From Vulcanimicrobiota bacterium (GTDB taxonomy: Bacteria > Vulcanimicrobiota > Xenobia > Xenobiales > JADMJV01), in assembly GCA_050250895.1 (NCBI GenBank), contig JBFWNU010000001.1:3315557-3379556 (forward strand): a DNA stretch of 64,000 nt. The letters run 5' to 3'. The position numbers were made by a program, and so were the translations under genes. This document shows, piece by piece, positions 1 to 64,000 of the stretch. Numbering within the stretch: position 1 is the first letter of the stretch; each line of letters starts with the position of its first letter. The notes beneath the pieces are model-generated. The model was not told the origin of the DNA and searched no databases. It was given only the letters and a program-made list of their open reading frames with translations.

Positions 1-3000
1 AGCGGTCCAGGTGGGCCCCCTGCATCTCGCTGCGGAAGTCGCTCTCGACACTTCTGCCGCGATACTTCTGGTATTCGCTCTTGACCCTGCCCAGGTCGCC
101 CTCGTTCTGCTGGCGTCGCAGGATCGAAGCGATCTTGTCCTCGTCGGTGCCGGCAATGTTCCAGCCCGTCTTCTGGGCTTCATACAGCCCGATGGCGTCG
201 CCCCGGGCGTGGTTGCCATCCCAATAAGACTTGGCTCGAGCATAAGAGACCCCGCCCAGTTCGGCGCCACTGCTGACCCAGGCTCGCGGGTCGCCAAAGA
301 GATCGTGCTCGAGGCGGCTCTTGTAGGTCTGCTCGTAGTAGCCTCGGAGGGCGTCGCGTTCTTCCTGGCTGCGCCCGGCCAGCACGCCCATGATGGCTTC
401 TTCATCGGTGCCGGCACTGATGCCGCCTTTCATGGCCTCGCGCAGCTTCTCGGCCGACGAGATCGGGTCAAACGGCTGGTCGCTGGCCGGGGGGTTGACC
501 TTTTCGCCATAGGGGCCCGTGACGGGATAGTCTTGCATCCGCCCGTTGGGATGGCGCAGTTGGCGACTGACGTTCTCGCCCTCGAGCTTGTCCACCACCC
601 AGGTGTCGGAGTAGCGCTCCTGGCCCCGCTCCGGACCGTTGCTGATGGGAGGATGAGGAATGCGGCGCTCGACGGTGGTCTGGCCGTCGACTACGCTATC
701 CTTGCGAATCAGCTCTTCTTTGGTCTTGTAGCCCAATTCCACCGGGAAATGCTCGCCGTCGGCTTTGCCCACATAGTGCCCGGAGACGCCATAAGGCTTG
801 CGCAGATTGGCGTAGGTCTCGCGGCTGCGGTCGCCGCTGGCAAGGTCCCGGGTCTCGACCTGGCGATGGTTCGACTTGACGTCGGCCGGCCGATCGACCT
901 GGGAGATGCCGGTGCCCCGGTTGGTCTTGAAGGTTACCTGAGGCGAGGTGAAGCGAAGACCATCGCTGGCTTCCAGGCCCAGCTGGCCCTGGAAGGACGT
1001 GCCGAAGCTCGAATTCCATTGGTAGCCGCCGCCGGCGGCCCGCTCTCCTCTTTCGAAATGCTCGCCGTTGCCGTCGAGATACTGGCTGATCTCGCCCTTT
1101 TCGTCGCGCACGAAGGCGTGGGTGCCGCCCTCGGGGGGGCGCACCGCCATCAGCTGGCCCTGGTTATTGTAAAGTTGGGCCACACCCCGAGGGTCCTCGC
1201 CGGCTTTCTTGATGTGCGAAAGGCGCCGGCCGTCAGTGAACATCGTCTGGGAGATCTCGCCGGATTTGCTTTTGAACTCGGTGCGCACGGTGCCGTCGGA
1301 CAGAGCCTGGACATCGTTGGCCTTGACGTTCTTCCACTCGCCATCGGGTGTAAGTCGCTGCTGGGTGGTCCAGCCTTCGGCTCCTCGCTGGGCCCGAAAT
1401 CGCGCCGAAGAGACCGAGTTCAAGCCCTGGTCGTCGTAGCCGTAGGTGCTCTTCTCGCCGCGAGCGTTGATCTGCTCGGTGATTCGGTTCTGGGCGTCAT
1501 GGCTCTGAATCTGGCCATCGCGAGTCCAGGTCTGGCTGCCGTTGGCGCCGGTCCAGATGACGCTATCGTTTTCGCCCATGGTGATGCGTCCGGATTCGCC
1601 CACCGGCTTGCCGTCGGCACCCAGGCGCCGCCAGCTGCCGTCGTCTTGACGGGCGTAGTTAAGGGTCTGGTCGCGGTCGGTCAGGCTGACGGCGTTGAGT
1701 TGGCCCGCTTCGTCGTAGCCCATGGCCCGGGTCGAGCCGAAGGTCTGTCCCTCTTCGCTGGGATTGGCCGCCAGGGTCAACCGGGCCCGGCCTTCTTTAT
1801 CGCGGTGAACCTGGGTGCCGTCGCTATAGGCGTCGACGGTGGTGCGGTCGATGACCTTGCCGTTTTCGTCCTGCAGGGTATGACTGCCGTCGACCCCATA
1901 GGTCTCGGTCGCCCCCGAAGCCTGGACCAGGGTAACCTTGCCCTCGCTGTTGGCCCGCACGTCGCCGTTCCAGGTCTCGGTCTGGTCGCCGACCTTGCGC
2001 TCCCAGGTGGTGGCTCCGGTGCGGGTCAGTTCATAGCCGTTGCCCTCGAGGTGGTCGACCTGGCCGTTGTCGCCGCGGTCGACCACAAAACCCGCTCCGC
2101 TGGCGTGCTGGATGTATTGGCGGCCGTCGCGCATCTGGCTGACGGTGGTCGCCTCGGTGGGAATCTCGCGGGCATCGTCGAGCAGGTCCCGGGCGGCGCC
2201 CTGGTTAGACTGCTGGGCGGCGTTGGGATTGTCTTTGATGGCTTGGGAGCGGGCCATCAGCTGCATGGCCCGGCCGCGCATCTCGGGGGTCATCTCGTTG
2301 AGTTGGGCCTGGGTGGCCTGGCGGGTCTTTTCATCCATGCCCTGCCACATCTTGTTGAGGTCGCTGCGCTGCTCGGGCTGCAGTTGGCCTCCTTCGCCGG
2401 CCAGGACCGGGAAGACCTGATTTTGCTGGACGTAGTCGGAGAGTTCCTGGGGCATGCTGCCCGGGTCGCGACTCTGTAGCTGGCCCACCAGGGCGTTGTA
2501 GCGGTCGGGATTGTCGTTGCGCATCTGCTCGAGACGCTCGGTCATCGAGCCACCGTTGGCCGACAAGGCCGAATTGGCGTAGTCAAAACCAGCTTTGTTG
2601 GCCTCGGCCAGCCCCTCCATATTGCCACTGTTGAAGGCCGCCTCGACACCGCTGGAATTCTGGGCTCGCTCAGGTCCAAAGCGGGCCACCTCGTCGGCCA
2701 TTTTGTTATACTTTTCGGCTAGCTGAGGTTTGTCGGCCTGATCGGCCATAGCCCGCAATCGGCTGTAGCTATCGCGCGCCTCTTCGCCCGTCTTGGAGTA
2801 GCTTCGCACCGAGTTGGTGGCCCAGTAGGTGGCCGGATTGGTCTTGCCGGTCTCGAGTGTCTTGAGGGCCTCGTCACGCAGAACGCCTCTCAGGTGGTCG
2901 TTCCCGAGCACCTGCGGGTTGAGATAATCCTTGAACAATAGCGACTTGGCGCCCATGTCGTCGCCGCGGGCGATGGTCTCGACCAGTTTCTGACCGGTCT

Positions 3001-6000
3001 CGGAGTCGAGATTCTTGAGCGCGGCCTCGGCCAGGGCCTGGCGGGCATCGGGCGAGAGCTTGTCGTAACGCTCGGCCGCCTGGGCCAGGCCTCCCTCGGT
3101 GCGGGCCAGACTGCGCATGGCCTGCCCGGCCAGTTCGCCTTTGCCTTCGGTCAGCGGCCAGAGGGCCTCGGGAGTGCCCTGCGCCAGGGCGTCGAGCCGC
3201 TCGGTAGTGGGTGTCACCGAGTTGTTGGCCAGGGCCTGGGACATGGCGCTCCCCACGGCCTGATTGCCATCCAGCACGGCGCCCATGGCGGCCTGGCTCT
3301 GGAAGGCATGCGAGAGCACGTTGCGGTCGCGGTCCGAGGCGTCTTTCCAAGCATCGGCGGCGGCCACGGCGGCTTTTTCACCGCCTTCTTTCATGGCCCA
3401 ACCGGCCCGCACCGGCAGGTTGGAAGCAGTGGCCAGGGCCGACCAGCTCTCTTTGCTGTCGAGGGCTACCAGGCGGTCGACGGCTTCTCGCTGGTCCAGG
3501 ATACTCTTCGATCCTACCCCGTTCTGTAGTCGGGCCAGCGCGATTTTCTGATCCTCTGGTGTGGCCGAGCCCATGGCCTTGAGGAATTGTTGCCGGTCGG
3601 CTTCGGATTGTCCCTGGAAAGACTGCACCAGCTCGTTGCGGTTGCGAGCCCGATCCCCCAGCGGGTCATGGGCCCGTGACGCCAGCAATTGGCTGCTCTC
3701 TTTGAGCCCGGTGGTGTCGCCTCCGGCCAGCATTCGACCCATCTCCTTCGAGACGCCGTCATAGAGCTGCTTGCGTTCGCGAGCAGTGGTCTGACGGTCG
3801 GCCAGCGTGTCTTGGACCTCTTGTTGGGCCCGGCCACGGTCACGGTCGCCGCTGCTTCGGTCATAGATCTTCCTTAACTGCTCGTCGTTGGCCTCGAGGC
3901 GACTGCGGATCGCTTCGCTCTCTTGCTTGACCTTGACGCCCATGCCGCCGAGCTGCTCGGGCGTGCGGGCGTCGAGTTCTCGCTCGAGCGCCTCGACCCC
4001 ATAGGGAGACTCGGTCGCTTTCTCACCCCGCAGATAACTGGTGAGTTCCTTCTGCATCTCGAGGCCGCGGCCCGACATCCGGTTGCCGCTATCGCCCGCC
4101 TCGGCTCTGAGCGCGTCGAGCTGGCCCCGGGCCCAGGTTTGAGCCTTGGAACGGCCGTCCAGCTCCTTGACCGCCTCCGAGGCACCCTCGGCCTGAGCGG
4201 CTTTCTCGACGGCCTGGCTGGTCTGTCTGGCGGCCCCCTCGTAGCGGAACTTGCCGTCGCCGGGGTGCATGACATCGTCGAGTTTTTGGCGGGCCGCGGC
4301 GGCTTTCTCGGCATCGTCGCCGCTCAACTCCTGGATGCGCCGGTCGTTCCAGCGGCCGAGCGATTCCTTGGCGTCCTTGACCTGAGGCATTTTACCGCCG
4401 AGAATGCGCTCGGTGCGAACGTCATCGAGCCCTTCCGAAGCGGTGTGATTGCGCCCGAGGTACTTCTGCGAGCGTTGGGCGAACTGGGCCCCGTGCTTGC
4501 CGTCGAGGGCGTCCTGGAAGTACTGGCTGGTCCTGGCGTCGCCCATGCGGTCGGGCAGGCTGTTGAGCCAGTCTTGCTGTTTGAGAGCGCCGTCGAGCTG
4601 GCCCGAGAGCTGACCCAGGGCCCGGCTTCGCTGGTCGGGGGGCAGGTTGTTGAAGGCCTCGACCAGGGTGCGAGTCCGGGTCATGTCGTTGCTATCGCCC
4701 GTCCACTCTTGACCCAGGTCTTTCTTGACCGTCGACTCGAGCCCGCTCCAACCACTCTTGGCCTGAATGGCCAGCTCTTTGGCCCACATCTGGTCGGCCT
4801 TTTTGGCCAGTTCACCATAGACCTCAGGATTGTTGCGGGCCGCCTCTTGAATCTGGTTGCGAACCGACTCGCGGCTGCTGTAGCCGATGTCGTGCTTGGA
4901 TGGGTCGAGAAAGTCGACCATCGATTGTTCGATCTGCTGACGCTGCTCGGGAGTGTATTTGCTGCTGGGGTCGAGCGCCTCGAGGCGGGTCCTGCCGAAT
5001 TCTTTTAGATCGTGATCCAGGTTGCGATTTTCGACTTCTCGCTGCTGGCCATCGACGGTGGCCAGACCACGGTCGTCTTGCTGGCGCAGCTCTTGCAGCC
5101 GCTCCTGACCCAGCGGCGCTTTCTGGGCCAGCCCCTCCTGGAGAATCTGACCCTCGTCGCCCTGGCTGTCGGCGCCCCCCGTGACCCGGTCGAGGTGATG
5201 GCCCGCTTCTTCGGTGAACGCCTCGCGCATGGCCTGGGGGTCGTTCTGCAGGGCCTGCGACATGAGCACCGTGCCGCCGTTGTCGGGCAGATAGGCGGCC
5301 TGGGCGTTACCCAGCTGGTCCTGGGCCACGAACTGCAGATTCTGCGGCAGGTCGACCTTGCCTTGCCTGGCCGCCTCGACCATCGCATCGAGCTTGGCCG
5401 GGTCTTTGTCGGGGAAGCTCTGGCCAAGAATCTCGCGCAGTTGCTGAGGGTTCTCGGTGGCCATCTCCTGGAAGCGCTTTTGCAGGTCCTCCTTGAGCGC
5501 CTCGGCTTCGGGCGCCGGTTTGGCCTCTGGCGCGGGCTTAGCTTCGGGGGCGGGCTTGGCTTCGGGGGCGGGCTTGGCTTCCGGGGCGGGTTTGGCTTCT
5601 GGCGCTGGCTTAGTCTCGGGGGCGGGCTTGGCCTCTGGCGCGGGCTTAGCTTCGGCGGCGGGTTTGGCTTCTGGAGCGGGTTTGGCTTCTGGCGCTGGCT
5701 TAGTCTCGGGGGCGGGCTTGGCTTCCGGAGCCGGTTTGGCCTCGGGGGCTGGCTTGGCTTCCGGAGCGGGTTTGGCCTCGGCGGCGGGTTTGGCGGCTGG
5801 CGCAGGCTTGGCCTCGGCGGCGGGTTTGGCGGCCGGCGCGGGTTTGGCCTCGGCGGCGGGTTTGGCGGCCGGGGCGGGTTTGGCCTCGGCGGCGGGTTTG
5901 GCGGCCGGCGCGGGTTTGGCCTCGGCGGCGGGTTTGGCGGCCGGGGCGGGTTTGGCCTCGGCGGCGGGTTTGGCGGCCGGGGCGGGTTTGGCCTCGGCAG

Positions 6001-6736
6001 CGGGTTTGGCCTCCGCGGCGGGTTTGGCGGCCGGAGCGGGTTTGGCCTCGGGCTTGCTCGGACTGCCAGGCTTGGTCTTTTCGCTCTTGGCCTTTTCTCG
6101 GCCAGATTTGCTGCCGGGTTTGGCTTCCTCGGTGGGTTTGCTCTCCTTCGCTTTTACGCCCTTGTCAGGCTTGACTTCTTTCGCCTGGGGATCCGAGGGG
6201 TCGGTCTCGGCTTGTTCGCGAGCCCTACGCAGTTTCTCGGCCGCCTCGCGGCTGACCTGACGAACCTTCTTCTTGGCCACTTCGGCGGCTTGATCGGCCT
6301 GCTCGAGGGCCTTGCGGCGAATCTGCTCGGCCTGCTCGGGAGAGGCTAGAGCGGCGGTCTCGCCGGAGGCGATGACCTGTTGGCGCGCCTGTTGGCCGGC
6401 GTCGTCGGCTCGAGCTTCGGCCTGCCCGGGAGCAGCGGGAGCGCCTGTGGTGGCGCGCTGTTGTTCGGCTTTGATGGCGTCGACCATGGTGGTGGCCACG
6501 GTCTCTGCGCGTTTTGAGGGCTTCTCGGCCGGAGCTGGTCCGGACGCTTTCTTGGCTTCAGGCTTGGCACCGTTCGGGCCGCCTCTGGTTTCTCCGCCTG
6601 CCCTGGCTTTGCTGGCCGACTTCGCCTTGTTCGAAGGCTTGGCAAAGCTGGTCTTGCTGGTCTTCTTGGTAGGGCTCTTGCGGGCCGGCTTGCGAACCGG
6701 AGGCTTCCTACTATTGTTGTTGATCTTCTTGGCCAT
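1..6736 (-). CDS. Giant multidomain protein (>2245 aa, 3' end beyond window): K/A/P-rich N-terminus, helical middle, YD-like beta repeats, annexin repeats
   Basis: ATG at 6736 (MAKKINNNSRKPPVRK). The plus-strand ORFs 11..2479, 3923..5008 and 5012..6349 are all codon-aligned antisense shadows of this one frame. The track lists no closed ORF in this frame, consistent with it running off the window. Manual translation gives AEKLREAMKGGISAGTDEEAIMGVLAGRSQEERDALRGYYEQTY and DAIGLYEAQKTGWNIAGTDEDKIASIL. Confidence 0.9.
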   Translation of the reverse strand, partial: MAKKINNNSRKPPVRKPARKSPTKKTSKTSFAKPSNKAKSASKARAGGETRGGPNGAKPEAKKASGPAPAEKPSKRAETVATTMVDAIKAEQQRATTGAPAAPGQAEARADDAGQQARQQVIASGETAALASPEQAEQIRRKALEQADQAAEVAKKKVRQVSREAAEKLRRAREQAETDPSDPQAKEVKPDKGVKAKESKPTEEAKPGSKSGREKAKSEKTKPGSPSKPEAKPAPAAKPAAEAKPAAEAKPAPAAKPAAEAKPAPAAKPAAEAKPAPAAKPAAEAKPAPAAKPAAEAKPAPAAKPAAEAKPAPAAKPAAEAKPAPEAKPAPEAKPAPEAKPAPETKPAPEAKPAPEAKPAAEAKPAPEAKPAPETKPAPEAKPAPEAKPAPEAKPAPEAKPAPEAKPAPEAEALKEDLQKRFQEMATENPQQLREILGQSFPDKDPAKLDAMVEAARQGKVDLPQNLQFVAQDQLGNAQAAYLPDNGGTVLMSQALQNDPQAMREAFTEEAGHHLDRVTGGADSQGDEGQILQEGLAQKAPLGQERLQELRQQDDRGLATVDGQQREVENRNLDHDLKEFGRTRLEALDPSSKYTPEQRQQIEQSMVDFLDPSKHDIGYSSRESVRNQIQEAARNNPEVYGELAKKADQMWAKELAIQAKSGWSGLESTVKKDLGQEWTGDSNDMTRTRTLVEAFNNLPPDQRSRALGQLSGQLDGALKQQDWLNSLPDRMGDARTSQYFQDALDGKHGAQFAQRSQKYLGRNHTASEGLDDVRTERILGGKMPQVKDAKESLGRWNDRRIQELSGDDAEKAAAARQKLDDVMHPGDGKFRYEGAARQTSQAVEKAAQAEGASEAVKELDGRSKAQTWARGQLDALRAEAGDSGNRMSGRGLEMQKELTSYLRGEKATESPYGVEALERELDARTPEQLGGMGVKVKQESEAIRSRLEANDEQLRKIYDRSSGDRDRGRAQQEVQDTLADRQTTARERKQLYDGVSKEMGRMLAGGDTTGLKESSQLLASRAHDPLGDRARNRNELVQSFQGQSEADRQQFLKAMGSATPEDQKIALARLQNGVGSKSILDQREAVDRLVALDSKESWSALATASNLPVRAGWAMKEGGEKAAVAAADAWKDASDRDRNVLSHAFQSQAAMGAVLDGNQAVGSAMSQALANNSVTPTTERLDALAQGTPEALWPLTEGKGELAGQAMRSLARTEGGLAQAAERYDKLSPDARQALAEAALKNLDSETGQKLVETIARGDDMGAKSLLFKDYLNPQVLGNDHLRGVLRDEALKTLETGKTNPATYWATNSVRSYSKTGEEARDSYSRLRAMADQADKPQLAEKYNKMADEVARFGPERAQNSSGVEAAFNSGNMEGLAEANKAGFDYANSALSANGGSMTERLEQMRNDNPDRYNALVGQLQSRDPGSMPQELSDYVQQNQVFPVLAGEGGQLQPEQRSDLNKMWQGMDEKTRQATQAQLNEMTPEMRGRAMQLMARSQAIKDNPNAAQQSNQGAARDLLDDAREIPTEATTVSQMRDGRQYIQHASGAGFVVDRGDNGQVDHLEGNGYELTRTGATTWERKVGDQTETWNGDVRANSEGKVTLVQASGATETYGVDGSHTLQDENGKVIDRTTVDAYSDGTQVHRDKEGRARLTLAANPSEEGQTFGSTRAMGYDEAGQLNAVSLTDRDQTLNYARQDDGSWRRLGADGKPVGESGRITMGENDSVIWTGANGSQTWTRDGQIQSHDAQNRITEQINARGEKSTYGYDDQGLNSVSSARFRAQRGAEGWTTQQRLTPDGEWKNVKANDVQALSDGTVRTEFKSKSGEISQTMFTDGRRLSHIKKAGEDPRGVAQLYNNQGQLMAVRPPEGGTHAFVRDEKGEISQYLDGNGEHFERGERAAGGGYQWNSSFGTSFQGQLGLEASDGLRFTSPQVTFKTNRGTGISQVDRPADVKSNHRQVETRDLASGDRSRETYANLRKPYGVSGHYVGKADGEHFPVELGYKTKEELIRKDSVVDGQTTVERRIPHPPISNGPERGQERYSDTWVVDKLEGENVSRQLRHPNGRMQDYPVTGPYGEKVNPPASDQPFDPISSAEKLREAMKGGISAGTDEEAIMGVLAGRSQEERDALRGYYEQTYKSRLEHDLFGDPRAWVSSGAELGGVSYARAKSYWDGNHARGDAIGLYEAQKTGWNIAGTDEDKIASILRRQQNEGDLGRVKSEYQKYRGRSVESDFRSEMQGAHLDR
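5500..6052 (-). repeat. Coding tandem repeat EAKPAP / EAKPAAKPAP (18- and 30-bp units)
   Basis: Repeated GGCGGGTTTGGCCTC / GGGCTTGGCTTC units, in frame within the giant ORF. Confidence 0.9.
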
Positions 6737-6833
6737 GGTGGATCTGGGCTATGGTATCACTTCCAGGTTCACTGTGAGAAACACTTCCGTAACAAAAAGG
6801 TGAACGATGTAAGTATTTGTTCACACGGTTAAC

Positions 6834-8072
6834 ATGTCGGAAATGTCCGGCTTTCAGGAGTTTTTCCGGAGGTTGCCCTACTCTGGAAGAATGAGGATCG
6901 GTCCACATACGGCCATCTTTCGCGCCTCTCAGACTTCGGCGCGGGCAGTCACGCCGGAGCGGCTGCAGGTGGTTGGGCACGCTCTTGGCGAGCCCCGGCC
7001 GGCGGGGAGGGTGTGGCTCGAGTTGGGGTTGTCGGTGGCTGAAGGCAGGCTGGTCAGCCAGGCCGATCAAGGGCTGATGGGCCGCGGGCTGATGCTCGAA
7101 CCGCGCTGGTTGGCGGCTGCCTACCAGGGGCTGAGCCAGCGCACTGAAGCTGCTCCCGAGCTTTTCACCCGCCTGGTCTCGGCCTCGCGCACCCGCTTGG
7201 AACTGGCCACGCGCCAGCGACGGCTCGAGTTCCTGATCGACCAGGCCAAAGCCGAGGGCCGGCCCATCCGGCGCGCCGACGATGGAGTCGAGAAGGCCAA
7301 CCGAGTTCGCTTTGCCGACGGAATCGAGCATGCTCTCGGGGCCGAGGCGAGTCTGCCCGACAGCAAGCGCGAACGCCTGATGACGAGCTTACAGAAGGTC
7401 ACCCCCGACGCGGTCACCGCCCTCGAGATGAGCGAGCTGCTCGATCTCGATTCCGGGCGCCGAGGCCAGACCGAGGTTGCCCTGGCCCTGGGCCAGAGCC
7501 TGCAGCAGGGCGAGTTGCCCTTTCACTACGCCAATTTGATGAGCCAGGCAGGCCCCGACCTCGGCCACGACCTGAAGCGCTATCAGTTGACACTCCAGAA
7601 GGTCGTGGCCAAAGGCTATCCCGAGCAGGCTGCCGCTAAGGTCTATCGTCTGACCTCGGGGGTCAGCGAGACGCCTGAAGGCTCACCCTGGACCGAGCTG
7701 CCGGTGCTTGACTCGACCCCGGCCGGACGGACCAGCCTGTGGCAGAACTTCGACCCGACCAGCTATCGCCAGATTCTCGGCGGGCTGCGCCCCGGCGAGT
7801 CGGTGCTCGAGGCCGTCCGACGCTATCAGGATGTGCAGGCCACTCTGGCTGAAGGCGGCCACGCCTCGACCCTGGCCGGTCCTGTAGTGCTGGCCCTGGA
7901 GGACATGGTGCGCCGCGGATGCCGCTCGGACGAGATCTATCAGGACTTCCGCCAGGTGCTGCTGGTCAGCCCCACCGTCGAGGCCGCCATCGAGAACCTG
8001 CGCGGGCGGCGGGGCATCCTCTACGACGAAGAAGCTATCCAGATCGGCGACCAACGGGTGGTCCTCGGCTAG
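6834..8072 (+). CDS. Hypothetical helical protein (alternative start 6891)
   Basis: 412-aa ORF with high-GC codon bias, divergent from the giant gene. C-terminus ILYDEEAIQIGDQRV resembles that of 11194..13626. Confidence 0.75.
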   Translation: MSEMSGFQEFFRRLPYSGRMRIGPHTAIFRASQTSARAVTPERLQVVGHALGEPRPAGRVWLELGLSVAEGRLVSQADQGLMGRGLMLEPRWLAAAYQGLSQRTEAAPELFTRLVSASRTRLELATRQRRLEFLIDQAKAEGRPIRRADDGVEKANRVRFADGIEHALGAEASLPDSKRERLMTSLQKVTPDAVTALEMSELLDLDSGRRGQTEVALALGQSLQQGELPFHYANLMSQAGPDLGHDLKRYQLTLQKVVAKGYPEQAAAKVYRLTSGVSETPEGSPWTELPVLDSTPAGRTSLWQNFDPTSYRQILGGLRPGESVLEAVRRYQDVQATLAEGGHASTLAGPVVLALEDMVRRGCRSDEIYQDFRQVLLVSPTVEAAIENLRGRRGILYDEEAIQIGDQRVVLG

Positions 8073-8117
8073 CGTTCCTGGCGGAGGAGCCCGCTGGCAA
8101 GGCGGGAAGGATGGCCT

Positions 8118-8765
8118 ATGAGCCAGGATTTGACTATCTACACCCTGGATTGGGTGCCCGAAGGGCCGCGCGGGTTTGTGCGCGACCTGCGTCTACGCTG
8201 GGCCGCCGAGGAGGCGGGTCTGGCCTACCAGGTCGGCACCGTGGCCTTCGAGGACCGCCTGACCAATCATCTCGAAAGCCAGCCGTTCGGACAGGTGCCC
8301 TTCCTGGTCGATGGTGATCTCAAGCTCTTTGAAAGCGGAGCCTGCCTGCTTCATCTGGCCCGCAAGAGCGAGATTCTCATTCCACGAGATGCAGCCGGCG
8401 AGGCAACCACCGTCCAATGGGTGATCGCCGCGCTCAATTCCATCGAGATGGTGTCGGTGCCGTGGTGGTTCTTGAGGTTCTCCGGCCGAGAAGAGAACGA
8501 ACTGACTGACTGGCTGGGAATGCGATTGGCCCAGCTCGAGGCGGTGCTGAGCGAACGGGAATGGCTGGTGGCTGACCGCTTTACCGTGGCGGATCTGTTG
8601 ATGGCCGACGTGCTGCGAGTTCCTGATGTGCGCGCTTACGGCGATCGTCCCGCCTCCGAGGCCTACGTCCAGCGACTCACCTCCCGGCCCGCCTTCCGCC
8701 AGGCCCACGCCGACCAGCTGGCCCATTTCGCCGCGGCGGACAAAGTGCGTTCCGGCGTGGCCTAG
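8118..8765 (+). CDS. Glutathione S-transferase family protein
   Basis: QPFGQVPFLVDGDLKLFESGACLLHLA (GST N-domain) and WLVADRFTVADL (C-domain). Confidence 0.93.
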   Translation: MSQDLTIYTLDWVPEGPRGFVRDLRLRWAAEEAGLAYQVGTVAFEDRLTNHLESQPFGQVPFLVDGDLKLFESGACLLHLARKSEILIPRDAAGEATTVQWVIAALNSIEMVSVPWWFLRFSGREENELTDWLGMRLAQLEAVLSEREWLVADRFTVADLLMADVLRVPDVRAYGDRPASEAYVQRLTSRPAFRQAHADQLAHFAAADKVRSGVA

Positions 8766-8769
8766 CTCG

Positions 8770-8789
8770 GTACTTCCAGCTGGAAGTAC
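8770..8789. promoter_or_regulatory. Perfect 20-bp palindrome GTACTTCCAGCTGGAAGTAC leading repeat array 1
   Basis: Read directly. The same 14-bp core occurs at 24839 and 25993. Function is inferred. Confidence 0.6.
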
Positions 8790-8793
8790 TCGC

Positions 8794-9807
8794 TGGCCCC
8801 ACCCGGAGTGGGCGAAATCCCCCTGCCGGGGTGGGGCCAGCCCCCGGCCACCTGACCCGGCAATCGCCAGGGCGGGCCAACTTGGCCCCACCCGGAGTGG
8901 GCGAAATCCCCCTGCCGGAGTGGGGCCAGCCCCCGGCCACGGTGCCTGAGCCGGCAACCCCGGGCCATCCTGGCCCCACCCGGTGGGCGAAATCCCCCTG
9001 CCGGGGTGGGGCCAGCCCCCGGCCACGGTGCCTGAGCCGGCTACCCTGGCCAACTTGGCCCCACCCGGAGTGGGCGAAATCCCCCTGCCGGGGTGGGGCC
9101 AGCGCTCGGCCACCTGACCCGGGGCCTGGCTACCCTGGCCATCTTGGCCCCACCCGGAGTGGGCGAAATCCCCCTGCCGGGGTGGGGCCAGCGCCCGGCC
9201 ACGGTGCCTGACCCGGCTACCCGAGCCATCCTGGCCCCACCCGGAGAGGGCGAAATCCCCCTGCCGGGGTGGGGCCAGCGCTCGGCCACCTGACCCGGGG
9301 CCCGGCTACCCTGGCCAACTTGGCCCCACCCGGAGTGGGCGAAATCCCCCTGCCGGGGTGGGGCCAGCCCCCGGCCACGGTGCCTGACCCGGCTACCCGA
9401 GCCATCCTGGCCCCACCCGGAGAGGGCGAAATCCCCCTGCCGGGGTGGGGCCAGCGCTCGGCCACCTGACCCGGGGCCTGGCTACCCTGGCCATCTTGGC
9501 CCCACCCGGGGTGGGCGAAATCCCCTTGCCGGGGTGGGGCCAGCCCCCGGCCACAGTGCCTGAGCCGGCAACCCCGGGCCATCCTGGCCCCACCCGGAGT
9601 GGGCGAAATCCCCCTGCCGGGGTGGGGCCAGCCCCCGGCCACAGTGCCTGAGCCGGCAACCCCGGGCCATCCTGGCCCCACCCGGAGTGGGCGAAATCCC
9701 CCTGCCGGGGTGGGGCCAGCCCCCGGCCACAGTGCCTGAGCCGGCAACCCCGGGCCATCCTGGCCCCACCCGGAGTGGGCGAAATCCCCCTGCCGGGGTG
9801 GGGCCAG
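8794..9807. repeat. Palindromic tandem array 1 (REP/BIME-like): 12 copies of a ~47-bp hairpin, period ~88 bp
   Basis: TGGCCCCACCCGGAGTGGGCGAAATCCCCCTGCCGGGGTGGGGCCAG starts at 8794, 8883, 8971, 9056, 9145, 9232, 9321, 9408, 9497, 9585, 9673 and 9761. The ~41-bp linkers fall into two recurring types. Lies between convergent genes. Confidence 0.95.
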
Positions 9808-9817
9808 CGCCAGGCGA

Positions 9818-11107
9818 CTAGTGGCCGGGGGGTTTCATCGGGTCTGAGGGAGGCATCGGCCAGACCAGGTCGGGGCGCTCAAAGACGCCGCCAAAGAAGT
9901 CGAGAATGCCGGGCCAGCGGTCGTCGAAGTCGGCCCAGTTGTACTCGGTGACCCGGGGCGTCAGGGGGTTGTGGTCGCGGGCCGGCAGGTGCTTGGCAAA
10001 GCCGGCATAGCTCCAGCCCCAATCGGGCAGCGGCACGGCCACTCCCGGGGTGAGAGCGGCGAAGAGGGCGGCGCGGTCGACCTCGCCCGGCTTGACTTCG
10101 CCGGGAGTGAACGCGGCCTGGGCTATGTCGTGCTGCTCGCGATAGGCCATCAAGATGCCAGCCATCTCCACCAGGCGATTGCGCAGGCGCAGGTCGTCGA
10201 CCGAGCCGGCCTTTTGATAGAGCGCGTAGCCCACCACCAGAAAGTTGCGGTGATCCAGGCCGGTGAACTGGTCGAAGTGAGTGGGTAGGGGACCGTCGCC
10301 CTCGACCGCCGGCATGAGGCCGGCGTAGATGGTGCGGGCCTGGTCAGGCGAGGATGGAGTCGAGAGGCTGAAGCCGTCGAGCACGTCCTCGGCCGTCAGG
10401 CCGGGCCCGAAGCGACGGCGGAAGTGGCAGAAGTCCTGGGCGCTCACGCCCAGCTCTTCGAAGATCTTCCGATTGCCATCTTCGAGCGTATTGCGGGCGG
10501 TGCGGGCCACCGCCAGCAGACGCTCGGTGAAGTTGGCTCCGGGAGCCGTCTTGGTCAAAGCGAGCAAACGCTGGCTCGAGACGAAGATGGTGCGAGGATC
10601 GAGGGCTCCGTCGGTCAGGCCGAGCAGCAGCAGACCGCAGATGCGCTGGGTTTCGTCGACCACTCCGTTGAGTTCGGCTCCGCCGGCCAGCTCGGCCGCC
10701 TGGGCCCTCAGCCGCTCGTCGGGGTTGTCTGAGGCGGCCCAGCCCTCCAGCAGGCGTTCGGCCCGCCCGGCCATCACCATGCCCAGGCCCGCCTGGCGCG
10801 AGGCCCAGGGTCCAAAACCAAACCACGACGGGCTGGTGGTGATCTGGCTGGGATAACCCGGGTCATACTCGCTTTGCAACAGGTGGGAAAATTGCGAATA
10901 GCTGGCCGTGATCTGCTGGTTGAGCTCTTCATAGCGAAGGCCGCGGGCTAGAATGCCGCGCACGTCGGGAATCTCGGGCTGAGTGAAGACAGGGCGCGAG
11001 GGCAGGGGCTCAAGGCGAGGCGCGGGCTCGAACCGATCCAACGACAGGAGGACCTCTCGCGGACGCGAGAGAGTCACCGCTTTCGGAGTGGCAGCGCAGA
11101 TCTTCAC
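9818..11107 (-). CDS. Hypothetical protein (possibly DUF2515-like)
   Basis: 429-aa ORF. NQQITASY...WFGFGPWASRQAG, LEDGNRKIFEELG and YNWADFDDRW resemble the DUF2515-type pattern from recall. Family call is weak. Confidence 0.7.
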   Translation of the reverse strand: MKICAATPKAVTLSRPREVLLSLDRFEPAPRLEPLPSRPVFTQPEIPDVRGILARGLRYEELNQQITASYSQFSHLLQSEYDPGYPSQITTSPSWFGFGPWASRQAGLGMVMAGRAERLLEGWAASDNPDERLRAQAAELAGGAELNGVVDETQRICGLLLLGLTDGALDPRTIFVSSQRLLALTKTAPGANFTERLLAVARTARNTLEDGNRKIFEELGVSAQDFCHFRRRFGPGLTAEDVLDGFSLSTPSSPDQARTIYAGLMPAVEGDGPLPTHFDQFTGLDHRNFLVVGYALYQKAGSVDDLRLRNRLVEMAGILMAYREQHDIAQAAFTPGEVKPGEVDRAALFAALTPGVAVPLPDWGWSYAGFAKHLPARDHNPLTPRVTEYNWADFDDRWPGILDFFGGVFERPDLVWPMPPSDPMKPPGH

Positions 11108-11193
11108 GTCTTTTTCTAACCCTCCAGGCCGAGCCTGAGGTTAACAGCCTGTAAATTCAGAAGTCTTTCATTCCTCTTTTCTACACTCACCGT

Positions 11194-13626
11194 ATGCAGA
11201 TCGGTTTCGTTCGCCATGTCCATCCGCCCGTCACCCGCCGGGCCGGCTCGGCCGCGCCCTCGCCAGCCGACCAGCCGAGCGCCACCGACGCGGTGGAGTT
11301 GAGCGGCGGCACCAGCCGGGTCTTGTTTAGCGAGGCAGCGCGCCTGAATCTTTTGCCTAGCTCGGCGGCCGTTCCAGGGCCCCTGGGTGCGGTGCTCAGC
11401 CAGGCTGCCCAGGATGACCTGAAGGCTCTCTTTGGCCAGTTCGAGGCGGCCGGCCTCGAATTCCATAAGTGTGTCACTCCCCGCCACTATCGCACCTTCC
11501 AAGACAAGCACGCCCTCTCCCCTGATGAACTGACCGAGCGCGTGCTCTCTTCGGCTGCCGGCACCCAGGATCAGGGGCGTTTTGGCTATCTCGTCGTCCA
11601 CGGTCCGGGAATGGAGGCCGCTCGCGTCGACGATCTGGCCGACCTGCAAAGCCTGCAAGCTTTCGTGCTTGACAAAGACACCTCACAGCTGGCTCAGCCC
11701 CGTCTGGCCGACCAGTTGCTCAAGCTCGAAGAGCGTGGTTTTCAGCCTTTGCTGACCGAGCGCGAGGTCGACGAGTCGGGCTCGGTGACGGGCGGAGCCT
11801 ATCGTGCCGCCGTGTCCATCCGCAAAGTCGGGGCCTACGGCGCCTATCGCGCTTTGACCGGGGCGGGCGAGGAGAACTTGCTCTGGACCCGCAAAGGGCA
11901 GTCCGACGCCCACCGCCTGCAGACAGCGGCTGATGTGGGCCCCTTAGCCTATTTTGAACTCGATCAACCGGGCTGGGAGCCTGACGAGCTGGCCACCTCG
12001 ATCAAAGGGCTGGCCGACCAGGGCTACTCCTTCACCAACGGCAACGATCAGGTCGATCCGCTGGCCGCTCACAACCGCTACAGCTCCTGGAGCAGCACCG
12101 AGCTAGCGGTGGGTGTGCTGGGCAATGGGGGCAGGCGCTCGACCAGGGAACAGGTGCTCAACCCCGAATTGCTCGACCCGGCGGTGCTGGCTCTGGGCGA
12201 GTTCTTCAACGAGAAGATTCGCGGCCAGGGCAGCCCCCAGGAAGAAGAATTGACCGTCCGCATCCTGGCCTTCGAGCCTCCCGGCGGAACCCTGACCGAA
12301 CGTCATCAGGCCCTGATGGACTTGCGCCAGCTCGAAGCCGACCACGAGCCGCAGCTCGAATCGATCCAGAAGCTGGGCCGAGCCGGCTGGAACATCCGCG
12401 AGCTGCTCAAGCTGCGCAACCCCGACGAGCCTCTCTCGGAACTCGTCGACGCTTATCGCCAGGTGCGGGCCGACCTGCCTCACGGCGTGGCCGTCAAGGC
12501 TCTGGCTTTCTTTCGCCAGGACCTGCCCGGGCGCAGCGTCGACGCCGAGGACTACGCCACCCAGCGCAGCGAGTTGACCGAGCTAGCCCGCGGCACCACC
12601 AGCTTCGAGCAGATTCCGCTGGCTCACGAACTGATTCGTCCCGATCTGATGCCCGAGAGCTTCGCTGAGCGGGTTGATGTCTTTCATACCATGGTGGAGG
12701 CCTATCGCGAGCTTCCCATGGAAGAGGTGGGCACCTTCGATCGGCGCCAGCCCGAGCAAGAAGCCGTCGACGACTATCGCTTTCTGCTGGCCGGTCGCCG
12801 CCCGGGTCAGGGGCTGGCCGAGGCCAGCAACGGTTTGGTCCAGACACACCAGCAACTGGCTGCACGCATAGGCTTTAAAGGCAGCCGCGAGGTCTTTGGG
12901 CGCTTTCAGAAACTGGGTCTCGATTCGCTCGCGGGTTATCTGGCCGGCATCGGCCAGGTGCTCGACCAGCTCGAGCAAGCCCGCGGGGCCGACAAGCCCG
13001 GTAAAGAGTTGACTCAGGATTACAACACGGTCCTGCGCCATCGCCAGGTGGGTCAGGACCTCGACCAGGCGGGCTCGGCCCTGGCCCGGCTCCACCGCGA
13101 GGTGGGCTCACGAGTCGGCTGGGAGCAGAGCCGCGTTGGCTACGGCCAGTTACAGAGCCGCTTCGAGCGGGGCCAGTTCGGCGGGGCGAGCTTCGAGCAG
13201 GCGGTCGAGCAGTACGTGGGCGAGCAGAAGAACGTGCTCGACCGACTCGATGGCGCCTATGACGGCAAAAATCCCGAGCTGGCCGAGGATTATCAGGCCA
13301 TGCTCACCGAGCGACCGGCTGGCCATTCGGCCGAAGAGGGAGCCGAATTGTTAGGCGCCCTGGCGCTGGCGCTGCGAGGCAAGGCCAGGCCCGAAGAGTC
13401 GCGCAAGCTCTACATCCGGATGGTGCAGGAGCATCAGAAGGGCGTCTTTGGCGAACGCTCGCCCCGCCAGGTCGTGAGCGATTTCTTGCAGGCCATGACC
13501 CTGACCGACGACCGGGCCAAGGCCTATACCGTGGCCCGTTTCGGCTCGCCCGCCGGCCAGGACATCTCCTTTGACGACGACCAGGTCATCATCGGCGATT
13601 TCCATCTGCCCATCGAATCCCTCTAG
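11194..13626 (+). CDS. Hypothetical helical-repeat protein
   Basis: 810-aa ORF with internal repeats (DDYRFLLAGRRPGQGLAEA / QDYNTVLRHRQVGQDLDQA / EDYQAMLTERPAGHSAEEG). C-terminus ISFDDDQVIIGDFHL. Confidence 0.85.
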   Translation: MQIGFVRHVHPPVTRRAGSAAPSPADQPSATDAVELSGGTSRVLFSEAARLNLLPSSAAVPGPLGAVLSQAAQDDLKALFGQFEAAGLEFHKCVTPRHYRTFQDKHALSPDELTERVLSSAAGTQDQGRFGYLVVHGPGMEAARVDDLADLQSLQAFVLDKDTSQLAQPRLADQLLKLEERGFQPLLTEREVDESGSVTGGAYRAAVSIRKVGAYGAYRALTGAGEENLLWTRKGQSDAHRLQTAADVGPLAYFELDQPGWEPDELATSIKGLADQGYSFTNGNDQVDPLAAHNRYSSWSSTELAVGVLGNGGRRSTREQVLNPELLDPAVLALGEFFNEKIRGQGSPQEEELTVRILAFEPPGGTLTERHQALMDLRQLEADHEPQLESIQKLGRAGWNIRELLKLRNPDEPLSELVDAYRQVRADLPHGVAVKALAFFRQDLPGRSVDAEDYATQRSELTELARGTTSFEQIPLAHELIRPDLMPESFAERVDVFHTMVEAYRELPMEEVGTFDRRQPEQEAVDDYRFLLAGRRPGQGLAEASNGLVQTHQQLAARIGFKGSREVFGRFQKLGLDSLAGYLAGIGQVLDQLEQARGADKPGKELTQDYNTVLRHRQVGQDLDQAGSALARLHREVGSRVGWEQSRVGYGQLQSRFERGQFGGASFEQAVEQYVGEQKNVLDRLDGAYDGKNPELAEDYQAMLTERPAGHSAEEGAELLGALALALRGKARPEESRKLYIRMVQEHQKGVFGERSPRQVVSDFLQAMTLTDDRAKAYTVARFGSPAGQDISFDDDQVIIGDFHLPIESL

Positions 13627-15217
13627 ACCTGACTGGCTGTTGCTCGAACGGCAGCTCCATCCACTCTTTCCAGGGCGGGACCGGGTCGTCCATCGGCCGG
13701 TCGAATTCATAGTAGGAGTACACGGCGCCCTCGCTCCAGTAGAGGCGGCCTTGATACGGAACAATGACGACCAGCCGCAAAGGACGTCCCGAACCGGCAT
13801 AGCGCTGGGTGCCGGTGGAGAGCTCGCTGGCAATGGGGGTCAGCACCCCCGCTGGCTGGGGCGGGTGAGCGATGTTGGTGCGGTTGAGCGAGAGTGCCTT
13901 GAGCTCTTCGCCGTAGTTGGCCAGAAATTCTAGTTGTTGGTGCGAGAATGGCTGGTCCTCGAGTTCTACCCAGGCCATCTCGGCGAGCTGGCCACACAAG
14001 CTTTCCAGTCGCAGGAAGTCAGCCTCGGTCGGCACCGACTCTCCCCGGCCAAAGAACTGCTCGAACTGTCGATACGACATCGACTCGACATCGAGGCTGC
14101 TGCCCTGGTTGGATCTCGCCCGGTAGGCACGCTTGAGTTCGCGCTTTTGACGGACCTGCAACTCGGCCATGGTCTCGAAGACTCCGGCCGCGACCAGGGC
14201 TTGGCGCGTGCGTTTGGTGAGCATCTGCATGCGCTGGAAGAACTCGGGGGCCGGCTCCACATATCCGCTAAAGCGATTCTCTTTGAGAGTGCCCCCCATG
14301 TAATAGGAATTATCTTTGGTGGCGCGGTCCAGGGTGTGCTCGAGTTCGGCCCAGCCTCCCAGCTGGGTGTTCAGGGTCTTGCGCTGCCAAACGCTGCTAT
14401 CCATGAAGCTGGGATATCCGGGGCCGTGGTGAGACAGCGAGGCCAGGGCCAGGATGGTGTCCTGATAGATCGAATCGTGGGCCTGCAAAGAGTCGCGCAA
14501 GACGCTTTGCCGGTCGGGGTCGAGGTCGAGGCTCGGGTGACCCAGCAAAAAGGCGATGTCGTTGCCCTCGGGGATGTCGTTGCAGTTCGAGAAGACGGCC
14601 TGAAAGGCCAGGTTCTTCAGAGTGAGCCCCTGCGGCATGATGCGCATCCCCTCCACCGGCACCCCCCGGTCGACCACCCGCGGCGCGACCACCGGGGGAC
14701 GGCCAGCGAGAAAGCTCTCTGGGCCCGGGTCGTCGGCTGAACCGGCCAGCTCGAGGTCCAGGCGCCTGATTCGCTCATACAGCTGCCAGTCTGGACTAGC
14801 CCGAAGTTTGTTGCTCAAAGCCACGCATCTGGCCAGCTGCTCATCACTTTCAAAGGGCAGAGGCTCGCCCAGGTCGGGCAGACCGAGTTCGTTTTTCAGG
14901 CGCTCCTCCAGGGGATCGCGCACCTTCCCATGGAATTCGACCAGAGTGTCGTTGAGCAACGACTGATAGGCATGGAAGAGGCTGTCGCTGGTGATGAAGG
15001 GAGCCGGGTTCAGCAAGTATGCTTCATAGAAGTCCAGGTGCTCGCCGGGCCCGAGCCAGCAGGCATTCTCCGCCAACTCGGCCCGCGCTTCCAGTGGTTG
15101 CAGCCCTTCAACCTCGGTCAGAGGGGGGCTCAGTTGATAGGGCGTTAGCTTCGCCAGGCGCGGTTCGGCTTGGCATCCGAGCATCAGCAGAGCGAGTAGG
15201 AGCGCATGTCGTCGCAT
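13589..15217 (-). CDS. DUF3160-family lipoprotein
   Basis: Lipobox LMLGC; motifs FITSDSLFHAY, KTLNTQLGGWAELEH, GYVEPAPEFF and GAVYSYYEF. Confidence 0.8.
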   Translation of the reverse strand: MRRHALLLALLMLGCQAEPRLAKLTPYQLSPPLTEVEGLQPLEARAELAENACWLGPGEHLDFYEAYLLNPAPFITSDSLFHAYQSLLNDTLVEFHGKVRDPLEERLKNELGLPDLGEPLPFESDEQLARCVALSNKLRASPDWQLYERIRRLDLELAGSADDPGPESFLAGRPPVVAPRVVDRGVPVEGMRIMPQGLTLKNLAFQAVFSNCNDIPEGNDIAFLLGHPSLDLDPDRQSVLRDSLQAHDSIYQDTILALASLSHHGPGYPSFMDSSVWQRKTLNTQLGGWAELEHTLDRATKDNSYYMGGTLKENRFSGYVEPAPEFFQRMQMLTKRTRQALVAAGVFETMAELQVRQKRELKRAYRARSNQGSSLDVESMSYRQFEQFFGRGESVPTEADFLRLESLCGQLAEMAWVELEDQPFSHQQLEFLANYGEELKALSLNRTNIAHPPQPAGVLTPIASELSTGTQRYAGSGRPLRLVVIVPYQGRLYWSEGAVYSYYEFDRPMDDPVPPWKEWMELPFEQQPVRSRGIRWADGNRR

Positions 15218-15291
15218 ATCGACCAGACGATCAGCGGGCTTAGAAAGTTCGATGTTCGGAAGAGCGGTATTTTCTGCTAGTATAGGAGCGC

Positions 15292-16383
15292 ATGAAGAAG
15301 ATTGCTCTCACCCTTTTGCTCCTCAGCGCGTGCGCCCTGGCGCAGCCACTACGTCCTGTGGTAGGTCAGGACGAAACCATCACCGCTACCAGCAGCGACG
15401 ACCTCTACACTCTTGGCCGCCATTATCGGCTCGGGCTCGAGCATCTGGCTTTCGCCAACAACCTGGCCATCAGCCTGGCCCCGGTCGGGCCCACCCAGCT
15501 CGTCTTGCCCAGGCGGCGCGTTCTGCCGGCCAACCCGCCCACCGACGGGTTGGTCTTGAACCTCCCCGAACGGGGCATCTTCTTGTTCAAAGAAGGAAAG
15601 TTCAAGGCTTTCTATCCGGTGGCCGTGGGCAGCCCTGACCGCCAGACGCCGGTGGGCGAGTACAAGATCATCGTGCGCACCGTCAACCCTACCTGGTTGC
15701 CACCCGAGTGGGCGGGCATCTCCGAGCCCGTGGGCCCGGGTCCCGAGAATCCTTTGGGGGACCGCTGGATGGGCTTGAGCCGACCGGGTTACGGCATTCA
15801 CTCCACCAACAGCCCGAGTTCCATCGGCGGGGCCGTCTCGCACGGCTGCATCCGCATGTATCCCGAACTGGCGCGGGAGTTGTTCGAGCGGGTCAAGGTC
15901 GGCATGCCGGTGCGAATCGAGTATGAGCCGGTCAAGCTTGGCTGGGACGAGGAGCAGTGCGAACTCTACCTTTGCGTCCTGCCGGACATGTACGGCAAGG
16001 TCAACCTGATGGCCGAGGCCGAACGCAAGTTGGCCGAAGTGGGAGCCACCGATCTGGTCGATCCGACCCGCCTGAAGGTACTGGTGGACAGAGCCTCGGG
16101 CAAAGCCGAGAAGCTGGCTGGAGGCCGGGTGCTGGTCAGGGTCGATGGCAACGAGAGCCGACCTCCCGGCTTGATCCGCGAGGGCCGGCTCTGGGTTGGC
16201 ACCGAGCTGCTCGAGCAACTGGGCGTGGTTCCTGGCGAGGAGTTGCCCACGGTGACGCTCGCCAGCCACCGGCTGATGCCGGTGGCCGACGTGCTGCCTC
16301 GCTACGGCTATACGCCGGTGTGGGAGAACGGCAGCTTGCGAGTCGAGCGCGTCAAGATGGATTCCCCCCCATTAACTGATTGA
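15292..16383 (+). CDS. L,D-transpeptidase (YkuD/ErfK family), secreted
   Basis: GGAG RBS, signal peptide, YPVAVG, NPLGDRWMGL and the catalytic motif YGIHSTN...SHGCIRM. Confidence 0.93.
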   Translation: MKKIALTLLLLSACALAQPLRPVVGQDETITATSSDDLYTLGRHYRLGLEHLAFANNLAISLAPVGPTQLVLPRRRVLPANPPTDGLVLNLPERGIFLFKEGKFKAFYPVAVGSPDRQTPVGEYKIIVRTVNPTWLPPEWAGISEPVGPGPENPLGDRWMGLSRPGYGIHSTNSPSSIGGAVSHGCIRMYPELARELFERVKVGMPVRIEYEPVKLGWDEEQCELYLCVLPDMYGKVNLMAEAERKLAEVGATDLVDPTRLKVLVDRASGKAEKLAGGRVLVRVDGNESRPPGLIREGRLWVGTELLEQLGVVPGEELPTVTLASHRLMPVADVLPRYGYTPVWENGSLRVERVKMDSPPLTD

Positions 16384-17668
16384 GTCGTTCGGGAGTTCGT
16401 TCTTCGGGGGGCAGGGCCAGAAACTCGCGCACGCCGCTCGAGAGCACGAGGCTCGAAGAGCACGACGAGATGCTAGCGAAGGTGGCCTGCTTGCGCACCT
16501 CGTTGTAGGCTCCATTGTCGAGGTTTTTGAGCAGGCGGGTCAGCTGTTGGGTGTGGTGGTCGAGTTCGGGCGAAGAGCCCGCTTCGGCCAGGAAGTCGAG
16601 GCCTGCCTCGACGGTGGTGCGGGCCCGGTCGAACTTCTTGGTGTCGATCATGCGCACGGCTTTTTTGAGGGCCCGGGCGGCCAGTTGCACGGCCCGCTTG
16701 CGCATGACTTCGGCCTGAAACGGAAACTCGCTGAGCTGTCCGTAGGGCGCCACCGGCAGGATCAGCCGCTGGTGGAAGTGGTGGCGCTCGCCGCTCTGGC
16801 AGTCAGTCCAGGCCAGGCGAAAGTCGGCCAGTTCCAGCGGCTCGGGACAGGCGGGCACGAGGAACTCGAAGACCACTTCGGTAGGGCAGCCGCGGACCAG
16901 ATCATTCAGTTTGAAGCGACCTTCCAGGGTTCGGTCGAGCGGGTTATAGACCCGCAGGAGTTCGACCCCGTTGAGGGCTTCCACGCCCAGGGTGGGGCTG
17001 CGGCCGTAGGTGCGGGCCAGCCCCTGTAGCTCGATCTGGAAGAAGGGACCCAGCTGGTCCGAGTCTTGCACGTGATAGAAGTTGCCTCCCCCGGCCTGGG
17101 CCATGCCCGCCAGCAGATCCTCGTTGTAGTGAAGCCCCAGGCCGACGGTGGTGGTAGTGACCCCGCGGCGCTGCCAGTCGGCCACCTCGGCCGCGACGCG
17201 GTCGGGATCGGTGAGACCCTCGTTGGCTTGCCCGTCCGAGAGCAGAATGACCCGGTTGAGGCGGGTGGGCTCGCTGCCGTGCTCGGCCTGCCGACAGGCC
17301 GTGTGCCAGCCCATGTGAAGGGCCGTGCATCCGTCGACCTGGATGGCCTGCAATTGGGTGAGGAGCGGGCCCGGGTCTTCCATGGTGCGACAGCCGGCCA
17401 GCACCTGGGCGTGGCTGCCGAAGGCCACCAGACTGGCTTTGTCGCTGGGACTCAGGCGCTCTACCAGGTGGGTGGCCGCTTGCTTGGCGTGGGCCAGGGG
17501 CAGGCCCGCCATCGAGCCGGAGCGGTCCAGGCAGAGGGCCAGGTTGAGATCGGGACGGGTTACCTCTTCTGCGAGTGGAGCTTCGATGCGAACCAGCAGT
17601 TGCAGAGTGGTAGGGCTGTCGTTGGCTACGACGGGTCGATGGGCGATGAGTTGCAGGGTGGGTTTCAT
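16352..17668 (-). CDS. von Willebrand factor A domain protein (YfbK/CLCA-like)
   Basis: MIDAS motif LDRSGSM, ILLSDGQANEG and TVGLGLHYNEDLL. AAGGAGG RBS precedes the ATG at 17668. Confidence 0.9.
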   Translation of the reverse strand: MKPTLQLIAHRPVVANDSPTTLQLLVRIEAPLAEEVTRPDLNLALCLDRSGSMAGLPLAHAKQAATHLVERLSPSDKASLVAFGSHAQVLAGCRTMEDPGPLLTQLQAIQVDGCTALHMGWHTACRQAEHGSEPTRLNRVILLSDGQANEGLTDPDRVAAEVADWQRRGVTTTTVGLGLHYNEDLLAGMAQAGGGNFYHVQDSDQLGPFFQIELQGLARTYGRSPTLGVEALNGVELLRVYNPLDRTLEGRFKLNDLVRGCPTEVVFEFLVPACPEPLELADFRLAWTDCQSGERHHFHQRLILPVAPYGQLSEFPFQAEVMRKRAVQLAARALKKAVRMIDTKKFDRARTTVEAGLDFLAEAGSSPELDHHTQQLTRLLKNLDNGAYNEVRKQATFASISSCSSSLVLSSGVREFLALPPEERTPERLNQLMGGNPS

Positions 17669-17717
17669 ACTAGCCTCCTTCACGTCCCGAGGCTAACTCG
17701 ACCCACTCAAACCCGAC

Positions 17718-19556
17718 TCAAAAATCGGTCAGCTCGAAGTAGAGTCGAGCGAGTTCGGAAGGGGGCGGCAGATCGAGTTCGGCTTTGAAGGCCCGCACGC
17801 AGGCGTGGTAGGTTCGCACCGCCTCGGCCCGGAGTTCGAGGGCGACGTAGCATTCCATCAGGCCCTGATAGGCCGCTTCGCAGCAGTTGTCTTGGAGTAA
17901 TACTCGTTCCCACCACTCCACCGCCTGGGTCAGCTTGCCGCGCTGGCGGAAATACGCGGCCAACAGATTGCGGCACTCGGTCAGCTGATCGGCCAGACGT
18001 AGACGCAGTTCGCCACCCCACTCCTCGAAGGCGCCGGCCAGGAAGTCGCCGCGGGCCAGTCGCTCGGCTTGCTGTAACTGGGCCAGAGCCTCTTCCCAGC
18101 GGTGTTCGCGCGCGGCCTCGCGTCCTCGTTGGTAAGCTTTCTCGAACTGGTCGACATCGACCCAAAGGTGGGCCAGGCGATAGCCTTCAGGTCCCCGTTC
18201 TAGCGCGTCCCGCCCTTCTTCTCCAAGGGCCTTGCGGATCTGGGACACGCTGTTCTGTAGCGAATGGCGGGCTCGGGGGCCTCCGCGAGGCCAAAACTGC
18301 TCCATCAAGACCTCTTCGTGGATCATCTGACCGAGGTGGGCGGCCAGATAGGCCAGCAGCTTGCGATCCTTGCGACTGGGAAAGGCGTCTTCGGGCAAGA
18401 CCTGGCCGTCCCGGGTGACTTCGAAGCCACCAAAGAGGAAGATCTTCAGGCGTTCCTGGGGGGGCGGCTGCTCTAGCCGGGAAAGCCCCGCTTCGTCCTC
18501 CCAGAGGGTGAAGAGCTCGCGAGCCCGGACCAGGTCGACCTGCTGGCCAAGACGGGCCAGTTGCACCAGGCTCTCGGCCTCGACCAGGTCGAGACGGTGG
18601 GTCCGGGAATACTCCAACAGCTGTCGAGCTCGCCCAGCCGCCCGTTCGGGCTGGCCCGCGCTTTGCCAGAGGCGAACCTGAGCCTGATGGATGCGGGCCA
18701 CCTGCTCGAACTGTCCATCCGCCAGCTGAGTGGCTCGCTGGTACAATTCGTCTGCCTCGACCCAGCGGCCCAGTTCGCGGTGCTTGTCGGCCAGGCGAAC
18801 CAGGTTCTCGAAGCTGGTGGTGTCCTCGAGGGCCAGCTCGACCTGGTCGGGTATTTCTTCGAGCATCTCGGCCAGTTCGGGGTCGGCGCTCTGAGGATCG
18901 GCGGCGGCCATCACCAATCGGGCCTCGAGCAGCGCGGGCGAGCCGGTCTGGAAGGCGGCCACCACGGTGGCCAGACGCTGCAGACCGGGCCAGCTGGCCA
19001 GAGCCCGAGGCTCGAGGTCGTGTAGCAGCGCGGCCAGATAGACCAGCCGGCTGCGCTGGGGGGAAAAGCCAAGCCGGCCCGCCAGCCCGGCCGCGCGCGC
19101 GGCCAGCGGGCCGTGGTCGTGTTTTTGCAGGTGGTCCAGCAGGCGAAAGAGCTGGTCGGTCGAGCCTGGTTGGGGCCGGATGGCGCGCCGGCGATAGTCC
19201 TCGAGCACCCGTTTGAGACTGGCTAAAAAGACGTGGCCGTCAAAAGGCTTAAGCAGATAGTCGTCGACTTTGAGCTTGAGAGCAGTGATGGGGGTGTCGG
19301 GACTGGCGTAACCGGTAATCACGATGGCGCGGGCCTCGGGCAGATGGCGCCGGATCTCGGAGAGAGCATCCAGACCATTCATCCCGGGCATACGAATGTC
19401 ACACACTACCAGGTCGAAGCTCCGCTGGCGAGCCAGCTCGATGGCTTCGGGTCCGCTGGCGGCGCCGGCCACCTGGTAGCCGGCCTCTTCGGCGGCCATC
19501 TCCAGGCTTTCGCGCATCAGCTCGTCGTCGTCGACGATCAGGACTCGGGCCGACAC
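17718..19556 (-). CDS. Response regulator: REC, degenerate HD-like, TPR-like and SARP/BTAD domains
   Basis: VLIVDDD, DLVVCDIRMPG and YLLKPF (REC); AALLHD; LFGGFEV...WVDVDQFE...EAAYQGLMECY (wHTH-BTAD). Confidence 0.88.
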   Translation of the reverse strand: MSARVLIVDDDELMRESLEMAAEEAGYQVAGAASGPEAIELARQRSFDLVVCDIRMPGMNGLDALSEIRRHLPEARAIVITGYASPDTPITALKLKVDDYLLKPFDGHVFLASLKRVLEDYRRRAIRPQPGSTDQLFRLLDHLQKHDHGPLAARAAGLAGRLGFSPQRSRLVYLAALLHDLEPRALASWPGLQRLATVVAAFQTGSPALLEARLVMAAADPQSADPELAEMLEEIPDQVELALEDTTSFENLVRLADKHRELGRWVEADELYQRATQLADGQFEQVARIHQAQVRLWQSAGQPERAAGRARQLLEYSRTHRLDLVEAESLVQLARLGQQVDLVRARELFTLWEDEAGLSRLEQPPPQERLKIFLFGGFEVTRDGQVLPEDAFPSRKDRKLLAYLAAHLGQMIHEEVLMEQFWPRGGPRARHSLQNSVSQIRKALGEEGRDALERGPEGYRLAHLWVDVDQFEKAYQRGREAAREHRWEEALAQLQQAERLARGDFLAGAFEEWGGELRLRLADQLTECRNLLAAYFRQRGKLTQAVEWWERVLLQDNCCEAAYQGLMECYVALELRAEAVRTYHACVRAFKAELDLPPPSELARLYFELTDF

Positions 19557-20800
19557 GCGCCCTCCAGGGGCAGTTGCAAAGTGAAGGTCGCGCCCTGACC
19601 GGGCTGCGAGTCGACCGTCAAGCTGCCCCCGTGGTCCTTGACGATTTGGTATGAAACGGCCAGCCCCAGACCGACCCCCTGGCCCACCGGCTTGGTGGTG
19701 AAAAAGGGTTCAAAGACGCGCCTCATCACCTCTTGCGGCATGCCGACTCCGGTGTCGCTCAGGCGCACGCGAGCCCGCCCATCCTCGACTCCGCAGGTGA
19801 CTTCGAGGCGACGCGGTGCGGTTTGGTTGAGTGCATCGCGGGCGTTGAGGACCAGGTTGAGAAAGACCTGGGCCAGTTGGGCTTCTTCGCCTTCCACCTC
19901 GACCGGCTCGAGTTGACAATCGACTTCGATCTCGAGCTTCTCGAGGCCGTGGCGCAGCAACTCGATGGTTTCTTCCAGGGTCTGATCCAGGCGAAACCGG
20001 CGCCGCTCGGCGCGCGCGGGATGAGCAAACCGCAGCAACCGGTCGATGGTGTCCCGGCAGCGTCCCACCGCTCGGGTCATCAGTTCGGTGCGCCGCTGTA
20101 AACCCGCCTCTTCGAGCTTGGGAGCCAGAGCCGTCAGGTTGAGGGCCAGCACTCCCAGCGGGTTGTTGATCTCGTGGGCCAGGCCGGCCGCCAACTGGCC
20201 CACGGCGGCCAACTTCGAGGCTTCAAAAAGCTGGGATTGGGTCTGGGCCAGCTCGGCTCTTGCTTGCTCGAGACTGGACTGATGCACTCGCTGCAGCTCG
20301 GCATAGAGAAAGGCGTTCTCGAGCGCCCGAGCGGCCTGATTGGCCACCGCTTCCAGCAGCTCGAGATGGCTCGGCTTGAAGACCCCGCTGCGAATCCGAT
20401 GATCGGCATAGACGACCCCTCGCACCTCGCCACCCCACCGCAGCGGGACGCACATGATGGAGTGGATACTCATCAGCGTGATGCTTCCGTAGTGGTGGAA
20501 ATCGGCGTCTTTAGAGGCGTCGTCACTCAATAGCGCGACCCCCTCGCGGGCCACCCTCTCGATGACGCTCCGGCTATAGTTGTAGGCCTGCTCGCTGGCC
20601 TCGGCATCGAGGGCCCGGCCGGCCACCAGGCGCCACCCCTCGCCCTCGCGCATGACTACGAAGCAACGCTCGGCTTCGAAGGCCTCGACCACTTGCTCGA
20701 TGAGGTTGTCGAGCACTTCGTCCAATTCTAGCGAAGAGCTGAGGATGGTGTTGACCCTCAACAAGAGGGCCAACTGGTCGCGCTCGAGGTGGGTCTCCAT
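19538..20800 (-). CDS. GAF-domain sensor histidine kinase
   Basis: SIMCVPL...GVVYAD (GAF); H-box LAHEINNPL; N-box QVFLNLVLNARDA; DTGVG, FEPFFTTK, GVGLGL. Confidence 0.95.
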   Translation of the reverse strand: METHLERDQLALLLRVNTILSSSLELDEVLDNLIEQVVEAFEAERCFVVMREGEGWRLVAGRALDAEASEQAYNYSRSVIERVAREGVALLSDDASKDADFHHYGSITLMSIHSIMCVPLRWGGEVRGVVYADHRIRSGVFKPSHLELLEAVANQAARALENAFLYAELQRVHQSSLEQARAELAQTQSQLFEASKLAAVGQLAAGLAHEINNPLGVLALNLTALAPKLEEAGLQRRTELMTRAVGRCRDTIDRLLRFAHPARAERRRFRLDQTLEETIELLRHGLEKLEIEVDCQLEPVEVEGEEAQLAQVFLNLVLNARDALNQTAPRRLEVTCGVEDGRARVRLSDTGVGMPQEVMRRVFEPFFTTKPVGQGVGLGLAVSYQIVKDHGGSLTVDSQPGQGATFTLQLPLEGACRPES

Positions 20801-20859
20801 GGCCGATTGGGTTCGCAGAGAACTAGGGCTGCCCCTCCGCCGGGCCGAACAGGGGCGCC

Positions 20860-22896
20860 ATGGAGTTCGACAACCTCCAGCAGTTTCTCGAGAGCATGTC
20901 TGCCCCGGCCGAGTCGAGCGGAGAGTTCACCCTGTCCCTCGACGAAGCCGAGCGCAAACTGGACCAGTTTCAGCTGCTCGAGCCGGGTCTGTATCCGGTT
21001 TTTCTGGTGGCCTCGGCAGTGGCCGGCGGGGCCAGCTATTTTCGCGTTGCTTACGACGACGAACAGGTTAGCTTCTCCTACAATTCCCAGCCCTATCCTC
21101 GTTCCGAACTCGAGAACCTGCGGGCCTACCGTTTTCGCAACCGGGGCGATCGCGCTTTGCGTCATCTGGCCGTGGCCCTGCTGGCAGCCGATCGAGTGTG
21201 CGAGACGGTCCAGCTGCGTACGGCTGGCGCCGTGCTAGATCTCCACGAGGATAAGGTGACCATCGTGCCGGCTTCAGACGCGCGCGAGAACCAGGTGGTG
21301 GTGACGCGTCCGCGCGGCTTTCTGTCGTCCTTCCTGCGCCGTCCCCCCGACCTGTCCGAGACGCTCACGCTCTGTCGCCATGCACCGCTAAGTCTGCAGT
21401 TCTCCGACGAAAAAAGAGTCAGCCGCTACTTTCACCATCACGACGCCCTGGTCCACCGCCAGTTTCTGTTAGCGGGCGAAATTCCCCCGACCTTCGTGCG
21501 TGGCCAGGTGCAAAAGGTGGAATCCCCCGGCCAATACTGTGGCGCGCTGGCCATCGTCACCCGTGAGGGCGGCTATCTGACTCTGGTGGTCGACGGACTC
21601 TCGCACCGGCTCGACGTGGACGAACCCTACCTCGGTGGGATCTTTTGGAACAACCACCTCAAGCTCGACCTCTCGTGTACGGGTTTGGTGCAAGACGAGA
21701 CGCTGGCCGAGATGCTGAGCCAGGTCTGGTCCCACCTTCCGGCCATGCTTCTCGAGCGCATACGGGCCGAGGGGGCTCTTGATTCTGACGAGCGGGACCT
21801 GCTCGAGCAACTGGTGCCCCAGGCGATCCGCCACTATGAGGCTTCAGACCCGGAGGCCGCCGACTATCTGCGAGGTTGGATGAGCACCGCTCAGTCAGCC
21901 GACATCCACCTTGGCCAGGCCGAACTCATGGCCGAACTGCGCCGGCTGGGGCCCGAGGACTCTTCGGCCCGCACGGTGGCTTTGCGGGCGCGGCTGCTCG
22001 AGGAGTTGACCCTGGCCTTTCGCAAGGCCAGCTGGTCGGGCGATCGGCAGGCCTTCGAAGAGAACCTCGCCTGGTTACGAGAGTTCCACGTGCCAACCCA
22101 TCCCACCCTCGAGGCTCTGGCTGAGGTGGTAGCGGCTCGCTCGGGAGATTTGCCCACCTTTAGCCCGGTAGACTCTGATTCTTTCGTGCGCAAAGTGGTC
22201 TGCCTGCGCTATCTTGGTGCCTACGACGAGGCGACGCGCCTGTGTGAGGAGGGGGCCGAGCGGTTTTCTTATCGCCAGGATTTTTTCGCCTGGCAGGTCG
22301 AGTTGCTGCTCTTGAGCGAGCCCAACCGTGCCCTGGCTGTAGCCCAGCGGGCCGCTCAGGCTTTCCAGGGACGGCCCCGGGGGCACTACGACCTGCAGGA
22401 GCGCCAGACTCATTTTCACGACCTGATAGCCGATTGTCACGATCTGCTCGGCGAGCCCAAAGCGGCGCTGGCAGCCCGACTCAAAGCCCTGGAGGAAACT
22501 ACTCCGGATTCTTATCTGGCCTACTTTCGGTTGCGTTACCTCACCACCGCCTATCGCGGCCACATGGCGTGGTTGGAGTGGGTGCGACGCGAGGTCGAGA
22601 CGCGCCGCCTAAGCTGGAGGGCCCGCCAGGGCAGAGACGCTTCGGCCGCCGCTCGCGACCAGGTGCGCCAGAAGCTCTTCCGCAGGCTCATCGCGAAGCA
22701 ACTGGCGGGCCTCGAGTCGACCTTGCTCGAGGTGGCCAAAGGCTACGTCTTCGACCGTGAGGTGGCGGACTATCTGTTGGGCCGCCTCAACCACCTGTTC
22801 CGCCAACGCGGCCAGTCGCTCGAGGGCGAACGCTTGTTAGCCCAGGTGCGCCTCAACTACCACATCGAGACCTTGACCAATTCTTTTCTGTACTAG
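20860..22896 (+). CDS. Degenerate GHKL/Hsp90-like protein with helical TPR-like C-terminus (paralogue 1)
   Basis: 678-aa ORF. SSGEFTL...LVASAVAGGAS and LKLDLSCTGLVQD blocks are shared with the genes at 31818 and 46878. Confidence 0.7.
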   Translation: MEFDNLQQFLESMSAPAESSGEFTLSLDEAERKLDQFQLLEPGLYPVFLVASAVAGGASYFRVAYDDEQVSFSYNSQPYPRSELENLRAYRFRNRGDRALRHLAVALLAADRVCETVQLRTAGAVLDLHEDKVTIVPASDARENQVVVTRPRGFLSSFLRRPPDLSETLTLCRHAPLSLQFSDEKRVSRYFHHHDALVHRQFLLAGEIPPTFVRGQVQKVESPGQYCGALAIVTREGGYLTLVVDGLSHRLDVDEPYLGGIFWNNHLKLDLSCTGLVQDETLAEMLSQVWSHLPAMLLERIRAEGALDSDERDLLEQLVPQAIRHYEASDPEAADYLRGWMSTAQSADIHLGQAELMAELRRLGPEDSSARTVALRARLLEELTLAFRKASWSGDRQAFEENLAWLREFHVPTHPTLEALAEVVAARSGDLPTFSPVDSDSFVRKVVCLRYLGAYDEATRLCEEGAERFSYRQDFFAWQVELLLLSEPNRALAVAQRAAQAFQGRPRGHYDLQERQTHFHDLIADCHDLLGEPKAALAARLKALEETTPDSYLAYFRLRYLTTAYRGHMAWLEWVRREVETRRLSWRARQGRDASAAARDQVRQKLFRRLIAKQLAGLESTLLEVAKGYVFDREVADYLLGRLNHLFRQRGQSLEGERLLAQVRLNYHIETLTNSFLY

Positions 22897-23149
22897 CCAG
22901 GGCCGTCGCGGCTCGTGTAGAGAGGGTAGTCTCGGCTGGCACCCGCCCAGAAGTGGTGGCTGCCTTGACAACAGAGGGTGTAGGCTGCCCGAAGCGAGCT
23001 CGATAGATCTCGAGCATGAGAGCCAGGCCCTTGAACTGACCGCGACAGGTGATCAGCTGCCCATCGGCCCCGAGCCGCCAGCTGGCCAGGCCGTTGAAGG
23101 CGATGGCGAGGATCAGGCTCAGGGCCAGGGCGGCATAATTGCGGGACAC
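22893..23149 (-). pseudogene. Probable frameshifted or internally deleted pilin/pseudopilin-like gene
   Basis: An N-terminal TM helix and GQLITCRGQFKGLALMLEIY are in one frame. AYTLCCQGSHH...DYPLYTSRDGPG* continues in another frame and stops at 22893, overlapping the stop of the convergent gene. Confidence 0.45.
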
Positions 23150-23180
23150 ATCGGCTTTACGCCGACGGCCCCAGGTCGGT

Positions 23181-23990
23181 TCACTGCAACTGGTCGGCGT
23201 GGTGGCGAGCGGCCTCGGCCGGATCGACCGTCTGGCCTTGCATGAACGGGCAGGCGGCCGCGCCTTTCTTGGCTTCTTGAGTGGACAGGGCGGCGGTCAC
23301 ACCAGGGTCCTGGTCAGACGCTCCATCAGCGAAGAACTCGGCCATGGCCGAGCCCGCCTGGTAGAATCCGAGGCTGCCGGGACGGGCGGTCCACTCTTCC
23401 GGGAAACGGTTCTCCTTGAAGAGCCGCACGAAGTCCTTGTTCATGATGAAGCGGTTGCCTTCGGCGTCGGTGCGGCCGAAGACTTCGACCACCAGCGAGA
23501 ACTCAGCTCCGCCGAAGATCTCCCCGCGTTGGCCAGGCTCTTCTTCGAGCAGGGCCTCTTGATAGCGGCGCAGGTCTTTGAGAGTCAGGCGCTCGCCGTC
23601 TGAGCTGAAGGTCAGCGCTTTGTCGAGGCGTTCCTGGCTGAAGCCGTTGCGCAGGATCTGCGAGTCGGCGTTATGGTCAAGGTTGCTGCCTTTGAGGGCG
23701 CGCAGGTTGAAACTATCCGAGGTCAGGGCGTCCCAAACGCCGTCGGCCGAGGTGCGGTTGGCGCCGAGCACGGCCACCTTGCGGAGCATATATTTGGCTC
23801 CGATGTCATCTTTGAGAAAGTCGTTGAGGCCGGTGCAATTGCCGTATTGGTCCACCTGGAGGCGGCCCTCACGCACTCCGGTCTTGAGGACAGGACAGGG
23901 AATCTCTTCGATGTCGAAAGGCTTGTCGTCGGCTTGTTGGGGGGCTTTGTGCCCATAGGGGCATACGCTGGCGTGCTGGTGAATCTGCAT
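23181..23990 (-). CDS. Heme-thiolate peroxidase (Peroxidase_2/chloroperoxidase)-like protein
   Basis: PCPVLK proximal Cys motif, LDHNADS (compare EHDxS), SSDGERLTLKDL, AEFSLVVEVFG and LFKENRFPEEW, in the expected order. Confidence 0.65.
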   Translation of the reverse strand: MQIHQHASVCPYGHKAPQQADDKPFDIEEIPCPVLKTGVREGRLQVDQYGNCTGLNDFLKDDIGAKYMLRKVAVLGANRTSADGVWDALTSDSFNLRALKGSNLDHNADSQILRNGFSQERLDKALTFSSDGERLTLKDLRRYQEALLEEEPGQRGEIFGGAEFSLVVEVFGRTDAEGNRFIMNKDFVRLFKENRFPEEWTARPGSLGFYQAGSAMAEFFADGASDQDPGVTAALSTQEAKKGAAACPFMQGQTVDPAEAARHHADQLQ

Positions 23991-24064
23991 AGAGCCAGGT
24001 TATTGCCCGGCGCTTAAACTATGCCTAAACATCGGCCCGCGCGCCCGTAGCGACGGGAAGTTTA

Positions 24065-24436
24065 TCAGGAATTCACATCGACGAGCCGGTCGGCCAGGTC
24101 TTCGCGACCGAAAGGGCGGATAGGAGTAGTATCCCGCAGCCATTCGAGGTCGAACTCGAGCCCCTCGATCGGCCCGGGGCACCCCAGATAGAGGGGACCG
24201 GCTACGGTGTCGATGCGCAGCAGATAGCAGTGGAACGAGTGCTCTTCCCACTCCCACCGTCGCTCGACCAGGGGAGGACCCTCGAGGCTGGCTACCGTGT
24301 AGAGTCCGGCTCGATAGCCGGCGGCTCGCAAGGGCGCCTCGAGTTCGGCCGACTCGAGCTTGCCCCGAGGCATGGGTTTCCAGCCCAGTTCCTCGACCAG
24401 ACGGAGGACTTCGTCACGGGTTGGTTCGAGTGCCAT
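24065..24436 (-). CDS. Hypothetical protein
   Basis: 123-aa ATG ORF with typical codon usage, filling the gap between genes. Confidence 0.65.
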   Translation of the reverse strand: MALEPTRDEVLRLVEELGWKPMPRGKLESAELEAPLRAAGYRAGLYTVASLEGPPLVERRWEWEEHSFHCYLLRIDTVAGPLYLGCPGPIEGLEFDLEWLRDTTPIRPFGREDLADRLVDVNS

Positions 24437-24501
24437 CCCGTAAGATTCCGCACGCGGGTCGGTAGGTCATCCCTCCCCTTCGGTTTGGGTCGTGCGGCCC
24501 C

Positions 24502-25704
24502 TTAGGGTGTCCTCGTGTGCCGGCGCTGCACGGCCGAATCCCGGGCGGCCTTCCACTCGGGCCGATTTGCAAAATCTTTATCATGCTCAGTGGCGTGGCA
24601 ACCCGGACACAACAGCTCTAAGTCGTCCAGTCGATGTTGTCTGGTTTCGGACCAGGCTCGAACGTGGTGGACCACCAGGTTGCCGCCTGGGCACGAGCAT
24701 CGCTCGCAACGGCCGAAAGCGCGGGCGTAAACCGCTCGCACCAACCCCACCGGAAGCCCCGGCCTGCCCTTTGTCCGGCTCGGCAGTAGCGACAACTGCT
24801 CGGGCTGGCCAGGTTCAGCTGGGGGTTTAGCCGGGCACCTTCCAGCTGGAAGTTGGGTTCGAGCCACCACGATTCCGGTTTGCTTCATCGCCTCGTCAAC
24901 GGCCTCGGGCTCGGCCTGCAAGAGTCCGCGGTCGGTGTCATAAAAGCCCTCACCCGTCTCACCGTTCACGTGCACGATGACCTGATGGCGCACTTTGCTG
25001 CGGTTGTCGGCCGAGGTGAGAAACTTCTTGCTCATTTCGGTCACCGCCGTCTCTTTGCTGACGCGTTTGCCCTGGCGGGCCTCGACCATTCTTTTCGCCT
25101 GCTCAAAGGTGGCATACTGCTCGGGGGTCAGCAGCAGAATGACCTGTCTCAATTTTGGCGCCGCCGGAACGGGGATCGGCTCTGGCTTGCGAACTGCTTC
25201 TGTGGGTTGCTCGGCGAAAGTCAGTTTGGGTTGCCTTTGGCGAGCTTCCAGCGAGGCTTTCATTGCCTGGCCACGCTTGTGCTGCGTGGGGGTAAGAGCC
25301 ACGGCGCGCTCGACTACCTGAGCTTTGTTCTTGAGGGCAAACTCGAGCATTTCGACCTCGTTCTCAGGGGTAGTGATTCGCTTGAGAGCGCGGGCTTTGC
25401 TCCAGCAGAGCTTTCCCTCGCGAAAGGCCTCTGAGATCAGTGGCAGTTGCTCGAAGACCCTCGCTAAACTGAGTAGTTCACCGGCCTTTTGAGGATGCAG
25501 GTTGAGGTGGGTTACAGCGTAGCCTACCGTACTCCCGCTACCCAGGTGGCGATAGAGTCCGCTGCGTTCGGTGGCCAAAAGGTGGGCGGCCAACTTCCAT
25601 TCGCAGTCGAAGGAGCACTTGCTGGCCTGGCAGTTGCTCTGATGGAGCTCCTGGTGAGACAGTTGTTGCAGGGCCTGGGAGAGTCCCGATAAAGTTGAAG
25701 ACAT
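24502..25704 (-). CDS. DUF222-like / HNH endonuclease (400 aa)
   Basis: GGAGG RBS before the ATG at 25704. N-terminal LPLISEAFREGKLCWSKARAL. C-terminal HNH/Zn motif RCERC...VHHVRAWS...LELLCPGCHATEH. Confidence 0.88.
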   Translation of the reverse strand: MSSTLSGLSQALQQLSHQELHQSNCQASKCSFDCEWKLAAHLLATERSGLYRHLGSGSTVGYAVTHLNLHPQKAGELLSLARVFEQLPLISEAFREGKLCWSKARALKRITTPENEVEMLEFALKNKAQVVERAVALTPTQHKRGQAMKASLEARQRQPKLTFAEQPTEAVRKPEPIPVPAAPKLRQVILLLTPEQYATFEQAKRMVEARQGKRVSKETAVTEMSKKFLTSADNRSKVRHQVIVHVNGETGEGFYDTDRGLLQAEPEAVDEAMKQTGIVVARTQLPAGRCPAKPPAEPGQPEQLSLLPSRTKGRPGLPVGLVRAVYARAFGRCERCSCPGGNLVVHHVRAWSETRQHRLDDLELLCPGCHATEHDKDFANRPEWKAARDSAVQRRHTRTP

Positions 25705-25744
25705 AGCCGACCTCCGAGTAGAAGAAGAATCAAGGAATAGCCCT

Positions 25745-25773
25745 ATTTTACTCCAGGACAACCGGCGGATCAA
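25745..25773 (-). promoter_or_regulatory. Putative sigma70 promoter of the HNH gene
   Basis: TTGATC-N17-TAAAAT on the minus strand, about 40 bp upstream of the start codon. Confidence 0.55.
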
Positions 25774-26035
25774 TGCCGTATAATGGCTTGGTTACGGGGT
25801 TTGGACGCTCCTTCGCAGGCGGCCGCAAGAAGGGGTTTCGAGGAGAAAATGATTCAGCGAACCATGTTCGGCGCGGGAGTGGCTGAGAGCGCTCATGAGA
25901 ACGTGGTCCGCCATGTTTCGGGGCGGAGCAACTTTAGGGCGATGTCTCATTTTGCGATTGTTAGAATGTCACAACATTTTGCCTCCGGCTGGCTTCCAGC
26001 TGGAAGTCCGTCCGAGGGCTGGGTGGATCCGGTTT

Positions 26036-26980
26036 CGGCACGTGGTGGCGCCGAATTCGGCACGTGGCGGCGCCGTACTCTGGCGAGGCTGCACTTCCGT
26101 GCGGAAGTTGGCTCGCCCCGGCTCGGCTGTAGCTGGCCGGTGGCGTCGGCGGGCGGCGAGTACGGCACCAGGTGGCGCCGAATTCGGCACGTGGCGGCGC
26201 CGTACTCTGGCGAGGCTGCACTTCCGTGCGGAAGTTGGCTCGCCCCGGCTCGGCTGTAGCTGGCCGGCGGCGTCGGTGGGCGGCGAGTACGGCACCAGGT
26301 GGCGCCGAATTCGGCACGTGGTGGTGCCGTACTGGCGAGGCTCTCTTCCGTGCGGAAGTTGGCTCGCCCCGGCTTGGCTGAGGCTGGCCGGCGGCGTCGG
26401 TGGGCGGCGAGTACGGCACTAGGTGGCGCCGAATTCGGCACGTGGTGGTGCCGTACTGGCGAGGCTCTCTTCCGTGCGGAGGTTGGCTCGCCGCCACTCG
26501 GCTGTAGCTGGCCGGCGGCGTCGGTGGGCGGCGGCGTCGGTGGGCGGCGAGTACGGCACCAGGTGGCGCCGAATTCGGCACGTGGTGGCGCCGTACTCTG
26601 GCGAGGCTGGCCAGGCTACACCGTGCGGAGGTTGGCTCGTCGCGACTCGGCTGAGGCTGGCCGGTGGCGAGCGGCGAGTACGGCACCAGGTGGCGCCGAA
26701 TTCGGCACGTGGTGGCGCCGTACTCTGGCGAGGCTGGCCAGGCTACACCGTGCGGAGGTTGGCTCGCCGCGACTCGGCTGTAGCTGGCCGGTGGGTTCGG
26801 CGGGCGGCGGGTACGGCACCAGGTGGCGCCGTACTCTGGCAAGGCTGGCCAGGCTACACTTCCGTGTGGAAGTTGGTTCGCCCCGGCTCGGCTGAAGCGC
26901 CGGCGGGTTCGACGGGCGGCGAGTAAGGTACGTCGTGGCGCCGTACTCTCGCAAGGCTGGGCCAGGCCATTTCCGCGGAA
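26036..26980. repeat. Palindromic tandem array 2: ~8 units of ~127 bp
   Basis: Each unit has a long hairpin GAGTACGGCACCAGGTGGCGCCGAATTCGGCACGTGGTGGCGCCGTACTC plus CTTCCGTGCGGAAG. GAATTC centres at 26053, 26180, 26307, 26431, 26571 and 26698. Two degenerate units follow. Confidence 0.93.
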
Positions 26981-27055
26981 CCCCTCCCCGACTGCCGCCG
27001 CCCGGCCAGATCCAGGCCGGCAGGTCGTCCCTTCCCTCCGCCAGAAACGGCGTCG

Positions 27056-27717
27056 ATGAGTCTACGTCGAGCGCCGGGGCCACGCGAGGAGCCGCTCCTG
27101 AAATACAAGCGTCTTCTGGTCGAGTTGAAACTTGTGTTGGAAGGATTGGGTTTCACCTCTCTGGGTTCAGAGCGGCATCAGGACTGGTATCGCGATGGCT
27201 TCCGTAAAGCCGTGGGCACCAACTATGTGCTGGTCGAATTTCGCGTCGTAAGGCCTGGACCCGGGGCGCGCCGCTGGCATGTCGAGCCAGTGGGGGAGTT
27301 GCGCTGGAAAGTCTGCATCGCGCATTTCGCAGCTGGGCCGACTGGCCGCCCTCGGAGGCAGGCGACTGGCTGCTGCCAGAACTTCCCTTCGAGGTGGGGC
27401 CTACTGATCGCGATGAGGATACGGTAAAGAAGCTGTCGGGCTGGCTACTTGCGGCCGATGTCGAGTTACTGTCGCGAGCCAGTGAGGCGGGGCTGTTGAT
27501 TGATGAGGCTCGACCCGAGCGTGGCAGTTTGGAGCAGCTGTTTCTGGCTGCTCGCCTGGGGAGGACGGACCTGGTGCGCGCTCAGTGGGAGAGGCTGTTG
27601 TTCTGGGCCGAGGTTCGTCATCGAAGCGAGGCCTCCGTCGTGATTGGCGAGTTGCGTCAGCGAGCCGCGGACCTGGGGATCGAGGTCGAGGAGTTTGGGT
27701 CATGTGACCCAGGTTGA
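27056..27717 (+). CDS. Hypothetical protein, probably one frameshifted gene (ORFs 27056..27427 and 27394..27717)
   Basis: The downstream frame reads ALESLHRAFRSWADWPPSEAGDWLLPELPFEV from about 27300. One extra G in the G5 run at 27292-27296 would fuse the two ORFs. Confidence 0.4.
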
Positions 27718-27745
27718 TGGGTCGTCGGGGCGCTATACTCAGGCT

Positions 27746-28171
27746 ATGAACTATCCGCTCTTCTTCGCAGTCATTTCGGTCTGGCCCGGGATGTGGTCGG
27801 CCTTGATGGCCTGGTATGCCTACGATGAGCCAGGGCATGAGGCGCTGGTTCCCAAGCGAAGCTTCTGGGCCGGTGCCGTGTCGAGCCTCTTGCCGGCCTT
27901 GATGGTGCTCGCCCACGCCTATCGGGTGAGCCTCAATCCCAGTCCCGGCGGCTGGATCGACCTGTCCGGAGTGGTCGTCTTGATGCTCGGAATGTTGGGT
28001 CTGGGCATGCTCATGTTCACCCCGGTGGTCGGCGCGCTGGCCGCCCTCGGGGCCAGGACCGGTCATCAGCGAAAAGGCCGGGTCGGGGGCGTGCTGGGTG
28101 CCTTCCTGGGCGGAGCGTCGGCGCTGCCCATCGGACTCGGCCTAGTGTACCTGGCGATTCTCGCATACTAG
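27746..28171 (+). CDS. Small integral membrane protein
   Basis: MNYPLFFAV... with about 4 hydrophobic segments. Confidence 0.7.
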   Translation: MNYPLFFAVISVWPGMWSALMAWYAYDEPGHEALVPKRSFWAGAVSSLLPALMVLAHAYRVSLNPSPGGWIDLSGVVVLMLGMLGLGMLMFTPVVGALAALGARTGHQRKGRVGGVLGAFLGGASALPIGLGLVYLAILAY

Positions 28172-29586
28172 GGCGCTGCAGCCGCCTGGTAGGCGGTGCT
28201 CCAGAGCTGTCGCAGGAAGGCGTCTTTTTCAACGTAGTCGGAGTGACCCGCACCCGGCGCGACTTGGTAGAGGTGCTTGATCCCGAGGCCGTCGAGCAGT
28301 TGCGAGAATTCGGCCGCCACCGGAGCCAGCCCGAATTCGTCCTTTTCACCGACGTAGAGATAGAGGTGGCCGTCAAAGCGCCGGCGAGCCTCTTCGGGGT
28401 GGGCCCTGGCCCAGAGATAGAGGTCGTGATGAGCCTCCCAGTAGGCCCAGACCTCGGGGTCGATGTGGCCGGTCTGACGGTCGAACATCGGGCGCGGGGC
28501 TCCCAGACTGCCCGGCGAGAAGCAGGCTTCGAAGGCGGCCATCTGGCCGGCCGCGCCGGTCAGCAGCTCGGGTCGGGTGAAGTCTTCCAGCGACAGCGGA
28601 CCGAACAGCATGTGGGGTGAGCCGTCGGCGTGACGATAGACGTTGTCTGAGTCGGGGGCCCACCAGTTCTTGAAGTGGAGCGGGTCAGGCGAGGTGGCCA
28701 GGGCCGTGCCGAAGACATCGGGATAACGCTGGCGGGCCGAGATGGCCGTCCAGCCTCCGCTCGAGTGGCCATAGATGGCCCGGTGGTCGGCCGAGGGCAA
28801 GGTGCGAAAGTGAGCGTCGACGTAGGTCACGATCTCGTCGACCAGAACCTGGCCGCGGGGTCCGTTGGCGGGGGAGTCGAGGTAAAGATGGTGGCCGAAT
28901 TCACCCGAAGAATCGAGGCTGATCAGAATCATCGGGTACTGCTGCATCTCGGCCCGAAAGGAGCGATAGCGCGACAGATAGGTGTAGCGGTTGCCGTTGA
29001 ATCCCGAGGTGACATAGAGGGCTGGGTAGCGGCGAGCCGTCTGGTGATAGCCTGGCGGCAGACCCACCAGAAAACGCACCGTGGCCTGTTCGGGGGTGAA
29101 ACCGGCTGTCAGCAGATGTTGGCTGACGAGTTGGTGCTGTTGATACCAGGCGGGCAGCTTGGGCCGATAGGGTCGGCGCTCGCTGTCGAGAGCGATGCGG
29201 GCGGTTCCCGGCCAGCGCAGCGGCGCGCTACTGTACCACTCGCCCTCGCCGGGACCCATTTCGACCATGAAGTCGGGGCGACTATCGAGATAGGCCGTCA
29301 CCTGTTCGCCGGGTTGGGGCTCGCCGATGTCGACTTCAACACTCTGGCCGGGGGCAAGTTCGATGCCTTTGCGGGCCACGATGCGACTGCCGTAGGCCAT
29401 GTTGGGGCCGGGGGTCTCGGGGCGAAATCGCACCTCGGCGGGGGTCACGAAGATCAGCAAGTTGCCGCGCAAGGTCTGGTCGGCCTGCGAGACCACGATG
29501 AGTGGGTCCGCCCAGACGAAGGCGGTGACCGCCAGCAGAGTGAGCGCGACTCTAAAGATCGAAGACAAGGCTGCGGGTGGCTCCAT
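28168..29586 (-). CDS. Secreted alpha/beta-hydrolase (Fes-like esterase family); start uncertain
   Basis: VGLPPGY...RYPALY, nucleophile elbow GHSSGG, VGEKDEF (acid) and PGAGH (His). Confidence 0.85.
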   Translation of the reverse strand: MEPPAALSSIFRVALTLLAVTAFVWADPLIVVSQADQTLRGNLLIFVTPAEVRFRPETPGPNMAYGSRIVARKGIELAPGQSVEVDIGEPQPGEQVTAYLDSRPDFMVEMGPGEGEWYSSAPLRWPGTARIALDSERRPYRPKLPAWYQQHQLVSQHLLTAGFTPEQATVRFLVGLPPGYHQTARRYPALYVTSGFNGNRYTYLSRYRSFRAEMQQYPMILISLDSSGEFGHHLYLDSPANGPRGQVLVDEIVTYVDAHFRTLPSADHRAIYGHSSGGWTAISARQRYPDVFGTALATSPDPLHFKNWWAPDSDNVYRHADGSPHMLFGPLSLEDFTRPELLTGAAGQMAAFEACFSPGSLGAPRPMFDRQTGHIDPEVWAYWEAHHDLYLWARAHPEEARRRFDGHLYLYVGEKDEFGLAPVAAEFSQLLDGLGIKHLYQVAPGAGHSDYVEKDAFLRQLWSTAYQAAAAP

Positions 29587-30637
29587 AGGTCTTGTCGAGC
29601 TTGCCGGGGGCCTCGAAGAGCAGGCGCACCGGCTTGACGTTCTTGGGCAGATGAAAGGCAAGATGGCCGGTGGCGGTGGCGCCCGAGTTGAGCTTGGCCC
29701 GGCGCGGAAAGCCGCCCACCAGGGCCCAGGTGGTGGTCTCTTGATAGACGCCGGCGATGCGATGAAGCTTGCCTTGCGAATCTTCGAGTTGCCAGAAGGG
29801 AATCTCGAAGCCGATGTCAGCCTTGTCTGGTTGAAGGTTCTTGGCTTCGAGGCCGATGAGCACCACCGAGCCGCCCTTGTCGAACAGGGTCCGCTTCACG
29901 TAGGCGAAGTGTTTGTCGGCTTCGGGGCCGCTGAGCCGGTCGCTCCAGGGCAGCGAGCGATAACCGTCGGCGGCGGTGACCTGACGAAAGTCGGTCACGC
30001 GCATCTTCCAGTGCCCGTTGTCCTTCCAGGCGGCCTCGGGAAGTTGCGGCTTGAGGGCGGTCGGGCCGTCGGAGTCGCTCTCGGCCAACCGGGCGACCAG
30101 GGTTTCGGATTTGCCCACCCATTGCTCCATCGCGCTCGAAGCGCGATAGAGCAGCAGGCGGGGCGAGCGGTTGGCCGGCAGGATGAAGCCGAATTTCCCG
30201 CGCAGACTCTGGCCTTTGGCCACCTTCGCCTGAGTCGGTAGGCCGTCGCTCAAGAACTCGGGGATCTGGGTGTGCAGAGTGCCCGAATTGCGGATCTCCT
30301 GACCGTCATCGCAACGCACCATCCACATCGGCATGCTATAGCCGATCTCCAGACCGCCGTGGCTGGCGTTGCGCAGGCTGATGTCGAGAATGACGACTTT
30401 GCCCCCACGTCCGAAAGCCAGCCGCTGCACCTCGGCCAGATGGCCGTCGAGCCCTTCGGCCGGCCGCCAATCCAGCTGCCGGTAGTGCTCGAGGTCGGCA
30501 ATCACCTGGATCTCGTTGACCTTGAGGTGCCAGAGATCGTTGCTGATCCACGCCTGGGCTGGTCCGATGTTGTGGTGGGGCTCGGCCCAACCTGGGATGA
30601 CAAGAAGAAGCACGAGAAGAAGCGACCACTTTTGCAT
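29552..30637 (-). CDS. Secreted protein with two homologous Ig-like (DUF4352-like) domains
   Basis: Signal peptide. Duplicated blocks NDLWHLKV...GGKVVIL...GKFGFILP and NGHWKMRV...GGSVVLI...GHLAFHLP. Confidence 0.75.
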   Translation of the reverse strand: MQKWSLLLVLLLVIPGWAEPHHNIGPAQAWISNDLWHLKVNEIQVIADLEHYRQLDWRPAEGLDGHLAEVQRLAFGRGGKVVILDISLRNASHGGLEIGYSMPMWMVRCDDGQEIRNSGTLHTQIPEFLSDGLPTQAKVAKGQSLRGKFGFILPANRSPRLLLYRASSAMEQWVGKSETLVARLAESDSDGPTALKPQLPEAAWKDNGHWKMRVTDFRQVTAADGYRSLPWSDRLSGPEADKHFAYVKRTLFDKGGSVVLIGLEAKNLQPDKADIGFEIPFWQLEDSQGKLHRIAGVYQETTTWALVGGFPRRAKLNSGATATGHLAFHLPKNVKPVRLLFEAPGKLDKTYGATRSLVFDL

Positions 30638-30677
30638 GGGGCGGCCTTCTCAGCCGCGAGCCCAGAACCTGCCGAAC

Positions 30678-30711
30678 GAAAAGACCCCACGCGCCTGGAA
30701 CGCGGGGGGTC
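30678..30711 (-). terminator. Intrinsic terminator after 30759..31106
   Basis: Minus strand GACCCCCCGCG-loop-CGCGTGGGGTC followed by TTTT. Confidence 0.7.
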
Positions 30712-30758
30712 AAGCCTGGGGCATCAAGCCGAAGCCTGACGCCGGGTAACTCTATCGG

Positions 30759-31106
30759 TTAGCGGTTGACGATCTCGAGTTCGAGATCAGGATTCTGATC
30801 CAGAGCCGCGACGGCTTCGTCACGGGTCAACCAGTTGCCGGTCTGGGCATACGTCTGGTAGCGGTAGTAGCCCGGCAGCGACATATAGTCGGCTTCTTCG
30901 GTGAAGGGCTCGAGCTCGCCAAATGCGATCGATTCCTTTTCGGCCGCATCGTCAAAGGTGCGGTAGTTGTGTTCGTACTGCATCCAGTCGGTGACCGGGG
31001 TGGGCTCGACGGTGTCGGTGTTCATCTGTTCCTGAGCGGTAGCCGGGAAGGTCGCACCAAACGCCAGCACGGCGGTAGTCAGGGCGGTAATCAAAGTCTT
31101 TCTCAT
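30759..31106 (-). CDS. Small secreted hypothetical protein
   Basis: GGAGG RBS; signal peptide ending ATA; YMSLPGYYRYQTY. Confidence 0.85.
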   Translation of the reverse strand: MRKTLITALTTAVLAFGATFPATAQEQMNTDTVEPTPVTDWMQYEHNYRTFDDAAEKESIAFGELEPFTEEADYMSLPGYYRYQTYAQTGNWLTRDEAVAALDQNPDLELEIVNR

Positions 31107-31275
31107 GGTTAGTTCCTCCGTTTTGTAGGACGATTGGTCATCCTGTTATCCTCATTGTAAAGCCGACCCGCGGTGAGAAGAGAGGCTCGCTGGGAGGCGC
31201 TTGGGGCATCCTTGTGGCTGCACCCGGTAAGTTAGTCCACAAAGGCCTGAAGGGATGCGCCTAGAAGAATCCGGG

Positions 31276-31815
31276 ATGGAGAACTTCTTTCAGCACTGGC
31301 TCGAATACCACCGCGCGCGAAGGGTGATATCGCTGGTGGTGGGAGTGCTCGTGCTTTTGGGACTGTGGCTGGGCGGTATGGGCAACAAGCTCAAAGAGTT
31401 CGGTTTCTCGTCGAAGACCTTCCAGTCTGACGACGGCCGGATCGAAGTGACGCTACCCGCCCGCTGGAAGAGCGAGTTGACCTCGAAGGGGTGGAAGTTC
31501 ACTCCCTATCAGGATGCCACCGAGACCTATTTCACCAACGTCGTTTTGGAGTTCATCGGCCCGAAAGACCTCGAGGCTCACAGCAAGTACCTCAAGGCGG
31601 AAGAAGAGGTCTCGGTAGCGGGGTATCCAGCCCGCCGCTGGGATTACTACGCTCCGCGCAACTACTCCGATCGAAAGACCGACCTGGAGGGGGTCGCCAT
31701 GCTGGTGAAATGCGACCCGCCGCTCCTGATTCTGTTTCTGGGAAAGGCCAAACAGACCGAGCGGTTCCAGTCTGACTTCGAGAGTCTCCTCTCGAGCTTA
31801 AAGCTACATCTCTAG
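31276..31815 (+). CDS. Membrane-anchored hypothetical protein (PsbP-like fold possible)
   Basis: One TM helix, then IEVTLPARW, SVAGYPA and FESLLSSLK. Confidence 0.7.
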   Translation: MENFFQHWLEYHRARRVISLVVGVLVLLGLWLGGMGNKLKEFGFSSKTFQSDDGRIEVTLPARWKSELTSKGWKFTPYQDATETYFTNVVLEFIGPKDLEAHSKYLKAEEEVSVAGYPARRWDYYAPRNYSDRKTDLEGVAMLVKCDPPLLILFLGKAKQTERFQSDFESLLSSLKLHL

Positions 31816-31817
31816 CC

Positions 31818-33023
31818 TCAGTCGAGGCGTCCAGGCGGGTGGCGCAACCCGTGGGCAGCCAGACTCCGGCGTTTGCGAAAGGCGGCAAGCACGGCCGCCA
31901 TCTCTTCTTCGAGCTGCTCTCGCAAACGGGTGAACTTCTCGTTTTCGACCACCCCTAGACTGGAGGCGTCGAAATCGAGGCCGTCGGCGGCGGCGAAGCT
32001 GATCCCACGGCTGCTGCCGACCGGGCGGAGCCCGTTAAAGACGACCACTCCGTGATGCACCAACACCAGAATGCCTGCCTGGGCGGAAGGGTCGGCCAGC
32101 AGATAGTGAGACGAAACCAGCTGATGACCCGCTCGAATCTGGGATACCGGCTGGAGGCCCTCCGCCGTTCTCTCGTAGTGGAGCGCAAGGAGGGCGTGAT
32201 ACCACTCGCCTTCCCAGTCCGGACCGTAGAGGTCCTCGAGGCCCTCCATCTGGACCGGTCCCCAAACGGGCTGGGGTTCGTGACTCGGGGCCGGGCGCTC
32301 TCCATAGACCTCGGCTCGAGCCCAGTACTGATAACTGTGAGAGTTGACCACCATCGTCACATTGCTTCGGAACATGGTGGTTTCCATTTCGGTTCTCACC
32401 TTGCCGCCGCTGGCGGCATATCGACTGCAAAGCTCCGGAGGCCGTAGCCGCCGGCTGCCCAGATAGACGGGGATGCCCGAAAAGCAGCACCTTCGGCTGA
32501 GGGTGTCGTGGAGGGCGGAGCGAAGCTTCAGGCTTCGTTGCAGGCCACCTACGGACCACCGGGTCAGGAATTTGAACTGCAGATCGGTCCGGTCGGCCTC
32601 GTCTGAATCGACCGCGATCACGGTTCCATCGCGGGCGAAAGAGACAAGTTCACCCCCGGCCAGTCTCCAGGAGACGCTGGCCACATCCTGGGCCAGACCC
32701 CCCAGCACGCCCATGAGCAGGTGATGGATGGGTTCGGCCTCGTGGCTCGGTGGGACCGAGAAGGCTTGGAGCAGACTGTGGCCATGAAACCGGCAGCCCG
32801 GTGCCGAGAGCTTGAGCGACGAGCGACCCACCGCGCAGCGAACCTCGCTGGCCCCGGCCGAAATCAACCCCTGCACGAGCTTGAGGGCGAACAGCCCGGG
32901 GTGGGCGGCCACCGCTTGCTGCAGCGGGCGCAGTCGATTCTCGGCGGCCAGCGTGAACTCGCCACTAGAATGGTGGGTCCCCTGGCTGCCGAGGCTTTCG
33001 AGAAAGTTGGAGAGGTCCAGCAC
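31818..33023 (-). CDS. Degenerate GHKL/Hsp90-like protein (paralogue 2)
   Basis: SSGEFTL, KLVQGLISAGASEV and LDFDASSLGVVEN. Confidence 0.7.
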   Translation of the reverse strand: MLDLSNFLESLGSQGTHHSSGEFTLAAENRLRPLQQAVAAHPGLFALKLVQGLISAGASEVRCAVGRSSLKLSAPGCRFHGHSLLQAFSVPPSHEAEPIHHLLMGVLGGLAQDVASVSWRLAGGELVSFARDGTVIAVDSDEADRTDLQFKFLTRWSVGGLQRSLKLRSALHDTLSRRCCFSGIPVYLGSRRLRPPELCSRYAASGGKVRTEMETTMFRSNVTMVVNSHSYQYWARAEVYGERPAPSHEPQPVWGPVQMEGLEDLYGPDWEGEWYHALLALHYERTAEGLQPVSQIRAGHQLVSSHYLLADPSAQAGILVLVHHGVVVFNGLRPVGSSRGISFAAADGLDFDASSLGVVENEKFTRLREQLEEEMAAVLAAFRKRRSLAAHGLRHPPGRLD

Positions 33024-33056
33024 GGGTCGGAATTCTTGCCGGAACGAGCCCGTCCT

Positions 33057-34295
33057 CTAGCGGACGAACTCGTCCCAACCCTGGCCCCCGCGCAGGCCGG
33101 CCATCTCGACGATTCGCTCGCACAGGCGGGCGTGGCCCTCGAGGCCAGCCAGGTCCAACAGGCCGAAGAACTCGGTGGGAGTCTCGGTGAAGAACTCGAA
33201 TTCGCCCTGGTCCCAGCTCACCACGGCTTTGCGACAGCCCAGCTGGGGGTCGGTTACGAAGCGAAGATTGCGCACCGCGCTCCAGTCGCAGGCGGCCTGC
33301 TGTCCCTCTTGCTCGAAGCGCAGTCCGTTGGGACTCACCAGAATGCGGGTGTCCGCACAGCGACGACTGAGTTGGCGGTCGCGATAGAGGGCTCGCAGCC
33401 AGAAGGGAAGGAAGAGCGAGGCCACCAGCGGGATCGTGGGCGAGAGGCCCAGCCAGGCCCACGAGAGTGCCGCCCCCGCGGTCGTCACAGCACTCGCCCA
33501 GGCATAGTCGGCTTCGCTCCGTTCGCCGCTGGGGTAGCTGAAAGTCTCTTGCTCGGGAACCTTCAGCGCCGTGCGCAACTCGGCCGCGCTCTGGTAACGC
33601 TTCTCGGGTTCGAGCTGGGTGGCTTTGCGCACCACCCCGGCCAATCGCGGCGCGCCCTCGAGGGCCGGCAAGCGAAACGGCGACAGAGCCGGGTCATAGC
33701 CGCTGACCAGATGGTGCAGCAACACTCCCAGGGCATAGAGGTCGGCGCGAGCGTCGGTTTGGGTCTGGCCGTACTGTTCGGGTGCGGCATAGCCGGGAGT
33801 GCCCATCACGACCGTGTCGCGGGACTGGCCGAGCTTGTGAAAGCGGGCGATTCCGAAGTCGACCAGCCACAGGTGGCCGCGCCCGTCACGCATGACGTTG
33901 CCCGGCTTGAGGTCGCGATAGACCAGGCCGTGGGAGTGGAGATAGTCGAGGGCGTCGCACAGCACCAGTCCCACTTCGACTGCCTGGCCCTCGTCAAGCC
34001 CCGCCTCGAGCTCCTTGCCTTCCACCAGTTGCATGACCAGATAGCGACAATCGCCCTCGACGAAGTGGTCGCTGACCCGCGGCAGGTTCGGATGCTCGAG
34101 AGTGGCCAGGATCTCGGCTTCGCGCGTGAACTGCGCCACCGCCTCGCCGTCGGCCGGTTCTTTCATCTGCTTGAGCGCCCAGCGACCGGGCAGGCGAGAG
34201 TCACTTACCTCATAGACATAGCTCATGCCACCCTCACCCAGCAGTCGCTCGACCTGATAGCGGCCTCCCACTTTGGTTCCGGCTGGCAAGATCAT
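33057..34295 (-). CDS. Hanks-type Ser/Thr protein kinase with C-terminal TM segments
   Basis: GEGGMSYVY, ALK, YRDLKPGN, DFG, GTPGYAAPE and DLYALG. Confidence 0.95.
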   Translation of the reverse strand: MILPAGTKVGGRYQVERLLGEGGMSYVYEVSDSRLPGRWALKQMKEPADGEAVAQFTREAEILATLEHPNLPRVSDHFVEGDCRYLVMQLVEGKELEAGLDEGQAVEVGLVLCDALDYLHSHGLVYRDLKPGNVMRDGRGHLWLVDFGIARFHKLGQSRDTVVMGTPGYAAPEQYGQTQTDARADLYALGVLLHHLVSGYDPALSPFRLPALEGAPRLAGVVRKATQLEPEKRYQSAAELRTALKVPEQETFSYPSGERSEADYAWASAVTTAGAALSWAWLGLSPTIPLVASLFLPFWLRALYRDRQLSRRCADTRILVSPNGLRFEQEGQQAACDWSAVRNLRFVTDPQLGCRKAVVSWDQGEFEFFTETPTEFFGLLDLAGLEGHARLCERIVEMAGLRGGQGWDEFVR

Positions 34296-35941
34296 GGTTG
34301 CTCCAATCGCAGCCCGCCCAGGTCGACACTCTGCTCACCGACCGTCACCGTCCCGGGAGGGTTGGTCACAGCCAGCGGCAGGCGCGAGGCCAAAACATAG
34401 CTACCGGGCTCGAGGGAAGTGAACTCGAAGCGTCCCTGGCTATCGGTCTCGGTCACCCGCAAGGCCGTCCAGCCCCAGTAGCCGACCTCCGTTCGCAGCG
34501 TGCGCTCGGCCGCGTCCTCGCCTCCCGAGAGCAGGCGCAAGCGCGCTCCCGCCAGGGGCTGACCGTCGGCGTGCAGCAAACGACCGTGAAGACGGCCGGC
34601 GGGCGGATTCAAACAGAGCTGGTACCATTCTTCGATGGCTTGATTGTCGGGCAGCAACTGGCGGGCTCTTTGAGCCTGAGGCAAGAAATCGGGATGGGGT
34701 GCCAGCCCCGGAATGCCGGCCGGGCCGGTGCCCCACCAGCCCCGGCGGGCGGGACGCATCTTCTCGAGCAAAGGTAGCGCTTCGGCAAAGCCGGGCAGCG
34801 GTTCCCACCGGCTCATCTCGGCCTGGCGCAGGTCGTTGTTGATGAAGACGCTGGCATAAAGGCTCTGGGGTGGTGGGCTGTCCACCACCCCGTCCGACTC
34901 GACCCAGGTCAGCGGTCTGGTCCACAACTGGGTCTTCATGGGCACGTGGGCCGGTTCTTCCCCGGGGTGGCTGACCAGCCCCAGCAGGTCCAGGCGGGCG
35001 CCGCCCAGCACCACCAGGCCCAGCACCAGCCCGGCCAAAAGCGAGGGACGCAGGTCCACCACCACCTCGAAGAAGGTCGAGGCCAGCACCGTCAACCCTA
35101 CCCCGGTCAGTACCAGCCAGGCCATTAACTGCGGTGCCTCCAGCATGTGCCGCAGGTAATACATTTGGGGCACTCCTAATAGGCGCAGAAAGCCCTCGAG
35201 CAAGTGGCGGCCCTGCCAGGCCCAGCTGCAGCTCAAAGCGGCCAGACCAAGGGCGCCATAGAAAGTGATAGCGGCGGCCGGAACGCCGCCTTGCAACCGG
35301 CGCACGCCCATCCACCAGAACAGGATCGGCACCAGCGCCAAGGGCCAGGTGGTGGCCAGCAACCCCTCCGGTCGTTCATAGAACGAGCCGTAACAAGTCA
35401 TCGCGTAGATGGCCGCAAAACCCAGGTGGGGTAGAGCGGTGACGGCCGTCAGCAGGCCCAGCATGCGGCCCGTCGAGAGCGGTTGATGCAAGTCGCCCAA
35501 CCGCAGGGAGCGCACCCAATTGACCAGCAGAACCAGCACCAGGATGACCGTAGGCACCCCCGGCACCACCAGGCTGTCTTTCACGATGCCGTACTCGAAG
35601 CCAGGAATGCGGCCCGTTTGCCAGGCCAGGTCGGCCGCCCCCACCAGGCTGCAGCCGGCCAGGGCCAGTGCTGCCGCCGGCCAGAGGTGGCGGATTTCGG
35701 CCGGCCGTTGGCGGCGATTGGGCAACCACCAGCTCGGCTGACTGTGCACCTGAGCGGCCACCCGCTCGGCAAAATCGTCGGCCAGGGCCGGACTGGGCAA
35801 GCCGGCCAATTCGCGGAACAGATTCGACCGTTCGGCGTGCTGGCGCTGGCAATCAGAGCACTCTTCGAGGTGGGCGAACACCTCGGCCGGAGCCTCTTGC
35901 CGTTGCTCGGTGAGCAGTTGCTGGACGCGCTCGCAGTTCAT
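34292..35941 (-). CDS. Zinc-finger (HxxxCxxC) anti-sigma factor, multi-TM, with C-terminal carboxypeptidase-regulatory-like domain
   Basis: MNCERVQQLL...HLEECSDC; ATGA overlap with the sigma gene; TETDSQGRFEFTSLEPGSY. Confidence 0.82.
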   Translation of the reverse strand: MNCERVQQLLTEQRQEAPAEVFAHLEECSDCQRQHAERSNLFRELAGLPSPALADDFAERVAAQVHSQPSWWLPNRRQRPAEIRHLWPAAALALAGCSLVGAADLAWQTGRIPGFEYGIVKDSLVVPGVPTVILVLVLLVNWVRSLRLGDLHQPLSTGRMLGLLTAVTALPHLGFAAIYAMTCYGSFYERPEGLLATTWPLALVPILFWWMGVRRLQGGVPAAAITFYGALGLAALSCSWAWQGRHLLEGFLRLLGVPQMYYLRHMLEAPQLMAWLVLTGVGLTVLASTFFEVVVDLRPSLLAGLVLGLVVLGGARLDLLGLVSHPGEEPAHVPMKTQLWTRPLTWVESDGVVDSPPPQSLYASVFINNDLRQAEMSRWEPLPGFAEALPLLEKMRPARRGWWGTGPAGIPGLAPHPDFLPQAQRARQLLPDNQAIEEWYQLCLNPPAGRLHGRLLHADGQPLAGARLRLLSGGEDAAERTLRTEVGYWGWTALRVTETDSQGRFEFTSLEPGSYVLASRLPLAVTNPPGTVTVGEQSVDLGGLRLEQP

Positions 35942-36468
35942 GACTTGCGCTCCTTCCAAAGCTTCTCGAAACGCACTCGGCCGGCGCTCAGGCGACTGCG
36001 TACGGTGCCCACCGGCACCTCCATGACCTCGGCCATCTCCTCGTACGAGAAGCCGAGCATGTCGCGCAAGAGCACGGCCTCGCGCTCGATGGGAGTCAAC
36101 TCGGCCAGGGTCTGGCGTAGTTGCACCCGGGTCACGGCCGTCTCGTCGGGGCCGGTTTCGAGCGAGGCCTGCTCCTCGATCTCGACGGTGGGCCGCCGTT
36201 GCTTGAGCGATTTGTAGCACAGGCGCCGCAGAATGCGGGCCAACCAGGCTCGCACCTGAGCCGGCTCGCGCAACTGGTGCAGGCGGGCGAGACCGGTCAG
36301 ATAGGTCTCTTGCAGCAGGTCTTGAGCGGCGTGGAAATCGCCCACCATGCCGTGGGCCAACCGCAGCAAGAAGTCCTGGGTGCGACGAACCAGCTCGGCC
36401 GTGGCTCGTTGGTCCCCGGACTGAATGCGGCCTACCAGTTCGGCAAGATCGACCGAGTTTGGTGGCAA
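35938..36468 (-). CDS. ECF RNA polymerase sigma factor
   Basis: AQDLLQETYL, WLARI and FSYEEMAEVMEVPVGTVRSRL. Confidence 0.93.
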   Translation of the reverse strand: MPPNSVDLAELVGRIQSGDQRATAELVRRTQDFLLRLAHGMVGDFHAAQDLLQETYLTGLARLHQLREPAQVRAWLARILRRLCYKSLKQRRPTVEIEEQASLETGPDETAVTRVQLRQTLAELTPIEREAVLLRDMLGFSYEEMAEVMEVPVGTVRSRLSAGRVRFEKLWKERKS

Positions 36469-36617
36469 CCGGCTACTATATGCTCCCGCGATCAGAATGA
36501 GATGGTCCTCCCCAGCGTAGAGGAGCCAATCTGGCCAAAAGTTCGGTCGAAAGAAAAATTACCCTGGACCGAACTTTTTGCCTGTCAGTCCTCTCATCGC
36601 AGGGAGGACTTACCGAT

Positions 36618-37442
36618 ATGCAACAGGAGAAGAGTTTGACCGAGGTGGCCGTGCACGCCGCTAAAGTCAGAGTGCATCAGGGCCGCCGCTTACTTCGCTG
36701 GTGGCTACAGCCGCGCCACTATCCCCGCCCGCGCCTGGCCTCGGGCGGCTTCGACCACCTGCTGTGGCGCAAATCCGTGCCCATCGAGCGCGGTGACGCC
36801 GACGCCCACCCCCTGCTCGAGGCCGGCAAGCTCACCAATCTCAGGCTGGCCGCTCCCTACTTCGACGGGCTGGAGCTTGGCCCGGGCCAGCCGCTATCCT
36901 TCTGGCGGACACTCGGCCAGGTAAGCGCCCGGCGCGGCTTTCGCCACGGCATGGAACTCAAGGCGGGTTGCATCGTGCCCGCCCTGGGCGGCGGCCTCTG
37001 CCTGCTCTCGAACGAACTCTTCGTGCTGGCCGCCCAGCTGGGCTGGACCATCCTCGAGCGCTACGGTCACACCATGGAGGCCGTTCCCAGCTATACTCGC
37101 CCCTGGGGACTCGACGCGACCATCTTCTGGCCCTATGTCGACCTGCGCGTCGAGCCGCCTTATCCGTGTCGCCTCGAGGTCAAGGCCGGCCACGAACTCT
37201 CGCTGGTAGTGCGCGGCCGCCAGCCCCTCTCGGGACGGGTCGAACTCTATTCTCGCGATGATGCGGTGGGGGACGGCTGGCGCTCGAACACCCTGATGCG
37301 ACGCCGCTTCGACAGCCAGGGCAAGCTGTTGGCCGACGAGGTCATCGGCCACAACCGCAAGCGCATCCTGACCAGTCCGGCCCGTCGTCGCAATTGCCTG
37401 ACCTGTGGCGAGACGGCCTGCAAAGCGAGGGTGCAGCTATGA
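36618..37442 (+). CDS. VanW-family protein
   Basis: NLRLAA, SFWRTLG, GGGLCLLSN, ILERYGH and GLDATIFWPYVDL; GGAGG RBS. Confidence 0.85.
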   Translation: MQQEKSLTEVAVHAAKVRVHQGRRLLRWWLQPRHYPRPRLASGGFDHLLWRKSVPIERGDADAHPLLEAGKLTNLRLAAPYFDGLELGPGQPLSFWRTLGQVSARRGFRHGMELKAGCIVPALGGGLCLLSNELFVLAAQLGWTILERYGHTMEAVPSYTRPWGLDATIFWPYVDLRVEPPYPCRLEVKAGHELSLVVRGRQPLSGRVELYSRDDAVGDGWRSNTLMRRRFDSQGKLLADEVIGHNRKRILTSPARRRNCLTCGETACKARVQL

Positions 37443-38314
37443 TGGTGGTCGCTCCCGAGCCTTGCGGCTGGTTGTCGCTGGTGTCCGGTCGGCTGGTAGC
37501 CCCCTGGGCTCTGCCCCGCCTGCCCATCCCTTTCTTCCGCCGTCGCCACCAGCCCGGCGCCCGCGGTTGGCCCGGCTTCTTCTTGCTCGAAGCCGGCCTG
37601 CGCCTGTGGGCCGGACGTAACGTCACTCGCTCGCTGCGGGCCCGCTTCTGGCTGCGGCGGCTGGTGGGCTCGCGGCTGCGCTCACCAGGGGATGAGCCGG
37701 TCGTGGTGGCCACGCTCTCGGCTCTCGAGCTGTTCAGTCACCACCCCGGCAAGAAGATCCTGATGCTCGATCTGCCCTTGCTTCGCCAACTACACGCTGA
37801 CCTCGATCAGGCCGCCCGGCATCACCCCCACAGCCCGTTCCTCCACCGCTTTCGGGCTCCCCACGCGGTAGTGGCCCGGCAAGAGGCCGAACTGGCCCTG
37901 GCCGACGAGGTGTGGGTGCTGGGTCCTTACGCCGAGACCTTACTGAGCGGCTATCCCGTGCGCCGCCTCGACCGCCCCGTCGCCCCCCGCCCGGCCCAGG
38001 GCACGGACTGGCTCTTGGCCGGCCCGGCCACGGCCCGCAACGGAGTCTACCAGGCCCTGGAGCTACTCGAACGCTTTCCCCAGGCGCGCTTGCGCGTCAA
38101 TCCCGGCGAAGGCCTCGAGCCCTTCGACCTGCTCGACCACCCCCGCGTTACCCCGGCGGGCGACCTCGAAGGCGTGGGTCTGGTGCTGGCTCTGAGCTGG
38201 TGCGAAAGCTATCCCGCCGAAGCCCGCAGCGGCCTGCCCCTCCTCGCCACTCGACCGGCCGGCGGCGACCTCGTCCCCGGAGACCTCGAAGGCCTGGTCT
38301 CTCGTCTCGGCTAG
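37439..38314 (+). CDS. Hypothetical protein, glycosyltransferase-like (GT-B), coupled to vanW
   Basis: ATGA overlap; ELALADEVWV, ARNG and SWCESY resemble GT4 motifs. Confidence 0.6.
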   Translation: MMVVAPEPCGWLSLVSGRLVAPWALPRLPIPFFRRRHQPGARGWPGFFLLEAGLRLWAGRNVTRSLRARFWLRRLVGSRLRSPGDEPVVVATLSALELFSHHPGKKILMLDLPLLRQLHADLDQAARHHPHSPFLHRFRAPHAVVARQEAELALADEVWVLGPYAETLLSGYPVRRLDRPVAPRPAQGTDWLLAGPATARNGVYQALELLERFPQARLRVNPGEGLEPFDLLDHPRVTPAGDLEGVGLVLALSWCESYPAEARSGLPLLATRPAGGDLVPGDLEGLVSRLG

Positions 38315-38334
38315 CTCTGTCTGGCTCGGCCCGC

Positions 38335-38588
38335 GGCGGGTCGGGGCCTTTGCTCCCGCGCAATCCCGGAGCCTCCCACAAAAGCCGGGAGCACCCCCTG
38401 GCTGGCGGGGTCGGGGCCTTTGCTCCCACGAAAACCGGGAGCACGCCGCCGCCGGCGGCGGGGCGGGTTTGCTCCGACAAAATCCCGGAGCGTGCTCCGA
38501 CAAAAGCTGGGAGCACGCCCTTGCCGGCGGGCGGGGCGGGTTTGCTCCGACAAAATCCCGGAGCATGCTCCCACAAAAGCTGGGAGCT
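38335..38588. repeat. Palindromic array 3: 7 short hairpins TGCTCC-(~11 nt)-GGAGCA
   Basis: Copies at about 38351, 38373, 38421, 38470, 38493, 38543 and 38566, between convergent genes. Confidence 0.85.
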
Positions 38589-38667
38589 GACCCGGGCCCT
38601 GGGCGGCCAGAACGGCCTTCATCCTGAGATTTTCACGGTGTAAAGCACAGACCGGGCCACGACGGGG

Positions 38668-40614
38668 CTAGGCAAGTGCAGGCGCGCCGGGCATGGCGTC
38701 GATGGCCACCAATCTTGAAGTGGGAGCGTCGCCGCGCAGCGAGGTTAGATACTCCCCATGGGGAGCGTTGTCGAGGTCGATCTCGATCACGCCGCCGCCG
38801 ATTTCCCAGAACAGCTCTTTGCCGTTGTTGCCTTTGCCGACATAGACGCTGTTGGTGCCCTGGTTCTCGCTGGCGATGTCGCCGGGCTTGTCGAAGTAGC
38901 GCCACTCGCCGGGCACCAGCTTGTCGCTGCCGGCATCAAAGCGGGCATATTCGACGCCAGCCACGGCACCGTCGCCGTTGTCCACCGGAGCATAGTTGAC
39001 GCTCACTTCAAAGCCCGAGTCGAAGGCATCACCATTGACGTCGTGCGAGTCGAAGTGGGAATGCAGGGCCAGGCTGCCGTGGGCGTTGTTGAAGTCGTCG
39101 GCGCCGATGGTGTCGAGCTGAGCCTTCAGGTTCAGCACGCGAATCGGAGTGGCGCAGTCGAGGATGTAGTCGCCCTTATTGGCAAACAGGTGCTCGATGG
39201 CGTCGGAAGCCTTGAGCGGCTGGCCCTGGTCGTTGGTGGCCCGCATCTTGAGATACTGAAAGGGCTCGCCGTCGTCGCCGGTGCGCTCGACCAGTTCCCA
39301 ATAGTCGGTGCGACCGAGAACGGACTCATCGCCCCGCTGCTGAGGTGGGTTAAGGCGGTTGTTGGGTAGATCGACGATGTTCTCGGTGAAATCCCAGGCC
39401 GGCTCGCTCGCCTCATAGGCCGCTTTGACCAGGTTCTCACGAAATTTGACGTTGTAGACATCCGAGTCGGTCAGCAGTCGTGAATCGACCACCTGGCCGT
39501 TGGCGTTCTTGATTTCCACGGTGTCGCCGGTGCTGATATCGCCGCTGCCGTTGACTCCGCTGTCGCGAAGGTTGACAGCCTGGCCGGCTCCGGCGAAGAG
39601 ACCGCTCAGAATCGAATTTCTCGTCTCGCTCAGGTCGAGCGCCGGAGCGTTGGTGGGTGGCGCCGGGTTGTTGGTGCCCGTGTTGGGGTTGGCGCCCGTG
39701 TTGGGGTTAGCTCCGGTGTTCGGGTTGGCGCCCGTGTTGGGGTTAGCCCCGGTGTTGGGGTTGGCTCCGGTGTTCGGGTTGGCTCCGGTGTTCGGGTTAG
39801 CTCCGGTGTTCGGGTTAGCTCCGGTGCTCGGGTTAGCTCCGGTGTTGGGGTTGGCGCCCGTGTTGGGGTTGGCTCCGGTGTTCGGGTTGGCACCCGTGTT
39901 GGGGTTGGCACCCGTGTTGGGATTGGCTCCGGTGTTCGGGTTGGCTCCGGTGTTCGGGTTAGCTCCGGTGTTGGGGTTGGCGCCCGTGTTGGGGTTGGCT
40001 CCGGTGTTCGGGTTGGCACCCGTGTTGGGGTTGGCACCCGTGTTGGGATTGGCTCCGGTGTTCGGGTTGGCACCCGTGTTGGGGTTGGCTCCGGTGTTGG
40101 GGTTGGCTCCGGTGTTGGGGTTGGCGCCCGTGTTGGGGTTGGCTCCGGTGTTGGGGTTGGCTCCCGTGTTGGGGTTGGCCCCGGTGTTCGGGTTGGCTCC
40201 CGTGTTGGGGTTGGCTCCCGTGTTCGGGTTGGCTCCCGTGTTCGGGTTGGCTCCGGTGTTGGGGTTGGCGCCCGTGTTGGGGTTGGCTCCCGTGTTCGGG
40301 TAGCTGCCGTAGCCTGAGTTGTAGGAGCCGAAAACTGCGCGATAGCCCCGGCCGGTGCCCCAGCTGTTGCTGTTGTGAGTGGGGTAGGTGGGGGCGGGCG
40401 GTTGATAGGTCGGGTAGTGCTGCTGCGGCGCCGGGGCCGACCAGCCCAGAAAAGAGGCCCAGCCCGAGAAGGCTGAAGTCAGGGTTTGATACTGCTGGTA
40501 GTGGCTCGCGTTGAACGAGGCGTAGCGCGGGGCGCTCTGGGTGTAGTTGAAGGAGTAGGTTGCTGGCGTGTAATTGATATTGTTGAGACGGTCGGGGCCG
40601 TAGTTATAGATCAT
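38668..40614 (-). CDS. Protein with Y/N/Q-rich N-terminus, NPNTGA repeats and a C-terminal Tgl-like transglutaminase domain
   Basis: ASDAIEHLF...YILDCAT...LKAQLDTIGADDFN and PGEWRYFDKP...QGTNSVYVG parallel Bacillus Tgl (YAFECAT...DTIGEDKFN, GDCLYFKNP...GEN). Confidence 0.75.
   Translation of the reverse strand: MIYNYGPDRLNNINYTPATYSFNYTQSAPRYASFNASHYQQYQTLTSAFSGWASFLGWSAPAPQQHYPTYQPPAPTYPTHNSNSWGTGRGYRAVFGSYNSGYGSYPNTGANPNTGANPNTGANPNTGANPNTGANPNTGANPNTGANPNTGANPNTGANPNTGANPNTGANPNTGANPNTGANPNTGANPNTGANPNTGANPNTGANPNTGANPNTGANPNTGANPNTGANPNTGANPNTGANPNTGANPNTGANPNTGANPSTGANPNTGANPNTGANPNTGANPNTGANPNTGANPNTGANPNTGANPNTGTNNPAPPTNAPALDLSETRNSILSGLFAGAGQAVNLRDSGVNGSGDISTGDTVEIKNANGQVVDSRLLTDSDVYNVKFRENLVKAAYEASEPAWDFTENIVDLPNNRLNPPQQRGDESVLGRTDYWELVERTGDDGEPFQYLKMRATNDQGQPLKASDAIEHLFANKGDYILDCATPIRVLNLKAQLDTIGADDFNNAHGSLALHSHFDSHDVNGDAFDSGFEVSVNYAPVDNGDGAVAGVEYARFDAGSDKLVPGEWRYFDKPGDIASENQGTNSVYVGKGNNGKELFWEIGGGVIEIDLDNAPHGEYLTSLRGDAPTSRLVAIDAMPGAPALA
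39673..40302 (-). repeat. Coding tandem repeat, 35 x 18 bp (NPNTGA)
   Basis: 630 bp. Variation is almost entirely synonymous; the exceptions are one NPSTGA and the terminal YPNTGA and NPNTGT. Confidence 0.95.
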
Positions 40615-40702
40615 CTTTGCTGTCCTGTATTGTTTTGTCCAACCTAGGAAAACACGCTTAATGTTCTCTGAAAGTTAGGGTTTTCTCACACTTTGAGTGG
40701 GC

Positions 40703-40784
40703 CTTCCGCGCGGAAGTGAGCCCGGTCCGGCAGACAGTACGGCACGTGGTGGTGCCGGATCCGGCACCTGGTGGCGCCGTACTC
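40703..40784. repeat. Solo inverted copy of the array-2 unit
   Basis: CTTCCGCGCGGAAG followed by AGTACGGCAC...GCCGGATCCGGC...GGCGCCGTACTC. Confidence 0.8.
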
Positions 40785-40909
40785 CGGCGTGGCCGGGACA
40801 CCGCGCAATCCCTCGGGGGCGCAGGGCCGCCCCGATGGCCAGATTTTGACAATTCTGTCATTTCGTGGGCGCCGAGCAGCGATAGAGTGAGGAAAATTGG
40901 AGGAAACCC

Positions 40910-41410
40910 ATGTCTAAGCAAATCGGCCAGATGCCTGGCGCGTCCGCCTATCTCGACCTCAAGAACGTCTCCGGGACCCGTTGCTACGGCGTGCGTGGCA
41001 CGAAGTGGAACCTGGTCGAGCGCGATCAGCAGACCGGCGAGTTCAAGCCCGTCGACAAGCTCGAGAAGGGCTACACCTCTGAGGAACTCGATGCCAACTT
41101 CGGCGTCTGGGTGGACAAGAAAGTCACCGAAGGCATGTGGTGGTGGAAGAAGACCGTACGCGAGGAAGACGGCCAGGTTCAGGCTGACGAAGTGCGCTCG
41201 TTTGACGCCTTCCGCGAGGGTGAGATGTCGCACGTCTGGCACCGCACCGTCGGCGGCGACGAGTTGTATACGTTCGACTCGGGCACCATCAACCTGCATC
41301 CTACCGACAGTGGCACCTATGCCACCCTCGACAGCCAGTGGACCGAGTACAGCGGCGACTGGAATCGCTACTGGGAATACATGAGCCCGCTGGCTCCGCC
41401 CAACGCCTAG
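40910..41410 (+). CDS. Hypothetical protein
   Basis: GGAGG RBS, 166 aa, strong codon bias. Confidence 0.85.
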   Translation: MSKQIGQMPGASAYLDLKNVSGTRCYGVRGTKWNLVERDQQTGEFKPVDKLEKGYTSEELDANFGVWVDKKVTEGMWWWKKTVREEDGQVQADEVRSFDAFREGEMSHVWHRTVGGDELYTFDSGTINLHPTDSGTYATLDSQWTEYSGDWNRYWEYMSPLAPPNA

Positions 41411-44400
41411 GTGCTCAGAAAGCTGCCCCGGCTCGCCGGGGCTGTTTTATTGCTGGCCAGTCTGCTGGCCTGCATCGGTCCGGGAGCGCCGCCCAGCGAC
41501 TTTGACCCCAACCGGGTCCAGTCGTTCAAGATGGTGTTGAGCCAGGGCCCAAGCCAGGCGCCTTCGCCATTGGCGCGTCCGGCCGTGGTGCCCCTCGAGG
41601 CCCAGGCCGTCGAGAGTCTCGTTCCGGTCTTGCCCGAGCCACCCACCAGGCCTTTCGCCAGGCGTGAGATTGCGCCGCCGAAGTCGCCAAAGGTTCAACC
41701 AGCCTTTGCCTCACAACCCACCGAAGTCCCGGCCCCCCAGCCCGGGCCGCTCGAGGTCGTCAGGGTGGCTCCGCAGGGGGCGGTGGGGCGGTTGCCTCAC
41801 TTGAGCGTCACCTTCAGCCAATCCATGGTGGCCCTGGGAGCCGACGATTCTCGACCCGTCCAATTGAGTCCCGAGCCGCCCGGCCAGTGGCGTTGGGTGG
41901 GAACGCGCACGCTGCTGTTCGAGCCTGAAGGCGGGTTTCCGATGGCCACCGATTACACAATCGAAGTGCCGGCGGGTCTGACCTCGACGGCGGGGGGCCG
42001 ACTGACCCAGCCTGGGCGATGGACCTTTTCCACTCCGGCCCCCACGGTGATCGGTTCTTCGCCTCAAGGCGTTGGTGTCGAGTTGCAACCCCTCATCTTC
42101 TTGCACTTCGACCAGCGAATACGAGCGGCCGACGTGCTCTCGCATCTCGAGCTCAGAGTCGGAAATGCCACCTATCCCCTCGAGCTGGCCAGTGCCGCCG
42201 AGCGTGCCGAAGACGGCGAGATCCTCGACCTGATCGATGCGGCCGAGCCAGACACCTGGGTGGTCGTTCGGCCTCCTCAGCCACTGCCGCGGGCGGCCGA
42301 GGCCACGGTTTCACTGGCGGCTGGAACCCCCTCGGCTGAGGGCCCCAAGACCAGTGAAAAAGCCTGGGAGTTTCGCTTTCACACCTACTCGCCGCTACGG
42401 TGCGTTCGCCACAGCGCCCGCCCGATCCGGCCCGACGAATCGCTCTGGCTCAAGTTCAACAACCAGCTCGACCGGGCGAGCTTCGTCGATGAGATGGTGC
42501 AGGTCGAGCCTGCCATACCGGAACTGGAGGTCAGGGTGGAAGGCGACACCATTCGCCTGGACGGCCCTACTCAGGGTAGCACCACCTATACCGTGACCGT
42601 GCACCCGAAGCTTACCGACGTTTTTGGCCAGCGACTGGGCAAGCCTGAGTCTTACCCCTTTCGGGTGGGGCGAGCTGAGCCGGAGTTGAGCGCCCTCGAC
42701 AACACATGGCTCGACCCGACCCGGCCCGTCTATGCCTATCAGAGCGTCAACATTGGCCAGGTGCGGGTGCGCCTGCATCGGGTCGGTCCTCAAGACCGTC
42801 AGGCCTTCGAGAAGTATGCGCGGGCCCGCGAGTGGAAGGACGCGATTTCTGGCCCTCTTCCCGGTAGCGCTCTGGTCGACGAGACGGTCAAGCTCTCCGA
42901 TGGCCGTCACGAAATGAAGCTGCCACCGGGTTACGGTCAGTACCTGGTGGCGGTCGAGCAGACCGGAAAACATGGGTGGCGCGGCCGAATGCTGGCCTGG
43001 GTGCAGGTCACCGACCTCGAGCTCGATGCCATGAGAGACCAGGACCAGACGGTGGCTTTGGTCAGTGAGCATGCTAGCGGCCGTGGGGTGACCGGCGTCG
43101 AGGTGAGCCTTCTGCCGGCCGGGCCTAGAACAGTGTCGAGCCAGTCCGGGCTAGCCCGGCTGACCGGGACAACCGGCGTCGTCGAAGCCAGGAAAGGAGA
43201 CGACCGGTGTTATCTCTTTGGCCTCGAATCGGTGCATAGGCAGGAGGGGGAGTTGCTGTGGTATGTGGTCGACGATCGGGGTCTGTACCGCCCAGGCGAG
43301 ACTGTCTGTCTCACCGGTTGGGTGCGCGAGCCGGGCAGCCTGGCTGGTAAGCCCGGCAGGCTTAAGTTCGCTTGTAAAGCAGGGGACGAGCTGATTGCCG
43401 AGGGATTGGTCGAGGTCCGCCCTTCGGGCGGCTTCGAGTTCTCCTTTCGGCTTCCTGATAAGCCGGTCTCGCTCGGTGGCGGTGAGGTTGAACTCGAATT
43501 TGACGGTCAGACCCACCAGCACTATCTCAGCATTCACGAATTTCGGCGGCCCGAGTTCGAGGTCGACGCCCGACCTGGTCCAGGTCCGTATTTCATCGGC
43601 GACCAGGGTCGGATGCAGGTCGAGGCCCACTACTACACGGGGGCGGCCCTGCCCAACGCCGAGGTTTCGTGGCAAGTCAAGGCGACACCCAGCCCCTTCG
43701 AGCCGCCCGGCCATCCCGACTTTTCTTTCGGGCTTGTTCGAGACACGGTGGGCTATTTCGATAGCGAACGGTCAGGCTGGCCGACCTCATATCAGCGGCT
43801 AAAGGGGCGTACTGACGGCTTCGGCAAGCATGTTCTGCTGATGGATTTTCAATCGGTCTGGCCGCCTCAGCCAACGTTGGTGTCGGCCGAAGCCATGGTC
43901 ACCGATCTTAACCGCAAGGATTGGGCGGTGGGGACCTCTCTACTCGTCCATCCGGCCGAGCTCTACGTCGGGCTGCGCCAGCTCGGTGAAACGCCTCGTT
44001 TCGAGGTGCTGGTCACCGACCTCGAGGGAAAGCCGGTGGCGGGGGCCCCGGTCGAGGTTCGCCTCGACGAGGAACACCAGCGTGTGGTATCGGACCTGGA
44101 GCCGGTGGTGGTCGAGTTTGCCAGCCGGCGGGCTCACCGGGTCAACGCCCTCGTCTACGATCAGAAGAAGCGTCCCAACCTCACCAGTTTGCCCGTCTGG
44201 CTAAGCACGACTTCGGCGGATGGAGAGATGCGACTGCAGGCGGATAAGGCGGAGTACTCGCCGGGGGAAGTGGCCGAGGTGACCGTCGACGCGCCTTTTG
44301 CTCCCACCAGCGGCCTGTGGTGGACGAACCTCGACCAGGTTGAGCCGATGACCTTCCAGGGCCGCCGGGCCACCCTGAAGGTGCGGGTCCCAGAAGGCCG

Positions 44401-46876
44401 CCCCAGCTTTTCGGTCGAGGTCTTGGCCCTGGGGCCGAAGGGTAGAGCCCTCAAAGATCGGTTGTCTCTGGATGTCTCGCTTGAACAGCAGCGCCTCGAA
44501 GTGGAAGTCGCTCCCAGCCAGGCTGAGGTCGAGCCTGGAGCCGAAACGCACGTAGAGGTAAGAGTGAGCGGGGCCGAGGCCGCCGGCTGCGAGGTGGCTT
44601 TGTGGGTGGTGGACGAGTCGGTGCTGGCGCTGGCCGAGTACGAATTAGCCGATCCCCTCCAAACCTTCTTCCCGGGCACCTACCGAGCGACCAGTGAGGA
44701 CCACAGCCGCTCGGTCGCGCCGCCCAGACAGTTCGAGTACAACGACATTTATGGCTTTGACCTGACCGGTCACGTGGCCGGCTGGGTCGGGCCCAATCCG
44801 GAAGTCCGGATTTCTTCCGAGATGAACGCTGGGGCGGAGTTCTCGTTTTTCACCACCCCCCGCGCCGCGACGCCTCGAGTGCGCCAGAACTTTGACCCGC
44901 TGGCTTACTTCGCCGGCAACCTGGTGGCCGACTCCCAGGGTCGGGTCACGACGGCGGTCAAGCTGCCTGACAACCTGACCCGTTACCGCATCCTGGCGGT
45001 GGCTGCCGGTCGCAGCCAGTTCGGCACCGCAACCTCGAGCCTGACGGCCCGGCTGCCCTTGATGGTGCGCCAATCCCCTCCGCGCTTTCTCAACCTGGGC
45101 GACCGCTGTCAGTTGCCTATCGTGCTGCACAATCAGACCGACGACGCCCTCGAGACCGAGGTGGCAATGCGGGCCGCCAACGCCCACCTGGTCGAGCGAG
45201 GCTACAGGGTGACGGTGCCGGCCAACGACCGGGTCGAGGTGCTCTTCGAGGTCGAGCCTGAGCAAGCGGGCATCGCGCGGTTTCAAGCGGCCGCCCGGGC
45301 GGGCTCGGTAGTCGACGCCACTCGCTTTGAACTGCCGGTGTGGACTCCCGCGGCCAGCCAGCAGCTGGCCACTTACGGCCACCTCGATCAGGGAGTGACC
45401 GCCCTGGCCATCGAACCGCCCCGGGACGCCTATCCCGGATTCGGCGGTCTGGAGGTGACCACCAGCTCTACGGCTGTTGGTTCGCTGGATGATGCGGTGT
45501 CCTATCTCGAGAACTACCCCTATCACTGCGCCGAGCAAGTCGCCTCGCGACTACTCGGGCGGCTGGCCGTGGGCCGCAAGCCGGCCCTGTTGAAGGCCGA
45601 CCTCGAGAGGCTGACTACGGCTCAGCGTCATGACGGTGGCTGGAGCTTCTGGCCTGACGCCGACTCTAGCCAGCCGTTCGTCAGCGTGCATGCCTTTCAC
45701 GCTCTGGTTCGGGCTAGAGCGGCCGGGTTGACAGTGGATGATTGGAGCTGGAATCGCGGCCTTGACTATCTGGCCAACCTCTCGAAGTCGACGCCGGGAT
45801 ATACCGGCCGCGGGCGTATTGATGTGAGGGCCTATGCCCTTTACGTGCGACATCTGGCCGGCCAAAAGCCCTCGACCAGCGAGTTGGTGCAGCAGGCCGG
45901 AGGCCTGGACCAACTCAGCAGCGAGGCTCTGGGCTGGCTGTTGCCCGTGCTTCCGGCGGCTCAGCGAAGGGCTGCTCGACAGGCTCTCCTGAACAGGCTC
46001 GACGAGACCGCGGCCGGGACCGGCGTCGAGCAAACTCTGGGCTCGCCGGACCGGACCCAGGCGGTGGTGCTGGAGGCCCTCATCGGCGACCAGCCCCAGA
46101 GCGATCTCATCCCCAAACTGGTGAGCCGTCTCGAGGAGCACCGGCGCCGGGGACACTGGCAGACCACCCAGGAGAATGCCTGGGCGGCCCTCGCCCTGAA
46201 CCGGTATTTCAAGACCTACGAGAAGACCGAGCCCGATTTGGTCAGCCGGCTCTGGTTGGGGCGGCGCTATCTTGGTCAGCAGACCTTCCGCGGTCGCTCG
46301 TCCGAGCCACAACAGCTCAGTCTGCCCCTCGAGGAGCTGACCAGGGCCGACCTGGTGGTTTCGCGTCAGGGCAAAGGTCGGCTCTACTATCGGGTGGGCC
46401 TGCGCTACGCGCCTCGCGATCTCCAACAAGCCGCCGTCGATCATGGCTTTGCGGTCGAGCGCACCTATGAGCCTATCGAGGACAACCGGGATGTCGTCCG
46501 CCAGACTGATGGCAGTTGGCGGATTCGGGCCGGAGCCAGGGTCAAGGTGAGGCTGACCATGGCCGTGGATGGCCGGCGTAGCCAGGTGGCTCTGGTAGAC
46601 TGGTTGCCGGCCGGACTGGAGGCCATCAATCCCGCCCTGGCCGGCACCACCTCGTCGCAAGAAGTCAGTTGGTGGGGCTGGTGGGACCACCAGAATCTGC
46701 GCGACGAGCGGGTCGAAGCCTTCGCTGCTACTCTAGCTGAGGGGGTCTACGAATACAGCTATGAAGCCCTGGCCTCGACGCCCGGGCAGTTCACGGCTCC
46801 CTCGGCCTGCGCCGAGGAAATGTATCACCCTGAAACCTTCGGGCGCTCGCCCAGTCTGCGAGTGACGGTCGAGTAA
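41411..46876 (+). CDS. Bacterial alpha-2-macroglobulin lipoprotein
   Basis: Lipobox LLAC; Ig-like domains; DRGLYRPGE, EFRRPEFEV, VVDESVL, LPDNLTRYR; thioester motif YPYHCAEQ; WQTTQEN; AEEMYHPE. Confidence 0.95.
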   Translation: MLRKLPRLAGAVLLLASLLACIGPGAPPSDFDPNRVQSFKMVLSQGPSQAPSPLARPAVVPLEAQAVESLVPVLPEPPTRPFARREIAPPKSPKVQPAFASQPTEVPAPQPGPLEVVRVAPQGAVGRLPHLSVTFSQSMVALGADDSRPVQLSPEPPGQWRWVGTRTLLFEPEGGFPMATDYTIEVPAGLTSTAGGRLTQPGRWTFSTPAPTVIGSSPQGVGVELQPLIFLHFDQRIRAADVLSHLELRVGNATYPLELASAAERAEDGEILDLIDAAEPDTWVVVRPPQPLPRAAEATVSLAAGTPSAEGPKTSEKAWEFRFHTYSPLRCVRHSARPIRPDESLWLKFNNQLDRASFVDEMVQVEPAIPELEVRVEGDTIRLDGPTQGSTTYTVTVHPKLTDVFGQRLGKPESYPFRVGRAEPELSALDNTWLDPTRPVYAYQSVNIGQVRVRLHRVGPQDRQAFEKYARAREWKDAISGPLPGSALVDETVKLSDGRHEMKLPPGYGQYLVAVEQTGKHGWRGRMLAWVQVTDLELDAMRDQDQTVALVSEHASGRGVTGVEVSLLPAGPRTVSSQSGLARLTGTTGVVEARKGDDRCYLFGLESVHRQEGELLWYVVDDRGLYRPGETVCLTGWVREPGSLAGKPGRLKFACKAGDELIAEGLVEVRPSGGFEFSFRLPDKPVSLGGGEVELEFDGQTHQHYLSIHEFRRPEFEVDARPGPGPYFIGDQGRMQVEAHYYTGAALPNAEVSWQVKATPSPFEPPGHPDFSFGLVRDTVGYFDSERSGWPTSYQRLKGRTDGFGKHVLLMDFQSVWPPQPTLVSAEAMVTDLNRKDWAVGTSLLVHPAELYVGLRQLGETPRFEVLVTDLEGKPVAGAPVEVRLDEEHQRVVSDLEPVVVEFASRRAHRVNALVYDQKKRPNLTSLPVWLSTTSADGEMRLQADKAEYSPGEVAEVTVDAPFAPTSGLWWTNLDQVEPMTFQGRRATLKVRVPEGRPSFSVEVLALGPKGRALKDRLSLDVSLEQQRLEVEVAPSQAEVEPGAETHVEVRVSGAEAAGCEVALWVVDESVLALAEYELADPLQTFFPGTYRATSEDHSRSVAPPRQFEYNDIYGFDLTGHVAGWVGPNPEVRISSEMNAGAEFSFFTTPRAATPRVRQNFDPLAYFAGNLVADSQGRVTTAVKLPDNLTRYRILAVAAGRSQFGTATSSLTARLPLMVRQSPPRFLNLGDRCQLPIVLHNQTDDALETEVAMRAANAHLVERGYRVTVPANDRVEVLFEVEPEQAGIARFQAAARAGSVVDATRFELPVWTPAASQQLATYGHLDQGVTALAIEPPRDAYPGFGGLEVTTSSTAVGSLDDAVSYLENYPYHCAEQVASRLLGRLAVGRKPALLKADLERLTTAQRHDGGWSFWPDADSSQPFVSVHAFHALVRARAAGLTVDDWSWNRGLDYLANLSKSTPGYTGRGRIDVRAYALYVRHLAGQKPSTSELVQQAGGLDQLSSEALGWLLPVLPAAQRRAARQALLNRLDETAAGTGVEQTLGSPDRTQAVVLEALIGDQPQSDLIPKLVSRLEEHRRRGHWQTTQENAWAALALNRYFKTYEKTEPDLVSRLWLGRRYLGQQTFRGRSSEPQQLSLPLEELTRADLVVSRQGKGRLYYRVGLRYAPRDLQQAAVDHGFAVERTYEPIEDNRDVVRQTDGSWRIRAGARVKVRLTMAVDGRRSQVALVDWLPAGLEAINPALAGTTSSQEVSWWGWWDHQNLRDERVEAFAATLAEGVYEYSYEALASTPGQFTAPSACAEEMYHPETFGRSPSLRVTVE

Positions 46877-46877
46877 G

Positions 46878-48198
46878 ATGGATATCGGTCGCTACCTGGA
46901 CGCCCGCCTGGCCGAGGGCAGCCTCGATTCGTCGGGTGCCTTCACCGTCAACTGGCAGGGGCGCGATCGCCTGATGAAAGAGCTTTTTCTGTCCCAGCCA
47001 GGTCTTTGGATGGTCAAGGTGGTCCAGGCGGCGGTGGCGCTGGGTTCGACCGCTCTGCGGGTCAAAGTAGGAACGACCCGAGTGCAGGTAAGCTTTCGCT
47101 GTCCTGAGCCCCCCGACCCCCGGGCTGTGTTTGACGACCGGCCGGGCGAGGTCGAAGGTTTGCTCGGGCTAGGACTGGCGGCTGCCCAGGCCGAGCGGCC
47201 TCACCGCCTTACCTATTTGGTCGAGGGAGACCCCGGCGCGATGGTCAGCTTGAATCACCTCGGTGAGCCGGTCCACCTGCCGCTCGTGGGTGACGATGTC
47301 TGGGACCGAAACTCGCCGCTAGGGGGGGACCGGGCGGCGCGCAATGGTGGTCTTCGAAGACGCTTGCGGTTTGTTCGAGGGCTTGCAGAGGCTGCTCAAG
47401 CGTCGCTTCGGCGGGGCCTACGAGACCACGCGAAGAAGTGACTTCTGTCCGGTGCCACTCGAGTTCGACGGTCATCACCTCGGGGGTGGAGGGCAGAGAG
47501 TCTTCAGCTGTCTGGCGGTCGAATATATCCTGGGTCAGGCTGGGCACGACACCTTCGTACGCGAACGGGAGCCGGGAAACGGTTCGATGTTCTATCAAGC
47601 GGGTGAGCATCTGGTCGGACCTCTCAATTCCTCCAGCCGCGTGCTGTCCCACTGGTGTTTCCACCCAGACCCGAGGCTCGGGAGCGGGAGCCAGGCAATC
47701 GAACTGGCCGCGCCGCCGTCCAAAGGCCTGATCATTTCCCACAGTCAAGGCAAGCTGAGCTATCCCGAGAATTCCCTGGCTTTGTGGCGGCGAACTCTGC
47801 TGGGGGCCAGGCCGGAGCGGCTGGTGGTGGTGGGGCCCGGAGTTCTCTCACCGCGCTTCCTCGCTCCGGGACAGGTCGCCGCCGACGGGCTGCGCTGCCA
47901 TCTGTCGGTGGAATTGCCCCTCAAGCCCGAAGGGCCGAGCATTCTGATCGCGGTTCGCCACGGTATCATGCTCGAATCGGTGGAGGTGGACCTGGGCATG
48001 CCGGGAGCGGTAGCCATCGTGGCCAGTCCCAATTTGAAGACTGACGCCACCACTCTAGGGCTGGTACGCGATCAGGCCCTCGACGACATCGTGGAGCTTG
48101 CTCGCGAGCGGCTGGATGCTTTAGCCGACAGGGTGCTCGCTCTGCGTGACCGCGTCGGCGAGCGCCGCCTGGGTTGGCTGGCTCGAGCCAGGCTTTAG
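46878..48198 (+). pseudogene. Degenerate GHKL/Hsp90-like paralogue 3, split by a frameshift at a G7 tract
   Basis: The N-half (SSGAFTV, KVVQAAVALGS) and C-half (LKTDATTLGLVRD) match the paralogues. Deleting one G at 47322-47328 gives a 439-aa ORF. Confidence 0.75.
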
Positions 48199-48337
48199 CG
48201 CATCAGCCCCGGGTGAATGTTTGGTGGATTGGATTGGCTGTCCGAATCTCTTGGGGGTGGACCAGATTACCGGGAGTGGACTAATGTTGTCGTCGCCGTC
48301 CAAAGGTGAATTTCAGAGCTGACGAGAAAACGCTAAG

Positions 48338-51300
48338 GTGCTTCTATCGAGACAGTTTGCCACTCTTCTGATGCTCTTGCTCCTGGCCGGCTGCGGCCAG
48401 CTCGAAACGGGAACCTCGGCAGCCCCCGACCAGCCCGTGGCCGGCCTCAGTGGCGACGGCCTCATCGACTATGTGCGCCAGGGTCCCACTGGCAGTCAGG
48501 TGGGCCTCTCGCAACAGGCCTTCGGAGGCGAGCGCTATGTGGTCTTTCATACCGCCGAAGCGCTGATTTCGACCGACACCAACGGGGTGGAAGATGTCTA
48601 TCTGATGGACCTTCTCCTGGGCAACCTCGAGCGCATCAGCCTGGGTGTGGGCGGAGCCCAGCCCGACGGGGCCAGCAACTGGGCCACGGTCAGTATCGAC
48701 GGCCGCTATGTGGCCTTCGAATCGCGCGCCGAGAACCTGGTGGCGGCCGACGGCAACGGCCATCAAGACGTGTTCTTGCGCGACCGCACCAAAGGCCAGA
48801 CTATTCTGGTCAGCCAGGGCGGCGACGGCGATAGCTTCGACGCGCAGATCGCTGGTCTCGGCACCAAGCTGATGTTCACCTCGGCCGCTACCAATCTGGT
48901 GCCCGGCGACACCAACGGACAACTCGACTGCTTTCTCTACGACCTGGCCAGCACCAGTCTGGTGCGGGCCAGCCTGGACCGCAACGGCAACCAGATCGAG
49001 GGCTCGGACTCGACCGACCCGGCCATCAGCTATACCGGCAACCAGTTCGTCTTTGCCTCGGGCGGAACCAACCTGCCCCTCTACAACGGCTTTCGCCAGA
49101 TCTACGGAGCCCGGGTCAAGAACCTCAAGCCTTTCTTGCTGAGCTATGGGCCGGGCAACCAGCCTGGCACTGGCCACAGCTCGGCTCCCTCTATCGCCAG
49201 CTTCGCCAAGAAGGTCGTCTTCACGTCTGAGGCGGCCGACCTCGTCGCGGGCGACAGCAACGGCGTGGCCGACCTGTTCGTCTTCAACCTCGACGCGGCC
49301 GGGGTGACCCGGGGTTCGGTCGACTCGAGCGGCAACCAGCTCAACGGCCCCAGCACGGTGGGAGCGCTCAGCGGCGACGGCACCAAGCTGGCCTTCATCA
49401 CCGAGGCCAGCGGAGCGGCCAGCGGCGACGGCGACGCCCAGCCCGACGCCATCTTGAAAGACCTGACCACCGGCCAGACCACCCTCGTCAGCCGCGACAG
49501 CGGCGGCACCAAGGCCAACGGCGCCTCGGGTGGGGTGAGCGTGAGCCTGTCAGGCGCGCGGGCCACCTTCGGCACTCTGGCCACCAATTTGCAGCCGTTC
49601 GACACCACTAACGACGGCGACATCTACGTGCACCAGCCCGATGTGGGCAACACCATCCTGGCCAGCCAGGCTTTTCAGCCGTCGACCGGGTTTGCGGGGC
49701 AGCGCACTTTGACGGTCGAGTATCGAGGGATTCCACAATTCATCGATGTCAACAACGATGGTCGAATCGACCTCATCTGGGTCGACCGCAGCGGGTCAGG
49801 CCGTAGTGGACTCATCCAGGTGGCCCTGGGGCAAGCTGACGGATTTGGCACGCCCACGTCCACCGGAATCATCGCCGACTATGTGACCGTGGGCCAGTTC
49901 GGGGGAGATGCGAATATTGATCTGGTGTGCCTCAGCGACCGCGACCTCTCCTGGGCTGTTGGCGACGGCACCGGCAGCTTCGCTACACCCACCGCGATCA
50001 CGACCTTTTCGACTCTATCCAGATCCCTTTTCTATGGCCTGGTCACGGCGGACTTCAACGGCGATGGGTACGACGATATCTTGGCCCAGCGCTACAGGCA
50101 GAGTCCGAGCGGCTCGCCCGGCACCGACTACAGTCAGGGGCTGATCGTGAGCGGCAATGGGGCGGGTATCTTTGCTGCTCCGGTTACGGTGGCCATAGAA
50201 GGCTCCATCGCCGGATTGCGGGTAGGTCGGCTCGATAGTGACAGTCGTGCCGATCTGGTGACACTTGAAGTGGTGAACTACGACACCTATTCGTACAAGC
50301 TTCACACTCGCCTGGGCACCGGCACGACCGTGACCACCGACATCACGACGACCGATGACGTGGTGAGCTTCAACCTGGGCGACTACAACAGCGACGGGAT
50401 CGACGATGTGGTGATCGGTCTCTATGTCAATGGGGTCCACCTCTTTCTCGGGAACGGCAGCGGGGGCTTCGTTCATCAGGCGGACTACGTCCTACCTCGC
50501 TCGGCCACGATCAGTGAGCCCATGATTGCCGACGTGACCGGAGATCTGGTGCCTGACCTGGTGTTCGACAAGCAATATCGGCTTGAGGTGATTCCCGGAA
50601 ATGGAGTGGACTTGAGCGGCACTCCCCAGGTCATTTTCCCAGGCGAACTCAGAGGGCCTCTGCGTCTGCTCGACGCCGACGACGATGGCGATCTGGACCT
50701 TCTTGCCATGGCTGTGCAGTCGAATACGACCAGCGCCGATGTTATGGTGCTGCCAAATCTTGGCGGCAACTTCTGGCCCTACTCTTCCTCGCCGGCCAGA
50801 TTCGCCGCCCTGGGCGACTTCCTGGGCAACCTGTTTTTGGACGTGGTTTACGCCACCTCGGATGCTACCGTCTTCGAGGGTGATGGCGCGGGAGGGCTGC
50901 AGGCTGGTTCTGGCTCACCTCTTTCTCTGGCCGGCGCGGAGCAACTGATCCGCGGAGACTTCAACAAGGATGGGTTGCTGGACCTGATCGAGTTGGACGA
51001 CTACTCCCGCGGGACCGGCAGTCAGGTGTTTCTGTCTTCAGGCGGCGGCAGCTTCACCGCCGGCCAGACATTGTCGATCAGTGAGGGGGGGAGGGCCGCC
51101 GACATTGACGGCGACGGAGACCTCGACGTGGCTCTGGCTACTACCGCTGGTTTGGCAATCTGGGTAGGGGTCGGCGACGGCACTTTCACGGCCGGACCGG
51201 TTCTCCCCTTGACCTATGAGTCTTTTTTTGATGATGAGCACCTCGAATTGGTCGACTTGAACGAGGATGGGCGGCTTGACCTGGTGGTAGGGCGGCGGTT

Positions 51301-51868
51301 TGACGGGCAACTGGCCGTGGCTTTGAACACAGGCGGGACCGACTTTGGCTCGTTCACCTTTTTAGCCTCGGCCGGCCATCCGTTCGAACCCCGAAGTGCG
51401 GACGTCAACCACGACGGGCATGCCGACATCATCGTCAAACACGGGCCGCGCCTGTCCACAGTGTATTCCCTCTTCTTTTCCTTCTCGGGCATCCCCGACG
51501 ATCAGCCCCAATTTGACTATCACACCGCAGCGAAAGCCTTCGGAGGCACAGATTACGCGGGTGTCGGCCTGAGTTGTTGGCTGGGCGACGGCGCGGGTGG
51601 GTTGACCGAGGTCGGCTACCAGACTCTGCCGTGGTGGCTCGGCTCCACGATGGATATCGGCGATCTAGATGGCGACGGCGAGGTCGACGTGGCCCTCGGC
51701 GGGCATCTTCGCTCGGTGGTCGCGCTCTACAAAGGAGACGGGACAGGCCAGTTCACTCTATCAGGTAGTTGGGTCTTTCCCGGCGACCTGGGGGCCATCG
51801 CAGACCTCAACGGCGACGGCCGTTTTGACCTGGTGGGCGGCGGCCCGTTCAACCTGTTAGGAAAGTAG
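48338..51868 (+). CDS. TolB/PD40-like propeller + FG-GAP repeat lipoprotein, copy 1
   Basis: Lipobox LAGC; SIDGRYVAFES and DTNGVEDVY; many D(F/L)NxDGxxD motifs. Confidence 0.92.
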   Translation: MLLSRQFATLLMLLLLAGCGQLETGTSAAPDQPVAGLSGDGLIDYVRQGPTGSQVGLSQQAFGGERYVVFHTAEALISTDTNGVEDVYLMDLLLGNLERISLGVGGAQPDGASNWATVSIDGRYVAFESRAENLVAADGNGHQDVFLRDRTKGQTILVSQGGDGDSFDAQIAGLGTKLMFTSAATNLVPGDTNGQLDCFLYDLASTSLVRASLDRNGNQIEGSDSTDPAISYTGNQFVFASGGTNLPLYNGFRQIYGARVKNLKPFLLSYGPGNQPGTGHSSAPSIASFAKKVVFTSEAADLVAGDSNGVADLFVFNLDAAGVTRGSVDSSGNQLNGPSTVGALSGDGTKLAFITEASGAASGDGDAQPDAILKDLTTGQTTLVSRDSGGTKANGASGGVSVSLSGARATFGTLATNLQPFDTTNDGDIYVHQPDVGNTILASQAFQPSTGFAGQRTLTVEYRGIPQFIDVNNDGRIDLIWVDRSGSGRSGLIQVALGQADGFGTPTSTGIIADYVTVGQFGGDANIDLVCLSDRDLSWAVGDGTGSFATPTAITTFSTLSRSLFYGLVTADFNGDGYDDILAQRYRQSPSGSPGTDYSQGLIVSGNGAGIFAAPVTVAIEGSIAGLRVGRLDSDSRADLVTLEVVNYDTYSYKLHTRLGTGTTVTTDITTTDDVVSFNLGDYNSDGIDDVVIGLYVNGVHLFLGNGSGGFVHQADYVLPRSATISEPMIADVTGDLVPDLVFDKQYRLEVIPGNGVDLSGTPQVIFPGELRGPLRLLDADDDGDLDLLAMAVQSNTTSADVMVLPNLGGNFWPYSSSPARFAALGDFLGNLFLDVVYATSDATVFEGDGAGGLQAGSGSPLSLAGAEQLIRGDFNKDGLLDLIELDDYSRGTGSQVFLSSGGGSFTAGQTLSISEGGRAADIDGDGDLDVALATTAGLAIWVGVGDGTFTAGPVLPLTYESFFDDEHLELVDLNEDGRLDLVVGRRFDGQLAVALNTGGTDFGSFTFLASAGHPFEPRSADVNHDGHADIIVKHGPRLSTVYSLFFSFSGIPDDQPQFDYHTAAKAFGGTDYAGVGLSCWLGDGAGGLTEVGYQTLPWWLGSTMDIGDLDGDGEVDVALGGHLRSVVALYKGDGTGQFTLSGSWVFPGDLGAIADLNGDGRFDLVGGGPFNLLGK

Positions 51869-51870
51869 CC

Positions 51871-54800
51871 GTGCACCGACTTCTAGGCATCCTCCTCATC
51901 CTCGCTCTGGCCGGCTGCGGCCAGCTCGAAACGGGCACATCCACGACGCCCGACCCAGTGGCGGGCTTGAGCGGCGATGGCCTCGTCGACTATGTGCGCC
52001 AGGGCCCTACTGGCAGTCAGGTGGGCCTGTCCCAACAGGCCTTCGGAGGCGAGCGCTATGTGGTCTTTCACACTGCCGAAGCGCTCATTTCCACCGACAC
52101 CAACGGGGTCGAAGACGTCTATCTGATGGACCTGCTGCTGGGCAACCTCGAGCGCATCAGTCTGGGTGTGGGCGGAGCCCAGCCCGACGGGGCCAGCAAC
52201 TGGGCCACCGTCAGCATCGACGGCCGCTATGTGGCCTTCGAATCGCGGGCCGAGAACCTGGTGGCGACCGACGGCAACGGCCATCAAGACGTGTTCTTGC
52301 GCGACCGCACCAAAGGCCAGACTATTCTGGTCAGCCAGGGCGGCGACGGCGATAGCTTCGACGCGCAGATCTCTGGTCTCGGCACCAAGCTGATGTTCAC
52401 CTCGGCCGCTACCAACCTGGTGGCCGGCGACACCAACGGCCATCTCGACTGCTTTCTCTACGACCTGGCCACCACCAACCTGGTACGGGCCAGCCTCGAC
52501 CGCAACGGCAATCAGATCGAGGGCTCGGATTCGACCGACCCGGCCATCAGCTATACCGGCAACCAGTTCGTCTTTGCCTCGACCGGCACCAACCTGCCCC
52601 TCTACAACGGCTTTCGCCAGATCTACGGAGCTCGCGTAAAGAATCTCAAGCCTTTCTTGCTGAGCTATGGGCCGGGCAACCAGCCCGGCACCGGCCACAG
52701 CTCGGCCCCGTCGATTGCCGCCCAGGCCAAGAAGGTCGTCTTCACTTCCGAGGCCTCCGATCTGGTCGCTGGCGACAGCAACGGCGTGGCCGACCTGTTC
52801 GTCTTCGACCTCGACGCGGCCGGAGTGACCCGGGTTTCGCTCGACTCGAGCGGTAACCAGCTCAACGGCCCCAGCACGGTGGGTGCGCTCAGTGGCGACG
52901 GCACCAAGCTGGCCTTCATCACCGAGGCCAGCGGAGCGGCCAGCGGCGACGGCGACACCCAACCCGACGCCATCTTGAAAGACCTGACCACCGGCCAGAC
53001 CACCCTCGTCAGCCGCGATAGCAGCGGCACCAAGGCCAACGGCGCCTCGGGCGGGGTGAGTGTGAGCCTCTCAGGAGCCAGAGCGGTCTTCGGCACCCTG
53101 GCCACGAACCTGCAGCCGTTCGACACCACCAACGACGGCGACATCTACGTGCACCAGCCCGATGTGGGCAACACCATTCTGGCCAGCCAGGCTTTTCAAC
53201 CGTCGACCGGGTTCGCTGGGCGGCGCAGTATCAACATTGAGTTGTATGAGTCGTTCAGTGGATTTACTGAGCTTGTTCGCAGCCATATCCAAACGGTGGA
53301 TCTCAACCATGACGACATCCTCGACTTGATCTGGTGCGACCGCAGCCGCGCGGTCCATGTGGCCCTGGGCCGCGCCGACGGCTTTGAAACCCCGACGACG
53401 CTAGCTATCACGGCCAGTCATATAGCGGTTGGTCAATTCGGGGGGGATGCGAACCTGGATTTGGTCTACGTCTCGGGTCGCGCACTTGGCTGGGCTACAG
53501 GGGATGGCACCGGCGGCTTCACCAGTCCGACTGCGATTACGACCTTTCCAAGTTTAACGGGCTCGGTGACCTACGGTCTGGTCTCGGCTGACTTGAATCA
53601 CGACGGATTTGACGACGTGTTGACCACCCGCTTTAGCCACCCGCTTTTTGGCGCTAGCGGCCCAGGTACCGGACAGTTCTTGCTCGTCAACGGCAACGGA
53701 GCCGGAGGCTTTTCGTCGACCACGGTGCTGAGCGCAAGCGGCTCGGTGGCCAGCCTGCGAGTCGGGAGACTGGATGGTGATAACCTACCCGATCTGGTCA
53801 CTCTCTCCGTGCTCGATTACGACACCGATTCTTTTCGCATCAATGTTAGGCTGGGCACCGGCGCCACCGTGACTACGGATATCAGCCCTGGCAGAGTGGT
53901 CAGCTATAATTTAGGAGACTACAACGGCGACGGAATCGACGACCTCGTGACCGGATTGCGCATCGGCGGTGTCAATCTCTACCTGGGCGACGGTAGCGGG
54001 AGGTTCGTCCATCAAGCCGACTACGTTGGCGCGTTCGGAACTGTATCGGAGCCACTGATTGCCGACGTGACGGGCGACACAATTCCTGACCTGGTCATGG
54101 ATAGGCTGACATCGGTTGAAATGATTCCCGGCAACGGCGTCGACTTGAGTGGGACGCCCGAGGTGGTCTTTCCCGGCAGACTGAAGGGACCGATGCGACT
54201 GGTTGATGCGAATGGAGACGGTTCGCTCGACCTCGTGGCGATGGCCGTCCAGGGCACCACGCTCGTCGATTCCTCCTACCATGGGAGCGTCGACGTTCTG
54301 GTGCTTCCGAACTTGGGAGGGAGGTTTTGGCCCTACACCTCGTTCCCTACCGAGTCTGCTCTATTGGGGGATTTTGTAAGCAACCTTCTGCTCGATGTCA
54401 TCTACACGTATTCCGATGCACGCGCGTATGGCGGGGACGGCCAGGGCGGATTGAAGCCCGTCGCAAGTTTCTCTCTCTGGCCCGAGGGGCCTGACCAGGT
54501 GGTCCGCGGTGACTTCAACAGCGACGGGCTGTTGGACTTCGTAGCCCTGGACTCGTACAGCCCGGTCGGAACCAGGGTCTTCCTCTCCTCCGGAGGCGGG
54601 TTGTTTACCGAGGGCCAATTGCTCGACGCAAGTAGCGGCGGACGAACGGCCGATTTGGATGGCGACGGAGACCTGGACCTGGCGCTGGCGAGCAGCGCCA
54701 GCGGGGTCAGAATCTGGCTCGGTGTCGGTAGCGGCACCTTTTCTGCTGGTCCGACTCTCTCGCTGACCGATGCGGAACATCTTGAGTTGGTAGACTTGAA

Positions 54801-55401
54801 CGAGGACGGCCGTCTCGACCTCGTGGTGGGGCGGAGAACTCAGAAGCAACTGGGAGTCGCCCTCAACACCGGAGAAGGTACGTTTGGTTCGGTCACGCTT
54901 CTGCCCTCGACCGGCGAGCCGTTCGAGCCGCGCGCCGCAGATGTGAACCACGATGGACATGCCGATCTAATCGTCAAGTACGGAACCCGTGGTGACCGGA
55001 AATTCTTCGCCTTTCTCGGGTCTCCACCCAGCCAGCCTCAGTATGACTATCACGCCGCCGCCGACCCCACGGGCGGAGAGGCGTATGTCCCGAACGCCGC
55101 TTTGGGATGTTGGCTCGGAGACGGCACGGGCGGTTTGATCGAGACCGGGTATCAAAACGTGCCCGAGTGGCTCAGTTCCAGCATAGAGATCGCTGACTTC
55201 GACGGCGACGGCGAGGTCGACGTGGCCTTCGGCGGCTATCCCCGCTCCGTGGTCGCGCTTTACAAAGGAGACGGGACCGGCCAGTTCACCCAGGGAGAGA
55301 GCTGGATCTTTCCCGGCAGCCTGGGGGCCATCGCAGACCTGAACGGCGACGGCCGTTTTGACCTGGTGGGCGGCGGCCCGTTCAACCTGTTAGGAAAGTG
55401 A
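51871..55401 (+). CDS. FG-GAP repeat lipoprotein, copy 2
   Basis: N-terminal ~450 aa nearly identical to copy 1; FG-GAP repeats. Confidence 0.92.
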   Translation: MHRLLGILLILALAGCGQLETGTSTTPDPVAGLSGDGLVDYVRQGPTGSQVGLSQQAFGGERYVVFHTAEALISTDTNGVEDVYLMDLLLGNLERISLGVGGAQPDGASNWATVSIDGRYVAFESRAENLVATDGNGHQDVFLRDRTKGQTILVSQGGDGDSFDAQISGLGTKLMFTSAATNLVAGDTNGHLDCFLYDLATTNLVRASLDRNGNQIEGSDSTDPAISYTGNQFVFASTGTNLPLYNGFRQIYGARVKNLKPFLLSYGPGNQPGTGHSSAPSIAAQAKKVVFTSEASDLVAGDSNGVADLFVFDLDAAGVTRVSLDSSGNQLNGPSTVGALSGDGTKLAFITEASGAASGDGDTQPDAILKDLTTGQTTLVSRDSSGTKANGASGGVSVSLSGARAVFGTLATNLQPFDTTNDGDIYVHQPDVGNTILASQAFQPSTGFAGRRSINIELYESFSGFTELVRSHIQTVDLNHDDILDLIWCDRSRAVHVALGRADGFETPTTLAITASHIAVGQFGGDANLDLVYVSGRALGWATGDGTGGFTSPTAITTFPSLTGSVTYGLVSADLNHDGFDDVLTTRFSHPLFGASGPGTGQFLLVNGNGAGGFSSTTVLSASGSVASLRVGRLDGDNLPDLVTLSVLDYDTDSFRINVRLGTGATVTTDISPGRVVSYNLGDYNGDGIDDLVTGLRIGGVNLYLGDGSGRFVHQADYVGAFGTVSEPLIADVTGDTIPDLVMDRLTSVEMIPGNGVDLSGTPEVVFPGRLKGPMRLVDANGDGSLDLVAMAVQGTTLVDSSYHGSVDVLVLPNLGGRFWPYTSFPTESALLGDFVSNLLLDVIYTYSDARAYGGDGQGGLKPVASFSLWPEGPDQVVRGDFNSDGLLDFVALDSYSPVGTRVFLSSGGGLFTEGQLLDASSGGRTADLDGDGDLDLALASSASGVRIWLGVGSGTFSAGPTLSLTDAEHLELVDLNEDGRLDLVVGRRTQKQLGVALNTGEGTFGSVTLLPSTGEPFEPRAADVNHDGHADLIVKYGTRGDRKFFAFLGSPPSQPQYDYHAAADPTGGEAYVPNAALGCWLGDGTGGLIETGYQNVPEWLSSSIEIADFDGDGEVDVAFGGYPRSVVALYKGDGTGQFTQGESWIFPGSLGAIADLNGDGRFDLVGGGPFNLLGK

Positions 55402-55403
55402 CC

Positions 55404-58400
55404 ATGCAGCGACTTCTAGGCATCCTCCTCATTCTCGCCCTGGCCGGCTGCGGCCAGCTCGAAACGGGCACCTCGGCACGGCCCGACCAGCCCATGACGG
55501 GACTCAGTGGCGACGGCCTCGTCGACTATGTGCGCCAGGGCCCTACCGGCAGTCAAGTGGGCCTGTCGCAACAGGCCTTCGGAGGCGAGCGCTATGTGGT
55601 CTTTCACACCGCCGAAGCCCTGATTTCCACCGACACCAACGGGGTAGAAGACGTCTATCTGATGGACCTTCTCCTGGGCAACCTCGAGCGCATCAGTCTG
55701 GGCGTGGGCGGAGCCCAGCCCAACGGGGCCAGCAGCTGGGCCACCGTCAGTATCGACGGCCGCTATGTGGCCTTCGAGTCGCGGGCCGAGAACCTGGTGG
55801 CGACCGACGGCAATGGCCATCAAGACGTGTTCTTGCGCGACCGCACCAAAGGCCAGACCATTCTGGTCAGTAAAGGCGGCGACGGCGACAGCTTCGACGC
55901 CCAGATCTCGGGCCTGGGGCTCAAGTTGATGTTCACCTCGGCCGCTACCAATCTGGTGCCCGGCGACACCAACGGACATCTGGACTGCTTTCTCTACGAC
56001 CTGGCCAGCACCAGTCTGGTGCGGGCCAGCCTGGACCGCAACGGCAACCAGATCGAGGGCTCCGACTCGACCGACCCGGCCATCAGCTATACCGGCAACC
56101 AGTTCGTCTTCGCCTCGGCCGGAACCAACCTGCCCCTCTACAACGGCTTTCGCCAGATCTACGGCGTGAAAGTCAAGAACCTCAAGCCGTTCTTGCTCAG
56201 CTATGGGCCGGGCAACCAGCCCGGCAACGGGCACAGCTCGGCCCCGTCGATTGCCGCCCAGGCCAAGAAGGTCGTCTTCACGTCCGAGGCCGCCGACCTG
56301 GTCGCGGACGACAGCAACGGCGTCGCTGACCTGTTCGTGTTCGACCTCGACGCGGCCGGGGTGAGCCGCGCCTCGCTCGACTCGAGCGGCAACCAGCTCA
56401 ACGGCCCCAGCACGGTGGGCGCCCTCAGTGGCGACGGCACCAAGCTGGCCTTCATCACCGAGGCCAGCGGAGCGGCCAGCGGCGACGGCGACACCCAACC
56501 CGACGCCATCTTGAAAGACCTGACCACCGGCCAGACCACCCTCGTCAGCCGCGATAGCAGCGGCACCAAGGCCAACGGCGCCTCGGGCGGGGTGAGTGTG
56601 AGCCTCTCAGGAGCCAGAGCGGTCTTCGGCACCCTGGCCACGAACCTGCAGCCGTTCGACACCACCAACGACGGCGACATCTATGTGCACCAGCCCGATG
56701 TGGGCAATACCATCCTGGCCAGCCAGGCTTTTCAGCCGGCGACGGGCTTTGCGGGGCGGCGCAGTATCACCATCGAGTATAGCCAGGTTCCGCAGGCGGG
56801 TGACCTCAACGACGACGGCCACCTAGATCTGGTCTGGGTGGACGACGACCATGACGTGTATGTGTCGATGGGCAGCGAGACAGGGTTCGAGCAGCCGGTG
56901 GCTCAGGGGTTTTCGGCAACCCACTTCTGCGTCGGGGATTTTGACGCAGATGAGGTGCTCGACCTGGCCTACTCTGTATCCTCGTCGCGAAGCATCCGTC
57001 TCGCCAAGGGCAACGGTTCAGGTCAGTTACAGGGAGGAGCATCGACCCTCGCTTCCGTGACTCCACCGGTTCCAATTCCTCCAACGTTTCCCCCTGTATT
57101 TCCCCCAATCAACCCTGTCTCGATCGAAGGCGTGTATGCTACTAGACTCGCAGGTCAAGACGGTATCCTCGTTACCTACTCCGTGACTTCCCCCGCCTAC
57201 CAGGGATATCAATTCTTCGCTCCAGACGGGAGCGGAAACTATGTGCAATCCTCGGGGCACGAATTGTCGGGCTCGCTCGCGAGCATCCGCTTTGGGAATA
57301 TCGATGGAAGCGAGTGGACCAAGGTGGTCACGTTCTCAGTGCCCGACCAGGCCAACCCAAATTATCGAGCTCACGTTTTGAACGCCTGGTATGGCACGAC
57401 GACGACCACCACCCTCGACCACGGCGGCGTGACAGGAGTGACCCTGGCCGACTGGAACAGGGATGGTTTCGATGACCTTATCACGACCTGCTTCACCTCC
57501 TACTCCTATGACCCTATCCCCGGTGTCAAGCTCTACCTGGGGGATGGGTCGGGCGCCTTCGCACTGGCGGACACCACCCTCACCGGCGACGCTCAAGAAC
57601 CTCTGGTTGCCGACCTGACTGGCGACGGCAAGGTGGATCTGGTGGTCGACGATGGGAGCGGTTTGCTCCTGATCGAGGGCAACGGGGCGGACTTGAGCGG
57701 ACCGCAACGGCGGGTTTTTCCCTTCTCGCCGCGCGGGGTAAGCCAGTTGGTCGACGAGAACGGGGACGCCCACCCCGATCTGCTGACGCTCACCTACGAT
57801 GAGGCTGCCATCTGGCTCGGTCTTCCTTCCGGGGCTTTCTGGCCCGAGGTTACTGCGACACGAACGGTATCCATTAACACAAACACCGGCGTGGTCGGAG
57901 ATTTCGGACTGGATTTGTGGTTGGATGCCGTCACCGGTCTCAAGTCCGCCGCGTTTTTTCTGGCGGGCGATGGCGCGGGGTCGTTGGGCCCTGCTTGGGG
58001 CTTTGACTTTGGAGTGGGAGTGACGGGCTCCTTCGAGCTTGCTGTCGAGGATCTCAATCGGGACGGCCTCTTAGACCTGGTGGCCCAGTCGTCGACTTCT
58101 ACCGGCTTTTTGCAAGGGGTGGGAGATGGAACCTTCGTCGCGGCTGCGACGGCCTCGGGAGGCCAGGGCCTGCGGGTGGCTGACCTCGATCGGGACGGCC
58201 GACTCGATCTGATCATCGCCACCCCTGCGGCCATCGAAGTCTGGCGGGGCCAAGCCAGCGGCTTTACCCTCTGGCAGACTCGTCCCGTGGCCGGGGACGC
58301 GAAGTGCCCCGAGTTGATGGACCTCAACGAGGATGGCTGGCTGGATCTGGTGGTCACGACCGGCCTCGGCGGGGAATACTCCTCATCGAATCCCACTTCG

Positions 58401-58940
58401 GACGCTTTGATGGTGGCACTGGGCCAGAATGGGGGACTTCTAGATGATTTCGTCGCCCTTCCCTGTCAGGGTCACCCGACCCGTTTGTGTCGAGCAGATG
58501 TGAACAATGATGGACACCAGGACCTGGTGGCAGTCTGCCCTTCGCTGTCAAACTACGTTGGATTTGTCGACACCTGGAACCCTCTCCAGGAAGATTTCCA
58601 TCCACCCTTTGCTTCGCCTTTCATCTTGCCAGGGTCAGGCCTGATGTGTTGGCTGGGAGACGGTCAGGGCGGACTCACTCAGGTCTTTCAGCAGAACCTG
58701 CCCGTTCCGTTGAGAAGCTTCAATTTCCAGGTGCGCGACTTTGACGGGGACGGCTTCGCTGATGTCGCTATCGCCGGTCAGACGCGCTCGCTGGTAGCCA
58801 TCTTTCGCGGTGACGGCACTGGCCAGTTCACCCATCAAGCGAACTGGCAGTTTCCCGCTCCTTTCACGGCCGTGTCTGACCTCAATGGGGACGGTCGCTG
58901 GGATCTGGTGGGTGGCTCCTCTGTGTTGTTAGGAAAGTGA
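55404..58940 (+). CDS. FG-GAP repeat lipoprotein, copy 3 (most divergent C-half)
   Basis: Same N-domain; Pro-rich insert. An alternative GTG start lies at 55398. Confidence 0.92.
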   Translation: MQRLLGILLILALAGCGQLETGTSARPDQPMTGLSGDGLVDYVRQGPTGSQVGLSQQAFGGERYVVFHTAEALISTDTNGVEDVYLMDLLLGNLERISLGVGGAQPNGASSWATVSIDGRYVAFESRAENLVATDGNGHQDVFLRDRTKGQTILVSKGGDGDSFDAQISGLGLKLMFTSAATNLVPGDTNGHLDCFLYDLASTSLVRASLDRNGNQIEGSDSTDPAISYTGNQFVFASAGTNLPLYNGFRQIYGVKVKNLKPFLLSYGPGNQPGNGHSSAPSIAAQAKKVVFTSEAADLVADDSNGVADLFVFDLDAAGVSRASLDSSGNQLNGPSTVGALSGDGTKLAFITEASGAASGDGDTQPDAILKDLTTGQTTLVSRDSSGTKANGASGGVSVSLSGARAVFGTLATNLQPFDTTNDGDIYVHQPDVGNTILASQAFQPATGFAGRRSITIEYSQVPQAGDLNDDGHLDLVWVDDDHDVYVSMGSETGFEQPVAQGFSATHFCVGDFDADEVLDLAYSVSSSRSIRLAKGNGSGQLQGGASTLASVTPPVPIPPTFPPVFPPINPVSIEGVYATRLAGQDGILVTYSVTSPAYQGYQFFAPDGSGNYVQSSGHELSGSLASIRFGNIDGSEWTKVVTFSVPDQANPNYRAHVLNAWYGTTTTTTLDHGGVTGVTLADWNRDGFDDLITTCFTSYSYDPIPGVKLYLGDGSGAFALADTTLTGDAQEPLVADLTGDGKVDLVVDDGSGLLLIEGNGADLSGPQRRVFPFSPRGVSQLVDENGDAHPDLLTLTYDEAAIWLGLPSGAFWPEVTATRTVSINTNTGVVGDFGLDLWLDAVTGLKSAAFFLAGDGAGSLGPAWGFDFGVGVTGSFELAVEDLNRDGLLDLVAQSSTSTGFLQGVGDGTFVAAATASGGQGLRVADLDRDGRLDLIIATPAAIEVWRGQASGFTLWQTRPVAGDAKCPELMDLNEDGWLDLVVTTGLGGEYSSSNPTSDALMVALGQNGGLLDDFVALPCQGHPTRLCRADVNNDGHQDLVAVCPSLSNYVGFVDTWNPLQEDFHPPFASPFILPGSGLMCWLGDGQGGLTQVFQQNLPVPLRSFNFQVRDFDGDGFADVAIAGQTRSLVAIFRGDGTGQFTHQANWQFPAPFTAVSDLNGDGRWDLVGGSSVLLGK

Positions 58941-58942
58941 CC

Positions 58943-61900
58943 ATGCAGCGACTTCTAGGCATCCTCCTCATTCTCGCCCTGGCCGGCTGCGGCCAACTCG
59001 AAACGGGCACATCCACGACGCCCGACCCAGTGGCGGGCTTGAGCGGCGACGGCCTCATCGACTATGTGCGCCAGGGCCCTACAGGCAGTCAGGTGGGCCT
59101 GTCCCAGCAGGCCTTCGGAGGCGAGCGCTATGTGGTCTTCCACACCGCTGAAGCGCTCATCTCGACCGACACCAACGGGATGGAAGATGTCTATCTGATG
59201 GACCTTCTGCTGGGCAACCTCGAGCGCATCAGTCTGGGCGTGGGCGGAGCCCAGCCCGACGGGGCCAGCAGCTGGGCCACCGTCAGTATCGACGGCCGCT
59301 ATGTGGCCTTCGAGTCGCGGGCCGAAAACCTGGTGGCGACCGACGGCAACGGCCACCAAGACGTGTTCTTGCGCGACCGCACCAAAGGCCAGACCATCCT
59401 GGTCAGCAACGGCGGCGACGGCGACAGCTTCGACGCCCAGATCTCGGGCCTGGGGCTCAAGTTGATGTTCACCTCGGCCGCTACCAATCTGGTGCCCGGC
59501 GACACCAACGGACAACTCGACTGCTTTCTCTACGACCTGGCCAGCACCAGTCTGGTGCGGGCCAGCCTGGACCGCAACGGCAACCAGATCGAGGGCTCGG
59601 ACTCGACCGACCCGGCCATCAGCTATACCGGCAACCAGTTCGTCTTCGCCTCGGCCGGAACCAACCTGCCTCTTTACAACGGCTTTCGCCAGATCTACGG
59701 GGTGAAAGTCAAGAACCTCAAGCCGTTCTTGCTTAGCTATGGGCCGGGCAACCAGCCCGGCAACGGGCACAGCTCGGCCCCGTCGATTGCCGCCCAGGCC
59801 AAGAAGGTCGTCTTCACGTCCGAGGCCGCCGACCTGGTCGCGGACGACAGCAACGGCGTGGCCGACCTGTTCGTGTTCGACCTCGACGCAGCCGGGGTGA
59901 CCCGGGGCTCGCTCGATTCGGGCGGTAACCAGCTCAACGGCCCCAGCACGGTGGGCGCCCTCAGTGGCGACGGCACCCAGCTGGCCTTCATCACCGAGGC
60001 CAGCGGGGCCGCCAGCGGCGACGGCGACGCCCAACCCGACGCCATCTTGAAAGACCTGACCACCGGCCAGACCACCCTCGTCAGCCGCGATAGCAGCGGC
60101 ACCAAAGCCAACGGACCCTCGGGCGGGGTGAGCGTGAGCCTCTCAGGAGCCAGAGCGGTCTTCGGCACCCTGGCCACGAACCTGCAGCCGTTCGACACTA
60201 CCAACGACGGCGACATCTATGTGCACCAACCCGATGTTGGCAACACCATCCTGGCCAGCCAGGCTTTTCAGTCGTCGACGGGGTTTGAGGGACGGCGCAC
60301 CTTGACGATCCAATACCAGGGGATCCCCGAGACAGTCGATGTGAACAACGACGGACGCATTGATCTCATCTGGGTCGACCGCGACAGCTATGGGAGTCTA
60401 GGGACCGTCCAGGTGGCTCTGGGTGAGACCGATGGATTCGGGACGCCAATCTCCACCGGAATCATCGCCAACTATGTAGCCGTAGGTCAGTTCGGTGGAG
60501 ACGCCAATCTAGACCTGGTTTGCCTCGGCGGCCGCGCTCTCTCATTGGCTCTTGGCGATGGCAGCGGTGGTTTTGCGACACCCACCGCCGTCACAACCTT
60601 TCCGTATCTGTCCTTTTCGACTTTCTACGGGTTGGTGACGGCGGACTTCAACGGTGACGGTCACGACGATATCTTGGCGCAGCGCTACAAGCAGAGTCCG
60701 ACCGGCTCGCCCGGAACCGACTACAGTCAGGGGCTGATCGTGACCGGCAATGGCGCGGGTATCTTTGCTGCTCCGGTTACCGTGCCCATAGAAGGCTCCG
60801 TGGCGGGTCTACGGGTGGGCCGACTCGACAACGATAATCGTGCCGATCTGGTGACCCTCGAAGTGGTGAACTACGACACCAACCTGTACAAGGTTCACAG
60901 TCGACTAGGCACGGGCACGACCGTGATTACCGACATCGCCACGCTCGATGACGTGGTGAGTTTCAACCTCGGCGACTATAACAGTGACGGAATTGACGAC
61001 CTCGTGATCGGGCTCTACGCCAAGGGGGTCCAACTCTATCTTGGTGACGGCGCTGGGGGCTTCGTCCATCAGGCGGACTACGTCCTGGCTGAGCCGGCTA
61101 CCGTCAGCGAGCCCACGATTGCCGACGTGACCGGCGACCTGGTGCCTGACCTGGTGTTCGATAAGCAATATCGGCTTGAGATGATTCCTGGGAATGGAGT
61201 GGACCTGAGCGGTACGCCCCAGGTTATCTTTCCTGGCGACCTCGGAGGCCCCCTGCGTGTGATCGACGCCGACGACGATGGCGACCTGGACCTTTTTGCG
61301 ATGGCCGTGCAGTCGGATACGACCAGCGCCGACGTCATGGTGCTGCCGAACCTCGGCGGCAACTTCTGGCCCTACTCGTCGTCGCCGGCCTGGTTCGCCC
61401 TGGTTGGCGACTTTCTGGGCAACTTGTTTCTCGACGCGGTCTATGCGGTCCGTGCGGACTATACTACACCCTTTGAAGGTGACGGAAAGGGAGGCCTGCA
61501 GGCGGGTCCTGGCTCGCCCATTCCCCTGGGTGGCGCGGAACAATTGCTCCGAGGAGACTTCAACAGTGATGGGTTGCTCGACCTGATCGTCGTGAGTGAC
61601 TCGTACGCGTGCGTCGTGTTCCTCGCCTCTGGCGGGGGAAGCTTCACCGCGGGCCAGACCCTACCGATCAGCGGGAGTGGCAGAGCCGCTGACATTGACG
61701 GCGACGGGGACCTCGACCTGGTCCTGGCCTGCATTTCGGGCGTGCAGGTCTGGGTAGGGAACGGCGACGGCACTTTTACGGCCGGGCCGATTCTGGCTGC
61801 CGATCTCGTTTTCGTTTCTGAAAGCGTGCACCTCGAGTTGGTGGATTTAAACGAGGATGGACGACTTGACCTGGTCTTGGGCCGGCGGTGGGACCGGCAA

Positions 61901-62452
61901 CTAGCCGTGGCCTTGAACACAGGTGGGGCTAACTTTGGCTCGTTCACCTCTTTAGCCTCCGCTGGTCATCCGTTTGAACCGCGGAGTGCGGACGTGAACC
62001 ACGACGGGCACGCCGACCTGATCGTCAAGCATGGGCCCCGCCTGTCGATGACTTACTCGCTCTCACTGTCGGGCATCCCCACGGAACAGCCCCAATACGA
62101 CTATCACGCAGCAGTGGTCGCGTTGGGAGGCTGGAAATGGGTTGGTGGGGGCCTGAGTTGTTGGCTGGGGGACGGGGCCGGGGGGTTGACCGAGGTTGGC
62201 TACCAGGCCTTACCTTCGTGGCTGGGTTCCACGATGGAAATCGGCGATCTAGATGGCGACGGCGAGGTCGACGTGGCCCTCGGCGGGCATCTTCGCTCGG
62301 TGGTCGCGCTCTACAAAGGAGACGGGACAGGCCAGTTCACTCTATCAGGAAGTTGGGTCTTTCCCGGCGACTTGGGGGCCATCGCAGACCTCAACGGCGA
62401 CGGCCGTCTCGACCTTGTGGGCGGCGGCCCGTTCAACCTGTTAGGAAAGTGA
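58943..62452 (+). CDS. FG-GAP repeat lipoprotein, copy 4
   Basis: Same N-domain; C-half closest to copy 1. Confidence 0.92.
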   Translation: MQRLLGILLILALAGCGQLETGTSTTPDPVAGLSGDGLIDYVRQGPTGSQVGLSQQAFGGERYVVFHTAEALISTDTNGMEDVYLMDLLLGNLERISLGVGGAQPDGASSWATVSIDGRYVAFESRAENLVATDGNGHQDVFLRDRTKGQTILVSNGGDGDSFDAQISGLGLKLMFTSAATNLVPGDTNGQLDCFLYDLASTSLVRASLDRNGNQIEGSDSTDPAISYTGNQFVFASAGTNLPLYNGFRQIYGVKVKNLKPFLLSYGPGNQPGNGHSSAPSIAAQAKKVVFTSEAADLVADDSNGVADLFVFDLDAAGVTRGSLDSGGNQLNGPSTVGALSGDGTQLAFITEASGAASGDGDAQPDAILKDLTTGQTTLVSRDSSGTKANGPSGGVSVSLSGARAVFGTLATNLQPFDTTNDGDIYVHQPDVGNTILASQAFQSSTGFEGRRTLTIQYQGIPETVDVNNDGRIDLIWVDRDSYGSLGTVQVALGETDGFGTPISTGIIANYVAVGQFGGDANLDLVCLGGRALSLALGDGSGGFATPTAVTTFPYLSFSTFYGLVTADFNGDGHDDILAQRYKQSPTGSPGTDYSQGLIVTGNGAGIFAAPVTVPIEGSVAGLRVGRLDNDNRADLVTLEVVNYDTNLYKVHSRLGTGTTVITDIATLDDVVSFNLGDYNSDGIDDLVIGLYAKGVQLYLGDGAGGFVHQADYVLAEPATVSEPTIADVTGDLVPDLVFDKQYRLEMIPGNGVDLSGTPQVIFPGDLGGPLRVIDADDDGDLDLFAMAVQSDTTSADVMVLPNLGGNFWPYSSSPAWFALVGDFLGNLFLDAVYAVRADYTTPFEGDGKGGLQAGPGSPIPLGGAEQLLRGDFNSDGLLDLIVVSDSYACVVFLASGGGSFTAGQTLPISGSGRAADIDGDGDLDLVLACISGVQVWVGNGDGTFTAGPILAADLVFVSESVHLELVDLNEDGRLDLVLGRRWDRQLAVALNTGGANFGSFTSLASAGHPFEPRSADVNHDGHADLIVKHGPRLSMTYSLSLSGIPTEQPQYDYHAAVVALGGWKWVGGGLSCWLGDGAGGLTEVGYQALPSWLGSTMEIGDLDGDGEVDVALGGHLRSVVALYKGDGTGQFTLSGSWVFPGDLGAIADLNGDGRLDLVGGGPFNLLGK

Positions 62453-62454
62453 CC

Positions 62455-64000
62455 ATGCAGCGACTTCTAGGCATCCTCCTCATCCTCGCTCTGGCCGGCT
62501 GCGGCCAGCTCGAAACGGGCACATCCACGACGCCCGACCCAGTGGCCGGCCTGAGCGGCGACGGCCTCATCGACTATGTGCGCCAGGGCCCTACAGGCAG
62601 TCAGGTGGGCCTGTCCCAACAGGCCTTCGGAGGCGAGCGCTATGTGGTCTTTCACACCGCTGAAGCGCTCATCTCGACCGACACCAACGGAATGGAAGAT
62701 GTCTATCTGATGGACCTGCTGCTGGGCAACCTCGAGCGCGTCAGTCTGGGAGTGGGCGGAGCCCAGCCCGACGGGGCCAGCAACTGGGCCACCGTCAGTA
62801 TCGACGGCCGCTATGTGGCCTTCGAATCGCGCGCCGAGAACCTGGTGGCGGCCGACGGCAACGGCCATCAAGACGTGTTCTTGCGCGACCGCACCAAAGG
62901 CCAGACTATTCTGGTCAGCCAGGGAGGCGACGGCGACAGCTTCGACGCCCAGCTCTCGGGCCTGGGGCTCAAGTTGATGTTCACCTCGGCCGCTACCAAT
63001 CTGGTGGCCGGCGACACCAACGGCCATCTGGACTGCTTTCTCTACGACCTGGCCGCCACCAACCTGGTGCGGGCCAGCCTGGACCGCAACGGCAACCAGA
63101 TCGAGGGCTCCGACTCGACCGACCCGGCCATCAGCTATACGGGCAACCAGTTCGTCTTTGCCTCGGGCGGGACCAACCTGCCCCTCTATAACGGCTTTCG
63201 CCAGATTTACGGAGCCCGCGCCAAGAACCTCAAGCCGTTCTTGCTCAGCTATGGGCCGGGCAACCAGCCTGGCACTGGCCACAGCTCGGCTCCCTCTATC
63301 GCCAGCTTCGCCAAGAAGGTCGTCTTCACGTCGGAGGCGGCCGACCTGGTCGCGGGCGACAGCAACGGCGTGGCCGACCTGTTCGTCTTCAACCTCGACG
63401 CGGCCGGGGTCACCCGGGCTTCTCTCGACTCGAGCGGCAACCAGCTCAACGGCCCCAGCACGGTGGGTGCGCTCAGTGGCGACGGCACCCAGCTGGCCTT
63501 CATCACCGAGGCCAGCGGAGCGGCCAGCGGCGACGGCGACACCCAGCCCGACGCCATCTTGAAAGACCTGACCACCGGCCAGACCACCCTCGTCAGCCGC
63601 GATAGCAGCGGCACCAAGGCCAACGGCGCCTCGGGCGGGGTGAGTGTGAGCCTCTCAGGAGCCAGAGCGGTCTTCGGCACCCTGGCCACGAACCTGCAGC
63701 CGTTCGACACCACCAACGACGGCGACATCTATGTGCACCAGCCCGATGTGGGCAATACCATCCTGGCCAGCCAGGCGTTTCAGCCCTCGACCGGCTTTGC
63801 GGGGCGGCGCAGCCTGTCGATCGAGTATAGCACCATTCCTGAGACGCCCGACCTCAATAAGGATGGCTTCTTGGATATGGTGTGGAGCGACGCTACCGGA
63901 GAAATCCAGGTTGCGCTGGGCCAGTCTGACGGCTTTGCAGAGGCAATCTCTCCTGGCTTTACGGGTTCGGCCCTCGCGGTGGACAAATTCGACGGGGATA
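62455..64000 (+). CDS. FG-GAP repeat lipoprotein, copy 5 (3' end beyond window)
   Basis: ATG CAG CGA CTT CTA at 62455, with the same N-domain. Open to the window end, so absent from the ORF track. Confidence 0.9.
   Translation, partial: MQRLLGILLILALAGCGQLETGTSTTPDPVAGLSGDGLIDYVRQGPTGSQVGLSQQAFGGERYVVFHTAEALISTDTNGMEDVYLMDLLLGNLERVSLGVGGAQPDGASNWATVSIDGRYVAFESRAENLVAADGNGHQDVFLRDRTKGQTILVSQGGDGDSFDAQLSGLGLKLMFTSAATNLVAGDTNGHLDCFLYDLAATNLVRASLDRNGNQIEGSDSTDPAISYTGNQFVFASGGTNLPLYNGFRQIYGARAKNLKPFLLSYGPGNQPGTGHSSAPSIASFAKKVVFTSEAADLVAGDSNGVADLFVFNLDAAGVTRASLDSSGNQLNGPSTVGALSGDGTQLAFITEASGAASGDGDTQPDAILKDLTTGQTTLVSRDSSGTKANGASGGVSVSLSGARAVFGTLATNLQPFDTTNDGDIYVHQPDVGNTILASQAFQPSTGFAGRRSLSIEYSTIPETPDLNKDGFLDMVWSDATGEIQVALGQSDGFAEAISPGFTGSALAVDKFDGD

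Follow-up and report, generated by a model that had tools for sequence, protein, structure and literature searches.

The interval examined here was found to hold one copy of a repeated gene unit, in which a gene for an HNH nuclease (family A) is accompanied by the same palindrome twice, once within its open reading frame (ORF) and once at the upstream edge of the unit. It is somewhat more likely than not that the gene product is a dimeric HNH nuclease that binds this palindrome, that the two sites of the unit serve in self-control or loading, and that nicking by the nuclease gives rise to tandem arrays. The full site would be a 16-bp dyad, ACTTCCAGCTGGAAGT, which is read here as the HNH protein's own DNA site. 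This explanation draws on the anatomy of the unit, its copy numbers, the association of the palindrome with genes and arrays, sequence constraint, purifying selection and predicted folds, which are described below.

The window, meaning the whole stretch of DNA that was analysed, comprises 64,000 nt of a Vulcanimicrobiota bacterium (GCA_050250895.1, contig JBFWNU010000001.1, positions 3,315,557-3,379,556, forward strand). Genome-wide searches covered 9.5 Mb of sequence, representing a genome that is 99.6% complete. The host is an uncultured bacterium of soil type.

Table 1. Coordinates of the features identified in the window (position 1 is its first nucleotide)
Feature	Coordinates	Strand	Remarks
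Solo palindrome	8773..8786		8 bp past the stop codon of ORF 8118-8765, 7 bp before array 1
Tandem array 1	8793..9823		88-bp unit, of a different type from that of array 2
CDS of family-A DUF222-like/HNH nuclease	24502..25704	-	400 aa from likely start ATG 25704; open frame extends to TTG 25773
HNH motif (PF01844), residues 333-376	24577..24708	-	
In-ORF palindrome CTTCCAGCTGGAAG	24839..24852		Codons CTT CCA GCT GGA AG(G/T), in linker predicted as disordered
N-terminal all-helical domain, residues 1-160 (predicted)	25225..25704	-	DUF222-like; best fold matches are Noc/ParB DNA-binding domains
Putative sigma-70-like promoter TTGATC-17-TAAAAT	25745..25773	-	Upstream of Shine-Dalgarno sequence and ATG; block conserved among paralogues
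AT-rich leader dyad	25958..25978	-	Family consensus AAT[AG]TT-N10-AA[CT]AT; variant form in the window
Palindrome at 5' boundary of repeated gene unit	25993..26006		
Tandem array 2	26022..26967		Periods of ~112-140 bp; CTTCC-N4-GGAAG kept by four units
Solo variant CTTCCGCGCGGAAG	40703..40716		Adjoins a short 22-bp repeat (40740-40788)

The HNH gene and its repeated unit

An earlier note, made from the sequence alone, had described an exact 14-bp palindrome, CTTCCAGCTGGAAG, in the linker preceding the HNH domain, in the leader of array 2 and 7 bp ahead of array 1. All three copies were recovered at these positions, against 0.01 expected in the window, and three or more copies were obtained in 0 of 100 shuffles. 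The first of these copies corresponds to codons L285-R289 of the 400-aa form of the protein, and 16 bp separate the second from the beginning of array 2. The broader motif CTTCC-N4-GGAAG, which had been placed at 26094, 26221, 26345, 26859 and 40703, was likewise present there, with eight matches in the window compared to 0.17 expected. The translation start proposed at TTG 25773 was revised, with ATG 25704 being the likely start codon, as a Shine-Dalgarno sequence (GGAGG) and this ATG are conserved in 17 of 17 paralogues.

Family A was found to consist of 17 intact paralogues sharing 73-84% amino acid identity and located on 10 contigs in unrelated contexts. The repeated unit is approximately 1.5 kb in size, with DNA homology that extends between the palindrome and the stop codon and ends sharply on both sides, and each copy possesses the order palindrome, AT-rich dyad, promoter and ORF. 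A CTTCC-N4-GGAAG motif occurs at most 510 bp upstream of all 17 genes, with an AGCT core in 15 of them. For the window gene, this upstream palindrome lies at the edge of the repeated unit, approximately 290 bp from the start codon and 1.15 kb from the in-ORF copy. The AT-rich dyad was matched in 16 of the 17 leaders and at approximately five other loci genome-wide. A divergent promoter-like site (25755-25784, + strand) was rejected, being unconserved in the paralogues as judged by eye.

The family has a dN/dS of 0.13 and a star-shaped tree, with terminal branches accounting for 88% of the tree length; its members are of old standing, and purifying selection acts on every one of them. Comparison of positions 20000-31000 of the window with a genome of the same genus (G088) revealed a single shared stretch of 303 bp with 69% identity.

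Genome-wide distribution of the palindrome

The genome-wide count that the earlier note had called for showed the motif to be far above background, with 122 exact copies of CTTCCAGCTGGAAG (0.04 expected) and 413 copies of CTTCC-N4-GGAAG (approximately 11 expected). Among 150 other genomes of the phylum that were checked, each had 0 or 1 copy. Self-complementary central cores were present in at least 193 of the 413 motif copies, compared to 6% expected.

A linkage to HNH paralogues was also supported. Inside or no more than 3 kb upstream of 22 HNH genes, a space covering approximately 1% of the genome, 56 of the 122 exact copies were located, and around these genes 42 exact copies lie upstream versus 1 downstream. 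Copies more than 3 kb from any gene of family A or its subfamily A2 number 65 of the 122 for the exact palindrome and 298 of the 413 for the motif. Based on a coding/non-coding split that rests on our own rough gene model, 105 of 108 exact copies and 338 of 394 motif copies outside HNH genes are situated in predicted non-coding DNA, and exact copies inside ORFs number 14 within HNH genes versus 3 in all other predicted coding DNA.

Constraint on the palindrome within the ORF

The paralogues were shown to retain the in-ORF palindrome under constraint at the nucleotide level. It is kept exactly in 13 of the 17 family-A copies, with two more possessing a core variant of CTTCC-N4-GGAAG, and among 1414 windows of 14 nt across the gene it ranks first in conservation. 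The modal codon has a share of 94-100% in the five codon columns of the palindrome, compared to a mean of 73%, and the codons in question are minority (rare) codons situated within an indel-rich linker, the dS of which is 0.56 versus 0.84-0.94 elsewhere in the gene. Neither A2 nor more distantly related homologues have the linker segment that contains the palindrome, which is therefore a lineage-specific insertion. Codon-shuffled nulls gave a mean arm length of approximately 6.5, and a lone palindrome of 14-16 bp within an ORF is by itself not unusual.

Tandem arrays

On the genome, 173 tandem arrays covering 1.25% of bases were identified. As 136 of these do not contain the motif, the genome makes arrays without it. 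Within 1.5 kb upstream of family-A-type HNH genes, 11 arrays were found compared to 0.6 expected and to 2 downstream, and the motif was present in 10 of these 11 versus 27 of the 162 elsewhere (Fisher p=6e-7), the latter 27 having no such HNH gene within 1.5 kb on that side. The unit type of array 2 was found at 35 loci. The flanks of the palindrome differ between arrays, and the palindrome is the only element common to many otherwise unrelated extragenic tandem arrays.

The description of array 2 as a hairpin array was weakly borne out, one of its units having a z of -1.94, with 11 of 200 shuffles folding too; a strong hairpin was rejected for the array unit on this value. That the arrays occur without a RAYT transposase was upheld, as a genome-wide search for RAYT (Y1_Tnp, PF01797) gave 0 matches in this 99.6% complete genome, with the control search giving matches in 6 of 14 known genomes.

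Predicted domains, fold and dimer of the HNH protein

From its fold model, the nuclease is predicted to have four parts. A helical DUF222-like N-terminal domain is followed by a middle domain of small size, and a linker without order connects this to the catalytic HNH domain. The model has a pLDDT of 86.8 overall and of 91.8 for the N-terminal domain alone, falling below 50 at residues 286-293. The naming of the gene as DUF222-like/HNH held for its HNH part (PF01844, E=1.3e-8, 35.3 bits against a cut-off of 21.4), with the DUF222 part (PF02720) remaining below threshold in the window protein (16.3 bits against 24.4). The metal-binding and catalytic positions of the HNH motif (C333, C336, H347, C366, C369, H370 and H374) show conservation of 90% or more across 92 homologues. 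DUF222 was matched by 19 of these 92 homologues at E<=0.001 (best E 6.8e-23), and the nearest Atlas clusters carry DUF222. A Pfam scan of the protein at E<=1 returned HNH, DUF222 and DUF7850 alone, with no ParB-type CTPase N-domain.

The top fold matches of the N-terminal domain were DNA-binding domains of Noc and ParB (TM 0.60-0.62, Foldseek probability 0.98-1.0), all with E of at least 0.27. Alignment of the domain to a ParB profile with hhalign gave the expected register with P=0.054 and a probability of 1%, and no match was obtained when the full alignment was compared by hhalign to one ParB sequence. The sole match of Pfam HTH_ParB (PF17762) was a genuine ParB, the HNH proteins being unmatched. 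The ParB-like binding domain proposed in the earlier note agrees with these top fold matches, none of which is statistically significant, and a ParB/Noc-like fold for this domain is suggestive.

The HNH protein is also predicted to form a symmetric homodimer. The homodimer model reached 0.80 compared to 0.00 for the best of 3 controls, with at least 94% contact agreement between runs and a partner pLDDT of at least 66. Of 30 proteins solved as one-chain pairs, 20 attained this mark, compared to 1 of 23 whose structures contain a single chain.

Other HNH families and relatives

In subfamily A2 (45% identity), a palindrome was identified in the codons of the C-terminal tail, and its core is the same as that of the upstream palindromes at the same locus (GGCC/GGCC, GTGC/GTGC, GCGC/GCGC). 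The GGCC core has three occurrences genome-wide, two of which are at one gene. Genes of A2 and family D are bracketed by the motif on both sides. A pair of upstream and 3' sites, with different palindromes, was found for 7 of the 9 copies of family C and 2 of the 3 copies of family D, while only 3 of the 9 copies of family B possess the two-site layout. In families A, C and D, the paired dyads are 0.93-1.3 kb apart and enclose the promoter and most of the ORF. The family C palindrome has 17 copies genome-wide (10 in ORFs, 6 in leaders and 1 other), and neither family B nor family C has an amplified palindrome, almost all copies lying within the family's own units. Significant in-ORF palindromes in B and C were weakened as candidates by codon-shuffled nulls, that of C being restored solely via its leader-plus-ORF pair and that of B remaining weak.

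Among relatives from six other genomes, 0 of 20 ORFs contain a palindrome that exceeds the length seen in codon-shuffled nulls, and the same palindrome upstream and within the ORF was found at just 1 of 20 loci. Single cases among the relatives are anecdotal, namely locus L014, with GTCCCCCGGGGGAC three times, and loci L058/L059. Searches of metagenome contigs found no relative with a single-protein query, and with an alignment query gave eight distant loci (27-50% identity), none of which carry repeated palindromes.

Proposed mechanism and alternative explanations

In the mechanism that we infer, a dimer of the HNH protein would bind the dyad. At its own gene, the two sites would serve for self-control or loading; elsewhere, binding followed by nicking or cutting by the HNH domain may lead to repair synthesis by which the site and the DNA next to it are duplicated, resulting in arrays, with the site or the gene occasionally being copied to new places. 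The arrangement would be similar to that of REP/RAYT, with an HTH-HNH nuclease replacing the tyrosine transposase. Section 4.7 of PMC10520511 describes how nickases with a strand-displacing polymerase make repeats containing the nick site in vitro. The earlier reading of the locus as an HNH nuclease directed to the palindrome by a ParB-like binding domain is partly supported, through enrichment, HNH linkage, constraint and lack of RAYT, with the ParB fold being suggestive. A wider claim is more doubtful and is put forward tentatively: that dimeric HTH (ParB-DBD-like)-HNH nucleases of the DUF222 superfamily each recognise a private palindrome of parS size by which their own gene is marked twice, and that nicking of this site drives tandem amplification, and spread across the genome, of DNA containing it, with no transposase.

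Some insertion sequences insert into REP/BIME sequences, and the palindrome could similarly be an independent REP-like repeat that spreads and builds arrays through some other process (slippage or recombination, for example), beside which the HNH unit (from the AT-rich dyad) inserts, with the in-ORF copy being an old repeat insertion in a tolerant linker. This would account for the majority of motif copies, as well as 27 arrays with the motif, not being beside an HNH gene, for the 35 loci of the array-2 unit type, for the palindrome-bearing linker segment being a lineage-specific insertion absent from A2 and distant homologues, and for B and C being HNH families with a palindrome of their own and zero amplification. 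However, a neutral insertion would decay at a dS of 0.84, yet the palindrome is the best-conserved window of the gene. The layout is also one-sided (42 exact copies upstream versus 1 downstream, 11 arrays versus 2), and three or four families pair an upstream with a 3' site, each with a different core or palindrome. Recognition of the palindrome by the element would be needed even here. We regard this account as unlikely. It is a smaller chance still that the palindromes are just autoregulatory operators (acting by looping or as a roadblock), with the genome-wide copies and arrays being mechanistically unrelated or decoys. Identical dyads that lie 0.93-1.3 kb apart on either side of the promoter and the greater part of the ORF in A, C and D, the predicted symmetric dimer, and the near-exclusive location of the B and C palindromes in their own units (for C, 16 of 17 in the ORF or leader) are what such operators would look like, but 413 copies, at least 338 of them in predicted non-coding DNA, the excess of arrays upstream of HNH genes and the coincidence of the palindrome with the edge of the repeated unit are left unexplained.

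The palindrome might also be the site of a host factor, or have a structural or terminator-like role as in classic REPs, with HNH genes gathering in the same permissive extragenic DNA. The palindrome is indeed extragenic, the array-1 copy being 8 bp past a stop codon, and the genome is generally rich in arrays (173, 1.25% of bases). This is difficult to reconcile with 14 in-ORF copies in HNH genes versus 3 in all other predicted coding DNA, with A2 palindrome cores that match within a locus (GGCC occurring three times genome-wide, twice at one gene), and with central bases that are self-complementary over four positions, which is not required of a hairpin loop; such a role is considered improbable. 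Returning to the dyad as the nuclease's own site, A2, C and D serve as internal replicates in one genome, each with its own core or palindrome.

Comparison with known systems

Several identities were rejected for the locus. For IscB/OMEGA, the NCBIfam IscB model scored 26.5 bits against a cut-off of 175, over the HNH part alone, with neither a RuvC domain nor a guide RNA found. A CRISPR-Cas9-like system was rejected, as the arrays consist of head-to-tail units without unique spacers and no Rfam family was present in the window. Regarding anti-phage defence, 0 PADLOC families were matched at E<=0.01, and a phage reading was also rejected.

To our knowledge, DUF222-HNH genes of the REP13E12 type are widespread and multicopy, with function and DNA target unknown. 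These '13E12 repeat' genes, which comprise REP13E12 of Mycobacterium tuberculosis and its relatives in actinobacteria, share the domain order of family A, a DUF222-type domain followed by a C-terminal HNH, and like family A they are dispersed in several copies with no known function; the differences are that the family-A protein is under the DUF222 cut-off and belongs to a different phylum. The repeat classes given in PMC10589994 include REP13E12/HNH/DUF222. In the literature searched, no report was found that gives REP13E12 a cognate palindrome, linked arrays or a layout with two sites, or that ties HNH or DUF222 genes to palindromic repeat arrays. The present locus gives DUF222-HNH genes a concrete candidate DNA target, in the form of a 16-bp dyad, conserved at nucleotide level, that occurs within the gene and at the upstream edge of its unit as well as in hundreds of repeats outside genes.

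Similarity to ParB-parS and Noc-NBS lies in the 16-bp dyad without a spacer. Of the 8 positions of the half-site ACTTCCAG, 4 are the same in parS (TGTTTCAC) and 3 in NBS (TATTTCCC), based on the consensuses in PMC7383237. In contrast to ParB and Noc, the domain is here fused to an HNH, the CTPase N-domain is absent and there is no significant sequence match. The ParB-HNH fusions described in PMC12704722 involve the CTPase fold and not the domain seen in family A. If the nuclease acts on the site, a ParB/Noc-type DNA-binding module would have been recruited for aiming a nuclease.

Free-standing HNH homing endonuclease genes are likewise self-contained, with their own promoter, many genomic contexts and sharp edges. 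They differ in that the recognition-like site of family A is intact beside and inside the gene rather than split, and in that family-A copies are old and each under purifying selection.

There is also a resemblance in arrangement to REP/REPIN-RAYT systems, which, as outlined in PMC3116915 and PMC3337134, possess a short over-represented extragenic palindrome in tandem and clustered arrangements, and in which the repeat flanks the nuclease gene it belongs to. Here, however, the enzyme is HTH-HNH with no Y1/HUH transposase, there are 17 gene copies rather than one per repeat group, and a perfect dyad lies within array-specific units, with one copy inside the ORF. Should the nuclease act on the site, REP-like arrays could arise without RAYT transposases; if the wider claim put forward above is true, REP13E12-type genes would gain a mechanism, and bacteria would have a second way, based on HNH nucleases, of forming such arrays.

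Distribution of the palindrome in the window and genome

Inspection of the window confirmed that the 14-bp palindrome CTTCCAGCTGGAAG occurs at the three positions reported in the earlier note (0.01 expected), and that the looser motif CTTCC-N4-GGAAG occurs eight times (0.17 expected), including every place named for it. No Rfam family matched the window. The names carried by homologues assign the source genome to Eremiobacterota. Across this whole genome (9.5 Mb, 17 contigs, 63% G+C), the exact palindrome was identified 122 times against 0.04 expected and the motif 413 times against about 11, giving the strong excess over background that had been anticipated. The other genomes of the phylum (n = 150) were each found to hold at most one copy. 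Of the exact copies, 14 lie within HNH genes, 42 up to 3 kb upstream of one and one downstream, with the remaining 65 at other places (32 of these within tandem arrays); 56 of the 122 agree with the proposed linkage to HNH genes. Outside HNH genes, 105 of 108 exact copies were non-coding according to our own rough gene model, in which 79% of the genome is coding.

The central four bases were self-complementary in at least 193 of the 413 motif copies, compared to an expected 6% (AGCT 122, GCGC 47, ACGT 21, GGCC 3). This pattern is more consistent with a symmetric protein reading double-stranded DNA than with an RNA hairpin.

The HNH gene and its repeated unit

The ORF in the window encodes an HNH domain (E = 1.3e-8), with a sub-threshold match to DUF222. 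A protein search of the genome identified 17 full-length, stop-free paralogues (family A, 73-84% identity) and a single truncated one. It also identified a subfamily, A2, with four or five members at 44-48% identity, and about 24 weaker matches belonging to the DUF222-like/HNH families B, C, D and E. Family A is scarce beyond this genome. A word-indexed protein search returned 27 proteins, mostly the genome's own, and a homologue search at E<=1e-10 yielded 293 representatives; within the phylum, 20 of the 151 genomes searched held a match, in every case at 45% identity or less.

The 17 copies of the unit are 73-82% identical in DNA over a stretch that opens with the upstream palindrome, or a few bases ahead of it, and closes with the stop codon; their flanks are unrelated. 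After the left edge (ACTTCCAGCTGGAAGT) come 10-30 variable positions and then an AT-rich dyad, AAT[AG]TT-N10-AA[CT]AT, which 16 of the 17 leaders share with some 5 further loci of the genome. About 150 semi-conserved bases lead on to a promoter (TTGAtc-17-TAAAAT) and to GGAGG followed by the ATG that starts the 400-amino-acid form. A promoter-like site on the opposite strand showed no conservation among paralogues.

Positions of features in the window, in the predicted protein and on other contigs of the genome (contig:positions)
Feature	Position	Description
Exact palindrome	8773, 24839, 25993	
Array 1	8793-9823	
HNH gene	24502-25773 (-)	
Insertion	24812-24838	27 bp, directly after in-ORF palindrome
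Promoter-like site	25755-25784 (+)	AGGACA-18-TATAAT, heading from the gene's promoter region to the leader and array 2
Array 2	26022-26967	
Repeat	5504-6046	36-bp unit x 15, 85% match; probably a coding repeat
Repeat	38421-38587	73-bp repeat, 2.3 copies, of 23-bp hairpins (TGCTCC-CACAAAAGC-GGGAGCA type); distinct from CTTCC-N4-GGAAG family
Repeat	39680-40301	18-bp unit (GTGTTGGGGTTGGCTCCG) x 34.6, 88% match
Helical N-domain	residues 5-157	structure model
Middle domain	residues 194-274	structure model
Disordered linker	residues 275-318	structure model
HNH domain		structure model; C-terminal to linker
A2 locus	C11:32427-33500 (-)	
Family B examples	C2:473107-473610, C7:431996-432496	
Family C examples	C2:281907-282212, C3:16712-17014, C1:370743-371045	
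Family D example	C5:340772-343475	

Constraint on the in-ORF palindrome

When the 17 copies are aligned by codon, the in-ORF palindrome reads CTT CCA GCT GGA AGT (LPAGS) and is bordered on both sides by hypervariable, indel-rich columns. Among the gene's 1414 windows of 14 nt it ties for the highest conservation (rank 1), bearing out among paralogues the expectation that homologues keep a linker palindrome under nucleotide constraint. The modal codon held a share of 94-100% in its five codon columns (average for 193 comparable columns, 73%), and these are minority codons for family A genes. The structure model places the palindrome in the predicted disordered linker (pLDDT <50 at residues 286-293), and the segment bearing it is absent from A2 and more distant homologues. 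The insertion that follows it, found in five of the 17 paralogues (the window copy is one of them), looks like a degenerate second palindrome copy.

Pairwise dN/dS within family A was 0.13 at a dS of 0.84 (0.07 for the N-domain), with a linker dS of just 0.56, and the tree was star-like, terminal branches making up 88% of its length. Purifying selection has therefore maintained each copy at its present place.

Other HNH families and relatives

In A2, the palindrome was found in the C-terminal tail codons (T-S-x-R-K), and homology between copies stops exactly there, with differing sequence past it. At three of four A2 loci the tail core is that of the locus's own upstream palindromes, GGCC (three copies in the genome) being among these matched cores. 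The genome holds at least four further multicopy families (about 9 copies of B, about 10 of C, 3 of D and 1 of E). Family C shares about 30% identity with A and looks recently active; its copies are 90-93% identical in DNA, and its unit reaches at least 300 bp beyond the stop codon. The family C palindrome, (G/A)CACACGTGTGT, was identified in the linker of all 10 copies and the leader of six, with 17 copies in the genome within one mismatch.

A uniform two-site test, which required one palindrome (arms of 5 or more) to recur both in the ORF and up to 800 bp upstream of it, was positive for 16/17 copies of A, 3/4 of A2, 7/9 of C and 2/3 of D. Its ORF definition was unsuitable for 5 of 7 family B copies; a mismatch search found both sites in 3 of 9. 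Among 20 relatives' loci in six other genomes, one was positive and none had an unusually long in-ORF palindrome. Single cases, too sparse for generalising, in which a palindrome recurs upstream of the HNH ORF and either within or beyond it, were observed at L068 (G054:C66; AGCGCGCGCT at -232 and +976), at L014 (G078:C345; GTCCCCCGGGGGAC three times) and at L058/L059 (G060; TCCCCACTGGGGA).

Tandem arrays

Long-period tandem repeats of various types are unusually abundant in this genome: 173 TRF arrays (period of at least 40 bp) cover 1.25% of it, and 136 of them are without the CTTCC motif. Eleven arrays lie within 1.5 kb upstream of the 22 A and A2 genes, compared to 0.6 expected, and two downstream. 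The motif was carried by 10 of these 11 upstream arrays against 27 of the 162 others (p = 6e-7), in line with the anticipated enrichment near the genes. The sequence flanking the palindrome varies between arrays, a 16-bp dyad extending it being the sole common part, and the array 2 unit type is dispersed over 35 loci. At the 3' end of the A2 locus on contig C11, the last codons and the palindrome are tandemly duplicated with a 109-bp period, which looks like a nascent array emerging from the gene's own end.

Predicted protein

The full structure model had a pLDDT of 86.8 and that of the N-domain 91.8. A PDB profile search matched HNH domains only. Foldseek ranked the DNA-binding domains of Noc, ParB and Spo0J first for both models (6y93, TMt 0.60-0.62; 7ng0, rmsd 2.4 over 103 columns; probabilities 0.98-1.0), every match having E >=0.27. 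Compared as a profile with 27 ParB proteins from the phylum, residues 59-141 aligned with the ParB HTH and next helix (P = 0.054), in the register of the ParB-like segment proposed earlier. PF17762 matched only genuine ParB. The likeness to ParB is not significant in any of these comparisons.

A homodimer model passed its controls (best of three, 0.00) with a score of 0.80, a mark reached by 20 of 30 solved one-chain pairs and 1 of 23 solved single chains. Contact agreement between runs was at least 94% and partner pLDDT at least 66, with a symmetric predicted interface (residues 4-50 and 184-268). Defence-system models did not match the protein. No Y1 transposase was found in the genome, in agreement with the suggestion that RAYT is absent.

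Interpretation and comparison with known systems

The simplest account of the anatomy, association, constraint and selection observed here is that the dyad may be the cognate site of a predicted dimeric HTH-HNH nuclease. Such a nuclease would bind and cut the dyad, the two sites in its own gene could serve self-regulation, and nicking could provoke duplication by which arrays are built. A precedent for the latter is described in section 4.7 of PMC10520511, where nickases acting in vitro with a strand-displacing polymerase yield repeats containing the nick site. The main rival explanation is that units just insert beside a repeat spreading by other means; this, too, needs the palindrome to be recognised.

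A literature search for HNH/DUF222 genes paired with palindromic repeat arrays found no description of such a pairing. The closest known systems are the DUF222-HNH/REP13E12 repeats (PMC10589994), the REP/REPIN-RAYT systems, and ParB-parS and Noc-NBS (PMC7383237).
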